Assembly: GCA_913052135.1 (NCBI GenBank)
Contig: CAJXDY010000007.1
Location: 4,141 to 68,140, forward strand
Source: an uncultured Acidobacteriota bacterium
GTDB lineage: Bacteria > Acidobacteriota > Vicinamibacteria > Vicinamibacterales > UBA823
Reading direction: 5' to 3'
Length of the DNA stretch: 64,000 nucleotides
The translations under genes and the position numbers were made by a program. The notes beneath the pieces are model-generated. The model ran no database searches. It saw nothing but the letters and a program-made list of their open reading frames with translations, and was not told the DNA's origin. Position 1 is the stretch's first letter; the number at the start of each line of letters is the position of its first letter. Positions 1 through 64,000 of the stretch are shown in pieces.

Positions 1-490
1 GCCCGAGCCATTGGTCGAAGCCATGTGCCGTTGGTAACGATTCAGCAAGATGCCCGAGATGCCACTTGCCATAGATTCCTGTAACGTAATCGAGGTCTCT
101 AAGGGCTTCGGCCAATGTGATTTCGTCATCAGGAAATCCCTGTGGCGCGTCTGGAAAAAGCACCCGTGTTCTCTCAGTGGTGCCGTACATACCACTTCGC
201 ATTGGCAGTCGTCCGGTTAACAGCGCAGCGCGACTGGGCGAACACACAGGTGCGGCGACATAGAAATTCGTCCACTTTTGACCTTCCATAGCCATACGGT
301 CGAGATTAGTAGTCCGGATAGTGGGATGGCCGTAGTTACCAATGTCGCCGTACCCTAAGTCGTCGGCAAAAAGTACAACGATGTTAGGGGGTCGATTGTC
401 TACGGTTACGATTTCTCTCGGGGCTTCGCCGCACTGGGCGAACAGCATGCTGCTTACGATTACTAATCCAAGTATTCCGTTACGCTTCAC
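1..490 (-). CDS. Arylsulfatase-type sulfatase, N-terminal part (gene runs off the window start)
   Basis: Minus-strand translation from GTG at 490 gives a signal-like N-terminus (VKRNGILGLVIVSSMLFAQ...). It continues with NIVVLFADDLGYGDIG, the formylglycine motif C-S-P-S-R (AAPVCSPSRAALLTGR) and GKWHLG. The ORF is absent from the track because it is truncated by the window edge. Confidence 0.85.
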   Translation of the reverse strand, partial: MKRNGILGLVIVSSMLFAQCGEAPREIVTVDNRPPNIVVLFADDLGYGDIGNYGHPTIRTTNLDRMAMEGQKWTNFYVAAPVCSPSRAALLTGRLPMRSGMYGTTERTRVLFPDAPQGFPDDEITLAEALRDLDYVTGIYGKWHLGHLAESLPTAHGFDQWLG

Positions 491-624
491 GTCTCAGCCT
501 CTCTGCTTATACGCTCTAACCGATGTTAAAGACTGATTATAACGCGGCTCTCAACCCGTGCTACTCTCTAGTCCGCAGTTGAGGACTCCAGATGTTCATT
601 GCGCCATCTTAATCCACCTGAATT

Positions 625-2028
625 GTGCTGTTCATGATCCTCTCTCAATCCCAGCCTCAAGATTTCGTCGACGAAGCGTCAGCATCACAGGACGTTGGCT
701 TTAAGCGAGAGCTAACCTTGTACGACGCGTTAATGATTAATGTGGGCACGACTTCAGCCTCAGCCATTTTTATCGTACCGGCGATCGTCTTGGCCACCAC
801 AGGAACAGCGTTCATGTCGAGCCTTGTTTGGATCGTGGCAGGCGGGCTTTCGTGGTGTGGTGCCGTTACCTTTTCCGAGTTGGCGGTCATGTACCCACGC
901 GCGGGTGGACAGTACGTCTATCTCAAGCAGGCCTATTCTCGGTTCTGGGGATTTCTTTACGGTTGGACCCTTTTTAGTGTCATCCAGACGGCCTCAATCG
1001 CTGCTGCTACCGTGGCGCTGATGACGTATTTGGCTTACTTCATACCCATGAGTGCAACCACGACTAAGGTGGGTTCCATTGGGTTAATCATGGGGTTGAC
1101 GATTTGGAACTGCATCGCCGTTCGCACGAGCGCAAACCTACAGAATCGTACAACGGTCATTAAGTTGTTGACGATTGTTGCTATCGCACTGATTTGCTTT
1201 CTGTTTGGGGGAGACGGTCTAGCGGCGTTTCAGGAGATGGTTCCGAAGGGCCCAGCCACACGGACAGTTGCCGGTTTCGGTGCAGCGATGGTGGCAGCGC
1301 TTTGGGCCTTTGATGGTTGGGCCACGGTGACCTTTGTCAGCGGTGAGGTGCGGAATCCCGATCGTGTGTTACCACGCGCCTTAACCTTTTCTGTAATTGG
1401 TCTGATTATCATTTACCTACTTGTCACCAACGCGTTCATCTATGCGCTTCCTGCAACAGATATGATGGTGTCCAATCGCATTGCAGCCGACGCGGTTGAG
1501 CACGTAACGGGTCCCATCGGTGGTGGCCTTGTTGCCTTCGCAGTAATCGTGTCCTGCATTGCTGCCGTGAATGGTTTAATCTTCACCGCTGCGCGGGTCT
1601 ATTTTGCAATGGCTCGTGATGGCGTCTTTTTTTCTTGGGCCGCGAAATTAAGCGATCGGAAGGTTCCGGTTAATGCCATTCTGGCTCAAGGCGTCTGGGC
1701 AAGCGCACTAACGTTGACCGGCCGGTACGATCAGCTGTTTACTTACGTGGTCTTTACCTCTTGGGTAGCCTATTTATTTGGTGCGGTGGCAGTGATGGTG
1801 CTTCGACAAAAAAATCCAGGTCGCTTAAGGCCGTATCGTGCGTTCGGCTACCCGTATATCACGGCATTCTTCGGAGTGGCGGCTTGGGCTCTTCTCCTCG
1901 AAGTCTTATGGCACAATCCTCGGGATTCGGTAATCGGTCTTAGTATTGTGCTGCTGGGTGTCCCGCTCTATTACTACTGGAAGCGTCGCTCGAAGAATAT
2001 TGACACAGCCGACTCATCTTTCGGCTGA
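625..2028 (+). CDS. APC-superfamily amino acid permease
   Basis: 467-aa ORF with about 12 hydrophobic segments. The LTLYDALMINVGTTSASAIFIVP and GGQYVYL blocks are typical of amino acid/polyamine APC transporters. GTG start. Confidence 0.85.
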   Translation: MLFMILSQSQPQDFVDEASASQDVGFKRELTLYDALMINVGTTSASAIFIVPAIVLATTGTAFMSSLVWIVAGGLSWCGAVTFSELAVMYPRAGGQYVYLKQAYSRFWGFLYGWTLFSVIQTASIAAATVALMTYLAYFIPMSATTTKVGSIGLIMGLTIWNCIAVRTSANLQNRTTVIKLLTIVAIALICFLFGGDGLAAFQEMVPKGPATRTVAGFGAAMVAALWAFDGWATVTFVSGEVRNPDRVLPRALTFSVIGLIIIYLLVTNAFIYALPATDMMVSNRIAADAVEHVTGPIGGGLVAFAVIVSCIAAVNGLIFTAARVYFAMARDGVFFSWAAKLSDRKVPVNAILAQGVWASALTLTGRYDQLFTYVVFTSWVAYLFGAVAVMVLRQKNPGRLRPYRAFGYPYITAFFGVAAWALLLEVLWHNPRDSVIGLSIVLLGVPLYYYWKRRSKNIDTADSSFG

Positions 2029-2085
2029 CCGTTGTCAATTCCGCTCGCAACACTGGTCGCGTCAAAAAGGTAGGCATCATACGGA

Positions 2086-4386
2086 CTAAAATCTTAACAG
2101 CCGAGTGAATTTAATGACGAATGAGCGGTTTTGTAACTTGGTCTTCCAACGCGAATAGCCCTCAAGCCCGGTGTCTCGACCGTCGCTGTATACGAAGAAG
2201 AGATCGCTTCCAGGTTGGTACTCCCATCGAAAGCGAATGTTCGTATCCAGCGACTCACTATTCGAATTAAATTGCAAAAGCGCTGCCAGGAACATGCGTG
2301 GGGAGACTGTAAAGCTGGTACGCGCACCAACTAAAGTTGTAACGAAGGAACCTTGGGTCACGTCGACGTCGCTGATCGAGATACGGGGCTCGATGGCAAA
2401 TTGTGGTGTGATGACGACACGACCTTGGTAGCCCACGTCGTTCCGCGTGCCGTCATAAAACGTGCCACGTGTTAAAAAGAGCCTGCCTGAAACACGTCGC
2501 TGTGAACCAAAGTCATACTCGGTTCGGATGTGACCAAAGTTGTAACCGCCGACGGGCAGGATGACGTCGGAGGTAAGTTTAAACTCTTTTGGCAACCCTT
2601 CGAATGAATCTGTGTACTCGACGAACCATTTGTCGCTGTTTTCAAGTTCCATCTCTAATCGCAGTTTGCTCTCGCGGGTTTCAAGAACCCCCGTCATGTC
2701 AGTGATGTAATCGAAGCTGCCTTGATAAATCATTCGTCGCAGCCAGGGAATTGAGCGGGGGCGAGGACTAAAGCGGAACTGGGCGAAGTTTCGCCGGAAG
2801 TTGTCACGCCGCACGAATCCGATCTCAGGGTTAAAATTCTTGCCCACCGTAAGATGCTCGGCTTGGACTCCGTAACGGTCACCGGTGTAGTCGAACTTGC
2901 TCTGGTAGCTCGCATTAGACCCCTCAAGGTTTGGCGTGTGGGTCTGAGCGTAATAGTTTGTGAAGTTGATGTTTTCGTAGAAGCGGAGAGTTAAATCAGC
3001 ACCATACACCTGATTGATTCCCACACCTTCGGTTAGCTGGTTTCGCCGTGTGTAGATCACGCCAAAATTACTGCGGCGCAGCATGTCACGCTTCACCCGA
3101 ACCACGGAAAAATTCGTCGAGAGCGTGTCGGCACTAGCCGAGTCGCCGGTCTGAATGTTGAGGAGCCCAATTGAATATGGACCAGCTCGGCCAGTCACGC
3201 GTCCACCGGCGCGGATCGGGACTTCGTTTCCATCTTCAAGGCCAATCCGCCGACTAAAAAACAGCACTGGAGTATCACTTGGAGGTCCACTCCAATTGAC
3301 CACGCCCGTGTCAGCAAACGCAAAAATTCCCTGACCTTCGAGGAAAAATTCCCGCTTTTCTGGAAAGAAAAGGCTGAAGCGGGTCAGATTTACCTGTTGT
3401 TCATCAGCTTCGACCTGCGCGAAATCGGTATTCACCGTAAAGTCAGCGATGAGACTACGGGTAAGCCCGTACTTAAGATCAATCCCGACTTCACCTGTAA
3501 GGTCATTCGACCTGATTGGTGTCACTTTGTTGTTGGTGAAAGCTCCGGAAATTGCGTACGGCTTTATCTCAAGATTCCTGATGGTAGTGGGAGGTTCAAT
3601 GCCAACCAGTGTCGCGGCGGCCGACACTTGCATCATGCCACGATACCCGAGGGACGCTGGAACAGGGCTCAGGAACGAAGATTCGTTCTTCCATTGGACC
3701 CGGCGAGAGACGTTGATGCCCCAGGTTTGTTCACCGCCGCCAGCCTTGAAACGTAGTGACTTGAATGGAAACATCATCTCAACCATCCATCCTTGTTCAA
3801 AAAGGCTGGTCTGGACCTCCCACACAGTGTTCCAGTCAAGGTTCACGGTACTTTCATCGGTGATGAGGTTATCCATCAAGCCGCCGAGTGGATTCGTGGA
3901 AAAGCTCATCCCGTTCCGCCCATCATGGAAGGTGTCGAAGATGACTGACAAAAGTTCGTTGCGCCACATCGCCCGTGCGTCTCGTGTCATTTCGTTGGCT
4001 ATCATTCGATCCGGTTGACTGTCCCAGCAGCGCGCTGATAGATAAATGTTGTTCTCATCAAACAGAATCCAGATTTCCGTCCGTTCGGTGGGGGCCGCCC
4101 CTTCATCTGGCAATTGCTGGATGAACTTGTCGATCGCTGGCACAGCCTGGTAGATCGGATCATCGAGTTGACCGTCCACAACAATCGGGGTTGAGATCCG
4201 TACTGCGCGGACTGTCACGTGCCCGTCGGCGTCTTGCTCATATACTGTGACTGCGGGTGTTAGAGGCAAGGCGCGTGCTTGGTTGCTTTCCACCTGGTCA
4301 ACTTGTGCCGTGACTGGCACGCTAACCGTGAAGAGCGACACGACGACCAGCGCCTGAAGTGCTGTTATGAACTGCGGTTGCTTCAT
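2086..4386 (-). CDS. CBM9-like / DUF5916-type outer-membrane protein
   Basis: Signal peptide (MKQPQFITALQALVVVSLFTVSVPVTAQ) followed by a CBM9/DOMON-like block (VVDGQLDDPIYQ...WILFDENNIYLSARCWD). A long beta-rich region ends in ...KFTRLLRF, a C-terminal Phe as in OMP beta-signals. Start set at ATG 4386, which overlaps the upstream stop as ATGA. Confidence 0.7.
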   Translation of the reverse strand: MKQPQFITALQALVVVSLFTVSVPVTAQVDQVESNQARALPLTPAVTVYEQDADGHVTVRAVRISTPIVVDGQLDDPIYQAVPAIDKFIQQLPDEGAAPTERTEIWILFDENNIYLSARCWDSQPDRMIANEMTRDARAMWRNELLSVIFDTFHDGRNGMSFSTNPLGGLMDNLITDESTVNLDWNTVWEVQTSLFEQGWMVEMMFPFKSLRFKAGGGEQTWGINVSRRVQWKNESSFLSPVPASLGYRGMMQVSAAATLVGIEPPTTIRNLEIKPYAISGAFTNNKVTPIRSNDLTGEVGIDLKYGLTRSLIADFTVNTDFAQVEADEQQVNLTRFSLFFPEKREFFLEGQGIFAFADTGVVNWSGPPSDTPVLFFSRRIGLEDGNEVPIRAGGRVTGRAGPYSIGLLNIQTGDSASADTLSTNFSVVRVKRDMLRRSNFGVIYTRRNQLTEGVGINQVYGADLTLRFYENINFTNYYAQTHTPNLEGSNASYQSKFDYTGDRYGVQAEHLTVGKNFNPEIGFVRRDNFRRNFAQFRFSPRPRSIPWLRRMIYQGSFDYITDMTGVLETRESKLRLEMELENSDKWFVEYTDSFEGLPKEFKLTSDVILPVGGYNFGHIRTEYDFGSQRRVSGRLFLTRGTFYDGTRNDVGYQGRVVITPQFAIEPRISISDVDVTQGSFVTTLVGARTSFTVSPRMFLAALLQFNSNSESLDTNIRFRWEYQPGSDLFFVYSDGRDTGLEGYSRWKTKLQNRSFVIKFTRLLRF

Positions 4387-6056
4387 TCCGAACCCGTCCA
4401 CCCTGGACCGCGCACGACTCGACCCGGCATAGCGCCAGTGTGGTCACCGTCCGCTAGGACGCGCGTGCCATTCACCCAGACATGGTGCATGCCTGTCGCG
4501 TACTGGTGCGGTTCTTCGTAGGTCGCATGATCCTGAATCGCAGTGGGGTCGAAGACTACGATGTCCGCGAAGTACCCTGGCGACAACTGCCCACGTCCTT
4601 GAATTCGAAGGTTACTTGCAGGGAATGACGTCAATTTTCGGATTGCTTCTTCCAAGGAGATAACCTTTTCATCGCGTACGTACTTGCCAAGTAAACGTGC
4701 GAAATTACCGTACGCGCGAGGATGGGTGCTGTTATTGAGGAAGACGCCCTCCGGTGCCATAGACCCTGCGTCTGAAGAGAAACTCACCCACGGCAGTTTG
4801 AGTTGCTGCTTAATGTTTTCTTCTGACATCAGAAAATACACCACTTGGACGCGACTCCCGTCTTCAATAACGAGATCCATAATGGTGTCCGGTATCGACG
4901 TCCCGCGTTGCTCAGCCACGTCTGCGAGCGTCTGGCCCGTGTATTCCCGCAACGCTGGATTCTTGAACTCCACTAGGAGGGTTCCCTCACTGCCTGCAGC
5001 CAACATGAGGTTTTCCCATTCGTTAGTCGTCGTCGTGATCTCGTAGCGCATCCGTTCGCGGATTGCTGGATCTTGCAGCCGTTCAGCCCATGCGTCGTAA
5101 CCACCTTCCTGCACCCAGGGTGGCATCGCAGCATCGAGGCCAGTCGAACCAGCCGTATAGTTGTACATGTCGGCCGTAATCTCTAATCCTTGCGTTCGAG
5201 CAGCCTCAATTTTTGAGATGGCTGTGTCGAGTTTGTCCCAATTCGCTTCCCCAGCGGCTTTCAAGTGATAGATTTCAGATCGAATACCAGCTTCTCTGGC
5301 AATCATTAGTAATTCGTCGATGGATTCCAATAGAGCGTTTCCCTCACTACGCATATGGGAGATGTACATTCCGTCATACTCGGCAGCGACTTTCGATAAT
5401 TCGATTAACTCGCCAGTTTGTGCGTAGAAGGCCGGAGCATAGATAAGCGAGGACCCGATACCGAGGGCACCTTCTTCCATTGCTTGCCGCACCAGAGCAC
5501 GCATGCGGTCGAGTTCCTCGTCTGTGGGTGGTCGGTCGTCGTACCCGACCTCATGGATTCGGAGAGTCGTGGCCCCGACAAACGACGCCACGTTTGTTGA
5601 GATACCCTTCTTGACTAAGTATTGTAAGTACTCACCGAGCGTCGTCCATTCAATGTCGAAGGTGATATCACCCTGACTTGCGACTTCGCCGCGCTTCATT
5701 TGGTCGTTGAGTGGTCCACCAGAAGTGCCCTCACCGAACACTTCAAGTGTCACGCCCTGTCGAATGTCGCTCTGCGATCGTCCATCCTCAATAAGTCGAT
5801 CACCTGCCCAACTAAGCATATTAATGAAACCAGGTGCGACAATTAGATTTGCCGCGTCAACTTCAAGCGCACCGCGTGCGTCACCAAGGTCCCCCACGGC
5901 AGTAATTTGATCATCGTCGACAGCAAGATCACCAACATATGCCTGCTTACCAGTGCCATCTACGATAGTACCGTTGCGGATGATGAGGTCGTGCTCGGGC
6001 GCGGAGGTGCACGCACCAATGATGACAAACGGCAAAAGAGCTAGAAAGCGATACAA
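4383..6056 (-). CDS. N-acyl-D-amino-acid deacylase (D-aminoacylase) family amidohydrolase, predicted lipoprotein
   Basis: The leader has a lipobox-like I-G-A-C (LLPFVIIGAC). The DLIIRNGTIVDGTG...VGDLAVDDDQI N-terminus and the length match D-aminoacylase-type amidohydrolases. TTG start with AAGGAA about 8 nt upstream. Confidence 0.8.
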   Translation of the reverse strand: MYRFLALLPFVIIGACTSAPEHDLIIRNGTIVDGTGKQAYVGDLAVDDDQITAVGDLGDARGALEVDAANLIVAPGFINMLSWAGDRLIEDGRSQSDIRQGVTLEVFGEGTSGGPLNDQMKRGEVASQGDITFDIEWTTLGEYLQYLVKKGISTNVASFVGATTLRIHEVGYDDRPPTDEELDRMRALVRQAMEEGALGIGSSLIYAPAFYAQTGELIELSKVAAEYDGMYISHMRSEGNALLESIDELLMIAREAGIRSEIYHLKAAGEANWDKLDTAISKIEAARTQGLEITADMYNYTAGSTGLDAAMPPWVQEGGYDAWAERLQDPAIRERMRYEITTTTNEWENLMLAAGSEGTLLVEFKNPALREYTGQTLADVAEQRGTSIPDTIMDLVIEDGSRVQVVYFLMSEENIKQQLKLPWVSFSSDAGSMAPEGVFLNNSTHPRAYGNFARLLGKYVRDEKVISLEEAIRKLTSFPASNLRIQGRGQLSPGYFADIVVFDPTAIQDHATYEEPHQYATGMHHVWVNGTRVLADGDHTGAMPGRVVRGPGWTGSE

Positions 6057-6071
6057 CAGGATTCCTTGTGA

Positions 6072-7112
6072 TTAATCTTCAGATAGTTTCAGCAACTCGA
6101 CGGCATTGGCGCGGTAAATCTTGTCGCGATCCATTTCGCTTATGTCGAGCTCGTCTATAATCTTGATTGTTTCCCGGATGTACATTGGTCCTTTCTCGGG
6201 GTCGAATGGCGCATCTGATGCAAAGAGCACCTTGTCCACACCGAAAAAATCGAGTCCGCATATTGTGGCCGCGCGGGAACCGAAGACGGCTGTATCGGCA
6301 TTAAACATATGAAAGTAGTCGATTGGCCGTTTCTTCAACCGTTGGAGTACTTTGCCTAGGTCCTCGTCCGAAGTGCGACTGCCAAGTTGATCCCAGCCAG
6401 GTCCAACCCGGCCTTCAAAGTATGGCACCATGCCGCCCATATGATGCGTCACGATTTTCAGTGCTGGATACTCATCGAACAGTCCCTCGAAGACCAACCG
6501 TGCCATCATGGCACTTGTTTCATACGGCCAACCAAACGTCCACCAAATTTCGTACTCTGACTTTGTTTCACTTAAATAATCTGGAAATTGTGCTCCTCGT
6601 GCTGGATGCACCCAGATGGGAAGGTCATACTCAGCCATAGCCCCAAACAGTGGCCTAAACTCCTGAGAACTCAATGGTTTACCCAAGACGTTCGTGAACA
6701 TCTGGATGCCGCAGGCGCCGAGTTTAGTGATAGCCCGTTGCGTTTCGTTTAGAGCTGCCTCGGGAGCGTTCATGGGCAATGAGGCCACAAAACTTGGAAA
6801 ACGATCTGGGTGCTTCTGCACGAGTTCAGCCATACCGTCATTTGCTGCTTTAGCTAACTCGATTGCAACGTTCGGTCCGCCGAGCATTTCGAGTGCTGGC
6901 GATGCTAATGACAACACTTGCCGGTAGTCCTCCCCAAACTGGTCCATGACACGAAAACGCTCGTCTAGATCCGCGAGCATCGGCACGCCACGCACACGTT
7001 TGCCAATATCCTTGTGGTCGCCAGCTACCTTCATCATCAACTTATGAAAGGATTTTGGAAAAATATGGTTAAAGATATCGATTTTCTGCATAGATCTTTC
7101 GCTTCCGTTCAC
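6072..7112 (-). CDS. Amidohydrolase_2 (ACMSD / decarboxylase-hydratase) family protein
   Basis: KIDIFNHIFP N-terminus, WVHPARG, VTHHMGG and FASDAPF blocks fit the PF04909-type fold. The N-terminal motif reads F-N-H where H-x-H (or D/E-x-H) metal ligands are usual. The start could instead be the ATG at 7091 (MQKIDIF). Confidence 0.75.
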   Translation of the reverse strand: MNGSERSMQKIDIFNHIFPKSFHKLMMKVAGDHKDIGKRVRGVPMLADLDERFRVMDQFGEDYRQVLSLASPALEMLGGPNVAIELAKAANDGMAELVQKHPDRFPSFVASLPMNAPEAALNETQRAITKLGACGIQMFTNVLGKPLSSQEFRPLFGAMAEYDLPIWVHPARGAQFPDYLSETKSEYEIWWTFGWPYETSAMMARLVFEGLFDEYPALKIVTHHMGGMVPYFEGRVGPGWDQLGSRTSDEDLGKVLQRLKKRPIDYFHMFNADTAVFGSRAATICGLDFFGVDKVLFASDAPFDPEKGPMYIRETIKIIDELDISEMDRDKIYRANAVELLKLSED

Positions 7113-7729
7113 TTCCAGCCGTAGACGTCAAGCGTTGTTCGGCCGGATTGCAATTCTTGCACGATTAACTTTTCTTTAGTTTCCCGTTGCTCGGCTGCCA
7201 CAAGAACATCAGCCATCTTTTTGGCAGCAATGACGACCACACCATCAGCATCGCCCACCACAAGATCGCCTGGTTCAATCGATACTCCACCGATTGTTAT
7301 CCGTTCGTTGATGGCCCCAGGAGCCTTGGCCTGCTTTTTCGTGCCTTGAATACACAAGCCGCGTGCCCACACCGAGAAACCAGAGGCCTCTAAGTCTAGC
7401 CTGTCACGCACGCAACCATCGATGACGAGGCCACCTAATTGTTGTGCCACGGCGGCGGCGGTCATGACACCACCCCAATACCCGAATTCATATGCGCCGC
7501 AAACGTCGACCACCAGGACATCACCCTTTGACGCAGCTGCAAGGCCCCTGTGTAACCACAGGTTATCACCCGGAGCTGCCTGGATTGTTACAGCTGGTCC
7601 ACACAGCCGAGCTTCTTTCACGATTGGTGCGATCGCAGAAGGCAGTGCCCCGATTTGGCCGGCTGCTTCGTGCAACGTCGCTGTTCCAAGACTTGCGGCA
7701 ATCGTAACGAGTGCTTGATTTTCCATCAC
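7109..7729 (-). CDS. RraA / HMG-CHA aldolase-fold protein (paralogue 1 of 3)
   Basis: TATLHEA..., GDVLVVD, GGVMTAAA and VIDGCVRD blocks are characteristic of the RraA/class II aldolase fold. There are 4-nt overlaps with both neighbouring genes. Confidence 0.8.
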   Translation of the reverse strand: MMENQALVTIAASLGTATLHEAAGQIGALPSAIAPIVKEARLCGPAVTIQAAPGDNLWLHRGLAAASKGDVLVVDVCGAYEFGYWGGVMTAAAVAQQLGGLVIDGCVRDRLDLEASGFSVWARGLCIQGTKKQAKAPGAINERITIGGVSIEPGDLVVGDADGVVVIAAKKMADVLVAAEQRETKEKLIVQELQSGRTTLDVYGWK

Positions 7730-8394
7730 GATTTCGTTTGGTGGCGTTGTAAATCGAAGTATTTGAACTGCTGACGAGCTTGATCGAGGCGCATACCGTC
7801 CTCGACCGCCTTCCGGATCCGATTCTCAGCTGTTTCAATATCCTGCGCAAGCGCTATCACCTCAGCCGCCCGTTCTTCAGGCACTGCAACGACACCGTCA
7901 GCATCGCCCAGCAATAAGTCGCTAGGTTTCACGTTAGCGCTACCGATCGACACTGGCACCTGAAGCGCTTCAAGTTGGACTCGATCTTTCCCGGTACGCA
8001 TTGACCAACCGCGACTAAAGATTGGGTACTTGAGTTGCAAGCTCAGCGCTATGTCACGACAGTGGCCGTCAATCACAGTCCCGCCGACGCCGCGGCGGTT
8101 TGAGACGAACGTTAGAATATCTCCCCACACTGTTGCGTCCGGTCGGCCAGCATTGTCAATTACCACCACATGACCTTCGGGGACATCGTCGATGTAATCA
8201 CCTACAGTGCCTGGGTCGGCTGTCACTGGAATTGTCCGCATGGTAAAGGCTCGGCCGCATAGCCGAAAGCTTGGGTCGAGTGGTTTAATACCTAGACATT
8301 GTCCGCCAATACCAAGTCGATCCAGTGCATCACTCACTGTTGTCGTTGACAATTGCTGAAGTTGCTCTACATGCTCATCTTGCACGGGACTCAC
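7726..8394 (-). CDS. RraA / HMG-CHA aldolase-fold protein (paralogue 2 of 3)
   Basis: LSTTTVSDALDRLGI, GHVVVIDN, VWGDILT and VIDGHCRD blocks. 4-nt overlaps on both sides. Confidence 0.8.
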   Translation of the reverse strand: MSPVQDEHVEQLQQLSTTTVSDALDRLGIGGQCLGIKPLDPSFRLCGRAFTMRTIPVTADPGTVGDYIDDVPEGHVVVIDNAGRPDATVWGDILTFVSNRRGVGGTVIDGHCRDIALSLQLKYPIFSRGWSMRTGKDRVQLEALQVPVSIGSANVKPSDLLLGDADGVVAVPEERAAEVIALAQDIETAENRIRKAVEDGMRLDQARQQFKYFDLQRHQTKS

Positions 8395-9131
8395 TCCTTT
8401 GAAGACCTGTCGCGCTCTAACATCGCTTCATAGTTGGCGCCCATCACCTCGCTTACGGATGTTCCTGAACGAACTGCTGCGGTTAGCCTCGCTTCACGCG
8501 CAGCAATCTCCTCGGCAGTTTCTAAGACCAGTTCGATCCGATCGCTGGAAATAAACACTACCCCGCTCCCATCAGCAATCACTAGATCGCCAGGCTCTAC
8601 CTGAATGTTGTCGATGGTGATTGGTTCATTCCAGGCGTGTTCGGCCACACGCCCACGAGCTGTAAACGGGACGACCGATCGGGCGAACACCGGGTAGTCA
8701 AGGTCGCGACTGTCGTCGACGTCGCGTACGGGACCGTCCACGATGGTACCAGCTATCTTCCGCACAGACGCTGCAGTCGAGAGCAAACCACCCCAGCCAG
8801 CGGCATCTGGGCGCACACGGTTTTCGACGACGATGACATTATCAGCACCAGCTGCATCGATAGCTGCCGTGCACAGATGGCGTGTTGGCAAGTCTGCGTG
8901 GGCTGGCCCGAGCCGCACCGTAACTATTTGGCCGGCGATTCGCCGCGTCGTGGACACTGGCCGTAAGGCAATCACCGTTCCGGAAAGCTGGAGACGATCA
9001 AGAGCGTCCGATACCGCACACGTATCGAGCGTTCTAAGGCGAGCGATGAGGGTCTTGTTTGTATCGGTCATGAGCGTAATCAACTGGACTCTTGACTCGT
9101 GGCTCCGCACACGGTGGCGGGGAGATTTCAC
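8391..9131 (-). CDS. RraA / HMG-CHA aldolase-fold protein (paralogue 3 of 3)
   Basis: LDTCAVSDALDRLQL, NVIVVEN, GWGGLLS and IVDGPVRD blocks. The start is uncertain: GTG 9131 as in the ORF track, or ATG 9071 (MTDTNKTLIARL). Confidence 0.75.
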   Translation of the reverse strand: MKSPRHRVRSHESRVQLITLMTDTNKTLIARLRTLDTCAVSDALDRLQLSGTVIALRPVSTTRRIAGQIVTVRLGPAHADLPTRHLCTAAIDAAGADNVIVVENRVRPDAAGWGGLLSTAASVRKIAGTIVDGPVRDVDDSRDLDYPVFARSVVPFTARGRVAEHAWNEPITIDNIQVEPGDLVIADGSGVVFISSDRIELVLETAEEIAAREARLTAAVRSGTSVSEVMGANYEAMLERDRSSKE

Positions 9132-9143
9132 ATCCAGAGTCCA

Positions 9144-9172
9144 ATGATCATATCATTCTGTTTCGCAGAATG
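9144..9172. promoter_or_regulatory. Two adjacent inverted repeats in the divergent intergenic region (candidate operator)
   Basis: ATGAT-CAT-ATCAT (9144-9156) is followed directly by CATTCTG-TTTCG-CAGAATG (9154-9172). Both lie between the RraA operon start and the LigJ-like gene. No regulator gene is adjacent. Confidence 0.3.
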
Positions 9173-9238
9173 GACCGAGGTGGCTCAGTGACTCCGTTTG
9201 GTGAGAGTCACACTCAGGAAAAGGATTAGAGGAAACCC

Positions 9239-10246
9239 ATGAAAGTTATTGATTCCCACGCCCATGTCACGGCTCCGCAGGAGCTTTATGCTTATAAGGC
9301 CAGCCTGTTATCTCATCGCGGAGCACACGGTCCTGGTCGGCTGAAAATTTCGGACGAAATGATCATTGCAGCGCTTAATACGCCGACGTTCAACACGGTG
9401 TCGCATCTCGAACAGCTGAAGGAAGTCGGGACAGACATGCAGCTCGTTTCGCCGCGGCCGTACACGATGATGCACAGCGAGAAGCCAGAAAAATTAGTGC
9501 GTTGGTATATTAAGGAAGTTAATAACGTTATCCATCGACAGTGTAAACTTTTTCCGGAAATGTTCCGAGGCATTGCGGGACTTCCGCAGAATATGGGTGT
9601 GAGTCCCGAGAATTCCATTCCTGAGCTGGAACGTTGTGTGAAGGAATTGGGCTTTATCGGATGCTTACTCAATCCAGACCCAAACGAAGGGTTAGGGCCG
9701 GCTCCACCAGGATTGGGCGACGAATATTGGTATCCAATCTACGAGAAGCTTGTTGAACTGGATGTGCCAGCGCTTGTTCATTCCGCGAGTTGCCGGTCGC
9801 CTCGGGAGCCGTACTCCCTACATTTCATTAATGAAGAAAGCATTGCCATCGTTTCTCTTATAAGTTCGACTGTTTTTGAGGATTTTCCTGGGCTGAAAAT
9901 CATCATCTCGCATGGTGGAGGAGCCATCCCCTATCAAATCGGTCGATATCGAGCGATGTGGTCACGTCGACATGATGAGGCATTCGAGGATACTCTTCGA
10001 AAGCATTTCTATTTTGATACCTGCCTTTACACTCAGGAATCGCTCGACCTGCTATTCCGCTGGGTCGGTACTGACCGATGCATGTTCGGTACTGAGAAAC
10101 CCGGTATCGGGACTGCAAAGGATCCGAAAACTGGTGAGTGGATCGATGACGTAAAGAAAAAGATTGATGCAATCGAATGGCTAACCGATGCCGATCGTCA
10201 GCAGGTCTACGAAGGTACGGCGACGAAGGTGTACAAGTTGAAGTAA
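9239..10246 (+). CDS. Amidohydrolase_2 protein resembling LigJ-type 4-oxalomesaconate hydratase
   Basis: VIDSHAHV (HxH), ELERCVKELGFIGCLLNPDP, YWYPIYEKLVELDVPALVH, SHGGGAIPYQIGRYR and FDTCLY blocks. As I recall them, these are the conserved blocks of LigJ from the protocatechuate 4,5-cleavage pathway. The call needs an alignment to confirm. Confidence 0.65.
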   Translation: MKVIDSHAHVTAPQELYAYKASLLSHRGAHGPGRLKISDEMIIAALNTPTFNTVSHLEQLKEVGTDMQLVSPRPYTMMHSEKPEKLVRWYIKEVNNVIHRQCKLFPEMFRGIAGLPQNMGVSPENSIPELERCVKELGFIGCLLNPDPNEGLGPAPPGLGDEYWYPIYEKLVELDVPALVHSASCRSPREPYSLHFINEESIAIVSLISSTVFEDFPGLKIIISHGGGAIPYQIGRYRAMWSRRHDEAFEDTLRKHFYFDTCLYTQESLDLLFRWVGTDRCMFGTEKPGIGTAKDPKTGEWIDDVKKKIDAIEWLTDADRQQVYEGTATKVYKLK

Positions 10247-10282
10247 TCAAGCCCGACCATCTCCGCCTGGAAAAAAGGTGAC

Positions 10283-11701
10283 ATGATGACCGGAACACTT
10301 TCTTCTGCTGGCAATCGGAAGACACAATGGGGGATTGGTCTTGCCATCGCGGCAGTTGTCGTGGTGCTCAACCTGCCAACGCCCGATACGTTACCGGCAG
10401 AAGGGCACCGACTCGCGGCGATTTTCCTCGCCGCTATTATTCTTTGGGCTACCGAAGCCATCCCCATTGCAGTAACGGCACTGCTCGTTATTACGCTCCA
10501 GCCTATCTTCGGAGTGACTGACCTTCACGGCGCATTTGCTGGTTTTGTGAGCCCAGTGTTTTTCTTTGTGTTGGCAATGTTCTGTATTGCGGCAGCGGTC
10601 ACGAACGCGGGCGTGGACCGACGGTTTGCCTTCTGGCTTCTTGGCCACGCAGGTGCTGACAGTCGTCGTGTCGTGATTGCTCTCATGGTTGGCACTGCTG
10701 CTACCTCCGCGTTTATCTCAGATGTACCAGCGTGCGCAATCTTCATGAGTATTGGCTTAGGTGTGCTGACACGGCTCAATCTTGAACCAGGATCATCATC
10801 ACTTGGCAAGGCGATCATGATGGGTATTCCAATTGCGTCACTCATTGGAGGTGTGGCAACCCCCGCAGGTAGTTCGGTCAATATTCTGGGTATTCACTTG
10901 ATCGAAGAAACGGTCAATGTGCACATTTCGTTCGTTGAGTGGATGGCGATTGGCATACCGATGGTGCTAGTCCTCGTACCAGTTGCCTGCTGTGCGATTT
11001 TGTGGAGCTACCCTCCAGAAGTGAAAACGGTCGGTGACGTCGCCGAACTGTCGCAGGAACGTGCGGCACTTGGCCCGATTACGCTAGCCGAGAAAAAAAC
11101 AATCGCATTACTAGGAACGATGATGGTGTTATGGATTGCTGGTAGTTGGATTGAAATTTTTGACGTGCTGATCGTTGCCCTCTGCGGCGCAATCGTAATG
11201 TTTCTGCCAGGCGTACAATTGCTGACTTGGAAGCAGGCAGATCGCTCCATCGGTTGGGACACACTGTTGATGATAGGTGGGGTAACATCCCTTGGCAGTG
11301 CGTCGCTTCAGGCAGGACTCGCTAATTGGTTGGTTGATTTGACCCTTAGGGGCGTTGCGGACTGGTCTATTGTCTTAGCCCTTGTTGCTATCAGTGCGTT
11401 TACCGTTGTGGTGCACCTTGCGCTTCCCATCGGCCCAGTGGTAAATGCCGTGGTCATTCCGCCAATCGCCTTGCTTGCTGTCTCAGCGGGGGTAAACCCG
11501 GCGCTATACGCTCTACCAGTCGCGTTTACCGCTTCTTGTGCGTTCTTGTTACCGTTGGATGCCGTATGCCTAATAACCTATTCCAAGGGTTACTACCGGA
11601 TGCACGACATGCTTACACCGGGCGTTCTAATCGGTTCAGCTTGGGTCGTTTGGATGACGATTTTGATGTTAACCATTGGTGGACTGCTGGGTTTCGTTTA
11701 A
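10283..11701 (+). CDS. DASS/SLC13-type (ion-transporter superfamily) di-/tricarboxylate or anion symporter
   Basis: 472-aa polytopic protein. HRLAAIFLAAIILWATEAIPIAVTALL and the hairpin-like GGVATPAGSSVNILG are typical of DASS transporters. It starts 37 nt downstream of the LigJ-like gene. Confidence 0.8.
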   Translation: MMTGTLSSAGNRKTQWGIGLAIAAVVVVLNLPTPDTLPAEGHRLAAIFLAAIILWATEAIPIAVTALLVITLQPIFGVTDLHGAFAGFVSPVFFFVLAMFCIAAAVTNAGVDRRFAFWLLGHAGADSRRVVIALMVGTAATSAFISDVPACAIFMSIGLGVLTRLNLEPGSSSLGKAIMMGIPIASLIGGVATPAGSSVNILGIHLIEETVNVHISFVEWMAIGIPMVLVLVPVACCAILWSYPPEVKTVGDVAELSQERAALGPITLAEKKTIALLGTMMVLWIAGSWIEIFDVLIVALCGAIVMFLPGVQLLTWKQADRSIGWDTLLMIGGVTSLGSASLQAGLANWLVDLTLRGVADWSIVLALVAISAFTVVVHLALPIGPVVNAVVIPPIALLAVSAGVNPALYALPVAFTASCAFLLPLDAVCLITYSKGYYRMHDMLTPGVLIGSAWVVWMTILMLTIGGLLGFV

Positions 11702-11723
11702 TACAATTCAGAGGGGGCGTTCC

Positions 11724-12839
11724 CTACCATTCTTCAGCGATTAGTTGAATAAGGTCACTTAGTACGACGAGGTCATGGAGATCAATCAGTTCTATCGGTG
11801 AATGGGAGTATCGCAGTGGCCAACCGATGGGCATATGAGGTATGCCCCAGTCGCGAAAGCCGGTGCCGTCGGTCCCCCCATTCGTCGCACCCAGTTGGAG
11901 TGGAAGGTTGTGCCCATCGGCGAGCTCGAGTAATCCATCGATGATCACTCGGGGAGTGACCGAACTGCTATCCAGGCCACGTGCGACTGGTCCTTGACCC
12001 AATGGCGTGAACGCGAAATTCTGACGATCAACCGGAGCAGCCGACGACACAAACGTATCAACTGCATGCACACGAGCCGGTGTGAACCCCAGTTCGTCTG
12101 CAACTGCAGTGGCTCCTACCAGTCCGACTTCCTCTTCCGTCGACCAAATGAAGATGACCTCGTGATCCAGCGCGTTAAGATCCAGCGACTGGAGCGCTAC
12201 TAATTGGGCGGTCGAACCCGCGCGGTCGTCGAAGGAACGTGCAGTGGCCCGTGTGCCCGCCAGACGAACAAATTCCTTTGGATTGGTAACTGTGTCACCG
12301 AGACGAACTCCCAGCGCCTCGGTAGCCGCACGGGATGACATTCCCACACTGACACGGAAACCGGTCGGCGGTCGACGCGTCGGCGTCACCTGATGTTCAT
12401 CGCGTGGCATAAAGATTCCAGGCACCCGAGTCTCAGCCGTATGCACAAATGCTGGTGTGGCCTCCCATAGATGTGGATAAAAACCACCTCGCTGCCTGAT
12501 TTGCAACGACCCATCGTCGAGAAGCTCGGTCACTTGAAACCCGACTTCATCCATGTGCGCAATAAAGACGACCACCGGGTCACCCTGCCCAGCTCTTACC
12601 CACAGATTCCCGGATTCGTCGACTCGCGGCTTCGCCCAAGCGGGTAGGTGTCGCTCTACGACAGCACGCACACGCTGCTCATCTCCTGACACACCATAAG
12701 TTTCAATCAATTCCTCAAGGAGTCCTGCGACTGCCTCAACTCGACTCGAATCAACTTGCGCAGAGGCAGGCAATGTTGTCGTAAATAGGACGACCATGCT
12801 CACTAGGCTACGAATGACTGCGCCACATTTAAGAGTCAT
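11724..12839 (-). CDS. M42 family metallo-aminopeptidase (TET/FrvX-like), with signal peptide
   Basis: All metal/catalytic blocks are present: FIAHMDEVGF, SFDDRAGS, STEEEVGLVGA, HAVDT and YSHSP. The N-terminus (SLVSMVVLFTTTLPASAQ) looks like a Sec signal. Confidence 0.8.
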   Translation of the reverse strand: MTLKCGAVIRSLVSMVVLFTTTLPASAQVDSSRVEAVAGLLEELIETYGVSGDEQRVRAVVERHLPAWAKPRVDESGNLWVRAGQGDPVVVFIAHMDEVGFQVTELLDDGSLQIRQRGGFYPHLWEATPAFVHTAETRVPGIFMPRDEHQVTPTRRPPTGFRVSVGMSSRAATEALGVRLGDTVTNPKEFVRLAGTRATARSFDDRAGSTAQLVALQSLDLNALDHEVIFIWSTEEEVGLVGATAVADELGFTPARVHAVDTFVSSAAPVDRQNFAFTPLGQGPVARGLDSSSVTPRVIIDGLLELADGHNLPLQLGATNGGTDGTGFRDWGIPHMPIGWPLRYSHSPIELIDLHDLVVLSDLIQLIAEEW

Positions 12840-13756
12840 GGGTGTTTCTTGATTCCTGTACTGATCTGAGTAGTGAGTGTTTCCACTTCTTCCAGATTGA
12901 TGGTCTCAACAGCGGTCTCACTAAATTGAACAGGTACATCCGAGTGCTTGATGGCACCGAATCCCTCATCAATAATTCGCTCGGGTGGGTCATAGTTGAT
13001 AAACCAGGTCGAGGCGAAGGGACCCAGTTGGCGGGACACGACCCGCAATCCCGCATGACGAAGTTGGCTTTCAACCACGAACGCAATCACAACGGTACCG
13101 TCGACGTCCGGTTGATCAAGATAGGTTCGCGCCAAAGCTGCGCACCCAGCGCGACGACCAGCTTCTGGACCCGCCAGTAAATTTTTACCATACCGATGGG
13201 GACGTTTAGCCAGGGCTACCGCATCCAGAAGTCGAATGCCAAGCTGCTGCACCTCCTTTGCGGAGTCCACACCGATGTCGACATAAGCGTCGTCTACGTC
13301 AAAGGGTCTGTCTGGCATCGAGGAGCGGCCACGTCCTAGATGGGTGGACGGAATCGAAACGACACCCGGTGTTGTTTTAGCGGCACCCCAAACAGTCACT
13401 CGATGTCCTTCCAAGCCTTGGTCGAATAGATTCGGTTTGCCTACTCCAACGCGTCGTAGGCGAAGATAACCGTCGTCCGTGATACGTCCTACGACATAAC
13501 CGACTTCATCGAGTGGACAAACTAGCAATCTAACGGGTGTGCCGGTACCGAGCACCCCAACGACATTACCTGCTCGATCTAATGTCGTGCCCGGGAGCAT
13601 TGCCAGAAGTTGTTCGGCTGCCGTTTGCTCGTACCCGGTCACAGCAGTCATCTCGATGAATTGTTCAGACAAAGTTGCCGCCGTTTGGGCGGCCAGCGGA
13701 TACGGCGCCGAAAGTAATGTCGCGATGAGCGCGGAGCGCAATAACTGATAGCTCAT
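12836..13756 (-). CDS. M42-like paralogue lacking metal ligands (probable pseudoenzyme), with signal peptide
   Basis: It shows M42-like N-terminal architecture (LVCPLDEVGYVVGRITDDGYLRLRRVG). However, His is replaced in the AHMDE block (CPLDE), DDR becomes PEAGRR, and EEE becomes ESQ. The protein is short (306 aa) and overlaps the active paralogue by 4 nt. Confidence 0.6.
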   Translation of the reverse strand: MSYQLLRSALIATLLSAPYPLAAQTAATLSEQFIEMTAVTGYEQTAAEQLLAMLPGTTLDRAGNVVGVLGTGTPVRLLVCPLDEVGYVVGRITDDGYLRLRRVGVGKPNLFDQGLEGHRVTVWGAAKTTPGVVSIPSTHLGRGRSSMPDRPFDVDDAYVDIGVDSAKEVQQLGIRLLDAVALAKRPHRYGKNLLAGPEAGRRAGCAALARTYLDQPDVDGTVVIAFVVESQLRHAGLRVVSRQLGPFASTWFINYDPPERIIDEGFGAIKHSDVPVQFSETAVETINLEEVETLTTQISTGIKKHP

Positions 13757-13848
13757 GTTCAGCAGAGGATATCAGGGTCTCTGGCGGTTGGCGATGAGGC
13801 CCGTCGCACGGCAGGTTATCCTTCAGTCGCCTGCCTGATGGATGCACG

Positions 13849-14349
13849 CTACATCAGCGCCCGCCGGACCAATATCTGTGCCTGATGTCGTCTATGTGCC
13901 AAGTGTTGATACTTCGTCACCTCGGGAGGGTGTGTGTCTCCAGAGTGCCTGCTCAGGGCATCAGTCGGTCTTTGTAACATCGCAAGTGCCCGACGTTGCT
14001 TAATCATTCTTTTGCGTTCCATTTGATGGTGATAACAGGGGAAGCACAGCAGGTGAAACAACGAAGACCTGTTTCGTGATACCCGGTCGACCATCACCTG
14101 TCGGTCTTGGCAAATACAGCACATGGTTTCATGCTGAAGATTGACCGGAGTCGACGGTAAACGGTCTGACGGACCGACACCACGGTAAGCGAACTCAAGT
14201 TGTTTGCCTACCGAAGTGGATTCGTGACTCATCCTCAACTTTGGAGTGCAGATTCGTGAACTATTTAACTGACGAGCCTTTACTAATCCGACGGCTGCCT
14301 TTGATACACCATGAGGTGTCACGACTTGTTGTTCAGAATTTTGAATCAT
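13849..14349 (-). CDS. Hypothetical basic protein with CxxC...CxxC zinc-ribbon-like motif
   Basis: The ATG at 14349 is preceded by AAGGAAGGAG with an 8-nt spacer. Motif C-C-I-C-x22-C-F-P-C-Y-H-H. Arg/His/Gln-rich, and I recognise no family. Confidence 0.35.
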   Translation of the reverse strand: MIQNSEQQVVTPHGVSKAAVGLVKARQLNSSRICTPKLRMSHESTSVGKQLEFAYRGVGPSDRLPSTPVNLQHETMCCICQDRQVMVDRVSRNRSSLFHLLCFPCYHHQMERKRMIKQRRALAMLQRPTDALSRHSGDTHPPEVTKYQHLAHRRHQAQILVRRALM

Positions 14350-14537
14350 TCGACATACTCCTTCCTTGTTGGACACAACTGTACTGATGAGGAGTGACAG
14401 GAAAGGTCACGCACGGCACAAAATAAAAAAGTTTCTTGATATTTTTATATGCGGCGTCAGATGCTCCGATCGCTTGGAGTCCGGACACGCTACAATTAAG
14501 GGCTTGTGTCTCGACAAGAGGCAGTTAGGAGTGAGAG

Positions 14538-16478
14538 ATGAACGCGGAAGTGGAAACACATCAATTTCAAGCCGAAACGAAGCAGTTGCTCGACATAGTG
14601 ATCAACTCGCTGTACTCCCACAAGGAGATCTTTTTACGGGAACTTATCTCGAATGCTTCAGATGCTCTTGACCGCGTTCGGTTCGAATCACTTACCGATC
14701 CAAAGATTTTGGATCCAGCTGAAACTCTTGAAATTCGACTAGAAACTGACGTTAATGCCCGCACCCTGACGGTGTTGGACAATGGCATCGGTATGAGCCG
14801 GGATGAGGTGGTGTCTCACATTGGCACTATTGCCAAGTCGGGAACCCGGGAACTTGTGGACACACTCAAGGATCGTAAGTCGGGCGAGGCGGTTGCTGAC
14901 CTAATTGGCCAGTTCGGCGTCGGTTTCTACTCTGTGTTTATGGTGGCTGACAAAGTAACGCTCGTAACACGTCGTGCAGGAGCTTCGATTGCTACCCGCT
15001 GGACTTCCACGGGCGACGGGACGTACGAACTCGCAGAGGACACTCGCTTCACTCGTGGCACCACGATTACGCTTCATCTTAAGGCAGTTGACGTGGAGAA
15101 CGGCTTGGATGACTTTACGGAGTTCGGTGTGCTGCGTTCACTAGTAATGCGGTATTCAAACTTTGTCAGCTACCCCATCAAAGCAGAAGAAACTCGTCAG
15201 GAACCTGTTGATGAGTCGACGAAAGAAACGACGCACGCGGTTACTGAAGAGAAGATTCTCAATTCGATGAAGCCGATTTGGACTCGTCCATCCGACGAAG
15301 TTTCAAGTGAGGAATATGCCGAGTTCTATCGTCATATTGCCCACGATTGGCAGGAACCACTGGATCGACTTTTGCTCAAGGCGGAGGGTCGGATTGAGTA
15401 TCAAGCGCTGCTGTACCTGCCGGCACAAGCGCCTTTGGATTTGTACTATCGCGATCAGCAGTTTGGTCTACAGCTATACGTGCGACGTGTACTCATCATG
15501 GAGCAATGTCAGCACTTGTTACCGTCATACCTGCGCTTTCTCAAGGGGGTAGTTGATTCAGCAGACCTGCCGTTAAATGTTTCGCGCGAAATGATTCAGC
15601 AAGACCGTCACATCAAGCAAATGCAGAATTGGCTTAGTCGGAAGGTATTGGATCACCTCGGTCAGGTACAGAAGGAAGACGACGAAAAATATCTAAAATT
15701 TTGGAACGAGTTCGGACAGGTGCTTAAGGAAGGCGTTGCCGCAGAAACGGATGTCAAAGACCGTGTTGTACCGTTGTTGCGATTTCAATCGTCACATGAC
15801 CCGAGTGCACTCACCAGTCTTACTGACTATGTTGCGCGGATGAAGACTAGCCAGGACGACATCTATTTTCTCACAGGCGAATCGCGCGCGGTCATTGAGA
15901 ACTCCCCACACCTTGAGGCGTTCCAGGCCAAGGGATATGAAGTGCTGTACCTGGTAGACCCGATTGACGAAATGGTTACTGGATCGGTTCACGAAGTTGA
16001 GGGCAAAACGCTAAAGTCCGTTGGACAAGGGACAGTTGAACTTGGCAGTGACGAAGAGCGTAAACAGGCTGAGGAGGACCTTGCCGATCGTAAGAAGACC
16101 TTCGAGAACTTACTGGAATTTCTTCAGAAGAATTTGGGCGACTGGATCAAAGAAGCGCGGTTGTCAACGCGCCTCACGACTTCACCGGCTTGTTTGGTCG
16201 GAGGTGAAGGAGACATGAGTCCACAATTGGAACGGTTACTTCGCCGTGCAAAGGGCGTTGATGGTCAGGCTAAGAATAAAAGGATTCTTGAATTAAATCC
16301 CGATCATGAGATCACGACCAAGTTGCAGGCACGTTTTGCTGGGAACCAGGAAGACCCGGCGCTTGTCGATTATGCTTATCTGCTTCTCGGCTACGCTTTA
16401 CTGGCCGAGGGTTCCGAACTCCCCGATCCAGCAAGGTTCAACCGGGCGATTGCCGATCTGATGTCCAATGGGCTTTAG
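14538..16478 (+). CDS. htpG: Molecular chaperone HtpG (Hsp90)
   Basis: ETHQFQAETKQLLDIVINSLYSHKEIFLRELISNASDALDRVRF and GQFGVGFYS GHKL-ATPase blocks. The 646-aa length is canonical. Confidence 0.95.
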   Translation: MNAEVETHQFQAETKQLLDIVINSLYSHKEIFLRELISNASDALDRVRFESLTDPKILDPAETLEIRLETDVNARTLTVLDNGIGMSRDEVVSHIGTIAKSGTRELVDTLKDRKSGEAVADLIGQFGVGFYSVFMVADKVTLVTRRAGASIATRWTSTGDGTYELAEDTRFTRGTTITLHLKAVDVENGLDDFTEFGVLRSLVMRYSNFVSYPIKAEETRQEPVDESTKETTHAVTEEKILNSMKPIWTRPSDEVSSEEYAEFYRHIAHDWQEPLDRLLLKAEGRIEYQALLYLPAQAPLDLYYRDQQFGLQLYVRRVLIMEQCQHLLPSYLRFLKGVVDSADLPLNVSREMIQQDRHIKQMQNWLSRKVLDHLGQVQKEDDEKYLKFWNEFGQVLKEGVAAETDVKDRVVPLLRFQSSHDPSALTSLTDYVARMKTSQDDIYFLTGESRAVIENSPHLEAFQAKGYEVLYLVDPIDEMVTGSVHEVEGKTLKSVGQGTVELGSDEERKQAEEDLADRKKTFENLLEFLQKNLGDWIKEARLSTRLTTSPACLVGGEGDMSPQLERLLRRAKGVDGQAKNKRILELNPDHEITTKLQARFAGNQEDPALVDYAYLLLGYALLAEGSELPDPARFNRAIADLMSNGL

Positions 16479-16538
16479 CGAACTGCCATAACGAAGCCTT
16501 GTCAACGCCCGTTGGGCTTGCTATACCTTCGGCATTCG

Positions 16539-17633
16539 ATGCCCCGCAATGCTGAGGTAATTCGTCAGTGGAATATCCTGCGTGAGATAGAAGCGTCTCA
16601 TTGGACGACGATCAATGAGTTAGCGCGCAAGATGGAGGTGACGACACGCACCATCCGAAGAGACCTCGAAGCGCTTCAGATGGCAGGGTTTCCTCTATTC
16701 GATGAACTGATTGAGGGGAAGCGGCACTGGAAGCTTGATGCTCGTCCATTAAAGCTCCTTGGCAATGTAGGCTTTACGCTGTCTGAACTGTGCGCGCTTT
16801 ACTTCAGCCGAACACTCCTTGAGGTTTTGTCTGGCACACCGTTTTCACAGGACCTTCACAATGCTTTTTTGAAGCTTGAAACTGTTCTGACTCCCCGCAT
16901 GCGACAGTTCCTCGATCGGTTGCCGACCGTGTTGCAAGCAAAGTCAGAACCAATAAAGAAGAAAATTGTTGACAGCGGCAAACTTGAGGAAACGGTAGCT
17001 AAACTCTTGGATGCTACATTGAGACGACGGCAGACCACAATTTCCTACCACTCCTTCTCAAGTAACCGCACAAAGGAATATCTCGTCGAACCGTACCGCC
17101 TCGTCTATGCGGAGGGTGGCCTCTATCTCGTTGCGTACGTGCCCGAGTATGCTGAGATGCGGACATTTGCTACTGAGCGGGTCAAGCACTTGTCGCTTTT
17201 AGACACGACATTTGAACCGACGCAAGGCTTGTCACAGGAATTATTCAGTCACTCCCTTGGTGTTAACCAAGGTAAGCCCGAATCTGTGACGATTGAATTT
17301 GCTGACCGGGTCGCACCGTATGTGCGCGAGCGAGAATGGCATCCTTCTCAACGTATCTCCGAACACCCAGACGGGTCAGTCAGTTTATCGTTGCAAGTCT
17401 GTCTCGACCGGGCGCTAACTCGTTGGATTCTTGGATTTGGTCCACTAGCACGTGTCGTGTCACCGTCTCATCTTGCCGAACGGATCGTGGGTGAGCTTGA
17501 AGGGGCACGCGAACGGTATGCGCTCCAAGCCGACCTGGATATAGAAAACAACACTAAAAAACAGGAGAGTTCCGACCACAGTGTTTCGTCGATACCTCAT
17601 GGACCTGACACTTCAAAAGAGGAATGTCCATGA
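16539..17633 (+). CDS. HTH + WYL domain transcriptional regulator (YafY/PafC-like)
   Basis: wHTH (TINELARKMEVTTRTIRRDLEALQMAGFPL) followed by a WYL block (YLVEPYRLVYAEGGLYLVAYVPEYAEMRTFATERV). Start moved to ATG 16539. Confidence 0.8.
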   Translation: MPRNAEVIRQWNILREIEASHWTTINELARKMEVTTRTIRRDLEALQMAGFPLFDELIEGKRHWKLDARPLKLLGNVGFTLSELCALYFSRTLLEVLSGTPFSQDLHNAFLKLETVLTPRMRQFLDRLPTVLQAKSEPIKKKIVDSGKLEETVAKLLDATLRRRQTTISYHSFSSNRTKEYLVEPYRLVYAEGGLYLVAYVPEYAEMRTFATERVKHLSLLDTTFEPTQGLSQELFSHSLGVNQGKPESVTIEFADRVAPYVREREWHPSQRISEHPDGSVSLSLQVCLDRALTRWILGFGPLARVVSPSHLAERIVGELEGARERYALQADLDIENNTKKQESSDHSVSSIPHGPDTSKEECP

Positions 17634-17703
17634 CTGTCAGTTTGGCATTTGTCACCGCCGGCGTAATCCGCGACACTAGTAACACTATTATTGGAGGGCA
17701 TTC

Positions 17704-20364
17704 ATGAAACGGTCGATTCACGCATTCATCATTGCAGTATTGGTTGCTGCTGGCGCTTCTGTTCTAACCACGCAATCCGCCGTACCGACACCCGAGAGTG
17801 TCATTGGTTGGGCGCCGTGTGCCGATTACAAGTTGGCGACCTATGAACAGATTGATACCTATTTTCGTGCGCTTGCGGACTCAAGTGACCGGATGCAACT
17901 AATCGAAATTGGCAAAACGGCAGAAGGCCGTACGCAGACGATGGCCATAATCTCGTCGGAAGCCAATATGCGGAATTTGGACCGCTACAAGGAGATTGCG
18001 CGAACGTTGGCACAAGGTCAGGTGAGTGAGACAACGGCTCGGGCACTTGCTAACGAAGGAAAAGCTGTGGTCTGGATTGACTTTGGCTTGCATTCCACCG
18101 AGGTCGCACATGGTCAGACAGCACCGTGGATGGCGCATAACGCGGTCTCAGATGAGTCGGAAGAGATGCGGAATATTCGTGACAATGTGATTTTTTTGCT
18201 AGTGCCGAATATGAATCCTGACGGGACGACATTAGTCGCCAATTGGTACATGCAGCACGTTGGCACCGAGTTCGAGCATGCGTCACTTCCGGAGCTTTAT
18301 CAGAAGTATGTTGGGCACGACAACAATCGCGACTGGTATATGTTTAATCAACCTGAATCGCGAAATGTGGGTCGGCAACTGTATGAGGAATGGTTTCCGC
18401 AGATTATCTACAATCAACACCAGACCGGTCCGTTTCCATCGCGAATTTTTATTCCTCCATTCGCCGAACCTGTAAACCCCAACATTCCAGCGCTTGTTAT
18501 GCGTGGTATCAACGCCGTTGGGTCAGCGATGGGCCGTCGCTATGATCAAGAAGGCAAGACCGGCGTGATTTCACAGATTGGATACGATACTTGGTGGAAC
18601 GGTGGCATGCGCACGGCCCCCTATTATCACAATATGGTGGGTATCCTGACTGAGGCGTCTCACGCGTCGGCGACACCAGCAACCTACGATCGCCAGCGAT
18701 TTCCTCCACGGTTCTCTAACGGTGAATCAACAACCGAACCTTCGACTTTTTATCCCAACCCGTATCTTGGTGGTGAATGGCATATTCGAGACACATGCGA
18801 ATACATGCTAACTGGCTCGATGGCCGTACTTGATATCGGTGCCAAGCGACGGGTGGAATGGCTGTACAACATCTATCAAATGGGTCGAGACGCGATTGCG
18901 GCGGGTGAGGATGAGACCTACGTTATTTCCCTCAACCAGTGGGACCCGGGTACGGCGATTAAGTTAGTGAACGTACTCCGCCGCGGAGGCATCGAAGTTG
19001 ATCGTGCAACAGTTGACTTCATATTGGATGGGATTGAATATCCTTCCGGCAGCTTTGTGGTGGCCGGGGCGCAGGCATTCCGCCCACACCTGACGGATTT
19101 ACTTAATCCGCAGGTCTATCCCGATCGCCGCCTCTATCCGGGTGGTCCTCCAGACCGGCCGTATGACATCACTGGGTGGACTTTACCGTTCCAAATGGAT
19201 GTGAACGTTGCGAAACATTCCGGTCTTGGTAATCAGCGAGCCGAAGTAGCACTTGAACCGGTGGTGGGATTAGCCCAGCCGCCGAGTCACTCGATGCCTG
19301 ATCAACCGGCAGGCGCCTATGTCATCGACACTCGTGCGAACGATGCGTTTATTGCGGTGAATCGATTACTCGCCGCGGGCGAAACAATTTATCGTACGAC
19401 TACAGTCGTTGATGAAGGAGTGACATATGACCAATGGGGAAATCCGGTAGATACTGGTGTATGGCCTGCTGGAACGTTCTTGGTCGCGGTTGGCCTAAAC
19501 ACGCACGCTCGCGTGGCCGACGCTGCATCATCGCTTGGTCTCACGATTAGTGCTCTGGATGCTCTGCCTTCGACTGGTACCGTTCAACTTACGACGCCGC
19601 GGATTGGTCTCTATCACGCCTGGGGCGGCAACATGGACGAAGGGTGGACCCGTTGGCTTCTGGAACAGTTCGAATTTCCTTACACGAGTCTGCACGATGC
19701 CGAGGTACGCACAGGAAATCTCTACGATCGGTATGACGTAATCGTCTTACCGGATGCGACCTACCAGAGTATGCTGCACGGTTTGAGTGCTGAGCGAATG
19801 CCTGTCGAGTATACGGGCGGTATGATGATCGCTGGTCTGGCTAATTTGCACGAATTCGTGACGGCGGGCGGTACATTGGTTGCGATGGACACGGCGACGG
19901 AGTTGCCATTGGAGATTTTTGATCTGCCAATTAGTGATGTGACTGTGAGCCAGAGCGATTCCGACTATTACATTCCTGGAACGCTGTTGCGTATGGCTGT
20001 TGACAACACTCATCCACTTGCGTTCGGGATGCCAGAAGAATCGACGGCATTTTTTGCGCGTAGTCCAGCGTTTACGATCGGTCGCGCCCCAAGCCGGGCT
20101 GAGCGCTGGACGGGAACGAGTTCCAAGTCTCCTGAATCTATCCGCACGGTCGCGTCCTACCCATCGTCCCCAGACGAACTACTGAAGAGTGGATGGTTAT
20201 TGGGCGGAAACGTGATTGCTGGCCGCGCTGCCGTCGTTGAGGTTGCCATTAAAGAGGGACGCATCGTGTTGCTAGGATTCCGTGTTCAACATCGCGCACA
20301 ATCACACGGCACTTTCAAACTATTATTCAACTCGTTATTGATTAGTGATATCGAGGCGAACTAG
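17704..20364 (+). CDS. Large exported M14 family zinc carboxypeptidase-like protein
   Basis: Sec signal (AFIIAVLVAAGASVLTTQSA) and an M14 HxxE block (GLHSTEVAHGQ) with NPDG downstream. GGAGGG SD upstream. There is a long C-terminal extension. Confidence 0.8.
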   Translation: MKRSIHAFIIAVLVAAGASVLTTQSAVPTPESVIGWAPCADYKLATYEQIDTYFRALADSSDRMQLIEIGKTAEGRTQTMAIISSEANMRNLDRYKEIARTLAQGQVSETTARALANEGKAVVWIDFGLHSTEVAHGQTAPWMAHNAVSDESEEMRNIRDNVIFLLVPNMNPDGTTLVANWYMQHVGTEFEHASLPELYQKYVGHDNNRDWYMFNQPESRNVGRQLYEEWFPQIIYNQHQTGPFPSRIFIPPFAEPVNPNIPALVMRGINAVGSAMGRRYDQEGKTGVISQIGYDTWWNGGMRTAPYYHNMVGILTEASHASATPATYDRQRFPPRFSNGESTTEPSTFYPNPYLGGEWHIRDTCEYMLTGSMAVLDIGAKRRVEWLYNIYQMGRDAIAAGEDETYVISLNQWDPGTAIKLVNVLRRGGIEVDRATVDFILDGIEYPSGSFVVAGAQAFRPHLTDLLNPQVYPDRRLYPGGPPDRPYDITGWTLPFQMDVNVAKHSGLGNQRAEVALEPVVGLAQPPSHSMPDQPAGAYVIDTRANDAFIAVNRLLAAGETIYRTTTVVDEGVTYDQWGNPVDTGVWPAGTFLVAVGLNTHARVADAASSLGLTISALDALPSTGTVQLTTPRIGLYHAWGGNMDEGWTRWLLEQFEFPYTSLHDAEVRTGNLYDRYDVIVLPDATYQSMLHGLSAERMPVEYTGGMMIAGLANLHEFVTAGGTLVAMDTATELPLEIFDLPISDVTVSQSDSDYYIPGTLLRMAVDNTHPLAFGMPEESTAFFARSPAFTIGRAPSRAERWTGTSSKSPESIRTVASYPSSPDELLKSGWLLGGNVIAGRAAVVEVAIKEGRIVLLGFRVQHRAQSHGTFKLLFNSLLISDIEAN

Positions 20365-20385
20365 GGCGCCTCTCTTTAAGATAGC

Positions 20386-21342
20386 CTACATCGTGGTTGC
20401 GCCCTGTGCGTTGACTGGTCCGACATGTGCGTCCGAGTCGAGATTGGCAGCGTCTCGGAAGGCCTCTTGCATGGCCTTGGCAATCTCTCTGGCGGTTGTT
20501 TCGGCTCCTGCAAAGGCGAACAATGAGGGACCAGCGCCAGATATCGAACACCCGAGTGCTCCGCAATCGCGGGCGGCTTCCTTCACTTCAGCTAGACCAG
20601 GGATCAGTTCTGTCCGCACGGGTTCTACCAGTCGGTCGACAATGCTTCGACCGAATTGCTCAAGGTCATTTCGATGCAGCGCGTCAACGAGTGCGCCAAG
20701 GTTTCCGAGATTCCCTACGGCGTCGGCCAGCGTATAAGTGCGCTCACTTACGAGGCGACGTGCCGCCGCAGTCGAGACTTCACAGTGCGGATGCACAACG
20801 ACGACTTGAAGCGAGGTGGGAATGGGTAAGTTAATAAGTTCCAACGGCTCGTAACTGCGAATAAGGACGATACCGCCCAACATGCTGGGAGCGACGTTGT
20901 CAGCGTGCGGTGTTCCCGCAGCGACTTGCTCGCCTACCAACGCACTCGCGACCAGCGCTGTTCGTGTGAGCGGACGGCCAAGTAGTTCGTTGGTCGCAAA
21001 GGCTCCGGCTACAGCACTCGCACCGGAACTGCCCAGCCCGCTGGCAAGTGGCGTCTGCTTGTGTAGTCGAAGACAGATACCGCGATGTTCTGTCGGCACT
21101 TGGTTATCTGCTTGAACACGTCGGAGAACATCGGCAGCGGCAACGGCGGCCACATTGCGTGCTGCGTCGTACGGTAATGCTCCACCGTCCCCAGTAATTT
21201 CAAGAATGGTAACGCCTGCTGTGTCGCACCACTCGGCTTCCACCAAGTCGCCAGGTTGCGGCAACGCAAGACCAATGACATCAAACCCTGGTCCAAGATT
21301 TGAAGCACTTGCTGGAGCGAACACACGGACTTTGTTCTTCAT
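20386..21342 (-). CDS. thrB: Homoserine kinase
   Basis: GHMP kinase blocks VFAPASASNLGPGFDV and PLASGLGSSGASAVAG. Start moved to ATG 21342 (MKNKVRVFAPAS), because the longer ORF-track N-terminus looks non-coding. Confidence 0.85.
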   Translation of the reverse strand: MKNKVRVFAPASASNLGPGFDVIGLALPQPGDLVEAEWCDTAGVTILEITGDGGALPYDAARNVAAVAAADVLRRVQADNQVPTEHRGICLRLHKQTPLASGLGSSGASAVAGAFATNELLGRPLTRTALVASALVGEQVAAGTPHADNVAPSMLGGIVLIRSYEPLELINLPIPTSLQVVVVHPHCEVSTAAARRLVSERTYTLADAVGNLGNLGALVDALHRNDLEQFGRSIVDRLVEPVRTELIPGLAEVKEAARDCGALGCSISGAGPSLFAFAGAETTAREIAKAMQEAFRDAANLDSDAHVGPVNAQGATTM

Positions 21343-21767
21343 CTCTCTCAGAGTAACAGAATGAAGTGGAGAGCGACACGCCCAGTCGCCGCCGTTTCTG
21401 ACCAGTGGCATTGGTTCGACTTGGAGTCTTCTTCGCCTGGTTGAGTTTCTGGAATAGGCGTCACAACTGATGCACTAAGTCTGCAAAGATCCGGCACAGG
21501 ATTATTTGTGCACCAGAAAAATTGACCCACACTTACCAAGACCTATTCGCCGGCGAAACTTATATTTTCCAGTAACTTACGTGGAAATTTCTCGATCAAA
21601 AAGTCGGGCCAAATTTTTAAAATGATTTTCTCGGTGCGTTGTTAAGTAGCATTCCATCGCGTGGTCAGTCTAGAATGCATAACTCTGGCTTTAGTGCTTA
21701 ATTGACTTGGCGCTGAAGCGGAACTTTTGATTCGTTTTGAAGTGAAGATGTTTTTGAGGAGGATGTT

Positions 21768-22940
21768 ATGTCGCTCTCGCGTCGCGCATTTGTTCGCAGA
21801 TTAGGAATCAACCGAGCCAGTTCGTTTAACGGTGGATATATCGCCGCCCGAGGACGCGAGGCTATGGTTGCAGAGATGGCGCCAGGTGCGTTTAACGAAA
21901 GTCTCCTGCTGCCGCCTGAAGGCGACGAAATTCGCATTAGCAGTAATGAGAACCCGGTGGGTCCCGGCCCAGCAGCGTTTGAGGCGTTAGTCGAGGCCTT
22001 AGACGAAGGCGCCGGTCGTTATCCGACCAACGCGCGTCCTGGAATCGGAGATCTGGTGTCGCTTCTCGCCAGCAAGTATGGCGCAGAAAGACAGAACGTC
22101 ACGATCGGGACAGGCTCTGGTGAAATCCTCGAAAATGCCACCAAGGCGTTCACTGGACCGAACCGAGCACTGGTCACGGCTGATCCTTCGTACTTGCAGA
22201 CGGTAGGAGTTGCTCGGCAGTTCGGTTATCCGATCAAGACCGTACCGCTCGATGCCAATCTTCGCTTGGACTTGACTGCGCTGGCTAGCGCAGCCAAGGG
22301 CGCTGGGATGGTCTTTATGTGCAACCCGAACAATCCAAGTTCCACGGTGGTGGGAGCATCGGATGTTGAGGCATTTGTCGCAGAAGTGCGGCGCGTCTCA
22401 CCTGAAACCTACATCCTCATTGACGAGGCGTATCACGATTACGCCACGGACCCGAATCACCAGACGGCCATTCCACTCGCACTGCGAACGCCGCGTGTCT
22501 TTGTCGCACGGACGTTCTCGAAAGCGTACGGGATGGCTGGTTTACGACTGGGTTACGCGGTCGGCCACGCCGATACCATCGGAATTCTGTCTCGCTGGAC
22601 ACACGTGTTCAATACGAACAACTTTTCGAATGCAGCGGCTGTCGCATCGTTGAACGACCCGGATAATCTCGCCCAAGAAGTTGCGCGCAACACGGAAGCG
22701 CGTAACTACACGCGGAAGTTTTTCACCGATGCCGGTTATGAATCTGCTGACTCGCAGACGAACTTTCTCTTCGTCAATCTTGACAGACCGGCGAGTGAAT
22801 TTCGCGCTGCATGCGCTGAGCACAACGTGCACGTCGGTCGCGATTTTCCACCAATGGAAAAAACACACTGTCGGATCTCGATTGGCACAATGGACGAGAT
22901 GCGCAGGGCTACGGAAGTTTTCAAGCAGGTGCTGGCGTAG
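21768..22940 (+). CDS. HisC-like class I/II PLP aminotransferase with twin-arginine-type N-terminus (paralogue A)
   Basis: GAGGAGG SD. N-terminus MSLSRRAFVRRLG. Core blocks SSNENP, CNPNNPS, DEAYHDY and TFSKAYGMAGLRLGY (PLP lysine). Confidence 0.85.
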   Translation: MSLSRRAFVRRLGINRASSFNGGYIAARGREAMVAEMAPGAFNESLLLPPEGDEIRISSNENPVGPGPAAFEALVEALDEGAGRYPTNARPGIGDLVSLLASKYGAERQNVTIGTGSGEILENATKAFTGPNRALVTADPSYLQTVGVARQFGYPIKTVPLDANLRLDLTALASAAKGAGMVFMCNPNNPSSTVVGASDVEAFVAEVRRVSPETYILIDEAYHDYATDPNHQTAIPLALRTPRVFVARTFSKAYGMAGLRLGYAVGHADTIGILSRWTHVFNTNNFSNAAAVASLNDPDNLAQEVARNTEARNYTRKFFTDAGYESADSQTNFLFVNLDRPASEFRAACAEHNVHVGRDFPPMEKTHCRISIGTMDEMRRATEVFKQVLA

Positions 22941-22957
22941 ACGCACAGGCGTCTACG
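22936..22957 (+). other. Intercistronic GC-rich stem-loop between the two aminotransferase genes
   Basis: CGTAGACGC-ACAG-GCGTCTACG is a 9-bp stem with a tetraloop that overlaps the TAG stop of paralogue A. No U-tract follows, so it is not a classical terminator. Confidence 0.3.
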
Positions 22958-23042
22958 TGGAGTGAGTTGGGTTAAGTAGAAGTGAACAAACGTTCTGTCT
23001 GGGCAGGCACAACGGCCCGGAAAGTTTTTCGAGGAGGATGAC

Positions 23043-24212
23043 ATGTCGTTTTCACGACGCGCGTTTGTAAAGACTGTTGGGCTTGGCGGCGTAGCAGCAT
23101 TTTCGGGCAGCTATATCCCGCGGGCTTACGACCTACCAGAGTTTTGGACAGCAGAACTGCTGGCACAGGAACGTCCACTTTTACTACACAACAACGAGAA
23201 CCCGGCGGGTCCTGGCGAGCGAGCGCTCGCCGCGGCACGTGGCGTCCTCGGCGAGAATGGCGAAGGCGTCGGTCGCTACCCCTTCGCTGAGGCGAATGGG
23301 CTCTCGCGGGCCATCGCTGACCGTTTTGGTGTCGCACCGGCGAATGTGGTTCTTGGCTTGGGGTCGACGCAGGTTCTGCGCACGGCCGTGCAGGCGTATA
23401 CGTCGCCCATGAAACCGCTTGTGACGGCAACACCGACCTACGAAGAATGCACCCAATATGCGGAACTGATCGGATCACCTTTCACCGAGATCGGTTTAAA
23501 CGACAAGATGCAGTTGGATCTCAACGAAATGGCAGCAGCGGCACGGGAAGGTGCTGGACTTGTGTTCTTGAATAATCCGAACAATCCGACTGCCACGGTA
23601 CATGGAGAAGACGCCGTGATGGCCTTCATCGATGACGTGCTGACTGGTTCACCAGACACGACGATTCTGGTCGACGAGGCCTATCACGACTACGTCACCG
23701 ATGCGAGTCACAGGAGTCAAATCTCAACGGCACTGACGAATCCGCGGGTGATTGTGGCACGGACCTTCTCGAAGGCACATGGTATGGCCGGGATGCGCGT
23801 CGGCTACGGCATCGCTCATGAGGATACCGTGCGAGAGCTAATGCCATGGCACAGTTTTAACACCTTGAATGCTCTTGGCATTGCTGCAGGAACTGTGTCC
23901 ATTGGGGATACAGCGCGACTTGAAGCTGAATCCGTACGGAATACCGAGGCTCGCCAATTTACGATTGACTGGTTTAAAAACGCCGGTTTTGACGCGACTG
24001 ATTCGCAGACGAATTTCATTTTCGTCAATACGGGTATGGCAGCGCAGGAATTCCGCGATGGTGCTCGGGAAAATGGCGTGGCCGTTGGTCGCAACTTCCC
24101 ACCTTACGAAAAGGAGTGGGCACGCATTTCTATCGGGACCATGGGCGAGATGCGTCAAGCGGTCGAGGTTTTTGCGAAGGTTCTCCGGATCAACGCGACT
24201 GCAGCGGCTTAA
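23043..24212 (+). CDS. HisC-like class I/II PLP aminotransferase with twin-arginine-type N-terminus (paralogue B)
   Basis: GAGGAGG SD. N-terminus MSFSRRAFVKTVGLGGVAAFSGSY. Core blocks HNNENP, NNPNNPT, DEAYHDY and TFSKAHGMAGMRVGY. By eye it is roughly half identical to paralogue A. Confidence 0.85.
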   Translation: MSFSRRAFVKTVGLGGVAAFSGSYIPRAYDLPEFWTAELLAQERPLLLHNNENPAGPGERALAAARGVLGENGEGVGRYPFAEANGLSRAIADRFGVAPANVVLGLGSTQVLRTAVQAYTSPMKPLVTATPTYEECTQYAELIGSPFTEIGLNDKMQLDLNEMAAAAREGAGLVFLNNPNNPTATVHGEDAVMAFIDDVLTGSPDTTILVDEAYHDYVTDASHRSQISTALTNPRVIVARTFSKAHGMAGMRVGYGIAHEDTVRELMPWHSFNTLNALGIAAGTVSIGDTARLEAESVRNTEARQFTIDWFKNAGFDATDSQTNFIFVNTGMAAQEFRDGARENGVAVGRNFPPYEKEWARISIGTMGEMRQAVEVFAKVLRINATAAA

Positions 24213-24359
24213 GAGTATCTCCGTTTACTGATCTTGCGCACCGATCAACCAGTATCCGTGTACCGGTTCTGGATATACGCTTCTTCCTACGCATCCGCTC
24301 ACCTGTAGGTGGTTCGTACTCGGCGACAGAGCAGCCCGAGGGCTGATCAATAATCTCCC

Positions 24360-25706
24360 ATGAGCCAACCAGCGCCAGCACGGCTATCGCGGTCAATCAA
24401 TCTTACGCAAACGACGGCCATGGTGGTCGGGACCATTATTGGTGCGGCGATTTTTGTACAGCCTACCGAAATCACCAAACTCGTTCCGTCTTTAGGCGGG
24501 GTGGCCTTGATTTGGTTGCTCGCGGGAACATTAACTTTTTTTGGAGCGTTAGTATGCGCAGAACTCGCCTCCGCCTTTCCTCGCACTGGTGGCGTGTATG
24601 TGTTTCTGAATGAGACGTATTCGCCAGTCTTCGGATTTTTGTGGGGATGGGCGATGTTCTGGAGCATGCATTCCGGCATCCTTGCCGCCGTGGCCGTGGT
24701 GTTTGCGCGGTATCTGGATTATTTCATTCCGCTTGGCGACACGGGCATTCAGTTCGCGGCCGCCGGGGCCATTCTTGTTCTTTCAGCTGTGAATTATCGG
24801 GGCGTTGCCCACGGCAGTCGCCTACAAACGTTGTGCACGATCATTAAGGTATTGGCTATTTTTCTGATGATCGTAGTGGGCATGACGATGGTCTCCGGTG
24901 ACGCGGCTGCGGTTGGGACCAGCAGTAGCCTCGATGTGACCAGCACCTCTCCTGTCGACATTGTGCAGGCTCTCATTGCAGGATTGTTTGCGTTTGGTGG
25001 ATGGCACATGGTGACCTACGCCGCCGGTGAAACAATCGACCCAACGCGAAACATCCCTCGTGCGCTTATGTATGGATCGATTATCGTAACCGTCTGCTAC
25101 ATCGCCCTTAATGCGGTCTACATGTATATCTTGCCCCTCGATGTTGTTATTACTTCAACACGCGTCGCGGCTGACGCCGCGGATGTTGTGGTCGACGGCG
25201 GCGCCACGTTTATATCCGGCCTCGTCCTTCTCTCAACTTTTGGGGCCGTGAGTGGAATCATTTTGGCTGGACCTCGAGTTTACTTTTCGATGGCACAGGA
25301 TGGCGTGTTGTTCCCTTGGGCCGGAAAGGTGCACCCGGTCTACCGAACACCGCATCTGGCCATCGTGTTGCAAGGGGTCTGGGCGTCTGTGTTGGTGTTT
25401 ACCGGGTCGTATCAACAACTGTTTTCTCGCGTCATTTACGTGGAGTGGATTTTCTTTGGCATGATGGCTTGTGGTTTATTCTTGCTTCGTCGTCGCCCAA
25501 GTTACGCGCCGACTTATCGGATCAAGGGCTACCCGATGATTGCGGGACTTTTCGCCTTGTCTGCTGCCGTCATTGTCATTCAGCGTTTTATAGCTGAACC
25601 CTTGGAGGCAATTATCGGACTTGGTATCGTCCTCGTGGGCGTTCCTGTGTACTACTTGTGGCCGACTCATCGAAAAGGAGAAGCGACTCTTCGTGGCGAT
25701 CGTTGA
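24360..25706 (+). CDS. APC-superfamily amino acid permease
   Basis: 448-aa polytopic ORF. INLTQTTAMVVGTIIGAAIFVQP and TGGVYVFL blocks. It is a paralogue of the permease at 625-2028. Confidence 0.85.
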   Translation: MSQPAPARLSRSINLTQTTAMVVGTIIGAAIFVQPTEITKLVPSLGGVALIWLLAGTLTFFGALVCAELASAFPRTGGVYVFLNETYSPVFGFLWGWAMFWSMHSGILAAVAVVFARYLDYFIPLGDTGIQFAAAGAILVLSAVNYRGVAHGSRLQTLCTIIKVLAIFLMIVVGMTMVSGDAAAVGTSSSLDVTSTSPVDIVQALIAGLFAFGGWHMVTYAAGETIDPTRNIPRALMYGSIIVTVCYIALNAVYMYILPLDVVITSTRVAADAADVVVDGGATFISGLVLLSTFGAVSGIILAGPRVYFSMAQDGVLFPWAGKVHPVYRTPHLAIVLQGVWASVLVFTGSYQQLFSRVIYVEWIFFGMMACGLFLLRRRPSYAPTYRIKGYPMIAGLFALSAAVIVIQRFIAEPLEAIIGLGIVLVGVPVYYLWPTHRKGEATLRGDR

Positions 25707-26670
25707 TTTTCATAACCACTATTACCCGCCCACATACATCGATGCCGTTCGAGGTGGTGTCAGTTCCCTGAAGCATACGACAGACGATGAGGGCAATCCG
25801 GTGTTGTATTACCCGGGTGACTACAATGTCGTGGTGCCAGGGCATCGCGATATCGAGTTTCGCGAGGCTGTCCTGATCGAGCAGGGTATCGATAAGCAGG
25901 TACTCACCTTCACATCGCCTGGCACCCATGTCGAGACGCCGAAGGTTGCTGCGAAATTCGCTAGTCTTGTGAATGATGCGCTGGCTGAAATTAAAGCCAC
26001 GCGGTCTCGGTTTACCGCACTTGCGACCCTCCCCCTGAATGACCCGGATGCCTCCGTCAAAGAATTAGAGCGGGCGATGACCAGCCTCGGGTTTAAGGGA
26101 GTGATGTTGTTCAGTAATGTGAATGGCGTCGCACTCGCCGACGAACGCTATTGGCCGCTCTACGAGAAAGCGAACGAATTGGGTGCCGTCTGCTACATTC
26201 ACCCCATTCATCCAGTCGGCGTGGAGTCTATGACCGAGTACTGGCTGATGCCACTTGTCGGGTTTGTTCACGACACTACCCTAGCCGCTGCCAAGTTGGT
26301 GTTTACCGGAGTTGCCGAACGCTTTCCTCGTATCCGTTGGGTTCTGGCGCATTTGGGCGGCACGATTCCCTATCTCGCCGAACGGCTCGACCGTGGATTT
26401 CGGGCCTTCAAGGATTGCCGGCAGCACATTAGTGAACCACCGAGTACTTATTTAAAGCGATTTTATTACGACACCGTGAATTTCGATCAGCGAGCCTTAG
26501 AATTGGCTATCGAGTTTGCCGGTGTCGATCAGGTCCTGGCGGGCAGTGACTATCCCCACATGATCGGGAGCCTTGATCAGATGCAGGACAGTATTGCCGC
26601 GCTGACCATTTCTGAGAAGGACAAGGCGGCCATTCGGTGGGACAACACCGCCAAGCTACTCGGGTTTTAA
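25693..26670 (+). CDS. Amidohydrolase_2 (ACMSD/LigW-like decarboxylase family) protein
   Basis: VDFHNHYYP (HxH), IHPIHP, AHLGGTIPY and AGSDYPH blocks. Start placed at in-frame GTG 25693, giving a 14-nt overlap with the permease. The ORF-track start at 25621 lies inside the permease. Confidence 0.75.
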   Translation: MAIVDFHNHYYPPTYIDAVRGGVSSLKHTTDDEGNPVLYYPGDYNVVVPGHRDIEFREAVLIEQGIDKQVLTFTSPGTHVETPKVAAKFASLVNDALAEIKATRSRFTALATLPLNDPDASVKELERAMTSLGFKGVMLFSNVNGVALADERYWPLYEKANELGAVCYIHPIHPVGVESMTEYWLMPLVGFVHDTTLAAAKLVFTGVAERFPRIRWVLAHLGGTIPYLAERLDRGFRAFKDCRQHISEPPSTYLKRFYYDTVNFDQRALELAIEFAGVDQVLAGSDYPHMIGSLDQMQDSIAALTISEKDKAAIRWDNTAKLLGF

Positions 26671-26684
26671 CGCCACGGTCGCAG

Positions 26685-27017
26685 TCAGCGTCTATTCGAT
26701 GACTGCGACATGCTGACGACATACTCGTAGATCAGTACGATTTGTTCATCCGTGACATTTTCTTCAGCTTGGCCAGGCATTTCTCCGATCCCTTCGCGGA
26801 CGATCCTCGTGAAGGCTGCGAAGTCGAACTCCACCGGAATAAGTGAAGGCCCTTTCGCTCCTCGGGCGCTGGGCCCGTGACACATCACGCAACCAGCTTC
26901 GGATAATGCCTTCTTCCCTGGAGGGGTTTCGGGCTGTGCCCAGAGAACTCCAGCGCCGACTACCAAGCACACTATCAAGGTAAAGAGGCCGTAGCCCACA
27001 GTGCGCGTACCTTGCAT
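26685..27017 (-). CDS. Small exported class I c-type cytochrome
   Basis: Signal peptide (GLFTLIVCLVVGAGVLWAQP), a single haem motif C-V-M-C-H and a distal Met block (GIGEMPG). Its ATG overlaps the upstream TAA (TAATG). Confidence 0.8.
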   Translation of the reverse strand: MQGTRTVGYGLFTLIVCLVVGAGVLWAQPETPPGKKALSEAGCVMCHGPSARGAKGPSLIPVEFDFAAFTRIVREGIGEMPGQAEENVTDEQIVLIYEYVVSMSQSSNRR

Positions 27018-28282
27018 TAGAACGTTTCAGCCTTCAGTTTGAATGTCGCGTCCAATTCCGGGTCGGTTGCTTGGCCCGTGACGCGCCGTGCGACGTAATC
27101 ACCGAGCATGATGCCGTGCTTGTATCCGTGACCTGATCCTCCGCCGACAATCCATACGTTCTCCATGTCGGGATGGTGATCGACGATGAAATGATCGTCG
27201 ACGCTCGTTTCGTACTGGCACACGCGAGATTCAAGCAGTGGCTGACCGCGCAGAGCGGGGAACCACTTGTCCAGAAATTCGCGGGCACGCCCGACTTCAT
27301 TCTCGGTCACCAGTCGTTCATCCGTGTCCGGGTCGAACGGAATGCTGTCGTAAACCGTCGCAAATTTCAGGCCGCGTCCCTCGATGCTGGGAAACCCGTA
27401 CACACCAGCCATTGAAAAATTCGGACAGTTTGGGTGGGTGAATCGATTGTCATCGGGCGGAACACCATACCAAAATGTCGACCGTCGAGGTGTCACGAGG
27501 CGATCTTTCATGGGATTTGGGAGCACTTTCGGCAACCAGGGACCACATGCGAAAACGAAGTTTTCGGCGGCAATTGTTTGTCCCGTTGACAACGTTATCT
27601 CCTGCAACTGTCTGCCCGCTTGCCGTCCCGGCTTCGCTTTTGCGAGGATGAACTCGCCACCTTTGCGTTGGAAGTCCTCGGCTACGGCGAAACAGCCTCG
27701 CCTTGCCATGAGTACGCCGGTACTGGGCAAATAATACCCAAAATCAATACCGTCGAGATTGAACTGGGGATACTGCCGGGCAACCTCATCGTGTTCGATG
27801 ACTTCGTTTTCGACTCCGAGCTTAGTGAGCACGGTCTGTGTGGCCCGGAAGGACCGAGACCCCCCTTCCCGGTACAACGAGAGCTGACCAGTCCGGTAGA
27901 ACAATGGGAGTCCACCCCACTCTTCCTGCCGCGCTTCCCAGCGCTTAAAGGCTTCAATCACCCACCGCGTATAAATTTCTCGTTCACCATACCCGGCACG
28001 AATCTGCCTGGTTTCACCACCCGAGGCCGCACGGGCGTTTCCTGGTCCGTAAGCATCGATCAACGCGACCGACAAGCCCATCTCACGCAAGTAGAGAGCC
28101 GCCCATCCGCCGAAGGCCCCGGCGCCGATAACGGCGACGTCTACGGTCGATGGGTTGGCGGCTTGACGATGGTTTATTGACTTCATAGGTTCGCTTGCCT
28201 CCAGGCGTTTTCCGGCCAAGGCCATTAAGCTAATGTTTCCACCGCTATATTTCAGAAATCGGCGGCGATTTAATTTGTCCAT
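27017..28282 (-). CDS. Tat-leader FAD-dependent oxidoreductase (DAO / sarcosine-oxidase-like family)
   Basis: MDKLNRRRFLKYSGGNISLMALAG matches the RRxFLK Tat consensus. Dinucleotide fold VAVIGAGAFGGWAALYL...D, then SGGETRQIR. Start moved to ATG 28282. Confidence 0.8.
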   Translation of the reverse strand: MDKLNRRRFLKYSGGNISLMALAGKRLEASEPMKSINHRQAANPSTVDVAVIGAGAFGGWAALYLREMGLSVALIDAYGPGNARAASGGETRQIRAGYGEREIYTRWVIEAFKRWEARQEEWGGLPLFYRTGQLSLYREGGSRSFRATQTVLTKLGVENEVIEHDEVARQYPQFNLDGIDFGYYLPSTGVLMARRGCFAVAEDFQRKGGEFILAKAKPGRQAGRQLQEITLSTGQTIAAENFVFACGPWLPKVLPNPMKDRLVTPRRSTFWYGVPPDDNRFTHPNCPNFSMAGVYGFPSIEGRGLKFATVYDSIPFDPDTDERLVTENEVGRAREFLDKWFPALRGQPLLESRVCQYETSVDDHFIVDHHPDMENVWIVGGGSGHGYKHGIMLGDYVARRVTGQATDPELDATFKLKAETF

Positions 28283-28436
28283 GGATTGCTCTCCGTCAGT
28301 TGATACTGCCCACACGTTTCGAAAATTCGAAACGATTCATAGGGTATCATCAGATCAGCCGAATAAAGTCGGCTACGTAACTTCTATTGAGTTGTCCGTG
28401 TCCACACCCGATCGCACAATTAATGGAGCATGCACC

Positions 28437-28805
28437 ATGTTGACGAAACCGTTTTATTGCCTTGCCGTGGTGGTTGTTGTTGCCACCGTTCTGCTCGTCG
28501 GTCAAGAATCACAAACCCGTCGGGCTCCGCAATTCGAGAATGAACACGTGAAGGTTTGGAAAAGCATCATTCTTCCAGATCAGCCACTTCGGATGCATCG
28601 ACATGAGCATGCCCGTGCGCTGATCGCCTTGACTGACGCCACCCTCGACATTGTGCAGGATTCAGGGAAGACGGAGACTGTTCATTGGGAAGCCGGCAAG
28701 GCGTACTGGTTGACTCACGACGAACCTGACACCATGCACGCCGATGTGAATAACACTGGCCAACCCATTGAAGTAATCGTTGTGGAACTCAAAAACGATC
28801 GGTAG
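28437..28805 (+). CDS. Small exported cupin-domain protein
   Basis: ATG 28437 gives MLTKPFYCLAVVVVVATVLLVG (a signal or anchor), followed by a cupin-like pattern (HVKVWKSIILPDQPLRMHRHEH...WEAGKAYW...HADVNNTGQPIEVIVVEL). Confidence 0.55.
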   Translation: MLTKPFYCLAVVVVVATVLLVGQESQTRRAPQFENEHVKVWKSIILPDQPLRMHRHEHARALIALTDATLDIVQDSGKTETVHWEAGKAYWLTHDEPDTMHADVNNTGQPIEVIVVELKNDR

Positions 28806-28853
28806 GCCTCAACATCTCGCGTCAGCAATGTGCTCAACCATTGCGGCTGGCAG

Positions 28854-31433
28854 TCACTGCGGCGCTGTCCGCGGCGGTGCTGGCACTGGGGGCTGGTTTT
28901 TTTCGAGGTTTAATTCCTTGATATCCGGATCCCACTGGAGATCGCCGAGGAGATGTTCGACGAAGTACTCTGCCCGCAACCAGAACCAGTAATCTGCCAT
29001 CTCTCGATAACTATGGCGTTGACCTGGGAACATAAAGAAATCAAAACGTTTGTTCGCCTTAATCAGCGCTTCCGCCATTCTCAAGGTGCCCGCCGGGTGC
29101 ACGTTGTTATCGATGTCACCCGTCGTCAGCAGTAAATGCCCCTGTAGATTCGCTGCAAGATCCGAATTCTTATCGATGTCATACTCGAAACTCACTTCGC
29201 CGTCTTCGTCCATCACTTCCTTGATCCCGTGATGTTTCTCGGACCAAAAGCTGTTGTACACGTCGTTATTGTGATTACCAGACGACGACACCGCTACCTT
29301 GAATAAATCAGGATAGACGAGCATCGCTGCCGTCGACATAAATCCACCGCCTGAATGACCATAAATGCCGACACGGTCACGGTCGATAAAGTCATGGCGG
29401 TCGGCGAGCTGCTCGATGGCAACCTTCTTGTCAGCAAGTCCATAGTCACGGAGGTTGCCGTACCCATAGTTGTGATACCACTTGGAACGCGCGGGATGGC
29501 CACCGCGGTTTCCGACCGTTACTACCACGAAGCCAAATTGGGCCAGCGCTGTTTCGTAGCGATTCGTCGAAAATGACTTCGAAACTGATTCTGTCTGAGG
29601 TCCCGGGTAGACGAATTCGATAATGGGATACTGTTTCGTCGGGTCGAAGTCGAATGGCTTATACATGACCCCGTACAGGTCCGTGATGCGATCAGCGGCC
29701 TTCACGCTGTAAGGCTCTGGAAACTGATAGCCAGCTGCTAACAACTGGGAAAAATCCGCCTCCTCTAAGTCGAGTATTTTTCTTCCGTTGGCATCAATCA
29801 CAACCGAACTCGGAACCGTGTTGACCCGCGAGTAATTGCCGACGAAAAATCGGTTGGACTCCCCTACCTGAACTCGATGGTCAAAATTACCCGGGTCGAG
29901 GAGTTGAACGCCACTGCCGTCAAGATTGACTCGATATAGGTGCTGGTAGTAAGGGTCTTCCTGGGGCTCACGGGCATTTGCCATGATGTAAACCACACCC
30001 TCGGACTCATCGATGCCCACCACTCGTCGAACGGCCCAGGGGCCTTCGGTTAAGCGATTTTGCAACGTGCCATCCGAGTTGTAGCGGTAGAGATGTGCCC
30101 AGCCGTCTCGCTCTGACCACCAGAGCAAGTCGCCTGACTCTAGGCGTTCGAGTGGCTGCGTCTCCACGTATGTGTTCAATTCTTCTTCGAGCAGTACGCG
30201 GACTGCACCTGTCGTAGTGTCCACAACACAAACCTCGACCCGGTGCCGATCACGGCTTTGACGCCAGAAATGTAACTCGGTTGAAATGTTCGAGAGCCAG
30301 AGGTTCTGGTCGGGTTCATCGCTATCCGGATATTCGAATATCCGAGCGTTCCAGATCCCCAGTTGCTGATCTTTGAATTTTTCGGTATCGACCGTTAGCA
30401 TCTGCTGGGTTGCGAAATCGTAGATGCGAAGTTCGCGTTGGGTGATCACTTCTTCTCCAGCCATGTCGTACTTGTAGGTCTCCAGTTCGGGGCGCTTGTT
30501 TCCCACGGAGTGAATGACCCACAAGTCACCGGTCTGACGCTGATCTCGGCGCACGATCGCGAAGCGCTGCGAGTTATGAGCCCAGGAGATGTTGGCGTGT
30601 TTACGCTTTTCGCGGTCTTCTTCTTTCTCTATGTCAGTTTTACCGCGAGCAGTGTCAGCGTAGCTGTAGTGTTCTTCGCCGTCTGTCGAGAGCTGGACTT
30701 CTTCCACTTCAATTTTCTCTTCCGCCTCGTCCGCCTCGTCGCCATCCTTACCGCGTCGCGCATCGAGAATCTGCTGGTAGGCTTCGCTGGTCATCGTGTG
30801 AAGGTTATGATTGCGGGCAAAGACAACCACCTGGCCGTCAGGGGACACGCTAGCCCACGCAGGGTGATTATCGGGGCCTTCCCAGTCTGCAAGTTGCCGA
30901 ACACTTCGAGTTACCACGTCGTATTCGAAGTGAAATACCTGCTTCTTGACGGTTTCCTCTTGATCGGTGTCGCCGTCATCTTCCTCTTGCTGTTCTTCTT
31001 CGGTTTGGTCGATGTCGGTGCGTTCTTCGTCTTGGGACGACTCGACTTCAAACTGGAGTGTGTCCTCATCGATAAACTTGATGCTTCGAATTGGCAAGTG
31101 CTTTCCGTCCCAGGGATCCTTCGTGAGTCGCGTGAGTTCGGCAGCAATACGGTCGTTATCAAATAGCAGTGTCTTGGTGCCTTGCGCCGGGTCCACTAAG
31201 TAGAATGATTTACCCTCTGAAGTTTCCCACTCGTACCAGAAGCGGTCACTTCCCTTGATCCAATGAGGGTTAGTAGTGGTGCTATAGATGAGCCGGTTCA
31301 ACTTGTACGGCGCGAATCGACTTGCAAGTTGGTAGTTTGCAGTCAGCGCCGCTTGATTTTCCTGGCCGGCGAACGTTACTAAGGGAAGAGTTAGCAAGAG
31401 CAGGAAGCCAATCATCCACGTATCAAGTTTCAT
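28854..31433 (-). CDS. Exported S9 family serine peptidase (DPP-IV-like propeller + prolyl-oligopeptidase catalytic domain)
   Basis: Signal peptide (IGFLLLLTLPLVTFAG), nucleophile elbow GIYGHSGGGFMS, and C-terminal GDIDNNVHP / FPGQRHS blocks carrying the Asp/His of the triad. Contains acidic insertions. Confidence 0.85.
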   Translation of the reverse strand: MKLDTWMIGFLLLLTLPLVTFAGQENQAALTANYQLASRFAPYKLNRLIYSTTTNPHWIKGSDRFWYEWETSEGKSFYLVDPAQGTKTLLFDNDRIAAELTRLTKDPWDGKHLPIRSIKFIDEDTLQFEVESSQDEERTDIDQTEEEQQEEDDGDTDQEETVKKQVFHFEYDVVTRSVRQLADWEGPDNHPAWASVSPDGQVVVFARNHNLHTMTSEAYQQILDARRGKDGDEADEAEEKIEVEEVQLSTDGEEHYSYADTARGKTDIEKEEDREKRKHANISWAHNSQRFAIVRRDQRQTGDLWVIHSVGNKRPELETYKYDMAGEEVITQRELRIYDFATQQMLTVDTEKFKDQQLGIWNARIFEYPDSDEPDQNLWLSNISTELHFWRQSRDRHRVEVCVVDTTTGAVRVLLEEELNTYVETQPLERLESGDLLWWSERDGWAHLYRYNSDGTLQNRLTEGPWAVRRVVGIDESEGVVYIMANAREPQEDPYYQHLYRVNLDGSGVQLLDPGNFDHRVQVGESNRFFVGNYSRVNTVPSSVVIDANGRKILDLEEADFSQLLAAGYQFPEPYSVKAADRITDLYGVMYKPFDFDPTKQYPIIEFVYPGPQTESVSKSFSTNRYETALAQFGFVVVTVGNRGGHPARSKWYHNYGYGNLRDYGLADKKVAIEQLADRHDFIDRDRVGIYGHSGGGFMSTAAMLVYPDLFKVAVSSSGNHNNDVYNSFWSEKHHGIKEVMDEDGEVSFEYDIDKNSDLAANLQGHLLLTTGDIDNNVHPAGTLRMAEALIKANKRFDFFMFPGQRHSYREMADYWFWLRAEYFVEHLLGDLQWDPDIKELNLEKNQPPVPAPPRTAPQ

Positions 31434-31612
31434 GGGGTCCTCTTAAGGTGGTAAATAGTGAAACTGTTCGTCGGACGACTTTCATCCGACACGACATCTG
31501 GACCGACAAGCAGTGCGCCTCTAAGTCGGTCGAGACCGACAATGGTAATGGCACACGAAGTGAGTGCGCGATGGAGAAACATGGGCGTCCCAAGTTGTGT
31601 GGAATTATACTG

Positions 31613-32902
31613 CTACATTCTTCCACTTGGCTGCATCATGGTCGCATCGCGCATTCTCCCCATTGCTGGGACTGGAAGACGGAGACGTAAGAACACTTTG
31701 AACGATGTTGGACGCGAGCCGTAAATTCCGATTAGTTGCTCAGGAGCTCTGTGAAGTGTCACGTCCGCGCCAACACTGAAATCAAAATTACCAAGTGCCG
31801 GTAGGTCTTGCATTACACCGAACGTCGCAGCCAGAACCGTACTCGGTTCGAGGTGGCCTCCGTGCTGTTGCGTTCCAAGCAGTAGATTGGTTTCCACGTC
31901 CACCGCTTCCACGCGACTGTACACAACATGCGAGGCAACGCGATGGGTTGCCTCTACAAACAACGCGTCAGAGCCGACGTCTGCGTGATCTTTGTCGTTC
32001 CGGCCGTAGGCAGCCGTAACAGCCGTGAATCCAGTTTCCGATTGAGTGTGCCACGCCGCTGAGACCGTGGTCCGACGTACGTTTCCTGGTTCAAGAGCTT
32101 CGGGTTTCGTTAAGAATCCATGGGAGACTTGGACCGACCAGTGAGGATCGGGTTGCCACCAGGCACGTGTCGCCCAGGAGTTGAGCGCGCCGACATCCAA
32201 GATGCCCCAGCGGTGTTCATCCGGCTCGCCGCCGTGAAAGACTGAACCCTCCAGAGCAAACGGACCATGGTCCACACGCATCGCCACGATTCCTTTGACG
32301 TAGTGTGTTGCGTCGAACGTGTGATGTCCCAGTGGCGCAAAGGGATTTTCGACGGCAGACTGCCGATGCATAAAGGCAACTGGACCTAAAGTGGCCTCCC
32401 CGACGGGTCCTCCCGCAACGGTGATTCCGGTTCGGGTCGACAAGGGTCGGTACCAGACGGCTGCCAGCTGCATGACAAAATCGTGGGGATGCTGATGGTC
32501 TGTGATGGGTTGGCCTTTGTAGACTTCACCGGTCTGGAAGAGTTCGCTATAGCCGTTCCCGCGCATGGTCGCGGGCTCCCCGCTGAGCATACCCTTGAGA
32601 GTCAAGGTGCTGTTACCGACGGACCGACTGCCCATACCCATCCACCAATTCTGTGACACGAACTCTGTGGCTCCCCGGGGTGTGGTTTGATGGTTAACCG
32701 TGAGAAAGGCGACGCCATCATGCATAAAATGCCAATTCCCAGATGGATGACTGTCTTCATGTTCGGTTTGATGGGCGTGAGGATCTTCGGGTTGCTGCAG
32801 TTCTACAGGCTTGTCTTGCTGTGCCGTCACGTTAATGGTGAGTAAACAAGCGACGATTGTAGATACGTACATCCTACGTACAAGATTTTCGTTGAGCCAC
32901 AT
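31613..32902 (-). CDS. Exported His-rich protein of unknown function
   Basis: Signal peptide (MYVSTIVACLLTINVTAQQ) followed by a His/acidic tract (PEDPHAHQTEHEDSHPSGNWHFMHDG). Many further His clusters occur (DHQHPHDF, PLGHHTFDATH). Beta-rich, and I recognise no family. Confidence 0.55.
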   Translation of the reverse strand: MWLNENLVRRMYVSTIVACLLTINVTAQQDKPVELQQPEDPHAHQTEHEDSHPSGNWHFMHDGVAFLTVNHQTTPRGATEFVSQNWWMGMGSRSVGNSTLTLKGMLSGEPATMRGNGYSELFQTGEVYKGQPITDHQHPHDFVMQLAAVWYRPLSTRTGITVAGGPVGEATLGPVAFMHRQSAVENPFAPLGHHTFDATHYVKGIVAMRVDHGPFALEGSVFHGGEPDEHRWGILDVGALNSWATRAWWQPDPHWSVQVSHGFLTKPEALEPGNVRRTTVSAAWHTQSETGFTAVTAAYGRNDKDHADVGSDALFVEATHRVASHVVYSRVEAVDVETNLLLGTQQHGGHLEPSTVLAATFGVMQDLPALGNFDFSVGADVTLHRAPEQLIGIYGSRPTSFKVFLRLRLPVPAMGRMRDATMMQPSGRM

Positions 32903-32976
32903 AGCGACCTTTCACGTTCTATTAAAAAAGCGAGATTAGCTGTCTGAGTTACGGCAAGACGGACGGGTGCTGCGAC

Positions 32977-33393
32977 CTAGATCAGGAGTGGGACAGCGGG
33001 TGGGAACACTACCGGCGAGTGCGGGGCGGAGCTTGATGCCAGTAAGGTAGGTGGCTGGACGGCCGAGCTTGTGTCGCCGAACGGAGACTTCAACACCGCG
33101 AGGTGTTCGAGGTTTACAACAGTATTCTTGACTGAGTCGATGGCGTTTGGTGTATCGAGTGCATGTTCACACGTGGCTTCCGCATTGTCGTGGTGCTGGC
33201 TGTCGTGCGACTGCCGCGATTCTTGCTGGTGCGAAGCCCGAGCAACTTTGGAGATTGCGTGAAGATCGTTCGCCCCAGCCTGGAGGGTGGCGGTTCCGCA
33301 GGCGATGATGCACACGGTCATAAACACGTGGGTACCGGCGATGAATAACACAGGCAACCGTTGGGATGTGTTCGTGAATTTCATAGGCAACAC
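32977..33393 (-). CDS. Small membrane-anchored/exported His-rich hypothetical protein
   Basis: N-terminal hydrophobic segment (LPVLFIAGTHVFMTVCIIACG) followed by ASHQQESRQSHDSQHHDNAEATCEH. It lies immediately upstream of, and co-oriented with, the 429-aa His-rich ORF. Confidence 0.4.
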   Translation of the reverse strand: MLPMKFTNTSQRLPVLFIAGTHVFMTVCIIACGTATLQAGANDLHAISKVARASHQQESRQSHDSQHHDNAEATCEHALDTPNAIDSVKNTVVNLEHLAVLKSPFGDTSSAVQPPTLLASSSAPHSPVVFPPAVPLLI

Positions 33394-33499
33394 AGTGTAA
33401 CGTCTATTCCAAAGTCGTGCGAAACAATTAATAGTGCACAGTTTTGCATACTAAAAAGCTTCTATTTGAGAGTGACAAATTGCACACAATTTCACGAAC

Positions 33500-33524
33500 A
33501 TAAAACGAACACATTCCGTTTTAT
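33500..33524. promoter_or_regulatory. Inverted repeat ATAAAACG-N9-CGTTTTAT
   Basis: Perfect 8-bp arms (33500-33507 and 33517-33524) with a 9-nt spacer inside the AT-rich region. No flanking U/T tract on either strand. Confidence 0.25.
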
Positions 33525-33627
33525 TCGTTAAAGTATTGATATAGCGTGACTTAATTAATTGTCAATAATTCAATAAAATGAATTCTTGATTGACTTGAAA
33601 TACGAAGAATATGGTGTGATTCAGAGG

Positions 33628-33647
33628 TTATTCAAAAATTTGAATAA
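33628..33647. promoter_or_regulatory. Perfect 9-2-9 palindrome TTATTCAAA-AA-TTTGAATAA (candidate operator)
   Basis: Read directly from the sequence. It lies about 315 bp upstream of the Oar-like receptor start and about 235 bp upstream of the divergent His-rich gene pair. Confidence 0.35.
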
Positions 33648-33961
33648 ATCGTCAAGAATATTGGTTTTCTGGATTCCTTGAAACCACATAAAGTGAGTAT
33701 TTCCTAAGGAATTTGAAAAATCAATGTTGGCTCGGATCTTGCATGTTATGTATATACGTTTCTGGATTTAGTGTGTAGAAGTGTGAACTGGTCGATGATT
33801 ATGGCTTGCTTCTGATTAAAAACAGGCCTAAAATCAACCATCTTTCCAGAAACAGAGTTGTTTCTTGAAGTGAAGGAATGTTCGTTTTTGTATGTTGAAA
33901 AGAAGGTACGTATGTTTGTTAATTTGTTAATCATGTTCTTCATAGTAGGAGGGGAACACTT

Positions 33962-36900
33962 ATGAGGAAGTCGGTAATGCTCGTTCTCTGTGCGCTACTG
34001 CTCGTCGGTAGTGCCACGGATGCAATGAGTCAGCAGTTCACCGGTAATCTTCGTGGCTCGGTAGCTGACGCACAGGGGATCATCCCCGGTGTGACGGTCA
34101 CCTTGACCAACGAGGGCACAACTATTGCCCGCGATACGATTACCAACGGCGTCGGTGAGTATTCTTTCGTCGCCGTCACGAACGGAACGTATACCGTTCG
34201 CACGTCGCTCCCTGGTTATAGAACCTTAGAGCAGCGTGGACTAGTCATCGGCACGAACGCCAACATTACGTTGGACTTAGTGCTGGAAGTTGGAACCGTC
34301 GAAGAAGAGATCACGGTTACGGCCGCTGCGCCGCTGATCGAGACCTCAAATGCTTCGGTCGGTGAGAGTCTTGACCGTGAAATTCTTGAGATGTTGCCGG
34401 CTCCTGGCCGTAACGCCTTCTTGATCGCGGTTACGATTCCAACGGTCATGCCGGTTGGCGACCCGCGGTTTAATCGCCAGCAGGATCAGACCAATGCTTC
34501 GCGTATCTCGCTAGGTGGTGGTGGTGTTCGTGCGAACAACTACATTCTTGACGGTGTTCCAATTACGGAGCTGTCAGGTCGCGCGGTGCTTAACCCCACA
34601 ATCGAGGCGCTTGCTGACGTTAAAGTTTCGGTCCACACGTATGACGCAGAAATGGGTCGTACCGGTGGCGGCGTGTTCAACACGACCGGCCGCGTGGGCA
34701 CGAACGAATTTCATGGCAGCGGCTTCTTCCAGACTCGTCCGGTTTGGGGTCAGATGCTGAACTACTTCGTGAGCGAGTCTGGTGGCACGAAGAAGAGCAG
34801 CGCGCTTGACCAGTCCTACTACCGTCTCTTCGGTGGTGGTGTTGGTGGCCCAATTGTTCGGAACCGAACATTCTGGTGGTATGGCATGGAAGGGTATCGG
34901 TCGTTCACGACTGACACTCCACAGCGTACTTGGGCTGGCCCGAACCAAAAACTCGGCGACTTCTCGTCGTCGACGATTAGTGGAACGGCCGTCCGAATCT
35001 GGAATCCGTATTGTCGTGGCCTATCGGCTGCGAACACGCGGTGCCCGGCGACTGGCTCTGGTTCGCTTGCGACACCTGAGTTCACGGGCGCGATCATTCC
35101 GTCAAGCCATCCGGCGCGGTCCACAGTGGCAGGCAACATCAATGCCCTCTGGCCGACCAAGACCATTAGCGGTAGAACCTATGCTGGTAACGAAGATGGT
35201 CAGCCGAATGCCACAGATTCATCCCAGACGATTGACAAGGCGGACATGTACACCTTCAAGGTGGAGCATAAGTTCTCCGACAATTGGTCGCTCAGTGGGT
35301 TGTATCTCTATAACAAGACAGACGAGCCGGCTTCTGACTACATTGGAGACAAGACGGCGAAGACCGACTACTTCTTCAGTGGTGCGACGTGGTACCTTGA
35401 GCGCCGCCCGCACGTGTTCGTGGCTAACAATACGAACATCCTGAACGACACGACTGTTTTGACGATGCGGTATGGTTGGACGCGATGGCTGGATAACACG
35501 ATTCCAGGCGTCTCACCGAAGGGGCCGTCAGCACTTGGCTTCCCCTCCTCATTTACAAGCGGTATTCATGAAACCGGAAAGACCCTGCTGTCAGGGATTA
35601 ATTTCTCCGGTAACGTCGGCTACCGAGCCATTGGTAAAAACGCCAAGACTCTTGGTCGGGTGTGGAAGTCGCCGATTTCGGCTAACATCGCTCTCTCGAA
35701 GTTGTGGGGAGCTCACACCGTTAAAGTCGGTACCGACTACCGTCAGATGGGTATTAATACGCCGACGCGTTATAACACTGCTGGACGATTCACCTTCGAA
35801 GAGAATTTCACGAAGGGTCCGGCCGGTGAGGGTGGTCATGAGTACGCGAGCTTCTTGCTCGGTGCACTCAATGGCGGTGCCGTCGATGCCAACCGTGGCC
35901 TCCTCGACATGTATACGACCTACATGGGCGCATACTTCCAGGATGACTGGCGTGTCAACTCGCGTTTCACCCTCAACTGGGGTGTGAGACTCGAGCATGA
36001 AAACGGCATGAGTGAGAGGGACAACAAGATTACTGTTGCGTTCGACCCGAACATTCCAAGCCCACTCGGTACTCAGTTGAATACTGCCGGCCAAACTGTA
36101 AACGCGGCCGTTGGAAAGACACTGATGGGTGGCTTGATCTTCGCCGGTGTCGATGGTGCAACAACCGAGCAGGGCAACCTTGCGGCAGTCCGTGTTTCGC
36201 CGCGCTTGGGGATGACCTACTCGCTGAACGACGAAACCGTCGTACGTGCCGGTTACGGTCTGTTCTACGCGCCATGGCAGTACTCAACAGGTAGTCACGG
36301 CCAAATCGGGTTCACACGGGCTACATCCGTGAGCCAGACCAGCGCCGACCTCACGGAAGCCCCGATCACAACGCTTGACAATCCGTTCCCATCCGGCCTC
36401 CAGTCCCCTGTAGGTAGCACCTTGGGTCTGTTGACGGGTATTGGCGGAAACATCCAGTTTGTTGATCAGGACAAGGGCGACCCAACCGTGCATCAGTATT
36501 CGCTCGATTTGCAGCGGGAACTCCCAGGTAACATGGCTATCACCATTGGTTACACGGGCGCGACCGGACGCAACATCGGCTACTGCGGCACGAACTCAGG
36601 CTGCACAGTCAACATCAACCAGATCAATCCAGCGACTGCCAAGTCGAGTTATCCGAGTGGCAGCACGTGGGATCCGGCAGCACTGCGCGCTTCTGTCACC
36701 AACCCATTCTTGGGTGCGGCAGGCGCGGGTGAGTACAAGACCCGGAGCACGATCGCAGCTGGTCAGTTGATTCGACCGTTCCCGCAATTCGGCAACGTTC
36801 AGCGCCTCGAGCAGACAGCCGGCGGAAAGCGTCAGTATCACGCTTTCGTCCTCAAGCTCGACAAGCGGACTGGCGGAAGCTGGTGGGGTGGTCGTGTAAG

Positions 36901-37594
36901 CTACACAATGAGCAACATGAAGGACAATCAGTGGGGCGAAAGCGTCAGCTTCGCTAGCCGCACCGCGGCCCCGCAGAATGTCTACAACATCGAAGATGGT
37001 GAGTATGGTCGCAGCATTATCGACTCACCGCATCGCTTAATCTTGGCTCCGATCATCCGGATTCCAGGACCTGGCGAAGATAATCCAGCAGCCAACTTCA
37101 TTCTTGGCGGCTGGTCGATGTCTGCTGTTGTGGAGATGGTTAGCGGCCCGCCTGTCAACGTTGTGGCAAGCGGCGGTCTTTCAGACTCCAACCTCGGCCT
37201 TATGGGTGCACGGCAGCGCCCGAACCTGAGCGGTTCATCGAGCACGTCCGGTAGCGATCTGGCGCGTGTTGCGAGTAAGGGTAACGAGGCAGCTCGGTGG
37301 TTCCAGGCGTCAGCGTATACGGATCCCGGAAAGGGTGCCTTCGGAAATGCCCCGCGTGCGGATGGCAACTCCCGATACCAGTTCCGGAAGAATATTGACT
37401 TTGTCCTCGCAAAGGACACCAATGTTGGTGCCGGCGCGGTTTTCCAGACAAGGTTTGAAATCCTGAATGCGACCGCAACACCGAAGTTCGGTGGCCTCAG
37501 CTCGAACTCGTACAACAGTTCGACGTTTGGTCGAATTACGCGTCAGAACGGGTTCATGCGCATTTGGCAGATCAGCTTCCGTCTCTCCTACTAA
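33962..37594 (+). CDS. Oar-like TonB-dependent outer-membrane receptor with CarboxypepD_reg N-terminal domain
   Basis: Signal peptide, then a CarboxypepD_reg block (GNLRGSVADAQGIIPGVTVTLTNEGT...GEYSFVAVTNGTYTV). A plug-like region follows (ITVTAAAPLIETSNAS...), then an approximately 1000-aa beta-rich barrel ending in ...ISFRLSY. Confidence 0.85.
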   Translation: MRKSVMLVLCALLLVGSATDAMSQQFTGNLRGSVADAQGIIPGVTVTLTNEGTTIARDTITNGVGEYSFVAVTNGTYTVRTSLPGYRTLEQRGLVIGTNANITLDLVLEVGTVEEEITVTAAAPLIETSNASVGESLDREILEMLPAPGRNAFLIAVTIPTVMPVGDPRFNRQQDQTNASRISLGGGGVRANNYILDGVPITELSGRAVLNPTIEALADVKVSVHTYDAEMGRTGGGVFNTTGRVGTNEFHGSGFFQTRPVWGQMLNYFVSESGGTKKSSALDQSYYRLFGGGVGGPIVRNRTFWWYGMEGYRSFTTDTPQRTWAGPNQKLGDFSSSTISGTAVRIWNPYCRGLSAANTRCPATGSGSLATPEFTGAIIPSSHPARSTVAGNINALWPTKTISGRTYAGNEDGQPNATDSSQTIDKADMYTFKVEHKFSDNWSLSGLYLYNKTDEPASDYIGDKTAKTDYFFSGATWYLERRPHVFVANNTNILNDTTVLTMRYGWTRWLDNTIPGVSPKGPSALGFPSSFTSGIHETGKTLLSGINFSGNVGYRAIGKNAKTLGRVWKSPISANIALSKLWGAHTVKVGTDYRQMGINTPTRYNTAGRFTFEENFTKGPAGEGGHEYASFLLGALNGGAVDANRGLLDMYTTYMGAYFQDDWRVNSRFTLNWGVRLEHENGMSERDNKITVAFDPNIPSPLGTQLNTAGQTVNAAVGKTLMGGLIFAGVDGATTEQGNLAAVRVSPRLGMTYSLNDETVVRAGYGLFYAPWQYSTGSHGQIGFTRATSVSQTSADLTEAPITTLDNPFPSGLQSPVGSTLGLLTGIGGNIQFVDQDKGDPTVHQYSLDLQRELPGNMAITIGYTGATGRNIGYCGTNSGCTVNINQINPATAKSSYPSGSTWDPAALRASVTNPFLGAAGAGEYKTRSTIAAGQLIRPFPQFGNVQRLEQTAGGKRQYHAFVLKLDKRTGGSWWGGRVSYTMSNMKDNQWGESVSFASRTAAPQNVYNIEDGEYGRSIIDSPHRLILAPIIRIPGPGEDNPAANFILGGWSMSAVVEMVSGPPVNVVASGGLSDSNLGLMGARQRPNLSGSSSTSGSDLARVASKGNEAARWFQASAYTDPGKGAFGNAPRADGNSRYQFRKNIDFVLAKDTNVGAGAVFQTRFEILNATATPKFGGLSSNSYNSSTFGRITRQNGFMRIWQISFRLSY

Positions 37595-37621
37595 GACGGC
37601 AGTCAGTCTGTTTGAACATTG

Positions 37622-37655
37622 AAAGAGGCGGCCTTCGGGCCGCCTCTTTTTTTTG
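37622..37655 (+). terminator. Rho-independent terminator
   Basis: AGAGGCGGCC-TTCG-GGCCGCCTCT is a 10-bp GC-rich stem with a tetraloop. It is followed by T8 and begins about 30 nt after the receptor stop. Confidence 0.85.
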
Positions 37656-37724
37656 TGGTCACCCCCTCTTTTTTATCTGGCTTCCGAGTGGTTATTACCG
37701 GCGCGGGTCTGAAGGCATGCTAGG

Positions 37725-37763
37725 AGTGCTTGACAGAACGCACTCTGTCGACGATTGTGGAAG
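37725..37763 (+). promoter_or_regulatory. Promoter-like motif, copy 1 (AGTGCTTGACAG...GATTGTGGAAG)
   Basis: 31 of 39 nt are identical to copy 2 at 40204-40242. It contains TTGACA, a 17-nt spacer and GATTGT. It lies downstream of the terminator and upstream of the second TonB receptor. Confidence 0.4.
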
Positions 37764-37810
37764 GGAAGTCGTGCGTAGGACGACATAGTGCCGGTGGGAG
37801 CTCCTCTCTC

Positions 37811-40066
37811 TTGATCCAATTCATCATCCGTTGCTGTCTGCTTGCGACCCTGTCTACCAGCTCGCTGGGCATGGCGACGGCGACGTTTGCGGCTGGACTG
37901 GACGGCAAGGTTCTTGACCCAGCTGGCCGTGTCGTGCCAGGCGCCACGGTGCTCGTATCTGACTTGAGCATGGTCCGGGCGACGATCTTGACGGACGATC
38001 AGGGCCGGTTTGCGTTTACCGATCTACCTCCGGGACGTTACGAAGTGCGAGTGGTTCATGCGGGGTTCGGTGCGCCCTTGATCATGGTGAATCTCGTGCG
38101 TGACGTTGTGCGGTCGGTGTCCATCGTCTTGCAGGTGCGCGCAGTTTCCGAATCGATTGTTGTGACCGCGGCCGCCCTGGAACAGCCCCGGTCGCGTGTC
38201 AATGACAGTGTGTCGGTGGTCACGCGCGAGCAGATTGCCGCCCGCCAGATCGAGACGGTCGCCGACGCGCTCCGCTTGGTGATACCAGGCCTTAGTGTGA
38301 CGCGAGCCGGTGGCCGAGGGGGCCTCACCGAATTGTACGCGCGCGGCGGCGAGTCAGATTTTTCGCTCGTGCTCATCGACGGTGTTCGGGTCAATGGTTT
38401 CGGTGGCAGTTATGACTTCGCGCACTTGCCGGTCGGTGACATCGAGCGGATTGAAGTGGTCCGAGGCCCACAGAGCGCCATATACGGGTCGGACGCAATC
38501 GGTTCGGTCGTCCAGATCATCACGCGCCAGGGAGGACCACCACGCGCAGACGGGGTAATCGAGCGAGGTGCCTTCGGCACCTCCCGTGTGGGCGTGAACA
38601 CCGCGGGTACGTTGAATGCCTTCAGTTGGGGTGCGGCTTTCGAACAGCTCGACAGCGACGGGCAGACCGGCAGGACTCTCGCGTCAGGTGAGACAGTCAG
38701 CAATGATGACTACCTACGTCGCGATCTGTCCCTGACAGGGCGCTGGCGCGGAACCAAGGGTACTGTGCTCCGCTCCACGTTTCGCTACGGGACCAACGAC
38801 CGTGGTTTTCCAGGGCCGTGGGGTAGTGACCCTGGTGGTACTTATTCCGGTGTCGATCCAGTCTCGCGTGGCAACAACAACAACCGGCTTTTCTCAGTCG
38901 GTGTCAGTCAGCGGCTGGGTCGACGTATCGACCAGCGAGTCGATGTCAACCACACGAGGACCAAGAGTCTGTTCAAGAGCCCGTCAGGCGAGTCGAGATC
39001 TGAATCCAGTCGTCTGACAGTCCGGGCGCGCACCGACGCAAGGCTGCGGCCGGGCCTTGTGGTGACTGGTGGCCTCGATTTCCAGCGCGAAGAGGCCGGC
39101 AATGCCTTCATCACGGACAGCGCGTTCAACGAAATACCGGTCGAGCGCCAGATCATAGGCTATTTTGGCGAACTCCGGTTCGACCCGACCACACGCCTGT
39201 CGATGGCTGGAGGGGTCCGTCTGGACCAGATCCGGCTGAAGGCCTTGGCCGGTGACGGGTTTGGGCGTCCGACGTTTACCGACCGGACAGAGATGTCGGT
39301 GAATCCCAAGGTGTCGTTCGGCTGGTATATGCGACCGGCGGACGTCACGGACAACTGGAGCCGGCTTCGCGTAAGCGCTGGCACGGGCATCCGGCCACCA
39401 GGAGCGTTCGAAATCGCGTTCACCGACAACCCCGCGCTGAAGCCTGAGCGAACTCGGAGCGTGGATGTTGGCTTAGGGCAAGCGCTCGCCTCTGGTCGCA
39501 TCGTCCTTGAGGCAACCGCGTTCTTCAATCGCTACGATGATCTAATTGTTTCGGTAGGTCAGTCGTTCAAGGATGCTAGCCAGTTCCGGACCGATAACCT
39601 CGATAACTCCCGGGCGCGTGGACTCGAAGTGGCCGCCAGTGCGCGCACGGACCAAGGGCTTGAGGTTCGCGCCACCTATACATGGCTTCACACTGAGGTA
39701 CTCGCGCTCGACGAGACTCTCGGTCAAGCCAAGACAGGGTTCAACGTGGGTGACTCGCTCCTACGCCGGCCTCGTCATCAGGGCAGTCTGGAAATCCTGT
39801 TCACGCAGTCCCTGCTCACAGTCTTTACCTCTGCCGGCGCGCGAGGCCGGACACTCGATGTCGACCCGTCGTACGGCACGTTCGGAGGACTGTTCCACAA
39901 TCCTGGCTATAAGGTAGTTGATTTGGGAGGCAGCCTCCGAATCTTGGAGGAGCTCGAACTGACGGCTCGCGTGCAGAATTTGTTTAATCGTCACTATGAG
40001 GAGGCGTTCGGCTTTCCAGCGCTCGGGCGCAGCTTCGTCGCAGGAGTCCGGATTGCTACACGTTGA
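37811..40066 (+). CDS. TonB-dependent receptor (CarboxypepD_reg + plug + barrel)
   Basis: CarboxypepD_reg block (GKVLDPAGRVVPGATVLV...GRFAFTDLPPGRYEV). Plug blocks (SVSVVTREQIAARQIETVADALRL, LIDGVRVNG, IERIEVVRGPQSAIYGSDAIGSVVQIITR). Start proposed at TTG 37811 (MIQFIIRCCLLATLSTSSLGMATATFA), with GGGAG upstream. The ORF-track start at 37730 is the TTG of the TTGACA box. Confidence 0.8.
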   Translation: MIQFIIRCCLLATLSTSSLGMATATFAAGLDGKVLDPAGRVVPGATVLVSDLSMVRATILTDDQGRFAFTDLPPGRYEVRVVHAGFGAPLIMVNLVRDVVRSVSIVLQVRAVSESIVVTAAALEQPRSRVNDSVSVVTREQIAARQIETVADALRLVIPGLSVTRAGGRGGLTELYARGGESDFSLVLIDGVRVNGFGGSYDFAHLPVGDIERIEVVRGPQSAIYGSDAIGSVVQIITRQGGPPRADGVIERGAFGTSRVGVNTAGTLNAFSWGAAFEQLDSDGQTGRTLASGETVSNDDYLRRDLSLTGRWRGTKGTVLRSTFRYGTNDRGFPGPWGSDPGGTYSGVDPVSRGNNNNRLFSVGVSQRLGRRIDQRVDVNHTRTKSLFKSPSGESRSESSRLTVRARTDARLRPGLVVTGGLDFQREEAGNAFITDSAFNEIPVERQIIGYFGELRFDPTTRLSMAGGVRLDQIRLKALAGDGFGRPTFTDRTEMSVNPKVSFGWYMRPADVTDNWSRLRVSAGTGIRPPGAFEIAFTDNPALKPERTRSVDVGLGQALASGRIVLEATAFFNRYDDLIVSVGQSFKDASQFRTDNLDNSRARGLEVAASARTDQGLEVRATYTWLHTEVLALDETLGQAKTGFNVGDSLLRRPRHQGSLEILFTQSLLTVFTSAGARGRTLDVDPSYGTFGGLFHNPGYKVVDLGGSLRILEELELTARVQNLFNRHYEEAFGFPALGRSFVAGVRIATR

Positions 40067-40203
40067 GGCTGTTTTGTTGGCAATCTGTTCGCTCGTGTGG
40101 TGACATCAAGGCAACATGACCGTCTGGGGCCAAGCATAGGGCACGCTTAATGACTTTAGCTCCTCTTCCTTCATTACGATTACGAGTATTTAGGCCTATC
40201 AGA

Positions 40204-40242
40204 AGTGCTTGACAGCACGCGCTATCTCGGAGATCGTGAAAG
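40204..40242 (+). promoter_or_regulatory. Promoter-like motif, copy 2 (AGTGCTTGACAG...GATCGTGAAAG)
   Basis: See copy 1. It ends about 18 nt upstream of the ATG of the CRTAC1-like gene. Confidence 0.4.
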
Positions 40243-40260
40243 AAGAACATCTAGTAAAAG

Positions 40261-42582
40261 ATGATGCAATATCTGGGATCTGTATACAGCGTCACCAAGG
40301 TAATCCTCTGTGTGGTGATCATTTTGGTGATGTCACCTGAAGTTCAGACACAGTCTGCTTCCCAGTCGACAAATCCGTTGTCGTTACCATTTGGCGCACG
40401 ACAACTGTTTGGCGATCGTGAGCAACTGGATCAAGACCTCTGGGCGCCCGAAGTTTTGGCACAACGGTATGAACGACGTTTTGTCGCGCTGTGGGATGCC
40501 TTGCTAACCCGAGATGACAAGTTTGCAATCCTCGCGGCGGTGCCGTTTTCCAAACTCACCATGGGTACCCCTGGGAGATTCGAGACGCTCGGTCTGGGAA
40601 TTCAGCGGAGCCAGTTTGGCGCGCCGACGGTCGACTTAGATCCTGCAGCCTGGAAGCGCCTACTTGACCGGTTTCAGCGTGAGGGATATGTGATCGAACA
40701 GACCGAATGGCACCACAGCAAGTTCGAAATGCCCCAGAACGAACGTCCTGCCTCTTCTGAAGTCGTAAGTGTGATTCATGCAACCCGTGCCGATCCGGCC
40801 CACCGTGTGATGCTCCGAGCGGTACTTCGAGTGGAGTGGTCGCCTCGCGTTGATGCCGAAGATTTGCCGATTCCAGATCGCATTGTGATTAAGGACGTTG
40901 AAATGCTGGAACGGCACGCGCCGGCGGCCTTTCAGGAAGTTTTCACGGTAGAACGAACACAGACGCGGTATCCACTCGGTCCCCTACTCGTACAGGATCT
41001 TGATGGGGATGGGCTCTCAGAGATTATCCTTGGCGGATTTAACCAGACGTTGTGGAATCGTGGAAACGGTCAATTTGCGGCGGAACCGTTTCTGGCTGAT
41101 GACCAACACATCTTCTCCGATGCTGGCATTCTGGCTGACTTTACGAATGATGGGTATGTCGACTTCGTTGCGGTAAATACCAGTATGCACCCGTTTCTTT
41201 TTGAGGGCAGCGCCGAGGGACAGTTCGTAAAGAAGGGAATCCAGATTTCTGAGGCGACCTTTGAACAGCCTAGGTCACTGACGGCTGGCGATATCGACGC
41301 CGATGGGGACCTCGATCTCTTCATTGCGAACTACAAGAGCGCCTATATTGGTGGCCAGATGCCCAGTCCATACTACGACGCCAACGACGGTTTTCCAGCG
41401 GCGCTCTTGCGCAACGACGGCGATGGTTCGTTCACGGATGTCACCGACGTGGCAGGGCTCGGACACAAGCGGTTCCGACGGACCTATAGCAGCTCTTTTG
41501 TCGATCTCGACGACGATCGCGATATGGATTTACTGGTTGTCAGCGATTTCGCCGGCTTCGATATGTATCTGAATGATGGGCACGGGCATTTCACGGATGT
41601 CACTGAGGTATTCGGTCGTGATCGCTACATGTTTGGCATGTCCCATACGTTCGGGGATTATGATCTTGATGGGGATCTGGATTTTTATGTGATCGGAATG
41701 AGTTCAACGACCGCCCGGCGGCTTGAAAGTTTGGGCCTTGGGCGAAACGACAAGCCGGAACACAACGCATTGCGCCAGGCGATGGGATATGGCAATCGGA
41801 TGTTCCTGCGAAACGGGAATGGGTTCGAGCCAGCGTCATTTAATGCCGATGTTGCCCGCACCGGCTGGTCGTGGGGAACGTCATCGTTCGATTTTGACAA
41901 TGATGGCGATAAGGACATCTTCGTTGCTAATGGACATATTAGCGGGGGGAGTACTCAGGATTACTGCACCACCTTCTGGCGGCACGATATCTATACGGAC
42001 AATTCCCAGGATGATGTTGCACGCGAAAATATGTTTCAATTTGTCATGACCCCACTCCAGGAAACTGAAATCTCCTGGAACGGCTATGAGCACAAGGTCT
42101 TATTAATGAATCACGGCGGTACGGGGTTTACGAACGTTGCGTATCTGTTGGGTGTAGGCTTTGAGTACGACGGGCGCGCTGTGGTAACCGAAGACTTGGA
42201 TGCAGATGGTCGTGTGGACCTCCTGGTGCTCGAAATTAAGTCGGGTGGTGGTGCTGGAGATCAGAACGACCAGATTCTCCATGTCTATCAGAATCGGCTC
42301 ATGGAAGCTGGCAATTGGGTCGGGGTACGCTTGGATCAGGCTCGCTCAAACCGGTCGCCGATTGGAGCAACCGTGACCGTGGTGACGGCTACAGGGTCAC
42401 AAATGACTCGTTTCGTCACCGGCGATTCGTTTTCTGCACAACACTCGGCGACCGCACACTTTGGCCTTGGTGACCTAACTGCCATTGACTCGATTGAAAT
42501 CCAATGGGCCGATGGCACGCATCAGCGCATTGAGGATCCTGCGCTTAATCAATATCTGGCTCTCCCTCTATCCGACGACTGA
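40261..42582 (+). CDS. CRTAC1-family protein (FG-GAP/VCBS repeats + ASPIC/UnbV C-terminal domain)
   Basis: Repeated Ca-binding-like DxDxDG blocks (DLDGDGLSE, DIDADGDLDLFIAN, DYDLDGDLDFYV, DFDNDGDKDIFVANGH, DLDADGRVDLLV). UnbV-like C-terminus (NWVGVRL...PIGATVTV...GDSFSAQHSATAHFGLG). The N-terminal ~250 aa are unassigned. Confidence 0.8.
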   Translation: MMQYLGSVYSVTKVILCVVIILVMSPEVQTQSASQSTNPLSLPFGARQLFGDREQLDQDLWAPEVLAQRYERRFVALWDALLTRDDKFAILAAVPFSKLTMGTPGRFETLGLGIQRSQFGAPTVDLDPAAWKRLLDRFQREGYVIEQTEWHHSKFEMPQNERPASSEVVSVIHATRADPAHRVMLRAVLRVEWSPRVDAEDLPIPDRIVIKDVEMLERHAPAAFQEVFTVERTQTRYPLGPLLVQDLDGDGLSEIILGGFNQTLWNRGNGQFAAEPFLADDQHIFSDAGILADFTNDGYVDFVAVNTSMHPFLFEGSAEGQFVKKGIQISEATFEQPRSLTAGDIDADGDLDLFIANYKSAYIGGQMPSPYYDANDGFPAALLRNDGDGSFTDVTDVAGLGHKRFRRTYSSSFVDLDDDRDMDLLVVSDFAGFDMYLNDGHGHFTDVTEVFGRDRYMFGMSHTFGDYDLDGDLDFYVIGMSSTTARRLESLGLGRNDKPEHNALRQAMGYGNRMFLRNGNGFEPASFNADVARTGWSWGTSSFDFDNDGDKDIFVANGHISGGSTQDYCTTFWRHDIYTDNSQDDVARENMFQFVMTPLQETEISWNGYEHKVLLMNHGGTGFTNVAYLLGVGFEYDGRAVVTEDLDADGRVDLLVLEIKSGGGAGDQNDQILHVYQNRLMEAGNWVGVRLDQARSNRSPIGATVTVVTATGSQMTRFVTGDSFSAQHSATAHFGLGDLTAIDSIEIQWADGTHQRIEDPALNQYLALPLSDD

Positions 42583-42608
42583 ACCACTCAAGAGGATGGG
42601 ATGTTTCG

Positions 42609-44255
42609 CTAAGGTGCGTTGAGTGCTTCAAGGCGAGATTCGTAGTATCTGGCCGTAGCGACGTCATCGATTCCGTGATAGTAATCGGCGAGGTTCTGGT
42701 AGGCCGGCACAAAGTAGGGATTAAGTTCGAGCGTGCTTTTCCAGTAGGGCACCGCGTCAGCTATGCGGCCAACCAGTTTATTGTACAAACCGAGATTGAA
42801 ATGGGCCTCGGCGTTTTCAGGGTTGACCCGCAGTTCTTCCAAGAATCGTGCTTTCGCCGACGCTGAGTCCCCTTTCGCCATCAAGACGATACCGAGGTTG
42901 TTATTGGCTTTCGGTGTTTCAGGATCGAGTGAGAGTGCTCGACGATAATGGAGTTCTGCCTGACCTGGACGGCCGCGTTCTTCTTCCATCTGCCCAAGAT
43001 TGACGAGCGCAATTGGCGCGTACGGGCTGTCGTTGGTGGCGCTTGCCCAGTATGTAAATCGATCGGTAAAGACTGCTGAATGTCGGACAGTCTGGACGGT
43101 GAACAGAGCCAATAAGATTACGGCCACGACGTGCTGACGGCGTGCCGTGTGTTCAGCGATCTTGATCTGGGAGAGGCCAATGCACAGGCCGAGCAGGGGG
43201 ACGTAGGCGCGATGTTCGTAGATTGGCATTTCGTCGACCAGTAAGGTCGGCAGTAAAAAGAGGAGGAACCATCCCCAGACAAACACCTGTCGACGTGGTG
43301 TCAGCACGCGACCAAATATGGTTGCACAGATACCAAGGGCCAACACCCCTAGCATAAGTCCAGTGACGTCCAACGATGGCATGATGCTGAGACGAATGGG
43401 TGCAACAACTTTACCGGTATGGACTAAGAGGTCTGGAATATTCACGAACAGCGTCTGGCTTAAGGACCGGATCGTTGTGACTTCAAACACGTCACCGCCC
43501 GAGAGGGCCTGCTGTCGCAGACCGTACCAGCCAAGCAGAATTACCCCATAACCCATGAGCAAGCTGCGGTGCCGGAGATAAAAACTGGATTGCCCGACCC
43601 ACAACCAGGCGAATAGGACGAATAGTGGGAGCATCATGATCGCGGATTCTTTCGTGAACAGCGCCAGGGCGAATGCGATAAGGTGACCCAACAGAGCAGT
43701 CGTGGCATGAGTTCGACTGAACCGGATCAAACTGAGCATGGATATGAGCACCCACACTGCGAGGAGGAGATCGTTGCGTCCAACGATCCAACAAACAGCT
43801 TGAACGTTTACGGGGTGGACAGCGAACAACAGCGCACACGCCCCGGCCACTCGTCGATCTGCCTGCATCGCGATCAGCAGACTGTAAAGCAGGAACACAA
43901 CCAGTGTATGCATGGCCACATTGGTCACGTGATACACCGTGGCTTCACCACTGCCGAGTTGAGTGTCCAGGATCAATGAAGAAATAACTAAGGGTCGATA
44001 GTAAGTCTTTTGGTCATTAAGTTCGCCGTCGACTTCGAAATAGCTGCGCGTGAAGGTGTCTGGAATATTCCCTAACTGGCTGATAAATAAGCGGTTCTTG
44101 AGAATGAGATCCGCGTCGTCTGCCTGCACGTAATCATACTGGACACTCTGGCCGTAGACCAGCAGCGGTACAAGCACAACGAATAGTAAGAGGCCGCGAC
44201 CAGTGGACGTTGGTTGGTCTCTGCCACGCACCCGCTTTCGATTGTTCACGCTCAC
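42609..44255 (-). CDS. Polytopic membrane protein with C-terminal TPR repeats (TMTC/PMT-like glycosyltransferase architecture)
   Basis: About 10 hydrophobic helices in the first ~400 aa, then TPR-like repeats (AELHYRRALSLDPETPKANNNLG..., AEAHFNLGLYNKLVGRIADAVPYWKSTLELNP). Confidence 0.65.
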   Translation of the reverse strand: MSVNNRKRVRGRDQPTSTGRGLLLFVVLVPLLVYGQSVQYDYVQADDADLILKNRLFISQLGNIPDTFTRSYFEVDGELNDQKTYYRPLVISSLILDTQLGSGEATVYHVTNVAMHTLVVFLLYSLLIAMQADRRVAGACALLFAVHPVNVQAVCWIVGRNDLLLAVWVLISMLSLIRFSRTHATTALLGHLIAFALALFTKESAIMMLPLFVLFAWLWVGQSSFYLRHRSLLMGYGVILLGWYGLRQQALSGGDVFEVTTIRSLSQTLFVNIPDLLVHTGKVVAPIRLSIMPSLDVTGLMLGVLALGICATIFGRVLTPRRQVFVWGWFLLFLLPTLLVDEMPIYEHRAYVPLLGLCIGLSQIKIAEHTARRQHVVAVILLALFTVQTVRHSAVFTDRFTYWASATNDSPYAPIALVNLGQMEEERGRPGQAELHYRRALSLDPETPKANNNLGIVLMAKGDSASAKARFLEELRVNPENAEAHFNLGLYNKLVGRIADAVPYWKSTLELNPYFVPAYQNLADYYHGIDDVATARYYESRLEALNAP

Positions 44256-44338
44256 ACTGCCGTGATTCTAGCGTAATACCTGTCAGTTGGCACTTACTCA
44301 ACAGTGCACAAGGAGTGTGCTACCGAAAAATGTGGCTT

Positions 44339-45196
44339 TCAATATGGTGAAGCACTTGGCTGGTCACGGGGCTTATCCATGGGCCATATACTGAAGCCAA
44401 CTAGACTTGAATTCACCTTGAACTCCGCAACTACTGTTCGCCCGCCACCGTCCGTCAGCCACTCGAACAGATGTTTTGTTAGTTCTCGCGATTCTTGATG
44501 CGGGTCTTCGGTGTTCATGATGACTGCATACGTGTTCAAGAGGCGCGGTCCTCCTTGAAAAACGGGCTGCAGATCTAGAGCATCTTGTGCGCGTGCAAAC
44601 GTCGAATCGTCCGTTAGCATATAGGCTTCTATCTCGCTTGCCATACGCAGACTTCGACCCTGGCCCTGTCCCGTAATAACTAGTTGATCTGCAGATGGAG
44701 TCACACCGGCTAGCGTGAACAATTGCTGCTCGCGGGTGTGAGTGCCGGATTCGTCACCTCGTGAAACAAAACGGGCTCCGTGCTCAACGATTTGCTGCAT
44801 TGCGGTTTCAATGGACGGCGCAGACAGGACGTTTGCTGGATCGTCGAGCGGTCCAACAAGTAAAAATTGGTTGTACATTAGTTTCTTGTATGACCACTCA
44901 GGGTGCTTCGCGAGAAAGCTTGCTTCCATGGTTGGCGCATGACTAATCACTAGGTCGGCTTGTTCACGATCCAACATCTGCAGTGCCAGGCCACTACCTA
45001 CGAGATGGCCATTGATCCGCGCACCAGATACCTTCTCAAAGGCGGGTAACAGTACATCAAGTAGGCCACTATTGCTGACACTTGTGCTGGTAGCAAGAAT
45101 GACAAGCTGTGTCTCACTCTGTGTCGCGCAAGCTGCACCAGTGACTACGAGTCCACACACTAACGAATAGACAAAGTGCTGTTTGAGCCTCTTCAC
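44339..45196 (-). CDS. TupA/WtpA-like (PBP_like_2) periplasmic oxyanion-binding protein, orphan
   Basis: LATSTSVSNSGLLDVLLPAFEKVSGARI...GSGLALQMLDREQADLVISHAP...LMYNQFLLVGPLDDPA matches the tungstate/molybdate-type binding-protein pattern as I recall it. Start placed at GTG 45196, 14 nt after the sufT stop. Confidence 0.6.
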   Translation of the reverse strand: MKRLKQHFVYSLVCGLVVTGAACATQSETQLVILATSTSVSNSGLLDVLLPAFEKVSGARINGHLVGSGLALQMLDREQADLVISHAPTMEASFLAKHPEWSYKKLMYNQFLLVGPLDDPANVLSAPSIETAMQQIVEHGARFVSRGDESGTHTREQQLFTLAGVTPSADQLVITGQGQGRSLRMASEIEAYMLTDDSTFARAQDALDLQPVFQGGPRLLNTYAVIMNTEDPHQESRELTKHLFEWLTDGGGRTVVAEFKVNSSLVGFSIWPMDKPRDQPSASPY

Positions 45197-45210
45197 GTTT
45201 CCTGCGGTTC

Positions 45211-45672
45211 TTAGAGAAGTCCGAGTTGGAGCTTGGCAGCGTCCGACATCTTTGTTTGATCCCAAGGTGGTTCCCAAACCACTTCAACTGTGGCATCAGT
45301 GACATCAGTCACTTCCTTCACCGCGGTTGTGACTTGCTCGGGTAAGATTTGAGCCGCCGGACAATTCGGTGCTGTGAGGGTCATCTGCACCTTGACTACC
45401 GCATCAGCGTTGATCCGGATGTCGTAAATCAAACCAAGTTCATAGATATTGACGGGAATTTCGGGATCGTACACTTTCGAGATAGCTTCAATGATGCGCG
45501 GCTTTAACTTGAGGGTCATTAAAGGATCGTCACTGGACGTTGGAGATGGCTCCGGTGATGGTAGATCCTGAGTTGATGCCGCGGCCACGGCATCGGAATT
45601 CACCGCTGTTTCTGGCGTATCAGGTTGTTCCGCATTGAGCATCGAATCCGAATTGAGATTTAAGATCCCCAT
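45211..45672 (-). CDS. sufT: SUF-associated DUF59/MIP18 Fe-S assembly protein (SufT-like)
   Basis: IIEAISKVYDPEIPVNIYELGLIYDI...MTLTAPNCPAA is the DUF59 block. There is a ~50-aa low-complexity N-terminal extension. Confidence 0.75.
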   Translation of the reverse strand: MGILNLNSDSMLNAEQPDTPETAVNSDAVAAASTQDLPSPEPSPTSSDDPLMTLKLKPRIIEAISKVYDPEIPVNIYELGLIYDIRINADAVVKVQMTLTAPNCPAAQILPEQVTTAVKEVTDVTDATVEVVWEPPWDQTKMSDAAKLQLGLL

Positions 45673-45691
45673 CGTTTATGTACTCCTGTCG

Positions 45692-46147
45692 TTATTCAGT
45701 CGTTGCAACCTTGTGTTCGGGCCTGAAAGCGGATCTCAAAGTATGCCACGCTAGCACAGCACATTTCACACGTGCCGGGTATTCTCGTACACCGGCAAAC
45801 ACAGACAGTTTGCCGAGTTGGTCCGTATTTGGCAACGTGTCACTGTCGGCTGTTACCATACCTTGAAATCTTTCAAAGAGCGTCTCGACCTCTTTTAGGG
45901 ACTTTCCTTTGATGCTTTCAGTCATCAACGAGGCTGACGCTTTCGAAATAGCACATCCGGAACCATCGAATCGCACGTCGCGAATCACTTCGCCGTCGAA
46001 TTGTAAATAAAGCGTCAGTTTATCGCCACACAGTGGGTTGTACCCTTCAGCAGTGCGATCGGCCTCCTCCAGAACACCGAAATTTCTCGGCCGCTTATTG
46101 TGATCGAGGATGACTTCTTGGTACAGGTCGCGCAGATCTAGGTTCAC
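45692..46147 (-). CDS. sufU: SufU (NifU/IscU-like sulfur-transfer/scaffold protein)
   Basis: LYQEVILDHNKRPRNFG, NPLCGDKLTLYL and GSGCAISKASASLMTE blocks. 4-nt overlap with sufS. Confidence 0.85.
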   Translation of the reverse strand: MNLDLRDLYQEVILDHNKRPRNFGVLEEADRTAEGYNPLCGDKLTLYLQFDGEVIRDVRFDGSGCAISKASASLMTESIKGKSLKEVETLFERFQGMVTADSDTLPNTDQLGKLSVFAGVREYPARVKCAVLAWHTLRSAFRPEHKVATTE

Positions 46148-47394
46148 GCAAACACCCCACGTGCTTTTTCGAGCGCCTTAACGAGTGCATCTATCTCATA
46201 CCGCGTGTTATACATCGCAATCGACGCACGTGCTGTCGCTACAACACTAAAACGATCCATAACCGGCTGCGTGCAATGGTGACCAGTACGAATTGCAACG
46301 CCTTCTTGATCCACGATGGTCCCGATGTCATGAGGGTGGACGCCCTCGAGCACAAAAGACAGGATACTCGCTTTCTCGCGCGCTGTGCCAATCATGCGGA
46401 GGCCTTTAATACTCGTTAATGCCTCAGTTCCGTAAGCGAGTAATTCTCTCTCGTGTGCAGCGATTACGTCAAAACCAACGCTGTTGACATATTCGATTGC
46501 GGCCCCTAAACCAATCGCGCCAGCGATGTGAGGTGTGCCCGCCTCGAATTTGTGCGGTAATTCGCTGTAGGTAGTCTTTGCAAAGGTAACTGAATTGATC
46601 ATGTCGCCACCACCTTGGTAGGGCGGCATGGTATCTAAGAGTTCACTCTTGCCGTACAGAACTCCGATTCCAGTCGGGCCATATATTTTATGACCGGTTA
46701 ACACAAAGAAGTCACAATCCAGCGCTTGCACGTCAATAGGCATGTGGTACGCCGACTGAGCACCATCGACCAGTACTGGAATGTCTTGTTGATGTGCCAG
46801 GTCGATAATCTTCTTGACCGGATTGATAGTTCCGAGCGAATTCGAAAGATGGACAATCGACACCAATTTCGTGCGGGGGCCAAGTAACGCTTCAAACTCG
46901 TCCAGTTGAAGTTCACCGGTGTCGTCGATTGGCGCGACGCGAAGGCAAGCGCCTGTCTGTTCGCAGAGCAGTTGCCATGGCACGATGTTAGAGTGATGCT
47001 CCATAGTCGTGATGACGATTTCATCTCCGGGTTTTGCGTGCTGACGCCCGTAGGTTTGGGCAATGAGATTAATACCTTCAGTCGCATTACGGGTGAAGAT
47101 AATCTCGCTCGATGATCGTGCGTTTAAAAAACGTTGCACCACTGTTCGAGCCGTGTCATGCGATTTTGTTGAATACTCGCTCAAGTAGTGGACGCCTCGG
47201 TGAATGTTGGCATTCTCTGTGCTGTAGTAACGATTTAGGACATCAATGACAGGCTGAGGCTTTTGTGTGGTAGCGGCGTTGTCGAGATAGACTAATTGCT
47301 GTCCATGCACTTCCCGCTCCAAGATCGGAAAATCAGCGCGGACACGTTCAACGTCAAATGCTGATGTCGCAGACGCACTCTTACGAGGATTCAC
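46144..47394 (-). CDS. sufS: Cysteine desulfurase SufS
   Basis: RADFPILEREVHGQQLVYLDNAATTQKP, the SGHKxYGPTG-type PLP lysine block (TGHKIYGPTGIG) and RTGHHCTQP (active-site Cys). Confidence 0.9.
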   Translation of the reverse strand: MNPRKSASATSAFDVERVRADFPILEREVHGQQLVYLDNAATTQKPQPVIDVLNRYYSTENANIHRGVHYLSEYSTKSHDTARTVVQRFLNARSSSEIIFTRNATEGINLIAQTYGRQHAKPGDEIVITTMEHHSNIVPWQLLCEQTGACLRVAPIDDTGELQLDEFEALLGPRTKLVSIVHLSNSLGTINPVKKIIDLAHQQDIPVLVDGAQSAYHMPIDVQALDCDFFVLTGHKIYGPTGIGVLYGKSELLDTMPPYQGGGDMINSVTFAKTTYSELPHKFEAGTPHIAGAIGLGAAIEYVNSVGFDVIAAHERELLAYGTEALTSIKGLRMIGTAREKASILSFVLEGVHPHDIGTIVDQEGVAIRTGHHCTQPVMDRFSVVATARASIAMYNTRYEIDALVKALEKARGVFA

Positions 47395-48725
47395 GCTCTT
47401 GCCTCCAAGACTGCCATGGGCAATTGTTTCAGTAAGGCGGTCTCCAAATAAGCGCGAAGAGAGTCGAGCGAAATTCGGCTGAGAACATCGTTGGCAAAAG
47501 CATGAATCAAGACGCGGCGGGCCTGGGCTTCGTCGAGGCCTCGTGCGCGAAGATAGAACAGTGCGTCGTCATCCAGCTGCCCAACGGTCGCGCCGTGTGT
47601 GCACTTGACGTCATCTGCGAAGATTTCTAATTCTGGTTTTGTATTAATTTGCGCATCCTCGGAGAGGAGCAGCGCCTGATTTGTCTGCTTGGCATCAGTT
47701 TTTTGGGCATCAATTCGAACGATAATCTTGCCGTTAAAAACCGACCGTCCGTGGCCGTTTAGTACTCCCTTGTAAAGTTCATGACTGTTACAGTGTGGCA
47801 CGGCGTGGTCTATAATCGTGTGACTATCGACGAGTTGGTCGCTGTTAGCCAGATAAAGCCCGTTTAACGTGCATTCGGCGCCTTCCCCTCTTAGGAGCGC
47901 GCCAATGTCATTTCTAACAAGCCTCCCACCCAGCGTCACGGAAGTGGACCTAGTCGTGCTATCTCGTCCAAGTCGCAGGTTGGAGCTGGCAACATGATAA
48001 GCAGCCAGATTTTCTGACAGCACCTTATAGTGCTCCAAGGTACTACCTGGACCGATATCAAGTTCAGTGACAGCGTTGGTGAAGTGCGGAGAGTCGTTTA
48101 CGCTGACGTATTCCTCAATCACCGTCGACCGACTATTTTCACCAAGTACAACGAGCACACGCGGGTAGGTTGCCGCAGCTTTGCTCGGAGCGGTCGATAT
48201 AAAGAGTAAGTGAATCGGCTCGTTCAAGGTCGTGTTGTTTGGTACCGACACAAAGGCGCCATCCTGCCACAGGGCCGTGTTCAGTGCCGGGAAGGCACGA
48301 TCGCGGTATGAGGTGAGCTGGGCCAGATGTGGTTCCACCTGCACCGATTTTTTAGTTAGTGCATGACTTAGATTTTCCACGGTGACACCAGTCTGTGTTG
48401 CCCCATCGGTGTTCGATAGCGCTGGTGCAAACCGACCATTCACAAAAATCAGTCGTGGGCCTGAGAGAGTCGAGAAGGAGAATGCCTCAAATTGTGCTGC
48501 GCCGACTGTAGCTTCCTCAGCAAGTTTGAATTGGGATTTGGCAATTCGCTCCACATTGGTGAATCGCCAGTCTTCTAATCGAGTCGTTGGAAACCCCAAC
48601 TGACTAAAGTGCGTCATTGCCTCTTGACGCATCTGCCGTATGCCCGCTGGTGCTTCCCGAGTGCTCTGCAGCGACTCGAACTGAGCGAGATACGTATCTA
48701 GATTGACGGACGGTTCTGTTGACAC
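47391..48725 (-). CDS. sufD: Fe-S cluster assembly protein SufD
   Basis: It sits between sufC and sufS. The C-terminal beta-helix blocks (GRSVFNGKIIV..DAQKTDAKQTNQALLLS, KPELEIFADDVKCTHGATVGQLD) are typical of SufD. Confidence 0.9.
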   Translation of the reverse strand: MSTEPSVNLDTYLAQFESLQSTREAPAGIRQMRQEAMTHFSQLGFPTTRLEDWRFTNVERIAKSQFKLAEEATVGAAQFEAFSFSTLSGPRLIFVNGRFAPALSNTDGATQTGVTVENLSHALTKKSVQVEPHLAQLTSYRDRAFPALNTALWQDGAFVSVPNNTTLNEPIHLLFISTAPSKAAATYPRVLVVLGENSRSTVIEEYVSVNDSPHFTNAVTELDIGPGSTLEHYKVLSENLAAYHVASSNLRLGRDSTTRSTSVTLGGRLVRNDIGALLRGEGAECTLNGLYLANSDQLVDSHTIIDHAVPHCNSHELYKGVLNGHGRSVFNGKIIVRIDAQKTDAKQTNQALLLSEDAQINTKPELEIFADDVKCTHGATVGQLDDDALFYLRARGLDEAQARRVLIHAFANDVLSRISLDSLRAYLETALLKQLPMAVLEARA

Positions 48726-48730
48726 GTGCC

Positions 48731-49492
48731 CTATGCTCCTATTTCCGCCGTCTCATTTTCGATCCAACCATAGCCCTTTTCTTCTAACTCAAGTGCCAGT
48801 TCTTTTTTACCAGATTTCACAATGCGGCCACCCGAGAGTACGTGCACATAGTCTGGAATGATGTAGTTAAGAAGTCGCTGGTAGTGTGTTACGAGAACAA
48901 TCGATCGAGAGGGATCACGCAGCGCATTAACTCCTTCCGCTACAATCTTGAGTGCGTCAATATCAAGCCCAGAATCAGTTTCGTCCAGCAATGCCAATGT
49001 GGGCTCTAGCACCGCCATTTGGAAGATCTCGTTCCGCTTTTTCTCACCACCGGAAAAACCTTCATTGACCGGTCGATTTAGTAAAGACGAGTCTATCGCA
49101 AGCAACTCAAGTTTTTTTTGCGCTAGTTCCATAAATTCGATGGCGTCAAGTTCAGATTCTCCACGATGTTTTCTAATCGCATTCAAGGCTGCCTTTATTA
49201 GATACGCATTGTTCACGCCAGAGATTTCAACAGGATACTGAAAAGCTAAGAAGATACCTTCACGTGCTCGTTCTTCTGGTTCCAGGTCTAGAAGATCCTT
49301 ACCTTGGTAGCGCACTTTTCCGGCCGTTACTTGATAATCTGGTTTCCCCGCCAACACGCCGGCAAGCGTACTCTTTCCCGAACCGTTGGGACCCATAATG
49401 GCGTGGACTTCGCCAGCACCAACTTGCAGGTCGATACCTTTTAGAATCTCTTTGTCGCCTACGCTGACCCGTAGACCGTTAATCTCCAACAT
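48731..49492 (-). CDS. sufC: Fe-S cluster assembly ATPase SufC
   Basis: Walker A GPNGSGKST, signature FSGGEKKRNEI and Walker B LALLDETDSGLD. Confidence 0.95.
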   Translation of the reverse strand: MLEINGLRVSVGDKEILKGIDLQVGAGEVHAIMGPNGSGKSTLAGVLAGKPDYQVTAGKVRYQGKDLLDLEPEERAREGIFLAFQYPVEISGVNNAYLIKAALNAIRKHRGESELDAIEFMELAQKKLELLAIDSSLLNRPVNEGFSGGEKKRNEIFQMAVLEPTLALLDETDSGLDIDALKIVAEGVNALRDPSRSIVLVTHYQRLLNYIIPDYVHVLSGGRIVKSGKKELALELEEKGYGWIENETAEIGA

Positions 49493-49617
49493 CGTATTTC
49501 CCTTCGTTCTTTGTCGTTACCTGATCACGAGTGATCAGAACTTACAGAAAAGTTTTAGAGTAAGCGGCGCTTCGTGTTGGTTCTGCACCGATATGTCAAT
49601 GAGTTGTGGGATGGCTA

Positions 49618-51063
49618 CTAACCAACACTACCTTCCAGAGTCACACCCAGCAATTTCTGTGCCTCGACGGCGAATTCCATAGGGAGTTCCCGAAAGACTT
49701 CCTTGCAGAATCCGTTGACAATCATGTTTACTGCGTCCTCTGTCGAAAGGCCACGCTGGCGGCAATAAAAGATCTGATCTTCCCCAACCTTCGAAGTAGA
49801 GGCCTCATGTTCTACCTGCGCGGAAGTATTACGCACTTCGAGGTAAGGAAATGTATGTGCACCGCATTGATCGCCGATGAGTAACGAGTCGCACTGCGAG
49901 TAATTCCGTGCCTGTTTTGCACCCTTACCAATTCTTACCAACCCTCGATAGGTGTTTTGACCATGTCCAGCTGAAATGCCCTTCGACACGATCGTGCTTC
50001 GGGTATTTCGACCTATATGAATCATTTTTGTGCCTGTGTCGGCCTGTTGCCAATTGTTAGTTACGGCGACTGAATAAAATTCCCCAATCGAGTTGTCACC
50101 CTGCAAAATACAGCCTGGATATTTCCAGGTGATTGCCGAGCCAGTCTCGACTTGAGTCCACGTAATCTTGGAATTTACTCCACGCGCTGCACCGCGCTTG
50201 GTCACAAAATTGAAAATTCCACCCTTGCCGTCTTTGTCGCCGGGATACCAATTTTGCACTGTCGAATACTTGACTGTAGCGTCGTCTAGCGCGACGAGCT
50301 CCACGACAGCAGCATGCAGTTGATTTTCGTCGCGCATCGGGGCTGTGCAACCTTCCAGATAGCTGACGGAGGCCCCTTCCTCAGCTACGATTAATGTGCG
50401 TTCGAATTGCCCCGTCGAAGCTGCATTGATCCGAAAGTAGGTCGATAGCTCCATCGGACAGCGAACACCCTTTGGAATGTATGCAAAAGATCCGTCGCTG
50501 AATACGGCCGAATTCAGCGTCGCGAAAAAATTGTCTGAATAGGGGACAACAGAGCCCAAATAGGTTCGGACAAGATCGGGATGCTCACGAACAGCTTCTG
50601 AAAATGAGCAGAAAATGATACCCATTTCGCCAAGCTTTTCGCGAAAAGTTGTAGCGACCGAAACGCTATCGAACACTGCATCAACCGCGACACCAGAAAG
50701 CATTTTCTGTTCTTCGAGTGGAATTCCGAGCTTTTCAAAGGTGCTTCGAATTTCTGGGTCTACCTCGTCCATGCTTTTCAGTGTCGGTTTCTTTTTTGGT
50801 GCCGAATAGTAACTAATGGCTTGGTAATCGATTTTGCTATAGGTGACATTTGGCCACTCCGGTTCTACCATTGTCGTCCACAGCCGATATGCCTTGAGCC
50901 GCCAGTCGAGTAGCCATTCCGGCTCACCTTTTTTGTGCGAGATCAGTCTAACGACATCCTCGTTGAGTCCTTTGGGAATAGTGTCGGAGTCGACATCAGT
51001 CACGAAACCATACTTGTAATCTTGGTTCGTAATTTTTTCGATGGTTCGCGTTGCTGTAGTCAT
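49618..51063 (-). CDS. sufB: Fe-S cluster assembly scaffold SufB
   Basis: [10 protein letters not shown]..., [32 protein letters not shown] and KTWTQVE...HEA..SKV blocks are canonical SufB. Confidence 0.95.
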
Positions 51064-51251
51064 GGCCTGCCTCGGTATCCTGCCTTTAGAGACTTAATCC
51101 AGAGATTTGGAGTTTTTTGCTCAAAATCTTTGAAATATTAAGAATTCCTAATCCCGACCTTATCGGTCGCATATAACTTTATATCATGCTCTCTAAATGG
51201 TTTCAAATAACTGTTTCCATTGATGATGTGAGTTCAGAACCGTTAAAAAGG

Positions 51252-52952
51252 TCAGCTTGACGCCGTGTCTTTAGAAGGTTGAAACGCGCTGATTGCGATG
51301 CCAATAAAAAACACCGCGATAGCACCTACGACATTAAGCCATAAGAAGGAAATTTCTGCGGTTAGCGCGACGGCTGTTACGGACATCATACCGCCAATTA
51401 ATCCCCAAAAAGCGCCTCTTGCGGTCGCCCAGCGAACAAGAATTGCCAACATAAAGACACCTAATAAAGAACCATAAAAGAACGATCCAAATCGGTTAAC
51501 GACTTCGATAAGCGTGCCTAAATTTACTGCGTACATGGCGATAATGGATGCAGTCAAACCCCAGAAGCCAGTCGTCATCTTCGAGATCCTCATATAGTGC
51601 TCATCAGAGGCTTCCCGTCGAAAGTGCCGGCGATAGAAGTCGATCACGGTTGCAGTTGAGAGTGAATTTAGTTCAGCAGCAATACTTGACATGGCGGCTG
51701 CCAGAATCGCGGCAATAATTAATCCCACCACACCAATGGGAAGCTGTGTTGTTACAAAGGTGGGAAATACGTAATTCACATCCGAATAAGAACGGTCGCC
51801 GGTCACTTCAATGACGAGTGCTTTTGCATCGTCGCGGATGTGACCAAGTTCTAAGTCGCGCTTTTGAAATAACGCATCGGCAGCCTCGATACCAGTCGCG
51901 TCTGGCATTCGTCGTGCGGCTGCAGCGGCACGTGCAGCTTCACGTCGATCGTTGAATGCCTGTAAAAAATTACTATTCAGTTCTTCGTACTCTGCCATAC
52001 GAGGACTTGAGCGCATTTGCTGGTCGTGGACGGTGTTGAACAACATGGGTGGAGCGTTGAACAGGTAAAAAGTGAATACCAGGACGCCGGTAAGCAGAAT
52101 CAGCGCCTGAAGTGGAATTTTGGCGAACGCGCTCATCATTAATGACTGCCTGGCTGCTGTGACTGAACGGGCTGTCAGATAACGTTGAACCTGGCTCTGG
52201 TCACAGCCAAAGTAGCCCAGCATAAGAAATAAACCACCAATCATGCCTGACCAGACGGTGTAGGTTTCGTTTAAGTCGAATGTAAAATCAAGCGTCAAGA
52301 GGCGACCCGTAGTGCCTGCGACGTGCAAGGCCTCGCCAACGCCTATCTCGTCCGGCAAGCCCATAACAAGGCCGACGATTGCGGCGGCTAAGCCAGCGAC
52401 TATAATCACCATCTGCTTAACGTCAGTCCAAGTTATTGCTTGTACGCCGCCAAACATTGTGTAAATCGTTGTTGGCACACCGATCGCAAGAATGGTAATG
52501 GTCAGATTTAGATTGAGAACGATGGATAAAATGACTGCCGGAGCCGCAATAACAACTCCAGCTTGCAGGCCTCGTGAGAGCAGAAACAGTAAACTTGCGA
52601 GCGTGCGAGTGCGGACGTCGAATCGACGCTCCAGATATTCGTAAGCGGTATAGACGTTAGCGCGATAGAAGAATGGTACCAGCGTCATCGATAGAATAAT
52701 CATGGCGACTGGTAGGCCGAAGTAGAACTGCACGAACCGCATACCGTCGGTGTAGCCTTGTCCGGTGGTTCCAACCAGAGTGATGGCGCTCATTTGCGTG
52801 GCCATTACGGTTAGCCCCACGGCCCACCAAGGCAAAGACCGATTCGCGAGGAAATATCCTCTAATGGCGTTGAGACCTTTGGAACGTTTCAGTCCGTCGG
52901 AGACGATCCAAATGAGGTAGATCGTTATAATAAGCCAATCAATGAAGTGCAT
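51252..52952 (-). CDS. Sodium:solute symporter (SSS/SSF) family transporter
   Basis: 566-aa polytopic ORF. N-terminal [13 protein letters not shown]...[32 protein letters not shown] is the SSF signature region. It contains a ~90-aa hydrophilic loop. Confidence 0.85.
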
Positions 52953-52974
52953 GTGCAGTTCCGAAAGCTGGAGA

Positions 52975-53166
52975 TCAGGAGCTAAAATAACGACTCAAGA
53001 ACCAGAGACCAACTAGGATGATCATTTCCAACATCAAAACCGCCAAGTAGGTTCGCCCCATTGGGGAGTCGTCGGTTTCGTTGTTACTAAGAATCACTGT
53101 TGGAGTGGTTCCGGTGTGTCCATCCATTTCTTGGTTCGGAGTGTGGTTCACAGATAGTTGCTCCAA
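52975..53166 (-). CDS. Possible small single-TM protein upstream of the symporter
   Basis: 63-aa ORF ending 22 nt before the symporter start. Polar N-terminus, then one TM helix ([22 protein letters not shown]). I saw no clear SD. Confidence 0.35.
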
Positions 53167-53289
53167 TTACCTCATGCTACTTCAACCGCGACTGACACAT
53201 GAGCAGTATACCCCTGCAGGTTCGGCGCGCATTCGGCAACCCCACGAAATATTATCTCGTTCAACCATAGCTATCCTTAAAGACACCAT

Positions 53290-54030
53290 TTGCACACAAT
53301 GGGGCACAGGATAAACGCCATGATCGCAAGTGTATTTCCAAACGCACGCTTGTTCTGGGTCAAGATGGCTCTCAGTGTTGTGACATTGGGGATATTGGTC
53401 ATCATCGGAAGAGAATTCGGTGGTTACCTGCTGCGTTTTCTGCTGTGGATCGACACGCTGGGAGTCTGGGCCCCCGTTACCTTTGTCTTGGCCTACGTTG
53501 CGGCTACGCTTACGTTTGTACCTGGCTCACTGCTGACCATGACGGCTGGTGCGGTATTCGGGCTGGTTGAAGGCACTTTCTATACGTTCGTAGGAGCAAC
53601 GATCGGGTCAGCCCTTGCCTTTGTCATTGCACGCTATCTCGCACGAGACGCAATTCAGCGCCGCCTAGTTCGCTATCCCAAATTTGCTGCAATCGACCAA
53701 GCGGTGGGTCTTGAAGGTTTTAAGATTGTCCTTCTGCTCCGCTTGTCGCCAGTGTTTCCGTTCAACTTCCTCAACTACGCTCTAGGACTGACGACTGTCA
53801 CCTTTCGTGCCTACATGCTGGGCGCTATCGGGATGTTGCCGGGCTCGGTGGTTTATGCCTATTACGGGATGCTTGCAGGCGATGTTATCGCCTTGGCAGG
53901 TGGTGTTACGAGCAACTCAGGGGTTAGCTACTACGTTACAATGATCCTCGGCTTGGTTGCGACTGTGCTGGTGACAATGGTCATAATACAAGCTGCAAGA
54001 CGGGCGCTGCGAAACACCATGACTTCTTGA
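53290..54030 (+). CDS. TVP38/TMEM64 (DedA-related) family membrane protein
   Basis: The VTFVLAYVAATLTFVPGSLLTMTAGAVFGLVEGTFYTFVGATIGSALAFVIARYLARD block is typical. The start is ambiguous: TTG 53290, ATG 53299 or ATG 53320. Confidence 0.8.
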   Translation: MHTMGHRINAMIASVFPNARLFWVKMALSVVTLGILVIIGREFGGYLLRFLLWIDTLGVWAPVTFVLAYVAATLTFVPGSLLTMTAGAVFGLVEGTFYTFVGATIGSALAFVIARYLARDAIQRRLVRYPKFAAIDQAVGLEGFKIVLLLRLSPVFPFNFLNYALGLTTVTFRAYMLGAIGMLPGSVVYAYYGMLAGDVIALAGGVTSNSGVSYYVTMILGLVATVLVTMVIIQAARRALRNTMTS

Positions 54031-54298
54031 GTAAGCCGCGTGATAAGGATGTCGGCCCACACTAATTCCTAGCCCTGCTGGGCTTTAGAGCCCTCAAAGG
54101 CTTGCACGCACGCACAGCAGAGGCTAAAATGCCGTGTCCATTAATTCGTGGAGTTCGTTTCTATGGGTTGAGGATATTCGGACAGGCACCGACCTTTCCG
54201 AGCGAATAGATTAAGCCGACCTCCATGTGAAATTCGGCGAAAAGATACCAACTGAATACTACGTGATGCTGTAGGACCGAAACTTAAGGAGCACGACG

Positions 54299-56053
54299 TT
54301 GGATACCGTTGCGACACTCGATCACTCACACGCGGATCACGAGCACACGGCGAGTTGGTGGCGAACTTACGTGTTTTCCGTTGACCATAAGGTCATCGGG
54401 ATCCAGTACGCGATCACAGCTCTAGTGTTCCTGTTACTTGGCTTCATTCTCATGATGATGATGCGCTGGCAGATCGCGTATCCCGGACAGCCCATTCCGT
54501 GGATAGGTCAGTTCTTAGGCAGTGCTAATGCCCCTGGCGGTATCATGCTGCCAGAGTTCTACAACCAGCTCGGCGCCATGCACGGTACGATCATGGTGTT
54601 TTTGGGCGTTGTGCCGCTAGCGGTTGGTGGCTTTGGCAACTATGTCATGCCGCTCCAGATCGGTGCACCCGACATGGCATTCCCACGCCTGAACATGGCA
54701 AGTTATTGGAGCTATTTTGTGGGCGGCGTAGTGATGTTGTTAAGTTTCTTCGCGCAGGGTGGCGCAGCGAATTCTGGGTGGACCTCGTATGCTCCGCTTT
54801 CAATTATCGCAACGTCTGGCCAAACCTGGTGGCTCTTCGGTATGGTGTTTCTGATCACGTCTTCGCTACTCGGTTCGGTTAACTTTATCGTCACCATTAT
54901 TCAGTTGCGTGCGCCCGGGCTGACTTTCATGCGGTTGCCATTTTTTGTCTGGACGCAATTGGTCACGGGTTTCCTGTTGCTTCTCGCTTTTCCACCGCTC
55001 GAATCCGCGGCCGTTCTGCAGTTGATGGACCGACTTGCGGGTACGAGTTTCTTCATGCCAAGCGGTCTGGTCGTAAGTGGTGCAGTAGTTGACGTGTCAG
55101 GTGGTGGCAATCCACTCCTGTGGCAGCACTTGTTCTGGTTTCTAGCGCATCCAGAGGTGTATGTCTTGATATTGCCTGCACTTGGCATCACTGCGGAGAT
55201 CATCGCCAACAACACTCGAAAGCCGCTTTGGGGCTATCGTGTGATGGTCTATTCGTTGATATTCCTTGGCTTCATGTCGTTTCTCGTTTGGGCGCACCAC
55301 ATGTTTTTAACCGGCATGGGGACCGCGATTAGTGCATTCTTCCAGACGACCACGATGATTATTTCCATTCCGTCTGTCGTGATTCTCTCAGCGCTGTTTA
55401 TCTCGCTGTACGGAGGTTCAATCCGCTTTACAACGCCGATGCTCTTCGCGTTGGCTTTCATGCCCATGTTTGGTATTGGGGGCTTAACAGGTCTACCGCT
55501 TGCTTTTTCGCTGCCAGATCTACATCTTCACGACACCTATTACGTCATCGGGCACTTCCATTACGTAGTGGCTCCAGGCACGATCTTTGCGCTATTTGGG
55601 GGTATTTATTACTGGTTTCCAAAAGCAACCGGCCGCAAGATGAATGACCTGCTTGGGAAGATCCACTTTTGGGGTACGTTCGTCTGCATGAATGGGATCT
55701 TTTTTCCGATGCTGATCCAGGGACTGGCCGGAATGAATCGCCGGATGTACGACGGTGCTAAAGATTACCAACACACGGCGGGCGTTTTGGTTTGGAACGA
55801 AACCATTTTTCATTTTGCGGTGGCGATGGCTGTCTTCCAACTCTTCTTTATTGTGAATTTTTTCTGGAGTATGAAGAAGGGCGCCAAGGTAACGTCGGAC
55901 AATCCATGGAAGGCTACGACACTGGAGTGGGCGACACCAACCCCGCCGCCACATGGCAATTTTGTAACGCCGCCGGAAGTCCATCGTGGGCCGTACGAGT
56001 ACAGCGTACCAGGTGCGGTGCAAGACTTTACGCCACAGAACGAACGACGCTAG
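54299..56053 (+). CDS. ctaD: Cytochrome c oxidase subunit I (A1-type haem-copper oxidase)
   Basis: VDHKVIGIQY, WFLAHPEVYVLILPALG (Glu of the D-channel motif), VWAHHMF and GHFHYVV blocks. TTG start with AAGGAG 8 nt upstream. Confidence 0.95.
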   Translation: MDTVATLDHSHADHEHTASWWRTYVFSVDHKVIGIQYAITALVFLLLGFILMMMMRWQIAYPGQPIPWIGQFLGSANAPGGIMLPEFYNQLGAMHGTIMVFLGVVPLAVGGFGNYVMPLQIGAPDMAFPRLNMASYWSYFVGGVVMLLSFFAQGGAANSGWTSYAPLSIIATSGQTWWLFGMVFLITSSLLGSVNFIVTIIQLRAPGLTFMRLPFFVWTQLVTGFLLLLAFPPLESAAVLQLMDRLAGTSFFMPSGLVVSGAVVDVSGGGNPLLWQHLFWFLAHPEVYVLILPALGITAEIIANNTRKPLWGYRVMVYSLIFLGFMSFLVWAHHMFLTGMGTAISAFFQTTTMIISIPSVVILSALFISLYGGSIRFTTPMLFALAFMPMFGIGGLTGLPLAFSLPDLHLHDTYYVIGHFHYVVAPGTIFALFGGIYYWFPKATGRKMNDLLGKIHFWGTFVCMNGIFFPMLIQGLAGMNRRMYDGAKDYQHTAGVLVWNETIFHFAVAMAVFQLFFIVNFFWSMKKGAKVTSDNPWKATTLEWATPTPPPHGNFVTPPEVHRGPYEYSVPGAVQDFTPQNERR

Positions 56054-56071
56054 GAGAGGACGCAGAGAGTT

Positions 56072-56662
56072 ATGGAAATTCCGTATACCGTTGAAAATAG
56101 GGAAGATACAGGCCTGAATAACGTCAAGCTCGGGATCTGGTTATTCCTTGCGTCCGAAGTGATGCTGTTTGGCGGGCTGTTTTCTTCCTATGTGCTCCTG
56201 CGCGTCGGCGCCGAGACTTGGCCGGTTGGGGCCTCGATCTTGTCGGTGCCTATCGCAACGTTCAATACGGTTGTGTTGATTGCGTCGAGTGTGACAATGG
56301 TCATGGCTTGGGCGTCGCTTAAGATGAATGACTTTGGTAAGTTTAGGTTATACCTCGGTTCAACGGTCGGACTGGCAGTGCTCTTTCTGGTTGTAAAAGC
56401 GTACGAATATGCCGATAAATTTTCGCACGACCTCTATCCTGCCGAGAGTACCTTCTTGGCGATTTATTTTACGGTGACGGGCCTGCATGCCTTGCATATC
56501 GTAGGTGGCATCGTTGTGAACGGTTATTTTGTTGGACCAGGTAGCAAGATGTGGAAAACTGCGCCGGAGCAGTTCACAAATCGAATCGAAGCAGCCGGTC
56601 TCTATTGGCATTTCGTGGATCTTGTCTGGATTTTTCTGTTCCCGGTGTTGTATCTGCTATAG
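56072..56662 (+). CDS. ctaE: Cytochrome c oxidase subunit III
   Basis: KLGIWLFLASEVMLFGGLFSSY, TGLHALHIVGG and GLYWHFVDLVWIFLFPVLY blocks. Confidence 0.9.
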   Translation: MEIPYTVENREDTGLNNVKLGIWLFLASEVMLFGGLFSSYVLLRVGAETWPVGASILSVPIATFNTVVLIASSVTMVMAWASLKMNDFGKFRLYLGSTVGLAVLFLVVKAYEYADKFSHDLYPAESTFLAIYFTVTGLHALHIVGGIVVNGYFVGPGSKMWKTAPEQFTNRIEAAGLYWHFVDLVWIFLFPVLYLL

Positions 56663-56703
56663 AACTCGAGTTGATCTAGCGTTGAGGGTAGGTGGGAGGC
56701 AAC

Positions 56704-57006
56704 ATGAGTGGTACAAGCGCGGACGAAATAAGAAAACACGTTAAGGTTTATGTCATGGTGTTCGTCGCACTAATGGTGCTAACGGTCGCGACGGTCGGCG
56801 TGTCCTATCTAGCCTTGTCTATTCCTTTGGCAATCCTAGTGGCGTTGGTCGTTGCAACGATTAAGGGTTCACTTGTCGCTCGCTATTTCATGCACTTGGT
56901 CGGTGAAAAGAAAGCCGTTACCTGGTCCTTAGTGCTCACGGCCGTGTTTTTCTGTGTGTTGATGTTCATACCGCTCTTTGCGATGCTCGATCATACTGGC
57001 CAGTAA
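56704..57006 (+). CDS. Prokaryotic cytochrome c oxidase subunit IV family protein
   Basis: The ATG at 56704 follows GGGAGG. It has three TM helices with the KHVKVYVMVFVALMVLTVATV...ATIKGSLVARYFMHL pattern of the bacterial CoxIV family. Confidence 0.7.
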   Translation: MSGTSADEIRKHVKVYVMVFVALMVLTVATVGVSYLALSIPLAILVALVVATIKGSLVARYFMHLVGEKKAVTWSLVLTAVFFCVLMFIPLFAMLDHTGQ

Positions 57007-57025
57007 TGTTTGAAAGTTTTTAAGC

Positions 57026-57235
57026 ATGTCACTCAAAAGCGTCCACTTATTTTTTATTATTGCGTCAGCCGTTCTGAGCCTATTGATGGGGGTCTGGGCG
57101 GCGAATGCGTATCGCTCAGGATTTGAGTCTTTGAATTATCTTGTAACGGCAGCGGTTTCATTACTTGTTGCCGGGCTGCTTGCCAGGTACGCAGTGTTGT
57201 TCGCCCGCAGGGCTCGCAGAATCGGTCTTGACTAA
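57026..57235 (+). CDS. Small two-TM hypothetical protein inside the oxidase operon
   Basis: 69-aa ORF with two hydrophobic helices and a basic C-terminus (ARRARRIGLD). No obvious SD. Its position between subunit IV and subunit II supports expression. Confidence 0.4.
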   Translation: MSLKSVHLFFIIASAVLSLLMGVWAANAYRSGFESLNYLVTAAVSLLVAGLLARYAVLFARRARRIGLD

Positions 57236-57254
57236 GGAGGGACGGGAAACGGTT

Positions 57255-57530
57255 ATGTTTGGTCGATTGGGTTTTCGGACGATGTTTGCAACCGTTGCGC
57301 TGTGCGCACTCACGGCACCCACAGTTTTGGCGTGTCCGGTTTGTTTTGGAGCGGTCGAGTCGCCGATGATTGACGGAATGAATTGGGCAGTCTTCTTATT
57401 ACTGGGCGTACTTTCGACAGTGGCGACCGGCTTTGTGATGTTTTTCGTGCGCTTATCCAAGTTAGCACGGGTGAGTGCGGAGTCAGCAACCGTGGTGCGT
57501 GGACGAACGCAGCACGAAGGGAGTTACTAA
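57255..57530 (+). CDS. Small membrane protein with CPVC motif inside the oxidase operon
   Basis: The ATG at 57255 follows AAGGAGG (57234-57240, 14-nt spacer). Signal-like MFGRLGFRTMFATVALCALTAPTVLA, then C-P-V-C-F-G and a TM helix (WAVFLLLGVLSTVATGFVMFFV). Its stop abuts the subunit II ATG. Confidence 0.5.
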   Translation: MFGRLGFRTMFATVALCALTAPTVLACPVCFGAVESPMIDGMNWAVFLLLGVLSTVATGFVMFFVRLSKLARVSAESATVVRGRTQHEGSY

Positions 57531-58280
57531 ATGCGGGAATTTCTAGGGCTGCCACCTCAGGCATCGGCACACGCCCCACAAGTTGATCAAATGATTGTGT
57601 ATATCCACTGGCTTATGCTGGTCTTGTTCGTTGGGTGGGGCTTGTTTTTTCTGTACACATTGTGGCGTTTCCGTGCGTCGAAAAACCCAACAGCTGACTA
57701 CGCCGGTGTGAAGAGTCACACCGCCAGCTATTTGGAGGTCGGCGTTGCGCTCGTCGAAGCGGTGCTGCTGATTGGTTTCGCCATTCCAGCGTGGGCCACA
57801 CGCGTCAACGAGTTTCCGGCTGAAACTGACTCGACCATCGTGAACGTCGTCGCCAAACAATTCGAGTGGCACATCCATTATCCGGGTCCGGATGGTATGT
57901 TCGGTCGTAAGGATCTAAGCCTGATTACACCGACGAATGCGATCGGCTTAGATCGGTCAGATCCGTACGCAGTCGACGACATCGCGACCATCAATCAACT
58001 CAACCTCCCCGTGGGTAAGCCGACCATCGTGCACTTAACAACGCAAGATGTCATTCACAGCTTTGCTATTTCGACACTGCGTGTTAAGCAGGATGCCATT
58101 CCTGGCATGGAGATCCCAGTGTGGTTCGTACCCACAGTCGTCGGTGATTACGAAATCAATTGCTCACAGCTTTGTGGTCTTGGACATTATCGGATGCGAG
58201 GCTTCGTAAAAATCCAAACGGAAGAGGAATTTGAGGCCTTCCTCGCTGAAGAAGCGGCGTTATTACAGGGCGCCGACTAG
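57531..58280 (+). CDS. ctaC: Cytochrome c oxidase subunit II (CuA subunit, no fused cytochrome c domain)
   Basis: Two N-terminal TM helices. The CuA pattern H-x34-C-S-Q-L-C-G-L-G-H-Y-R-M was counted directly in DVIHSF...EINCSQLCGLGHYRM. Confidence 0.9.
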   Translation: MREFLGLPPQASAHAPQVDQMIVYIHWLMLVLFVGWGLFFLYTLWRFRASKNPTADYAGVKSHTASYLEVGVALVEAVLLIGFAIPAWATRVNEFPAETDSTIVNVVAKQFEWHIHYPGPDGMFGRKDLSLITPTNAIGLDRSDPYAVDDIATINQLNLPVGKPTIVHLTTQDVIHSFAISTLRVKQDAIPGMEIPVWFVPTVVGDYEINCSQLCGLGHYRMRGFVKIQTEEEFEAFLAEEAALLQGAD

Positions 58281-58315
58281 GACGATTCGCAGAAGACCCC
58301 GAGCCCCTCCATCAG

Positions 58316-60721
58316 CTACAGCTCTAGCGACCGTAGTCGTAACGCGTTCGTGATGACTGATAGAGAACTGAGTGTCATCGCTGCACTTGCCCATATCGGA
58401 TCGATGAACCATCCGGTTAGCGGATACAGCACACCGGCAGCCACTGGCACACCGATGCCGTTATAGATAAATGCGAGAAATAAGTTCTGACGAATATTGC
58501 GTAGTGTGCTGCGACTGAGTCGACGGGCGCGGGCAATACCTCGCAAATCTCCCTTGACAAGAGTGATGTCAGCGCTCTCAATGGCAATATCAGCTCCGGT
58601 TCCCATAGCAATTCCCACTGCAGCTTCTGCAAGTGCCGGTGCATCATTGATACCGTCACCAGCCATGGCAACGACCCGCCCTTCGGCTTGCAGACTTGCC
58701 ACAATCCGCTGTTTTTCTTCTGGCAAGACGCCTGCCCGAACTTCGTTGAGGCCGAGGGTGTCTCCGACTGCGTGCGCGGTTAAAGCATTGTCACCAGTCG
58801 CCATTACAATCCGTACACCCTCCGCTTGTAGCATGCGCAACGCTTCGAACGTAGATGGTTTTACGGCATCCGACACACTCAAAAAGCCGGCTAGTTGCCC
58901 GTCAACGGCAAGAAAAATAACAGTCTGTCCTTGGTGACGAAGTTCATTGGCCTGATGCGCAAAGACATCCGTGTGAACTCCATGCTCTATTAAAAACTCT
59001 TCTGTGCCTAATAATACATGTCGCTTCTCGACCGTTCCTTCGACACCTCTTCCTGGCACGGTTTGGAAATTTTCAACTTCGGGTAAGGCCATGTCCTGTT
59101 CGATCGCTCGTGTGACAACCGCTACGGCTAGTGGGTGTTGACTGGACTGCTCAAGAGCTCCTGCCAACCGTAAAAGCTTCGTTTCTGAGACGACGCCTTC
59201 AATCGTTGAAATACTCGCTACGCGTGGACGGCCTTCGGTGAGAGTCCCAGTTTTGTCGATGACGAGAACCTCCACACGGTCCAACATTTCTAGCGCTGCC
59301 GCATGTTTGACGAGTACCCCAGACTTTGCACCACGTCCAGTACCCACCATGATAGCCATCGGGGTTGCTAGTCCGAGTGCGCAGGGACAAGCGATGATAA
59401 GCACGGCTACAGCGTTGACCAGGGCGGTTACAAACCGTGGTTCTGGACCCCAGAGACTCCACACAACGAGCGTGACGATTGCCACGAGTACAACACTCGG
59501 CACAAACCATTCAGACACGCGATCGGCAACACGTTGAATAGGAGCGCGAGTTCGCTGCGCGTTGGCAACCATTTGCACGATGTGCGCCAAAAGGGTCTCT
59601 GAGCCAATACGCTCAGCCCGCATCGTGAAGCTTCCCGTCCCATTGATCGTGGCACCGATTACTTGGGTTCCGACGGTTTTTTCAACCGGGATCGCCTCAC
59701 CCGTTACCATGGATTCATCGACCGCGCTGGCGCCGTTCACCACGACACCATCGACCGGAATTTTGTCGCCAGGTCTGACCCGCAACAAATCGCCGACCTT
59801 CACGAGCGCCAACGGCACATCGGTATCGTGACCAGGCAGCACAACCCTGGCTGTTTGAGGAGACAGGCTCAGTAATGAGCGGATCGCTGCTCCGGTGCGG
59901 TGCCGGGCCCGACTTTCCAGCACTTGACCTAACAGGACCAACACCGTAATTGCTACTGCAGTTTCAAAATAGGTGGGCACGCCGTGATCAGTCTGGAATC
60001 CTTCCGGAAACCACCGTGGATTAACAGTTGCTGCGACGCTGTACACAAATGCCGAGCCGACTCCCATGGCAATCAGCGTAAACATATTGGCACTGGTATT
60101 TTTCAGCGAGGCCCAGGCTCGCTCAAAAAATGGCCAGCCAGCCCACAGTACGACTGGAGTGGTAAAGATAAACTGGAGCCAGTTGCTAAGTGGACGACTG
60201 ACTGTTTCCTGCATCCGCGCACCAAACACCATGTCACCCATTGCTAGCAAGAACACAGGGAAGCCGAAGCCCACGCCGATCCAGAATCGACGGGTCATGT
60301 CGATCAATTCCGAGTTAGGTGTTTCCTGTACGTCGATTGCATGTGGTTCCAGTGTCATACCGCATGACGGACAGGTTCCGGGCAGAGTAGTCACAACCTC
60401 AAGGTGCATCGGGCAGATGTACTCAACGGCGCGGGTCGGGAGTGGTGCCACTTCCGGTTCGAGCGCCATGCCACATCTGGGGCAAGGACCTGGTTTGTCT
60501 GCCCTGACTTCGGGATCCATTGGACAGACGTAGACAGTATCTGGCGATGTTGGGGCGGCATTCGCCGACTGCGTGGGATGCAAGTACTGTTCCGGGTCGG
60601 TCTTGAATTTTTCTAGGCAGTGGGCACAACAAAAGCCGTAGGTTTGGTCAGCATAGATAAATTGGTGGGCTGTCGCAGCGAGATCGACCGACATCCCACA
60701 AACGGGATCAAGTGTTTCCAT
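58316..60721 (-). CDS. copA: Copper-translocating P1B-type ATPase with non-classical N-terminal metal-binding modules
   Basis: [12 protein letters not shown] (CPC), [16 protein letters not shown] (HP) and [10 protein letters not shown]. The N-terminus carries a TRASH/YHS-like Cys motif plus two Y-x-C-P-M...C-P-x-C-G-M-x-L-E-P modules. Confidence 0.9.
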
Positions 60722-60923
60722 TGGATAATGAGAATCCAGCCGACGACTGTAACGGTAATTCCAAATGTGCGCTTCTTTCTGTGGTTTAATCCAATTTCAA
60801 GATGCTAACACACGCACAGCAAAGACAGCCTGTTCGCCGACAATTCGACTGATGGGCGAGTCGTCGTGGCGCCTTTAATAGGGAGCTGGTTTGTGTTCGC
60901 CATTCTGAGATCACACTGAATTT

Positions 60924-62225
60924 ATGAAACAGCATCTGCGTCACCTTTTCAAAGAAACCCTCATGCGACTTTCCGTCGAGCGTGTGCTAGCTGACCAGGT
61001 TACATGCGCGGATGGCATCTTGACCGTCGGTCATGACACCCTCGATGTGAGTCGCTATCAAAAGTTGATAACAGTGGCGATCGGAAAAGCTGCGATTCCG
61101 ATGCTGGAAAAGTTTTCTGATATTGTGGCGCCACAGACCCTGACCGGTGTTGTTACCACTCTTGGGCCAGTGGGGAAGACACTACCTGGTTTTACCGTCT
61201 TCACCGGTGGACATCCCTATCCAAATCAGGAGAGCTTTGATGCCGCGGCAGCAGCTATTGATGTTGTGAGAAGTGCAACATCGGATGATCTCATCGTATT
61301 CCTACTGTCAGGTGGGGGATCTTCACTTTGCGAGATGCCAGTGTCGCAGGAGATCACTTTAGAAGATTGTCAGGTGCTGTACCGATTACTCGTCACCTGT
61401 GGTGCAAGTATCAGAAACGTGAATACCATCAGAAAACATCTGTCGGCGATAAAAGGAGGTCGGCTTGCAGAGTTGGCGTTCCCAGCGCGACAGATGACAC
61501 TTTATGTTTCTGATGTTCCACCAGATACCCCGTCGAGCGTCGCATCTGGTCCCACGATGCCTGACGATTCCACCGCTGAAAATTGCCGGCAACTTATTCA
61601 AGACCTAAACTTGCGTGATCAACTGCCACCTTCTATACGTTGTTTATTTGATGAAGATCTGCTTCCAGAAACTCCTAAACCTGGCAAGGCGACGTTTCAA
61701 GAGAGCAGCTGGCACTGCTTACTGTCGTCAGCGAACGCTGTAGAGACCATGGCGCATGCTGCAGAGAGACTCGGTTGGATTGTGGAAACGGATCATGAAC
61801 TTTCTGATGCGTGGTCTGTCGATCAGTTAATGGACCATATGATCACCAAACTCGAGCACCTTCAGCGCCAGCATGCGGATCAGACAGTGGCTGTATTAAG
61901 CGGCGGTGAATATTCTTGCCCAGTGACCGGTGATGGCATTGGTGGTCGCAATCAAGCGTTTGTGCTGGAGTGTGTGCCTCGTATTGCTGGTCGGCGCGTT
62001 GCGGTCTTGAGTGCAGGGACTGACGGCCTAGACGGTTCGTCACCGGCAGCTGGCGCAGTAGCTGACGGCGACAGCCTAAATCGAGCACGGCAAATCAGGC
62101 TTGACCCGGAAGCCTACGCAACTCGGTCAGATTCACACCGTTTTTTTGCACAACTTGACGATGCAATCATGACTGGTCCCACGGGTAACAATGTCAGAGA
62201 CTTAAGAATGTTTGTCGCTTGGTAA
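60924..62225 (+). CDS. Glycerate 2-kinase / hydroxypyruvate-reductase-like protein (DUF4147 + MOFRL)
   Basis: AIGKAAIPM, FTGGHPYPN, FLLSGGGSSL and the C-terminal SAGTDGLDGSSPAAGAV...TGPTGNNVRD MOFRL pattern. Confidence 0.75.
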   Translation: MKQHLRHLFKETLMRLSVERVLADQVTCADGILTVGHDTLDVSRYQKLITVAIGKAAIPMLEKFSDIVAPQTLTGVVTTLGPVGKTLPGFTVFTGGHPYPNQESFDAAAAAIDVVRSATSDDLIVFLLSGGGSSLCEMPVSQEITLEDCQVLYRLLVTCGASIRNVNTIRKHLSAIKGGRLAELAFPARQMTLYVSDVPPDTPSSVASGPTMPDDSTAENCRQLIQDLNLRDQLPPSIRCLFDEDLLPETPKPGKATFQESSWHCLLSSANAVETMAHAAERLGWIVETDHELSDAWSVDQLMDHMITKLEHLQRQHADQTVAVLSGGEYSCPVTGDGIGGRNQAFVLECVPRIAGRRVAVLSAGTDGLDGSSPAAGAVADGDSLNRARQIRLDPEAYATRSDSHRFFAQLDDAIMTGPTGNNVRDLRMFVAW

Positions 62226-62289
62226 TCGACCTTCAACAAGTGACCAACTAGCACTATGATGTTCATTCCACACTACTAAGGAGGCCGCG

Positions 62290-63621
62290 ATGCCGACACA
62301 TGACGACCAACTATTGACCAGTACAGTGCCAGACGACCCGAGCCGACGTCAGTTTATTGGCGCAGCAGTAACCGCCGGCTTGGCCAGTGCTTGTGTAAGC
62401 CAGGAAACTGGAAGCGAAAATGCTATCGAACCTAACCTCGAAGCCCGAACTGCAACGATTGAACTACAGGTCGAGCATGACAATATTTATACTCGCCTTT
62501 TGGGAGTGAAGGCGCACCTGCCTGGTCACGGAAATGGGACTGCCCTTGGTGGTTCGCGCATGCCGGTTGAAGTGATCGAAGCCATGCAAGAGGCGAATGA
62601 TTATTTTGTGATGATGGACGAGCTAACAGTCGCTGCTGGCCAGCGCGCCGCCGAAGTCGTTAAGGCTGAAGCAGCGCTGATTACATCGGGCGCATCTGGA
62701 GGGCTCTTGCTTGGCATGGCGGCGTGTCTTACCGGCACTGATGAAGAAAAGATGCGGGCGTTGCCAAATCCAACTTGGGCGAAGCGTGAATGTATTATTC
62801 AAAAAGCGCACCGTTATCCGTATGACTTTGCGTTACAGGCTGCCGGCGCGACCCTGATTGAAGTTGAGGGACGCACACAGCTGATGAACGCTATCGGTGA
62901 CAATACGGCTCTCATCTTCGGTTTACCTAGGCACGTTGCACTGAGTGGCACGATGGCCGAAGAAGTGTTGCAGCCTGAGGATCTGATTCAAGTCGCTAAG
63001 CAGGTCGGTGTTCCGGTCATGATTGACGGTGCATCACGGTTACCTCCAGCCGGGAATTTAACAATTTTTAATGAGCTTGGTGCCGACCTGGTGGTTGTTT
63101 CGGGTGGCAAGGGGCTGCGTGGGCCGCAGTCCACCGGCATTCTTTCGGGTCGTGCGGATCTCATCGAGGCGGCACGGCTACAAGCAGCGCCGAACGATCT
63201 CATCGGGAGAGGCATGAAAGTCGGTAAAGAGGAGATTATTGGTCTTATCGTTGCCTTGAATCGGTACGAACAACTCGACCATGATGCGGTGCGTGCGACT
63301 TGGCGAGAGAAAGCAGAGTATTTGACGGCCGAATTGCAAGGGATCGAAAGCTTCACGGCGGAGCTTGTAGATGAAGGTTCTGGAGCACCCTATGTCGAGA
63401 TCGATTGGGATGAGGACGTAATACCGATGACCCATCGCGAGGTGCGCGACCACCTGCGCCGCCGACCCGAACAGCGGGTGGCGCTTTCAAGTCTCTACGG
63501 CAGCCGGCGAATCCAAACCCGTTGCATGCGCGACGGTGAAGAGGTGCTTGTTGCGCGATGGCTCCGTCAGTTCTTTACAGAGGGGTATAAAATCGTAGCC
63601 GCGACCTCTGCCAGTCTCTAG
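62290..63621 (+). CDS. Tat-leader SelA/DgaE-fold (class V-like) PLP enzyme
   Basis: AAGGAGG SD. The DDPSRRQFIGAAVTAGLASACV leader matches the Tat consensus. VVVSGGKGLRGPQSTGIL resembles the SelA-family PLP-lysine block (xSGxKxLGGPQxG). Confidence 0.7.
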   Translation: MPTHDDQLLTSTVPDDPSRRQFIGAAVTAGLASACVSQETGSENAIEPNLEARTATIELQVEHDNIYTRLLGVKAHLPGHGNGTALGGSRMPVEVIEAMQEANDYFVMMDELTVAAGQRAAEVVKAEAALITSGASGGLLLGMAACLTGTDEEKMRALPNPTWAKRECIIQKAHRYPYDFALQAAGATLIEVEGRTQLMNAIGDNTALIFGLPRHVALSGTMAEEVLQPEDLIQVAKQVGVPVMIDGASRLPPAGNLTIFNELGADLVVVSGGKGLRGPQSTGILSGRADLIEAARLQAAPNDLIGRGMKVGKEEIIGLIVALNRYEQLDHDAVRATWREKAEYLTAELQGIESFTAELVDEGSGAPYVEIDWDEDVIPMTHREVRDHLRRRPEQRVALSSLYGSRRIQTRCMRDGEEVLVARWLRQFFTEGYKIVAATSASL

Positions 63622-63692
63622 TCGACCGGTTTCAGTATTGGGACCACCTGCTAGAGGGAGACTGGGTTGAACGCCTCGTGGTGCAGTTAACA

Positions 63693-64000
63693 ATGAGGGA
63701 GATGATGATTATGTTAGTGCGAACGCGTCTGCTTTGGTTGAGTGTGGTGCTTGGTCTCATGGTGACCACTCATCTTAGTGCTGAAAATGCGCACCAGAAT
63801 GACACGACCATCCTTGTTGCTTACTATAGTCGCACCGGTCGGACGGAGCAGGTGGCCGAGGCGGTTGCTGAAGGAGCACGTGGCGTGGAGGGCACCCGTG
63901 TCCTTCTAAAAGCTTTAACCGACGTGACGGCAGAAGACTTGAGTGAAGCAACTGGCATCGTCCTCGGGTCTCCCACCTATTCCTCGAACATGGCGGGTCC
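63693..64000 (+). CDS. Flavodoxin-like/WrbA-like protein with signal peptide (partial, runs off window end)
   Basis: MLVRTRLLWLSVVLGLMVTTHLSA|ENA is followed by ILVAYYSRTGRTEQVAEAVAEG...IVLGSPTY, a flavodoxin-fold FMN-binding pattern. The start is one of the in-frame ATGs between 63693 and 63711. Confidence 0.6.
   Translation, partial: MREMMIMLVRTRLLWLSVVLGLMVTTHLSAENAHQNDTTILVAYYSRTGRTEQVAEAVAEGARGVEGTRVLLKALTDVTAEDLSEATGIVLGSPTYSSNMAG

Follow-up and report, generated by a model that had tools for sequence, protein, structure and literature searches.

In the window, a 64,000-nt stretch of DNA from a marine Acidobacteriota bacterium, two tandem genes encode HisC-like PLP aminotransferases that both open with a Tat-type twin-arginine motif. 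The locus raises the question of whether these enzymes act outside the cytoplasm and, if so, how the upstream protein, in which the h-region of the leader has decayed, would arrive there beside a partner whose leader appears complete.

The gene pair and its family

The pair and its start signals are laid out as follows.

21756..21763, plus strand: Shine-Dalgarno of ORF A, GAGGAGGA, 4 nt 5' of the ATG, read directly
21768..22940, plus strand: ORF A, 390 aa, upstream paralogue (A-clade), HisC-like class I/II PLP aminotransferase, N-terminus MSLSRRAFVRRLGINRASSFNGGYIAARGRE
22521-22523, plus strand: codon of the ORF A Schiff-base lysine, Lys252
22935..22958, plus strand: 10-bp hairpin (RNAfold) overlapping the ORF A stop codon, inside the 102-nt A-B spacer
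23031..23038, plus strand: Shine-Dalgarno of ORF B, GAGGAGGA, 4 nt 5' of the ATG, read directly
23043..24212, plus strand: ORF B, 389 aa, downstream paralogue (B-clade), HisC-like PLP aminotransferase, N-terminus MSFSRRAFVKTVGLGGVAAFSGSYIPRAYDL
23772-23774, plus strand: codon of the ORF B Schiff-base lysine, Lys244

The AGGAGG contained in GAGGAGGA is a perfect ribosome-binding site ahead of both genes, and the ORF A element is identical in the related loci L082, L001 and L002. A search for an alternative Met ahead of the NENP motif of ORF B found none. Among database homologues, the RR leader was present in 234/240 overall (120/120 for ORF B and 114/120 for ORF A); two of the six ORF A homologues called without it were examined, and both were gene-calling artefacts with RR in frame upstream. 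On this sequence evidence, the leader-including starts of both genes are real. The hairpin in the A-B spacer was not conserved in L001 or L002, the two loci in which it was checked.

ORF A and ORF B are 46% identical, and both contain a complete fold-type-I aminotransferase core. The preliminary description had both proteins beginning MSxSRRAFV and carrying this core, and each motif that it named was confirmed: NENP (residues 60-63 of ORF A and 51-54 of ORF B), NPNNP, DEAYHDY and FSKA(Y/H)GMAG. Residues N186-P190, D219-Y222, S251-K252, R260 and R369 are invariant among 43 A-clade sequences (alignment A1), and the catalytic motif residues of both proteins align with those of 3ly1 and 4r2n. The roles of the NPNNP Asn, the DEAY Asp and Tyr, the SK lysine, the Arg following the lysine and the C-terminal carboxylate-binding Arg are presumably those generally known for the family. 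The closest solved structure by sequence match is PDB 3ly1 (6e-46 for ORF B, 4e-42 for ORF A). An AF2 monomer model of ORF A (pLDDT 84.6, pTM 0.84), confident over core residues 52-390, matched 3ly1 with a TM of 0.80-0.90, and a Foldseek search with this model returned 3ly1 and HisC entries as top matches (E 1e-32 to 1e-22, TM 0.7-0.9).

Assignment to PF00155 was confirmed at 150 bits for ORF A and 142 bits for ORF B (cut-off 19.7), over profile positions 4-360 of 361. The best NCBIfam match was PRK09105 (261.5 bits for ORF A and 251.2 for ORF B), followed by PtaA (NF051461; 233.3 and 214.8 bits) and TIGR01141 hisC (229.6 and 211.4 bits), and none of these scores reached the respective cut-offs of 444, 500 (equivalog) and 276.55. 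The PRK09105 alignment of both proteins begins at residue 3, so that the leader lies within the profile. PRK09105 was likewise the top match of all ten relatives tested, which scored 211-266 bits against the PtaA profile. PRK09105 scores ranged over 239-316 bits, always below 444, and its alignments begin within the leader, at profile position 4-5. Because the PRK09105 and PtaA scores fall below their cut-offs, ORF A and ORF B belong to an unmodelled sister subfamily in the Tat-leader HisC branch, together with PtaA and PRK09105. This branch has thousands of database homologues, with at least 583 confirmed matches among species-representative genomes. Acidobacteriota and Gemmatimonadota commonly have it, labelled HisC in public records. 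The two proteins were also considered as PtaA equivalogs, a candidate assignment rejected on the PtaA scores against 500, the absence of pvd genes nearby and the Acidobacteriota host.

Leader sequences and their history

The leader features are these.

21768..21794, plus strand: ORF A leader n-region, MSLSRRAFV, twin arginines R5 and R6
21795..21848, plus strand: decayed h-window of ORF A, residues 10-27, RRLGINRASSFNGGYIAA, Arg-interrupted, longest uncharged run 11
21849..21863, plus strand: RGREA segment of ORF A (R28 G29 R30 E31 A32), directly after the candidate signal-peptidase site I25-A26-A27/R28
23043..23111, plus strand: predicted Tat signal peptide of ORF B, residues 1-23, an MSFSRRAFVK n-region followed by the h/c-region TVGLGGVAAFSGS

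The Tat-type motifs read S4-R5-R6-A-F-V-R in ORF A and S4-R5-R6-A-F-V-K in ORF B. We scored the following residues with our own implementation of the core TatFind criterion, which we take to be at least 13 uncharged residues soon after RR. ORF B passes with 16 residues, TVGLGGVAAFSGSYIP, within 20 residues of RR, and ORF A fails with 11, ASSFNGGYIAA, close to the threshold. The TIGR01409 Tat-signal model (cut-off 16.7 bits) gave 22.0 for ORF B and no match for ORF A. With the same model SufI scored 24.8, while the validated PA2531 leader (15.9) fell just under the cut-off and one intact singleton leader gave no match, indicating that TIGR01409 is conservative. Pfam PF10518 matched neither ORF A nor ORF B. 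The textbook AxA cleavage site was sought in both leaders and is absent from each, and a clear AWA site occurs in more distant B-type homologues; cleavage might take place at I25-A26-A27/R28 in ORF A and at S21-G22-S23/Y24, then Arg27, in ORF B. ORF B is thus predicted to carry a full Tat signal, as had been thought plausible, and the suspicion that leader A is degenerate was borne out by both the rule and the profile.

The state of leader A, with a decayed h-region and retained RR, is conserved across a whole clade and not a quirk of a single genome. Close relatives of ORF A are left with no more than 4-7 uncharged residues, D, E and R being spread along the window (e.g. FRNLGVDRTDSLSRDFLTSRGREA), and the h-window of ORF A differs from that of L002 by 12 non-synonymous and 2 synonymous codon changes. 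At the ends of the leader, M1, R5 and R6 are invariant in alignment A1 and S4 is at least 90% conserved, as are A27 and A32; R28, G29 and E31 are again invariant, in a segment (RGREA) modelled with pLDDT below 50 in the monomer. RR is retained in 48/50 upstream copies, and its encoding by 4-6 synonymous codons across 48 of them indicates conservation at the protein level. Position +2 of the motif has changed from F to L in 20/48 upstream copies. The distance from the first Arg to the RG(R)EA motif has a median of 21 residues (IQR 20.5-22) among upstream copies. The SRR n-region, the spacer of about 21 residues and the RG(R)EA segment of the A-clade are held under selection despite h-region decay. 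With 11 uncharged residues near the threshold of 13, ORF A itself might still be export-competent alone.

We surveyed 82 loci, the window and 81 related ones, and found 51 same-strand tandems, in every one of which A precedes B; the fixed pair occurs in about 50 species-level genomes. Both the RR leader and the tandem singled out in the preliminary description are thus shared among relatives, the tandem at about 50 of the 82 loci. The h-region test was failed by 35/50 upstream, 3/49 downstream and 1/26 singleton copies (Fisher 7e-15, phylogeny not corrected for), and the four failing downstream or singleton leaders are borderline, each with 12 uncharged, strongly hydrophobic residues. Apart from these 4 among 75 downstream and singleton copies, h-region decay is confined to upstream copies with a B partner. 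The h-window of the main A-clade is 16% charged with a mean KD of 0.02, against 1-3% and 0.9-1.0 in B and singleton copies.

In the tree, a single clade holds all downstream copies, and the branching of the A subtree is mirrored by that of the B subtree; the A-then-B tandem derives from one old duplication. By parsimony, all 9 changes of leader state lie within the A clades, which make up 39% of the tree length. Most of the decay falls within one large A subclade, giving effectively about 9 independent events rather than 35. A second A subclade has kept intact leaders in 11/12 members despite having a partner, as have a few members of the main subclade. The median gap from A stop to B start is 29 nt, and 7/49 pairs overlap. 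Co-inheritance in one operon would by itself produce mirrored trees and tight linkage, and neither is proof of A-B contact.

Gene neighbourhood and possible routes of export

Two further genes follow the pair.

24360..25706, plus strand: APC-superfamily amino-acid permease (LAT-like), 448 aa, PF13520 180 bits
25693..26670, plus strand: Amidohydro_2 protein of the ACMSD-like metal-dependent decarboxylase/hydratase family, 325 aa, leaderless, PF04909 145 bits

That these genes lie in the same orientation, as had been described, proved correct, and the 14-nt overlap is exact: the amidohydrolase starts with GTG at 25693, inside the permease, independent gene calls in close relatives agree, and the four-gene block recurs in relatives. 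The best NCBIfam match of the permease is TIGR00911 (L-type amino acid transporter) at 240 bits, under the cut-off, and the best PDB matches of the amidohydrolase are ACMSD (5e-40), then gamma-resorcylate and 5-carboxyvanillate decarboxylases. The permease stands 3' of the pair in the window and in L001, L002, L018, L027, L048 and L082-84. At L005, L044 and L080 the permease is absent and an amidohydrolase homologue with its own RR leader follows the pair. The context therefore switches between permease with leaderless amidohydrolase (6 lineages) and RR-led amidohydrolase without permease (3 lineages), and permease and amidohydrolase together are present at only about 9/51 tandem loci. The chances that these two genes are functionally linked to the aminotransferase pair seem to us evenly balanced. 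The wider neighbourhood encodes HtpG, a WYL regulator, an M14 peptidase, a GHMP kinase, the permease, the amidohydrolase, a DAO oxidase, a cytochrome c and an S9 peptidase. Neither pvd genes nor his genes were found when sought near the pair, and a Pfam scan of eight operon and flanking genes detected no TorD/NarJ-type chaperone.

On balance, we favor the view that ORF A and ORF B are ancient, co-inherited paralogous PLP aminotransferases of the Tat-leader HisC branch, built for work outside the cytoplasm. From its leader, ORF B is very probably a Tat-exported periplasmic aminotransferase. Co-export of ORF A as an A:B heterodimer on the B signal would fit the observed pattern best, although we put its prospects slightly short of even. 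As class I aminotransferases are obligate dimers, A and B would, after folding and loading PLP in the cytoplasm, assemble into an A:B heterodimer, which would then pass the membrane via Tat using the complete B signal. In Tat recognition, TatC binds the n-region while TatB and lipids clamp the h-region in a (TatBC)3 complex, and the RR n-region kept by A could possibly dock at a second TatC site of this trimeric receptor. Once in the periplasm, the pair would transaminate an amino compound. In the marine lineage the adjacent APC permease would import the product or a co-substrate, which the cytoplasmic ACMSD-like amidohydrolase would go on to process; in permease-less lineages the amidohydrolase itself would be Tat-exported. 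The idea of ORF A as a hitch-hiker, raised in the preliminary description, gains comparative support from the restriction of decay to upstream tandem copies, but the retained RR n-region is not predicted by a simple hitch-hiker model.

More tentatively, and with less likelihood than co-export itself, ORF A may bear a "half signal" on one subunit of a paralogous heterodimer, with RR n-region and fixed spacer kept under selection and h-region lost. If this is true, the RR n-region would remain useful even where the h-region is gone, perhaps by letting the dimer dock bivalently on the trimeric TatBC receptor or by controlling assembly before export. Marine and soil Acidobacteriota and Gemmatimonadota would, in addition, run a periplasmic transamination step tied to uptake and an ACMSD-like enzyme, a pathway for which we know of no described counterpart.

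The leader of ORF A could instead be an autonomous weak Tat signal, with A and B exported separately (as homodimers or in any combination) and acting as isoenzymes with different substrates. The h-regions of Tat signals are by nature weakly hydrophobic, and hydrophobicity and RR binding can make up in part for one another; selection in A acts on the RR motif, on S/T at position -1 and on spacer length, the A of the window is near the uncharged-residue threshold, and some A-clade leaders are fully intact (L017, L044, L052, L026 and the L005-L053 subclade). We nevertheless consider this unlikely: TatB and lipids could not clamp leaders with 4-7 uncharged residues such as FRNLGVDRTDSLSRDFLTSRGREA, found in close relatives of A, TIGR01409 does not match ORF A, and the self-exporting singletons and B copies have escaped decay (4 borderline cases in 75).

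Somewhat further from what we would expect, ORF A may no longer be exported and may keep a remnant Tat peptide, as on NarG, for example for chaperone binding or folding control. A would then be cytoplasmic and B periplasmic, with the permease linking the two here through transamination outside, uptake, and re-amination or further conversion inside. Conservation of the A n-region while the h-region decayed fits this explanation, as do the documented existence of functional remnant Tat peptides, the relaxation of position +2 from F to L, and an operon that holds both a permease and a cytoplasmic amidohydrolase. However, the permease is missing at most tandem loci with a decayed A, and the amidohydrolase is RR-led at three loci, which points to a fully periplasmic pathway. 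No TorD/NarJ-type chaperone is present among the eight scanned genes, A and B are tightly coupled with stop and start often overlapping, and remnant peptides have so far been described on redox enzymes and not on PLP enzymes.

That ORF A and ORF B are ordinary cytoplasmic histidinol-phosphate or aromatic aminotransferases with a mis-called or coincidental RR start is very improbable: homologues are named "histidinol-phosphate aminotransferase" in public sources, hisC is the third NCBIfam match and some gene callers choose a downstream Met for A-type genes, but the hisC scores (230 and 211, rounded) are under the cut-off, Tat-leader families match best, his genes are absent nearby, strong Shine-Dalgarno sequences precede the leader-including starts, ORF B lacks another Met before NENP, and the protein sequence of the leader is kept in 234/240 homologues, with synonymous codon variation.

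Comparison with known systems

A Tat-exported periplasmic aminotransferase is of a kind already known; here it takes the form of an old, conserved pair whose first partner alone has a decayed h-region and yet keeps its arginines. The pair provides a natural leader series, from intact to fully decayed h-regions and all retaining RR, which for Tat biology is a ready-made test of the n-region's own role and of how a dimer with two signals is handled. Ecologically, the pair is a pointer to extracytoplasmic amino-group chemistry among marine and soil bacteria that are abundant but uncultured. Annotation is affected as well, through systematic mislabelling as HisC and frequent trimming of the true start of A-type genes.

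The preliminary description held that no periplasmic transaminase had been characterised, which PtaA (PA2531) of fluorescent Pseudomonas corrects, as this PLP transaminase was shown experimentally to be periplasmic and Tat-dependent. To our knowledge it is the single characterised example. PtaA resembles ORF A and ORF B in being a HisC-like class I/II PLP aminotransferase whose twin-arginine leader reads SRRxFV. Tat carries it, folded and PLP-bound, to the periplasm, where it acts; regenerating the cofactor and supplying a 2-oxo-acid acceptor there pose the same problem for PtaA as for ORF A and ORF B. Unlike the conserved A-B pair with its asymmetric leaders, PtaA is encoded by a single gene and has a normal AxA leader (MPALSRRSFVTLTALASSSILLSPRAFA), and the pair, in its marine Acidobacteriota host, has no pyoverdine or other siderophore context.

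The nearest curated subfamily, PRK09105 (NF006580), includes the leader in its profile and has members without assigned function; ORF A and ORF B form its sister group and are not members. The chain of 3ly1, a putative HisC from Pectobacterium, begins near the NENP motif and is thus uninformative on the leader. Cytoplasmic HisC (TIGR01141) shares the fold, the NENP region, NPNNP, DEAY and SK..G.AG.R.GY, whereas ORF A and ORF B begin with a predicted export leader, 23-27 residues long, and lack a his-operon context. PvdN, a pyoverdine tailoring enzyme, is likewise a PLP enzyme exported cofactor-loaded through Tat, but it belongs to another PLP family, performs succinamide formation and is not a close sequence relative.

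The remnant Tat peptide of NarG, a non-exported molybdoenzyme, is reported (Ize et al. 2009) to have lost export competence and to be conserved for another role, the binding of the chaperone NarJ; for ORF A no such chaperone was seen nearby, and the partner B appears export-competent. Hitch-hiker export of heterodimers through Tat is established for HybOC hydrogenase-2, PaoABC and formate dehydrogenases, in which a partner crosses bound to the one subunit whose Tat signal is complete, an arrangement that fits the decay of A only beside B. The known passengers are without any signal, whereas ORF A keeps its SRR n-region and the length of its spacer. The known hitch-hikers are, moreover, redox-cofactor enzymes of unrelated subunits, while the putative A:B complex would join two PLP-enzyme paralogues.

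The tandem aminotransferase genes and their relatives

Two HisC-like PLP aminotransferases with twin-arginine (RR) leaders, an upstream copy (ORF A) and a downstream copy (ORF B), are encoded in tandem in the window and are followed by a permease and an amidohydrolase gene.

21768-22940, + strand: ORF A, 390 aa, N-terminus MSLSRRAFVRRLGINRASSFNGGYIAARGRE
23043-24212, + strand: ORF B, 389 aa, N-terminus MSFSRRAFVKTVGLGGVAAFSGSYIPRAYDL
24360-25706, after the A-B pair: APC permease gene
25693 (GTG start, preceded by AAGGAG): Amidohydro_2 gene, overlapping the permease stop by 14 nt

The motifs NENP, NPNNP, DEAYHDY and FSKA(Y/H)GMAG are common to both ORFs, which are 46% identical and match PF00155 across the whole domain (Pfam; 150 bits for A and 142 bits for B). 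In both, GAGGAGGA lies 4 nt 5' of the ATG, and in ORF B no Met other than the start precedes NENP, so the leader-including starts are well supported. The preliminary description of the pair, covering starts, motifs and the downstream permease and amidohydrolase with their 14-nt overlap, was borne out throughout. A promoter and terminator scan was uninformative, as no sigma-70-like promoter was found in 21300-27100 and terminator-like sites did not exceed background. A 10-bp hairpin over the ORF A stop (22935-22958, + strand; ~-21 kcal/mol for a 60-nt stretch) lies in the 102-nt A-B spacer. It is not conserved in the related loci L001 or L002 (UBA823), which instead have in common a small CCCGG…CCGGG stem 5' of the B ribosome-binding site.

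The three best NCBIfam profiles for both ORFs were, in order, NF006580 (PRK09105; A 261 bits, B 251 bits, cut-off 444), NF051461 (pyoverdine transaminase PtaA; A 233, B 215, cut-off 500) and hisC (A 230, B 211, cut-off 276.55), all of them matched below cut-off. Alignment to PRK09105 placed ORF residue 3 on profile position 5, indicating that the profile itself contains the leader. Ten relatives from other genomes also matched PRK09105 best, from profile position 4-5, and none of the ten reached its cut-off. By these profile scores, the window proteins form part of a group, sister to PRK09105 and PtaA, that no profile yet models. Their nearest solved structure is 3ly1, and an AlphaFold2 model of A (mean pLDDT 84.6, confident from residue 52, below 50 over residues 1-47) superposed on 3ly1 and HisC structures with TM 0.7-0.9.

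At least 583 relatives were recovered by a one-genome-per-species scan, and the top 80 come mostly from Acidobacteriota (Vicinamibacterales, 'Marinacidobacterales'), Gemmatimonadota and Longimicrobiales. The nearest genome is Acidobacteria bacterium UBA823, and near-identical relatives were found in Tara Oceans and other metagenomes. Across 81 loci and the window we counted 51 same-strand tandems and 30 singletons, copies without a tandem partner. The order is always A then B, with a median gap of 29 nt from A stop to B start and an overlap in 7 of 49 pairs. A tree built by neighbour joining from the mature domains gathers all downstream copies into one B clade. The upstream copies form separate clades that lie among the singletons, and the subtrees of A and B mirror one another. 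The single B clade and the mirrored subtrees indicate one old duplication followed by co-inheritance of A and B.

Genes flanking the pair

Genes called independently in relatives agree on the 325-aa amidohydrolase product and on its overlap with the permease gene. The A-B-permease-amidohydrolase block is kept in L001, UBA823 and Tara relatives, together with upstream HtpG, WYL regulator, M14 peptidase and GHMP kinase genes, and recurs in L018, L027 and L048, three loci that are more distant. Neighbour clustering by stop-to-stop ORFs was noisy in high-GC loci due to shadow ORFs, and only homology-confirmed clusters were kept. The amidohydrolase is nearest to ACMSD (5e-40), followed by gamma-resorcylate and 5-carboxyvanillate decarboxylases. 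Three loci have no permease, and in these an ACMSD-like Amidohydro_2 gene with its own RR leader lies directly downstream of the pair:

L005, 9406-10563: leader MQRREFLQTVAFAAPLV
L044, 9323-10483: leader MDRRGFLQAVGAVGAAS
L080, 9421-10614: leader MKRREFLKTVSAVGAVAS

These leaders predict periplasmic members of a family normally regarded as cytoplasmic. In the six permease-bearing loci the amidohydrolase has no leader. This complementary pattern, from a small sample of three loci against six, suggests that the aminotransferases act first and the amidohydrolase next, the latter outside the cell or, after uptake, inside it. About 40 tandem loci have neither permease nor amidohydrolase. The likeness to ACMSD and a tryptophan 2,3-dioxygenase gene adjoining the pair in L086 raised the kynurenine pathway as a candidate, but L086 is the only locus with the dioxygenase near the pair and the idea was dropped as a general inference.

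Further genes surround this block in the window:

16512-20364, + strand: WYL-domain regulator and 886-aa secreted M14 carboxypeptidase
26685-28315, - strand: DAO-family FAD oxidoreductase, RR leader MDKLNRRRFLKYSGGNISLMALAG
28854-31433, - strand: 859-aa S9 (DPP-IV-like) peptidase with a long acidic insert

The WYL, M14 and S9 genes are syntenic in relatives, and the flanks of the operon suggest a peptide and amino-acid scavenging neighbourhood. The DAO-family protein is nearest to N-methyltryptophan/sarcosine oxidases, its leader scores 13.7 bits against TIGR01409, under the cut-off, and its stop codon overlaps with the start of a gene for a small c-type cytochrome. Together the two look like a periplasmic amine/amino-acid dehydrogenase with its electron acceptor, and a DAO-type enzyme could in principle be a periplasmic source of 2-oxo acids. 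In the window, UBA823 and Tara relatives both genes are convergent with the aminotransferase operon, and L001 lacks them; given this limited occurrence and their opposite strand, we rejected them as part of the unit and treat them as neighbours. In 22 loci (L012, L014, L026, L046, L052, L057, L061, L086 and others; for example L086 1078-2187) a secreted NHL-repeat/SGL-like beta-propeller protein with a Sec-type signal is encoded beside the pair, and in about 10 soil Acidobacteriota loci its gene immediately precedes the pair in the same orientation, pointing to a different accessory enzyme in a soil Acidobacteriota subclade.

Leaders of the upstream and downstream copies

The motif [ST]RRxF[VL]K with a Gly/Ala-rich uncharged stretch is present in all 120 of the best database homologues of B, most of which have an AWA peptidase site as well. 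In B itself the RR is followed by 16 uncharged residues and the leader matches the curated Tat-signal model TIGR01409 at 22.0 bits (cut-off 16.7; E. coli SufI control 24.8), and Tat targeting of B is very likely from these features. The leader of A, as had been proposed, is degenerate: it has 11 uncharged residues and no match to TIGR01409, a conservative model that gives the validated leader of PA2531 only 15.9 bits and leaves an intact singleton leader unmatched. PF10518 (Pfam TAT_signal) matched neither leader and the SufI control weakly, and is too insensitive for use. The putative signal-peptidase cut falls after A27 in A and after S23 in B. A Tat-type leader with 18 uncharged residues (…DDPSRRQFIGAAVTAGLASACVSQ) is also found on a window ORF at 62290-63621 (+ strand).

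To compare leaders between classes, we scored the h-region, the hydrophobic stretch after the RR, as intact when it had at least 13 uncharged residues.

Copies failing the h-region test (at least 13 uncharged residues after RR), by class
Upstream tandem copies: 35/50
Downstream tandem copies: 3/49
Singletons: 1/26

Each of the three downstream copies and the one singleton that fail has 12 uncharged, strongly hydrophobic residues. The difference between upstream and other copies is marked by Fisher's exact test (7e-15) and the Mann-Whitney test (8e-8), both of which ignore phylogeny. By parsimony, all nine changes of leader state fall in A clades, which make up 39% of the tree length, and none in the B clade or singletons (probability ~2e-4 under equal rates). 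The h-window is 16% charged with a mean hydropathy of 0.02 in the main A clade, versus 1-3% charged and 0.9-1.0 in B and singleton copies.

The n-region is the SRR-bearing start of the leader. Among 43 A-type proteins, 54-70% identical to A, residues M1, R5, R6, R28, G29 and E31 are invariant and S4, A27 and A32 are at least 90% conserved, while no position from 7 to 26 is conserved. From the RR to the RG(R)EA segment after the h-window, relatives of A range from a normal 17-22 uncharged residues to stretches such as FRNLGVDRTDSLSRDFLTS; the odd leader is a property of the clade. Spacing is kept: the xRGxE motif follows the first Arg at a median of 21 residues (IQR 20.5-22). Compared with UBA823, ORF A of the window has 12 non-synonymous and 2 synonymous codon changes in the h-window, against 2 and 4 in the RGREA segment. 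Of 50 upstream copies, 48 retain the RR, another reads SHR and the last is truncated by the locus end; position +2 is relaxed from F to L in 20 of the 48. The only upstream copy seen to have lost the twin arginine (L003, ~6940-8164; MSLSHRALMRGHGIGAAPSSAFIGARGRE) has a downstream partner with a full leader. The RR arginines of the 48 copies use 4-6 synonymous codons, a variety that places the conservation at the protein level and rules out MSLSRR as an mRNA feature only. ORF A codons 1-6 (ATG TCG CTC TCG CGT CGC) and the preceding GAGGAGGA are nucleotide-identical in the window (21768-21785), L001 (10001-10018) and L002 (7001-7018), whose A proteins share only ~69% identity; such agreement hints at an extra constraint on the translation-initiation region in that lineage.

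Among the best 120 database homologues of A, 114 have a twin-arginine motif; two of the six without it were inspected, and both have a mis-called start with the RR in frame upstream. Leaderless A-type proteins (P0219, P0208), considered as a hitch-hiking end state, were rejected as gene-calling artefacts of this kind. Public gene calls for A-type proteins (P0247, P0219, P0208; loci L085 and L086) often begin at a downstream Met, and the proteins are named 'histidinol-phosphate transaminase'; the trimmed starts hide the RR N-terminus, and the family is systematically mis-annotated.

Export of A and comparison with known Tat substrates

Heterodimer export by hitch-hiking is an established Tat mechanism, and aminotransferases of class I are obligate dimers. 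With the one-sided decay of the h-region, this leads us to favour co-export of an A:B heterodimer on the B signal, in which the upstream subunit would need no h-region of its own, travelling with a partner that has one. The hitch-hiker alternative raised in the preliminary description thus gains comparative support from the 35 of 50 decayed upstream copies, support that falls short of proof. The mirrored A and B trees would follow from shared inheritance alone. The RR n-region retained on A runs against the prediction of simple hitch-hiking. Recent Tat structures show the n-region bound by TatC and the h-region clamped by TatB and lipids, in a trimeric (TatBC)3 receptor that offers one site in each TatBC unit; we speculate that the n-region of A might still dock at a second TatBC site.

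Two serious rivals to co-export have to be weighed. The leader of A may still work on its own, and within its subclade the window A, at 11 uncharged residues, has decayed least. Alternatively, A may now be cytoplasmic and its leader a remnant Tat peptide, as on NarG.

The earlier statement that no characterised periplasmic transaminase is known was wrong. PtaA is a 'normal' PLP transaminase that Tat carries with its cofactor and that is active in the periplasm, and its discoverers noted its presence in bacteria that do not produce pyoverdine (PMC6206403). Its P. aeruginosa orthologue PA2531 (leader MPALSRRSFVTLTALASSSILLSPRAFA) is an experimentally validated Tat substrate (PMC6085387), and this kind of system is therefore already known. 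The earlier interpretation is upheld in part: Tat targeting is very likely for B, the leader of A is degenerate and hitch-hiking gains comparative backing short of proof, while the claim to novelty fails. The series of 'half signals' is worth testing for a Tat specialist, and the wide occurrence of the pair in uncultured Acidobacteriota is useful to know. Relative to PtaA, the basic phenomenon has already been described, and what is new here is a conserved paralogous pair with one-sided decay of the h-region in which the RR is kept.

Follow-up and report, generated by a model that had tools for sequence, protein, structure and literature searches.

A twin-arginine-leader relative of sarcosine oxidases encoded beside a small cytochrome c in an Acidobacteriota bacterium

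We found that two overlapping genes of an uncultured Acidobacteriota bacterium encode a flavoenzyme of the sarcosine oxidase type with a twin-arginine (Tat) leader and a small cytochrome c, and we consider it fairly probable that this pair is a periplasmic amino-acid dehydrogenase (probably one for secondary amines) which reduces the operon cytochrome c in the manner of NicA2/CycN and uses a flavoenzyme of another family. What we observed directly is the gene anatomy, the placement of the enzyme in its family, the conservation of motifs and the repeated occurrence of the pair; we infer that both proteins are exported, that electrons pass to the cytochrome and which class of substrate is used. 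Because the flavoenzyme gene overlaps the cytochrome gene, electrons would probably enter respiration rather than form peroxide. The design of an exported flavoenzyme with a cytochrome is known from nicotine-degrading enzymes, and a full-text literature search, judged by title and abstract, found no description of a Tat-exported or cytochrome-linked enzyme of the sarcosine oxidase type.

Table 1. Features of the gene pair and of associated genes, with positions counted from the first nucleotide of the window.
Feature	Position	Strand	Basis and remarks
Flavoenzyme gene (P0001), 421 aa from ATG	27020..28282	-	ORF and translation; PF01266, E 1.1e-48; MSOX/MTOX-like
Flavoenzyme TAA stop	27017-27019	-	Sequence read
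Tat leader, residues 1-31	28190..28282	-	NRRRFLK, weakly hydrophobic h-region; candidate cleavage ALA|G or LEA|S by eye
Shine-Dalgarno-like GGAGAG, 6 nt 5' of flavoenzyme ATG	28289..28294	-	Sequence read
TAATG, flavoenzyme stop and cytochrome start sharing 1 base	27015..27019	-	Sequence read; cytochrome ATG at 27015-27017
Cytochrome c gene (P0002), 110 aa	26688..27017	-	Sec-type signal peptide; mature part ~82 aa
Cytochrome stop codon	26685-26687	-	
Haem-binding motif CVMCH, cytochrome residues 43-47	26877..26891	-	Sequence; invariant C/C/H in homologues
Convergent neighbours: two class I/II aminotransferases (SRRAFV leaders), APC amino-acid permease, Amidohydro_2 enzyme	21768..26670	+	Pfam
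Divergent exported protein, 122 aa	28437..28805	+	Cupin-like by language-model features only
COX1	54299-56053	+	Pfam
COX3	56072-56662	+	Pfam
COX2, 249 aa, CuA motif C-x3-C-G-x2-H-x2-M	57531-58280	+	Pfam; motif from translation

The window is the whole stretch of 64,000 nucleotides that was analysed, and its source bacterium is a marine member of the Acidobacteriota. A first-pass annotation had described a stop/start overlap between the flavoenzyme gene and a gene for a 110-residue cytochrome c; this was confirmed in the sequence (Table 1), and the overlap suggests translational coupling of the two genes. The flavoenzyme starts with MDKLNRRRFLK (N-terminus MDKLNRRRFLKYSGGNISLMALAG), and its GxGxxG motif reads GAGAFG (residues 53-58). 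Matches to promoters and terminators in 26400-28900 were not above the shuffled expectation, with none in the intergenic region 5' of the flavoenzyme gene, and for this reason no transcription signals are named. Also, metatranscriptome contigs of four studies covered both genes at a depth of 2-18; as assembled contigs they do not reveal strand, transcript ends or expression level, may include DNA carry-over and are uninformative where stretches are uncovered. One of these contigs crossed the gene junction (26979-27502), which does not by itself prove a single transcript.

Profile and phylogenetic placement, proposed in the first-pass annotation as a check, assigned the flavoenzyme to a distinct Tat-leader branch of the group formed by monomeric sarcosine oxidase (MSOX) and N-methyltryptophan oxidase (MTOX). 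The Pfam match to PF01266 (E-value in Table 1) spanned residues 48-400 and the entire profile (positions 1-353 of 353), and the closest relatives of solved structure were monomeric sarcosine oxidases (E 6e-38). The sarcosine-oxidase-like fold that had been suggested was borne out by the AlphaFold2 model (pTM 0.78), which adopts the two-domain MSOX fold with TM scores of 0.83 to 1zov and 0.78-0.81 to 2uzz; reference structures were those of Bacillus MSOX (PDB 1zov, 1el5 and 2gb0) and SolA/MTOX (PDB 2uzz). Since the enzyme scored below the NCBIfam cut-offs for both SolA (NF008425, 213.1 bits versus 257) and the MSOX subfamily (TIGR01377, 150.1 bits versus 479.65), it represents a separate subfamily and is an orthologue of neither. 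AmaA (L-pipecolate oxidase), ThiO (glycine oxidase) and DadA (D-amino-acid dehydrogenase) were rejected as identities of the enzyme, which scored far under the respective NCBIfam cut-offs.

MSOX and MTOX are cytoplasmic enzymes that use O2. The window flavoenzyme shares with them the two-domain fold (common to its model, 1zov and 2uzz) and, in MSOX numbering, conserved C315, R49, R52, Y55, Y254, K265, Y317, H345 and K348 as well as the GxGxxG motif. In contrast, its identity to them is just ~25%, H45 is replaced by Gly and H269 by Val or Ser in its group, a Tat leader with linker adds ~45 residues, and its gene is operonic with that of a cytochrome c. C355 aligns with the covalent-FAD cysteine of MSOX (Cys315) and is Cys in all 8 orthologues, which suggests that FAD is probably attached covalently through this residue. 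The MSOX carboxylate ligands Arg52 and Lys348 correspond to R95 and K388, and the flavin-side residues Arg49 and Lys265 to R92 and K306, all of them aligned and conserved. The retention of Arg52 and Lys348 makes a carboxylate-bearing amino acid, and not an alkaloid amine, the probable substrate.

Orthologues of the flavoenzyme formed a clade of 8 rows with support of 100. A lack of the pairing in relatives, named in the first-pass annotation as refuting its reading, was not what we saw: the two genes occur together in different genera and travel jointly, but the cytochrome gene lies directly downstream in only 4 of the 8 orthologues (G000, G002, G003 and G005; genomes and contigs are given by our handles), is not adjacent in the other four (G006, G008, G009 and G022), and occurs alone in some lineages. 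For example, G006 has a cytochrome orthologue 9.6 kb away on the opposite strand, and the contigs of P0139 and P0148 keep the cytochrome beside the Amidohydro_2 block, with the flavoenzyme gene absent. In relatives' genomes and metagenome contigs, the overlap of 1 nt is kept as TGATG in G002, G003, L138 and L142, and in G005 a few nucleotides separate the two genes; persistence of the overlap despite a different stop codon indicates more than chance. Besides, the cytochrome family is narrow, with only 28 homologues among the 5.8 billion proteins searched, and stood beside such a flavoenzyme in ~10 of 14 inspected contexts. One contig carried the pair with wholly different flanks.

Linkage to a cytochrome was also seen in two other clades of the wider family. 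Members of a clade ~47% identical to the window enzyme (G004, G007 and L143) have a homologous cytochrome gene upstream, with a stop/start overlap in L143 that reads ATGA, and in a Gemmatimonadaceae clade the cytochrome c encoded upstream belongs to a different family. At the position of Lys265, one of these two clades has Gly (4 of 4) and the other has Arg (5 of 5), whereas the residue is Lys in 8 of 8 rows of the window enzyme's clade (K306) and in 25 of 25 leaderless relatives. Among the Tat-leader members of the wider family that were sampled, 57 of 78 had no cytochrome neighbour. A search for residues common to the three cytochrome-linked clades and rare elsewhere returned three weak columns (161, 408 and 419); none is at a known active-site position, and thus no signature is claimed.

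These observations bear on an alternative in which the flavoenzyme is an exported periplasmic oxidase that reduces O2 to H2O2 like MSOX, the cytochrome being a general soluble carrier that happens to share the operon. Lys265, cited in PMC7312611 as the O2-activating residue of MSOX, is kept in the window clade together with the other active-site residues of the oxidase (R49, R52, Y254, C315, Y317 and K348). Comparison with the MSOX active site therefore gave no sign of suppressed O2 reactivity, and retention of this lysine means that the sequence lends no backing to poor O2 reactivity. An oxidase would also agree with the absence of an adjacent cytochrome from half of the orthologues and with the existence of lineages that have retained only the cytochrome, or have it unlinked as in G006. 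Experience with the amine-oxidase superfamily points in both directions: enzymes with a Tat leader only proved to be oxidases that react fast with O2, and dehydrogenase function was predicted better by an adjacent cytochrome (PMC12224317). Against an oxidase stand the stop/start overlap conserved across genera, the narrow cytochrome family found mostly beside this flavoenzyme family, the movement of the pair as a unit to other flanks, and the independent cytochrome linkage of two further clades. We consider this alternative unlikely, and prefer the cytochrome-reducing dehydrogenase.

The small partner, annotated in the first pass as an exported cytochrome c with a CVMCH motif, proved to have the sequence features of a class I monohaem cytochrome c with a hydrophobic N-terminus. 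It matched PF13442 (E 1.5e-11) and PF00034 (E 4.7e-6), both above the cut-offs, and C43, C46, H47 and M80, the latter within GEMPG, were invariant in 29 cytochrome homologues; cytochrome c maturation genes (PF01578) are present in the genome. Its nearest named relatives include SorU (4pw9_B, E 8e-4; NCBIfam 29 bits) and PchC (1dii_C, E 0.058), which are weakly similar to it and are dedicated acceptors of periplasmic dehydrogenases. The first-pass annotation had further reported an aa3-type oxidase whose subunit II lacks a fused cytochrome c. Such an oxidase is indeed encoded in the window (54299..58280, plus strand), and the COX2 translation contains no CxxCH, hence no fused cytochrome c domain; it is a possible downstream acceptor for electrons of the pair. 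The associated claim that this oxidase would need the operon cytochrome as donor was not sustained, since the genome encodes at least 4 other small cytochromes c and the oxidase does not depend on that of the operon. The operon cytochrome was likewise rejected as the only soluble cytochrome c for the aa3 oxidase on account of these frames; it may be the flavoenzyme's own dedicated partner, as the first pass proposed.

Modelling of the complex, also suggested in the first pass, weakly favoured an interaction: the predicted complex scored 0.54 and the best of 3 controls 0.00, but this value falls in the range that passes our mark without exceeding 0.60, which held 7 of 80 solved complexes and both passing mismatches. 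Overall, 58 of the 80 solved complexes passed the mark, as did 2 of 110 mismatched pairs. Contact agreement in the complex-model runs was at least 82%, and partner pLDDT was at least 81. This score may be taken as a weak indication of a stable flavocytochrome c, that is, a tight periplasmic heterodimer like p-cresol methylhydroxylase or flavocytochrome c sulfide dehydrogenase rather than a transient pair, and both the 1:1 stoichiometry expected from translational coupling and the slight similarity to PchC would be in line with such an enzyme. However, the flavoenzyme and the cytochrome are each found alone, which is unexpected if they are obligate subunits, and none of the inspected loci held a fused form. 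The known pairs of the NicA2/CycN type are transient. On balance, we regard a stable complex as improbable.

Sequence conservation indicates that the Tat motif recognized in the first-pass annotation is real and under selection. Across 45 homologues (58-96% identity), R6, R7 and F9 never varied and L10 rarely did, against a background of free variation in the remaining leader. In the AlphaFold2 model, residues 1-42 were placed outside the fold with pLDDT below 50, and this segment contained a short helix at 6-13. A related clade of 25 rows has neither the N-terminal extension nor the RR motif, leaderless relatives being ~35 residues shorter at the N-terminus. Besides, TatC is encoded in the genome, and two paralogues in the same genome have RR leaders as well. 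A chance RR motif in a cytoplasmic MSOX-like oxidase next to an unrelated cytochrome gene would accommodate the weakly hydrophobic h-region, in which no classical AxA site was certain by eye, and the Pfam TAT_signal score of 10.9 bits (cut-off 22.7), but is very improbable in view of the invariant RR-x-F within an otherwise variable leader, the shorter leaderless relatives, the position of the leader outside the fold and the RR leaders of the two paralogues.

With regard to gene context, the block of convergent neighbours adjoins the pair also in G002, G003, G005, L138-L140 and L142, and the gene for the divergent 122-residue protein does so in G002, G003 and L138-L140. This protein and a 429-residue ORF had no Pfam match at E up to 10; the former had a feature match to 'Cupin 2' clusters in Atlas (score 0.99), a match that may be to the protein's own cluster. 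Upstream genes were DPP-IV and a cupin-like gene in G000 and G002; in G003, G005, G008 and L142 the gene for an exported Amidohydro_3 took this place, accompanied in some cases by a metallo-beta-lactamase-fold gene. As upstream neighbours differ between genera, no single substrate follows from gene context.

If the pair is a cytochrome-reducing dehydrogenase, its two genes would constitute one operon for a periplasmic flavin dehydrogenase system. The flavoenzyme would take up FAD in the cytoplasm, probably covalently via Cys355, and then be exported in folded form by Tat, and the cytochrome c would be exported by Sec and receive its haem in the periplasm. There the flavoenzyme would oxidise a C-N bond of an amino acid, most likely, by family, that of a secondary amine, for instance an amino acid that is cyclic or N-methylated. 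The reduced flavin would be reoxidised by the cytochrome in two one-electron steps, and the electrons would be handed to a terminal oxidase, for example the aa3 enzyme in the window. The outcome would be respiratory energy from the substrate and no periplasmic H2O2.

A wider and more doubtful reading, which we offer as speculation, joins two proposals: that the pair is the redox end of a periplasmic deamination module, and that at least three parallel switches from oxidase to dehydrogenase occurred in the MSOX-like family. The neighbouring Tat-leader aminotransferases would collect amino groups from a wide range of amino acids on a single 2-oxo acid, and the MSOX-like enzyme would reoxidise the resulting amino acid and regenerate the acceptor, electrons passing through cytochrome c to the aa3 oxidase. 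In this way the cell might respire amino acids outside the cytoplasm, using no NAD and making no peroxide. Two of the switches would have involved loss of the O2-activating lysine, whereas that of the window enzyme would not.

Enzymes of the MSOX type serve as models of flavoprotein oxidases and find wide use in biosensors. Natural cytochrome-reducing relatives would carry over to a second large flavoenzyme family what was recently found for the amine-oxidase superfamily, where some 'oxidases' are really dehydrogenases. Leaderless enzymes, Tat-only enzymes and three cytochrome-linked clades, one of which keeps the lysine while two do not, would provide a comparison set for the control of flavin reactivity with O2. 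In the abundant Acidobacteriota and Gemmatimonadota of sea and soil, periplasmic amino-acid derivatives may supply respiratory energy without H2O2, and oxygen-insensitive dehydrogenases of the sarcosine or proline type would suit electrochemical sensors.

Several known systems resemble the pair to different extents. Like PchCF (1dii) and flavocytochrome c sulfide dehydrogenase, it would combine a periplasmic flavoprotein with a small cytochrome c (mono- or dihaem) encoded by an adjacent gene, but those two are stable complexes with the VAO/PCMH fold and of the disulfide-reductase family, respectively, and are unrelated to the window flavoprotein family. In the lao-cccA-ridA cluster of Gluconacetobacter diazotrophicus PAL5, the gene for an amino-acid-oxidising flavoenzyme is likewise clustered, and is co-expressed, with a cytochrome c gene (PMC5053998). 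That cluster differs in that its enzyme is annotated as an L-amino acid oxidase and in that it includes a RidA gene, none being seen beside the window pair, and the evidence on it is genetic (loss of IAA production) and does not concern electron transfer (PMC5053998). More than 100 Tat-leader dehydrogenases of the amine-oxidase superfamily are related to NicA2 / Pnao of Pseudomonas putida S16, whose cytochrome c is CycN (PMC12224317, PMC9396064). In that superfamily, the combination of a Tat leader and a Sec cytochrome c in the operon was predictive, in kinetic tests, of dehydrogenases that depend on a cytochrome (PMC12224317); both a twin-arginine signal and an adjoining gene for a leader-bearing CxxCH cytochrome were found here, and by this analogy the comparison with NicA2/CycN made in the first pass appears sound. 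The window enzyme differs from that group in belonging to PF01266, PF01593 not figuring in the list of matches with E up to 1, and thus resembles it in its proposed working and not as a member of the protein family. Other differences are the probably covalent FAD and the probable carboxylate-bearing substrate in place of an alkaloid amine. Both families have leaderless oxidase relatives and Tat-only relatives, and the window pair is predicted to share with NicA2/CycN a Tat-exported FAD enzyme for C-N bonds, an operonic Sec cytochrome c as acceptor and the delivery of electrons to respiration.

The first-pass annotation had described a DAO-family flavoenzyme (P0001) and a small cytochrome c (P0002) as overlapping genes, and re-checking of the ORFs, the TAATG overlap and the Pfam matches showed that its coordinates and features for the pair are correct. 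PF01266 matched the flavoenzyme end to end (E 1.1e-48), and the cytochrome matched PF13442 and PF00034. GGAGAG is found 6 nt 5' of the flavoenzyme ATG; an alternative GTG start (432 aa) is possible, but homologues start at the ATG position. On the downstream side an Amidohydro_2 gene is convergent with the pair, its end 14 nt away, and a divergent 122-codon gene lies upstream, so that the pair is a self-contained unit. The genome, 91% complete at 2.39 Mb, contains the window as its contig C7, and most runs with near-identical DNA carried a marine or seawater metagenome label. The host's likely way of life is scavenging of peptides and amino acids, to judge from the TonB-dependent receptors, DPP-IV and M14 peptidases, APC permeases and aminotransferases encoded nearby.

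Features of the pair and of other genes in the window
Feature	Coordinates	Strand	Remark
Flavoenzyme ORF, 421 codons	ATG at 28282 to 27020	(-)	ORF and translation
Flavoenzyme TAA stop	27017-27019	(-)	Shares one base with cytochrome ATG (27015-27017)
Cytochrome ORF, 110 codons	ATG 27015-27017	(-)	Overlaps flavoenzyme stop
Convergent block			Two aminotransferases with SRRAFV leaders, APC permease, Amidohydro_2
Tandem class I/II aminotransferases	21768-24212		Both start with SRRAFV twin-arginine motif
Amidohydro_2 ORF (first TTG) over permease gene end	25621-25706		86-nt overlap
122-aa exported protein	28437-28805		Divergent from flavoenzyme
Oxidase block	54299-58280		Unusual order: COX1, COX3, 104-aa membrane protein, 121-aa ORF, COX2
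Copper P-type ATPase gene	58316-60721	opposite to oxidase block	After oxidase block

Sixty relatives were searched with both proteins and a maximum-likelihood tree was built, as the first-pass annotation had proposed together with HMM placement. The window's enzyme was PF01266, MSOX/MTOX-like, and fell into an eight-row clade of orthologues (support 100). The cytochrome gene was directly downstream in four of them, namely the window's genome, G002 from the same genus, G003 from UBA823, and G005. An adjacent downstream cytochrome was absent in the other four (G006, G009, G008 and G022); G006 had a 70% identical orthologue 9.6 kb away on the opposite strand, and G008 had an MFS transporter gene in its place. 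The window's junction, TAATG, corresponds to TGATG in G002, G003 and loci L138 and L142, i.e., the 1-nt overlap was kept with a different stop codon. Among metagenome contigs, named here by their cytochrome homologues, three carrying P0125 and one carrying P0142 had the pair with the same flanks, the P0140 contig had it with different flanks, and the P0150 contig had the order cytochrome to enzyme with an ATGA overlap. The P0139 and P0148 contigs had the cytochrome beside the Amidohydro_2 block and no enzyme gene; P0146 was a 66-aa fragment, and such an enzyme was not found nearby. About 10 of 14 contexts of the cytochrome family, genomes and contigs counted together, were enzyme-linked. The pair is a real, conserved two-gene unit: the expected conservation in relatives held for the overlap and the linked contexts, but not for the four orthologues and two contigs in which one partner is missing from its place. 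In L142 (1743-3001) and the P0140 contig, the flavoenzyme beside the cytochrome was called as two ORFs (265+164 aa; 281+131 aa), either assembly frameshift errors or decaying genes. Metatranscriptome contigs (four libraries from four studies) covered parts of both genes, with strand, ends and a single transcript not readable from them; one, from a 96% identical relative, spanned the junction at 26979-27502.

The convergent block was kept in the window's genome, G002, G003, G005 and several metagenome contigs. A clear hydrophobic region followed SRRAFV only in the second aminotransferase. Gene callers gave Amidohydro_2 325 aa on related contigs, which probably puts its real start some 24 codons downstream of the first TTG. 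Genes upstream of the enzyme differed: the window's genome and G002 had the 122-aa exported protein, which is cupin-like, and DPP-IV, and G003, G005, G008 and L142 had Amidohydro_3 with or without a metallo-beta-lactamase-fold protein. The N-termini of the G003 and G005 Amidohydro_3 proteins had a lipobox leader. No Pfam match was found for the 122-aa protein, and language-model features placed it with 'Cupin 2' clusters. Its gene lies divergently next to the flavoenzyme gene in the window's genome, G002 and L138-L140; in G003 it is found on the upstream side at a distance of about 2 kb. The protein may be a third component. From this context, peptides or amino-acid derivatives seem to be processed in the periplasm, though it points to no single substrate. 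In an attractive candidate role, the flavoenzyme would regenerate the oxo acid that serves the exported aminotransferases as acceptor.

Export of the flavoenzyme by the Tat pathway is predicted, with good support from comparison. Across 45 homologues (58-96% identity) R6, R7 and F9 were invariant and L10 nearly so, the next 30 residues varied freely, and leader residues 1-42 lay outside the fold in the AlphaFold2 model (pLDDT < 50). The motif RR-x-[FLVIMG]-[LIVMF] was present in 78 of 103 sampled family members, and shorter proteins (about 383-395 aa) without it formed a coherent leaderless clade. Besides, the genome encodes TatC and two further Tat-leader paralogues on contig C47. These MSOX-like paralogues (3971-10397, L002/L003; 57% and 37% identical) point away from each other on either side of a short-chain dehydrogenase gene. 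In the 57% paralogue, ISP replaces VCQ, so that the covalent-FAD cysteine is gone; genes for an exported creatininase-fold protein and a CLQCH protein come after it, and the island has a Tat-leader PLP C-S-lyase-like gene at its opposite side.

The closest solved relatives by sequence were monomeric sarcosine oxidases (E 6e-38), then N-methyltryptophan oxidase. The sarcosine-oxidase-like fold proposed earlier was recovered, as the AlphaFold2 model (pTM 0.78) superposed on MSOX 1zov (TM 0.83) and MTOX 2uzz (about 0.8). In MSOX numbering, transferred via a HMMER alignment and the 103-sequence alignment, R49, R52, Y55, Y254, K265, C315 (the covalent-FAD cysteine of MSOX), Y317, H345 and K348 were kept in the window's clade, whereas H45 was replaced by Gly and H269 by Val or Ser. 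Since the equivalents of Arg52 and Lys348, which bind the substrate carboxylate in MSOX, were kept, the substrate is most likely an amino acid. Scores below the NCBIfam cut-offs of both SolA and the MSOX subfamily indicate a separate subfamily.

In the cytochrome, C43, C46, H47 and M80 were invariant among 29 homologues, and the N-terminus, read by eye, was a typical hydrophobic Sec leader ending LWA|Q; cytochrome c maturation genes are present in the genome. The family is narrow, with 28 homologues among 5.8 billion proteins in a search requiring shared 5-residue words. Its nearest named relatives, which include the cytochrome subunit of p-cresol methylhydroxylase and SorU, a periplasmic sulfite dehydrogenase's dedicated acceptor, are only weakly similar. 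The leaders of the unlinked G006 orthologue (L120 2998-3342), P0124 and P0127 contain a lipobox-like SAGC, so this form may be membrane-anchored.

Other branches also had linked cytochromes. A branch of the same larger clade (support 99), with about 47% identity to the window's enzyme (G004, G007), had a homologous cytochrome (42% identical) directly upstream, and in G022 this cytochrome was no more than 2 kb away. In a Gemmatimonadaceae branch (L031, L032, L033, L053, L089) the upstream cytochrome c, 164-221 aa long, resembled the window's only marginally and is thus a separate recruitment. Cytochrome linkage has thus arisen, or persisted, in three clades; the gene order takes two forms, and the cytochromes come from two families. 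In G004 the pair is directly followed, with a 7-nt overlap, by a 714-aa fusion (L132 4624-6768) of a glucose/sorbosone-dehydrogenase propeller, a cytochrome c domain and a glyoxalase-fold domain.

The main rival explanation, that the flavoenzyme is a periplasmic oxidase, we consider unlikely. A statement in PMC7312611, citing Zhao et al. 2008, holds that mutating MSOX Lys265 lowers oxidase activity, and K265M and K265R mutant structures were among the fold matches of our model. In the 103-sequence alignment this position was Lys in 25 of 25 leaderless members and 8 of 8 of the window's clade, Gly in all four members of the 47% clade (L131, L132, L125, L133; G007, G004, G022) and Arg in all five members of the cytochrome-linked Gemmatimonadaceae clade and six of its kin; because the rows share ancestry, the counts amount to two or three events instead of 17. 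Gly or Arg fits a move away from O2 in the two other linked clades and may be a sequence marker of a switch from oxidase to dehydrogenase. The lysine kept in the window's enzyme gives no support to a strict dehydrogenase and argues mildly against it. NicA2-type dehydrogenases also keep the equivalent lysine, and the residue is thus not decisive. Cytochrome linkage is a minority state among the Tat-leader members sampled, 57 of 78 having the Lys265 equivalent and no cytochrome neighbour.

Modelling of the complex, another suggested check, gave weak support and shifted the odds only slightly toward an interaction. The mature parts, folded with FAD and haem using custom alignments, scored 0.54 versus 0.00 for the best of three controls, and runs agreed in at least 82% of contacts (partner pLDDT at least 81). 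In calibration, 58 of 80 solved complexes and 2 of 110 mismatched pairs attained the mark; just 7 of the 80 did so with a score of 0.60 or less, as did both of the passing mismatches. The aa3 oxidase was as described earlier: besides COX1 and COX3, the window has a COX2 of 249 aa in which a CuA motif is present and a haem c domain is absent, which makes a soluble cytochrome c donor plausible. The claim that the oxidase would need a donor of this kind stood only in that general form, since the oxidase, with at least four further small cytochrome c frames in the genome, does not depend on the operon cytochrome, which would be a candidate to hand electrons on to it. The CuA loop of COX2 is CSQLC, with Gln in place of the usual Glu.

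Taken together, we find it fairly probable that the pair is a periplasmic amino-acid dehydrogenase using its operon cytochrome c. Our full-text literature search, judged by title and abstract, found no paper describing a cytochrome-linked or Tat-exported sarcosine-oxidase-type enzyme; the value of the pair is mainly that it could teach how O2 reactivity is controlled in a classic oxidase family. In a study of the amine-oxidase superfamily, covering more than 100 enzymes related to NicA2/Pnao-CycN, a Tat leader together with an operonic cytochrome c predicted cytochrome-dependent dehydrogenases, and Tat-only relatives were oxidases (PMC12224317). The window's pair has the same logic of Tat leader and operonic cytochrome c, in agreement with the analogy to NicA2/CycN drawn in the first-pass annotation for an enzyme of another fold. 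Unlike NicA2, a member of that superfamily, the flavoenzyme did not have PF01593 among its matches listed, and thus it would work like the NicA2 group without being a member of it.
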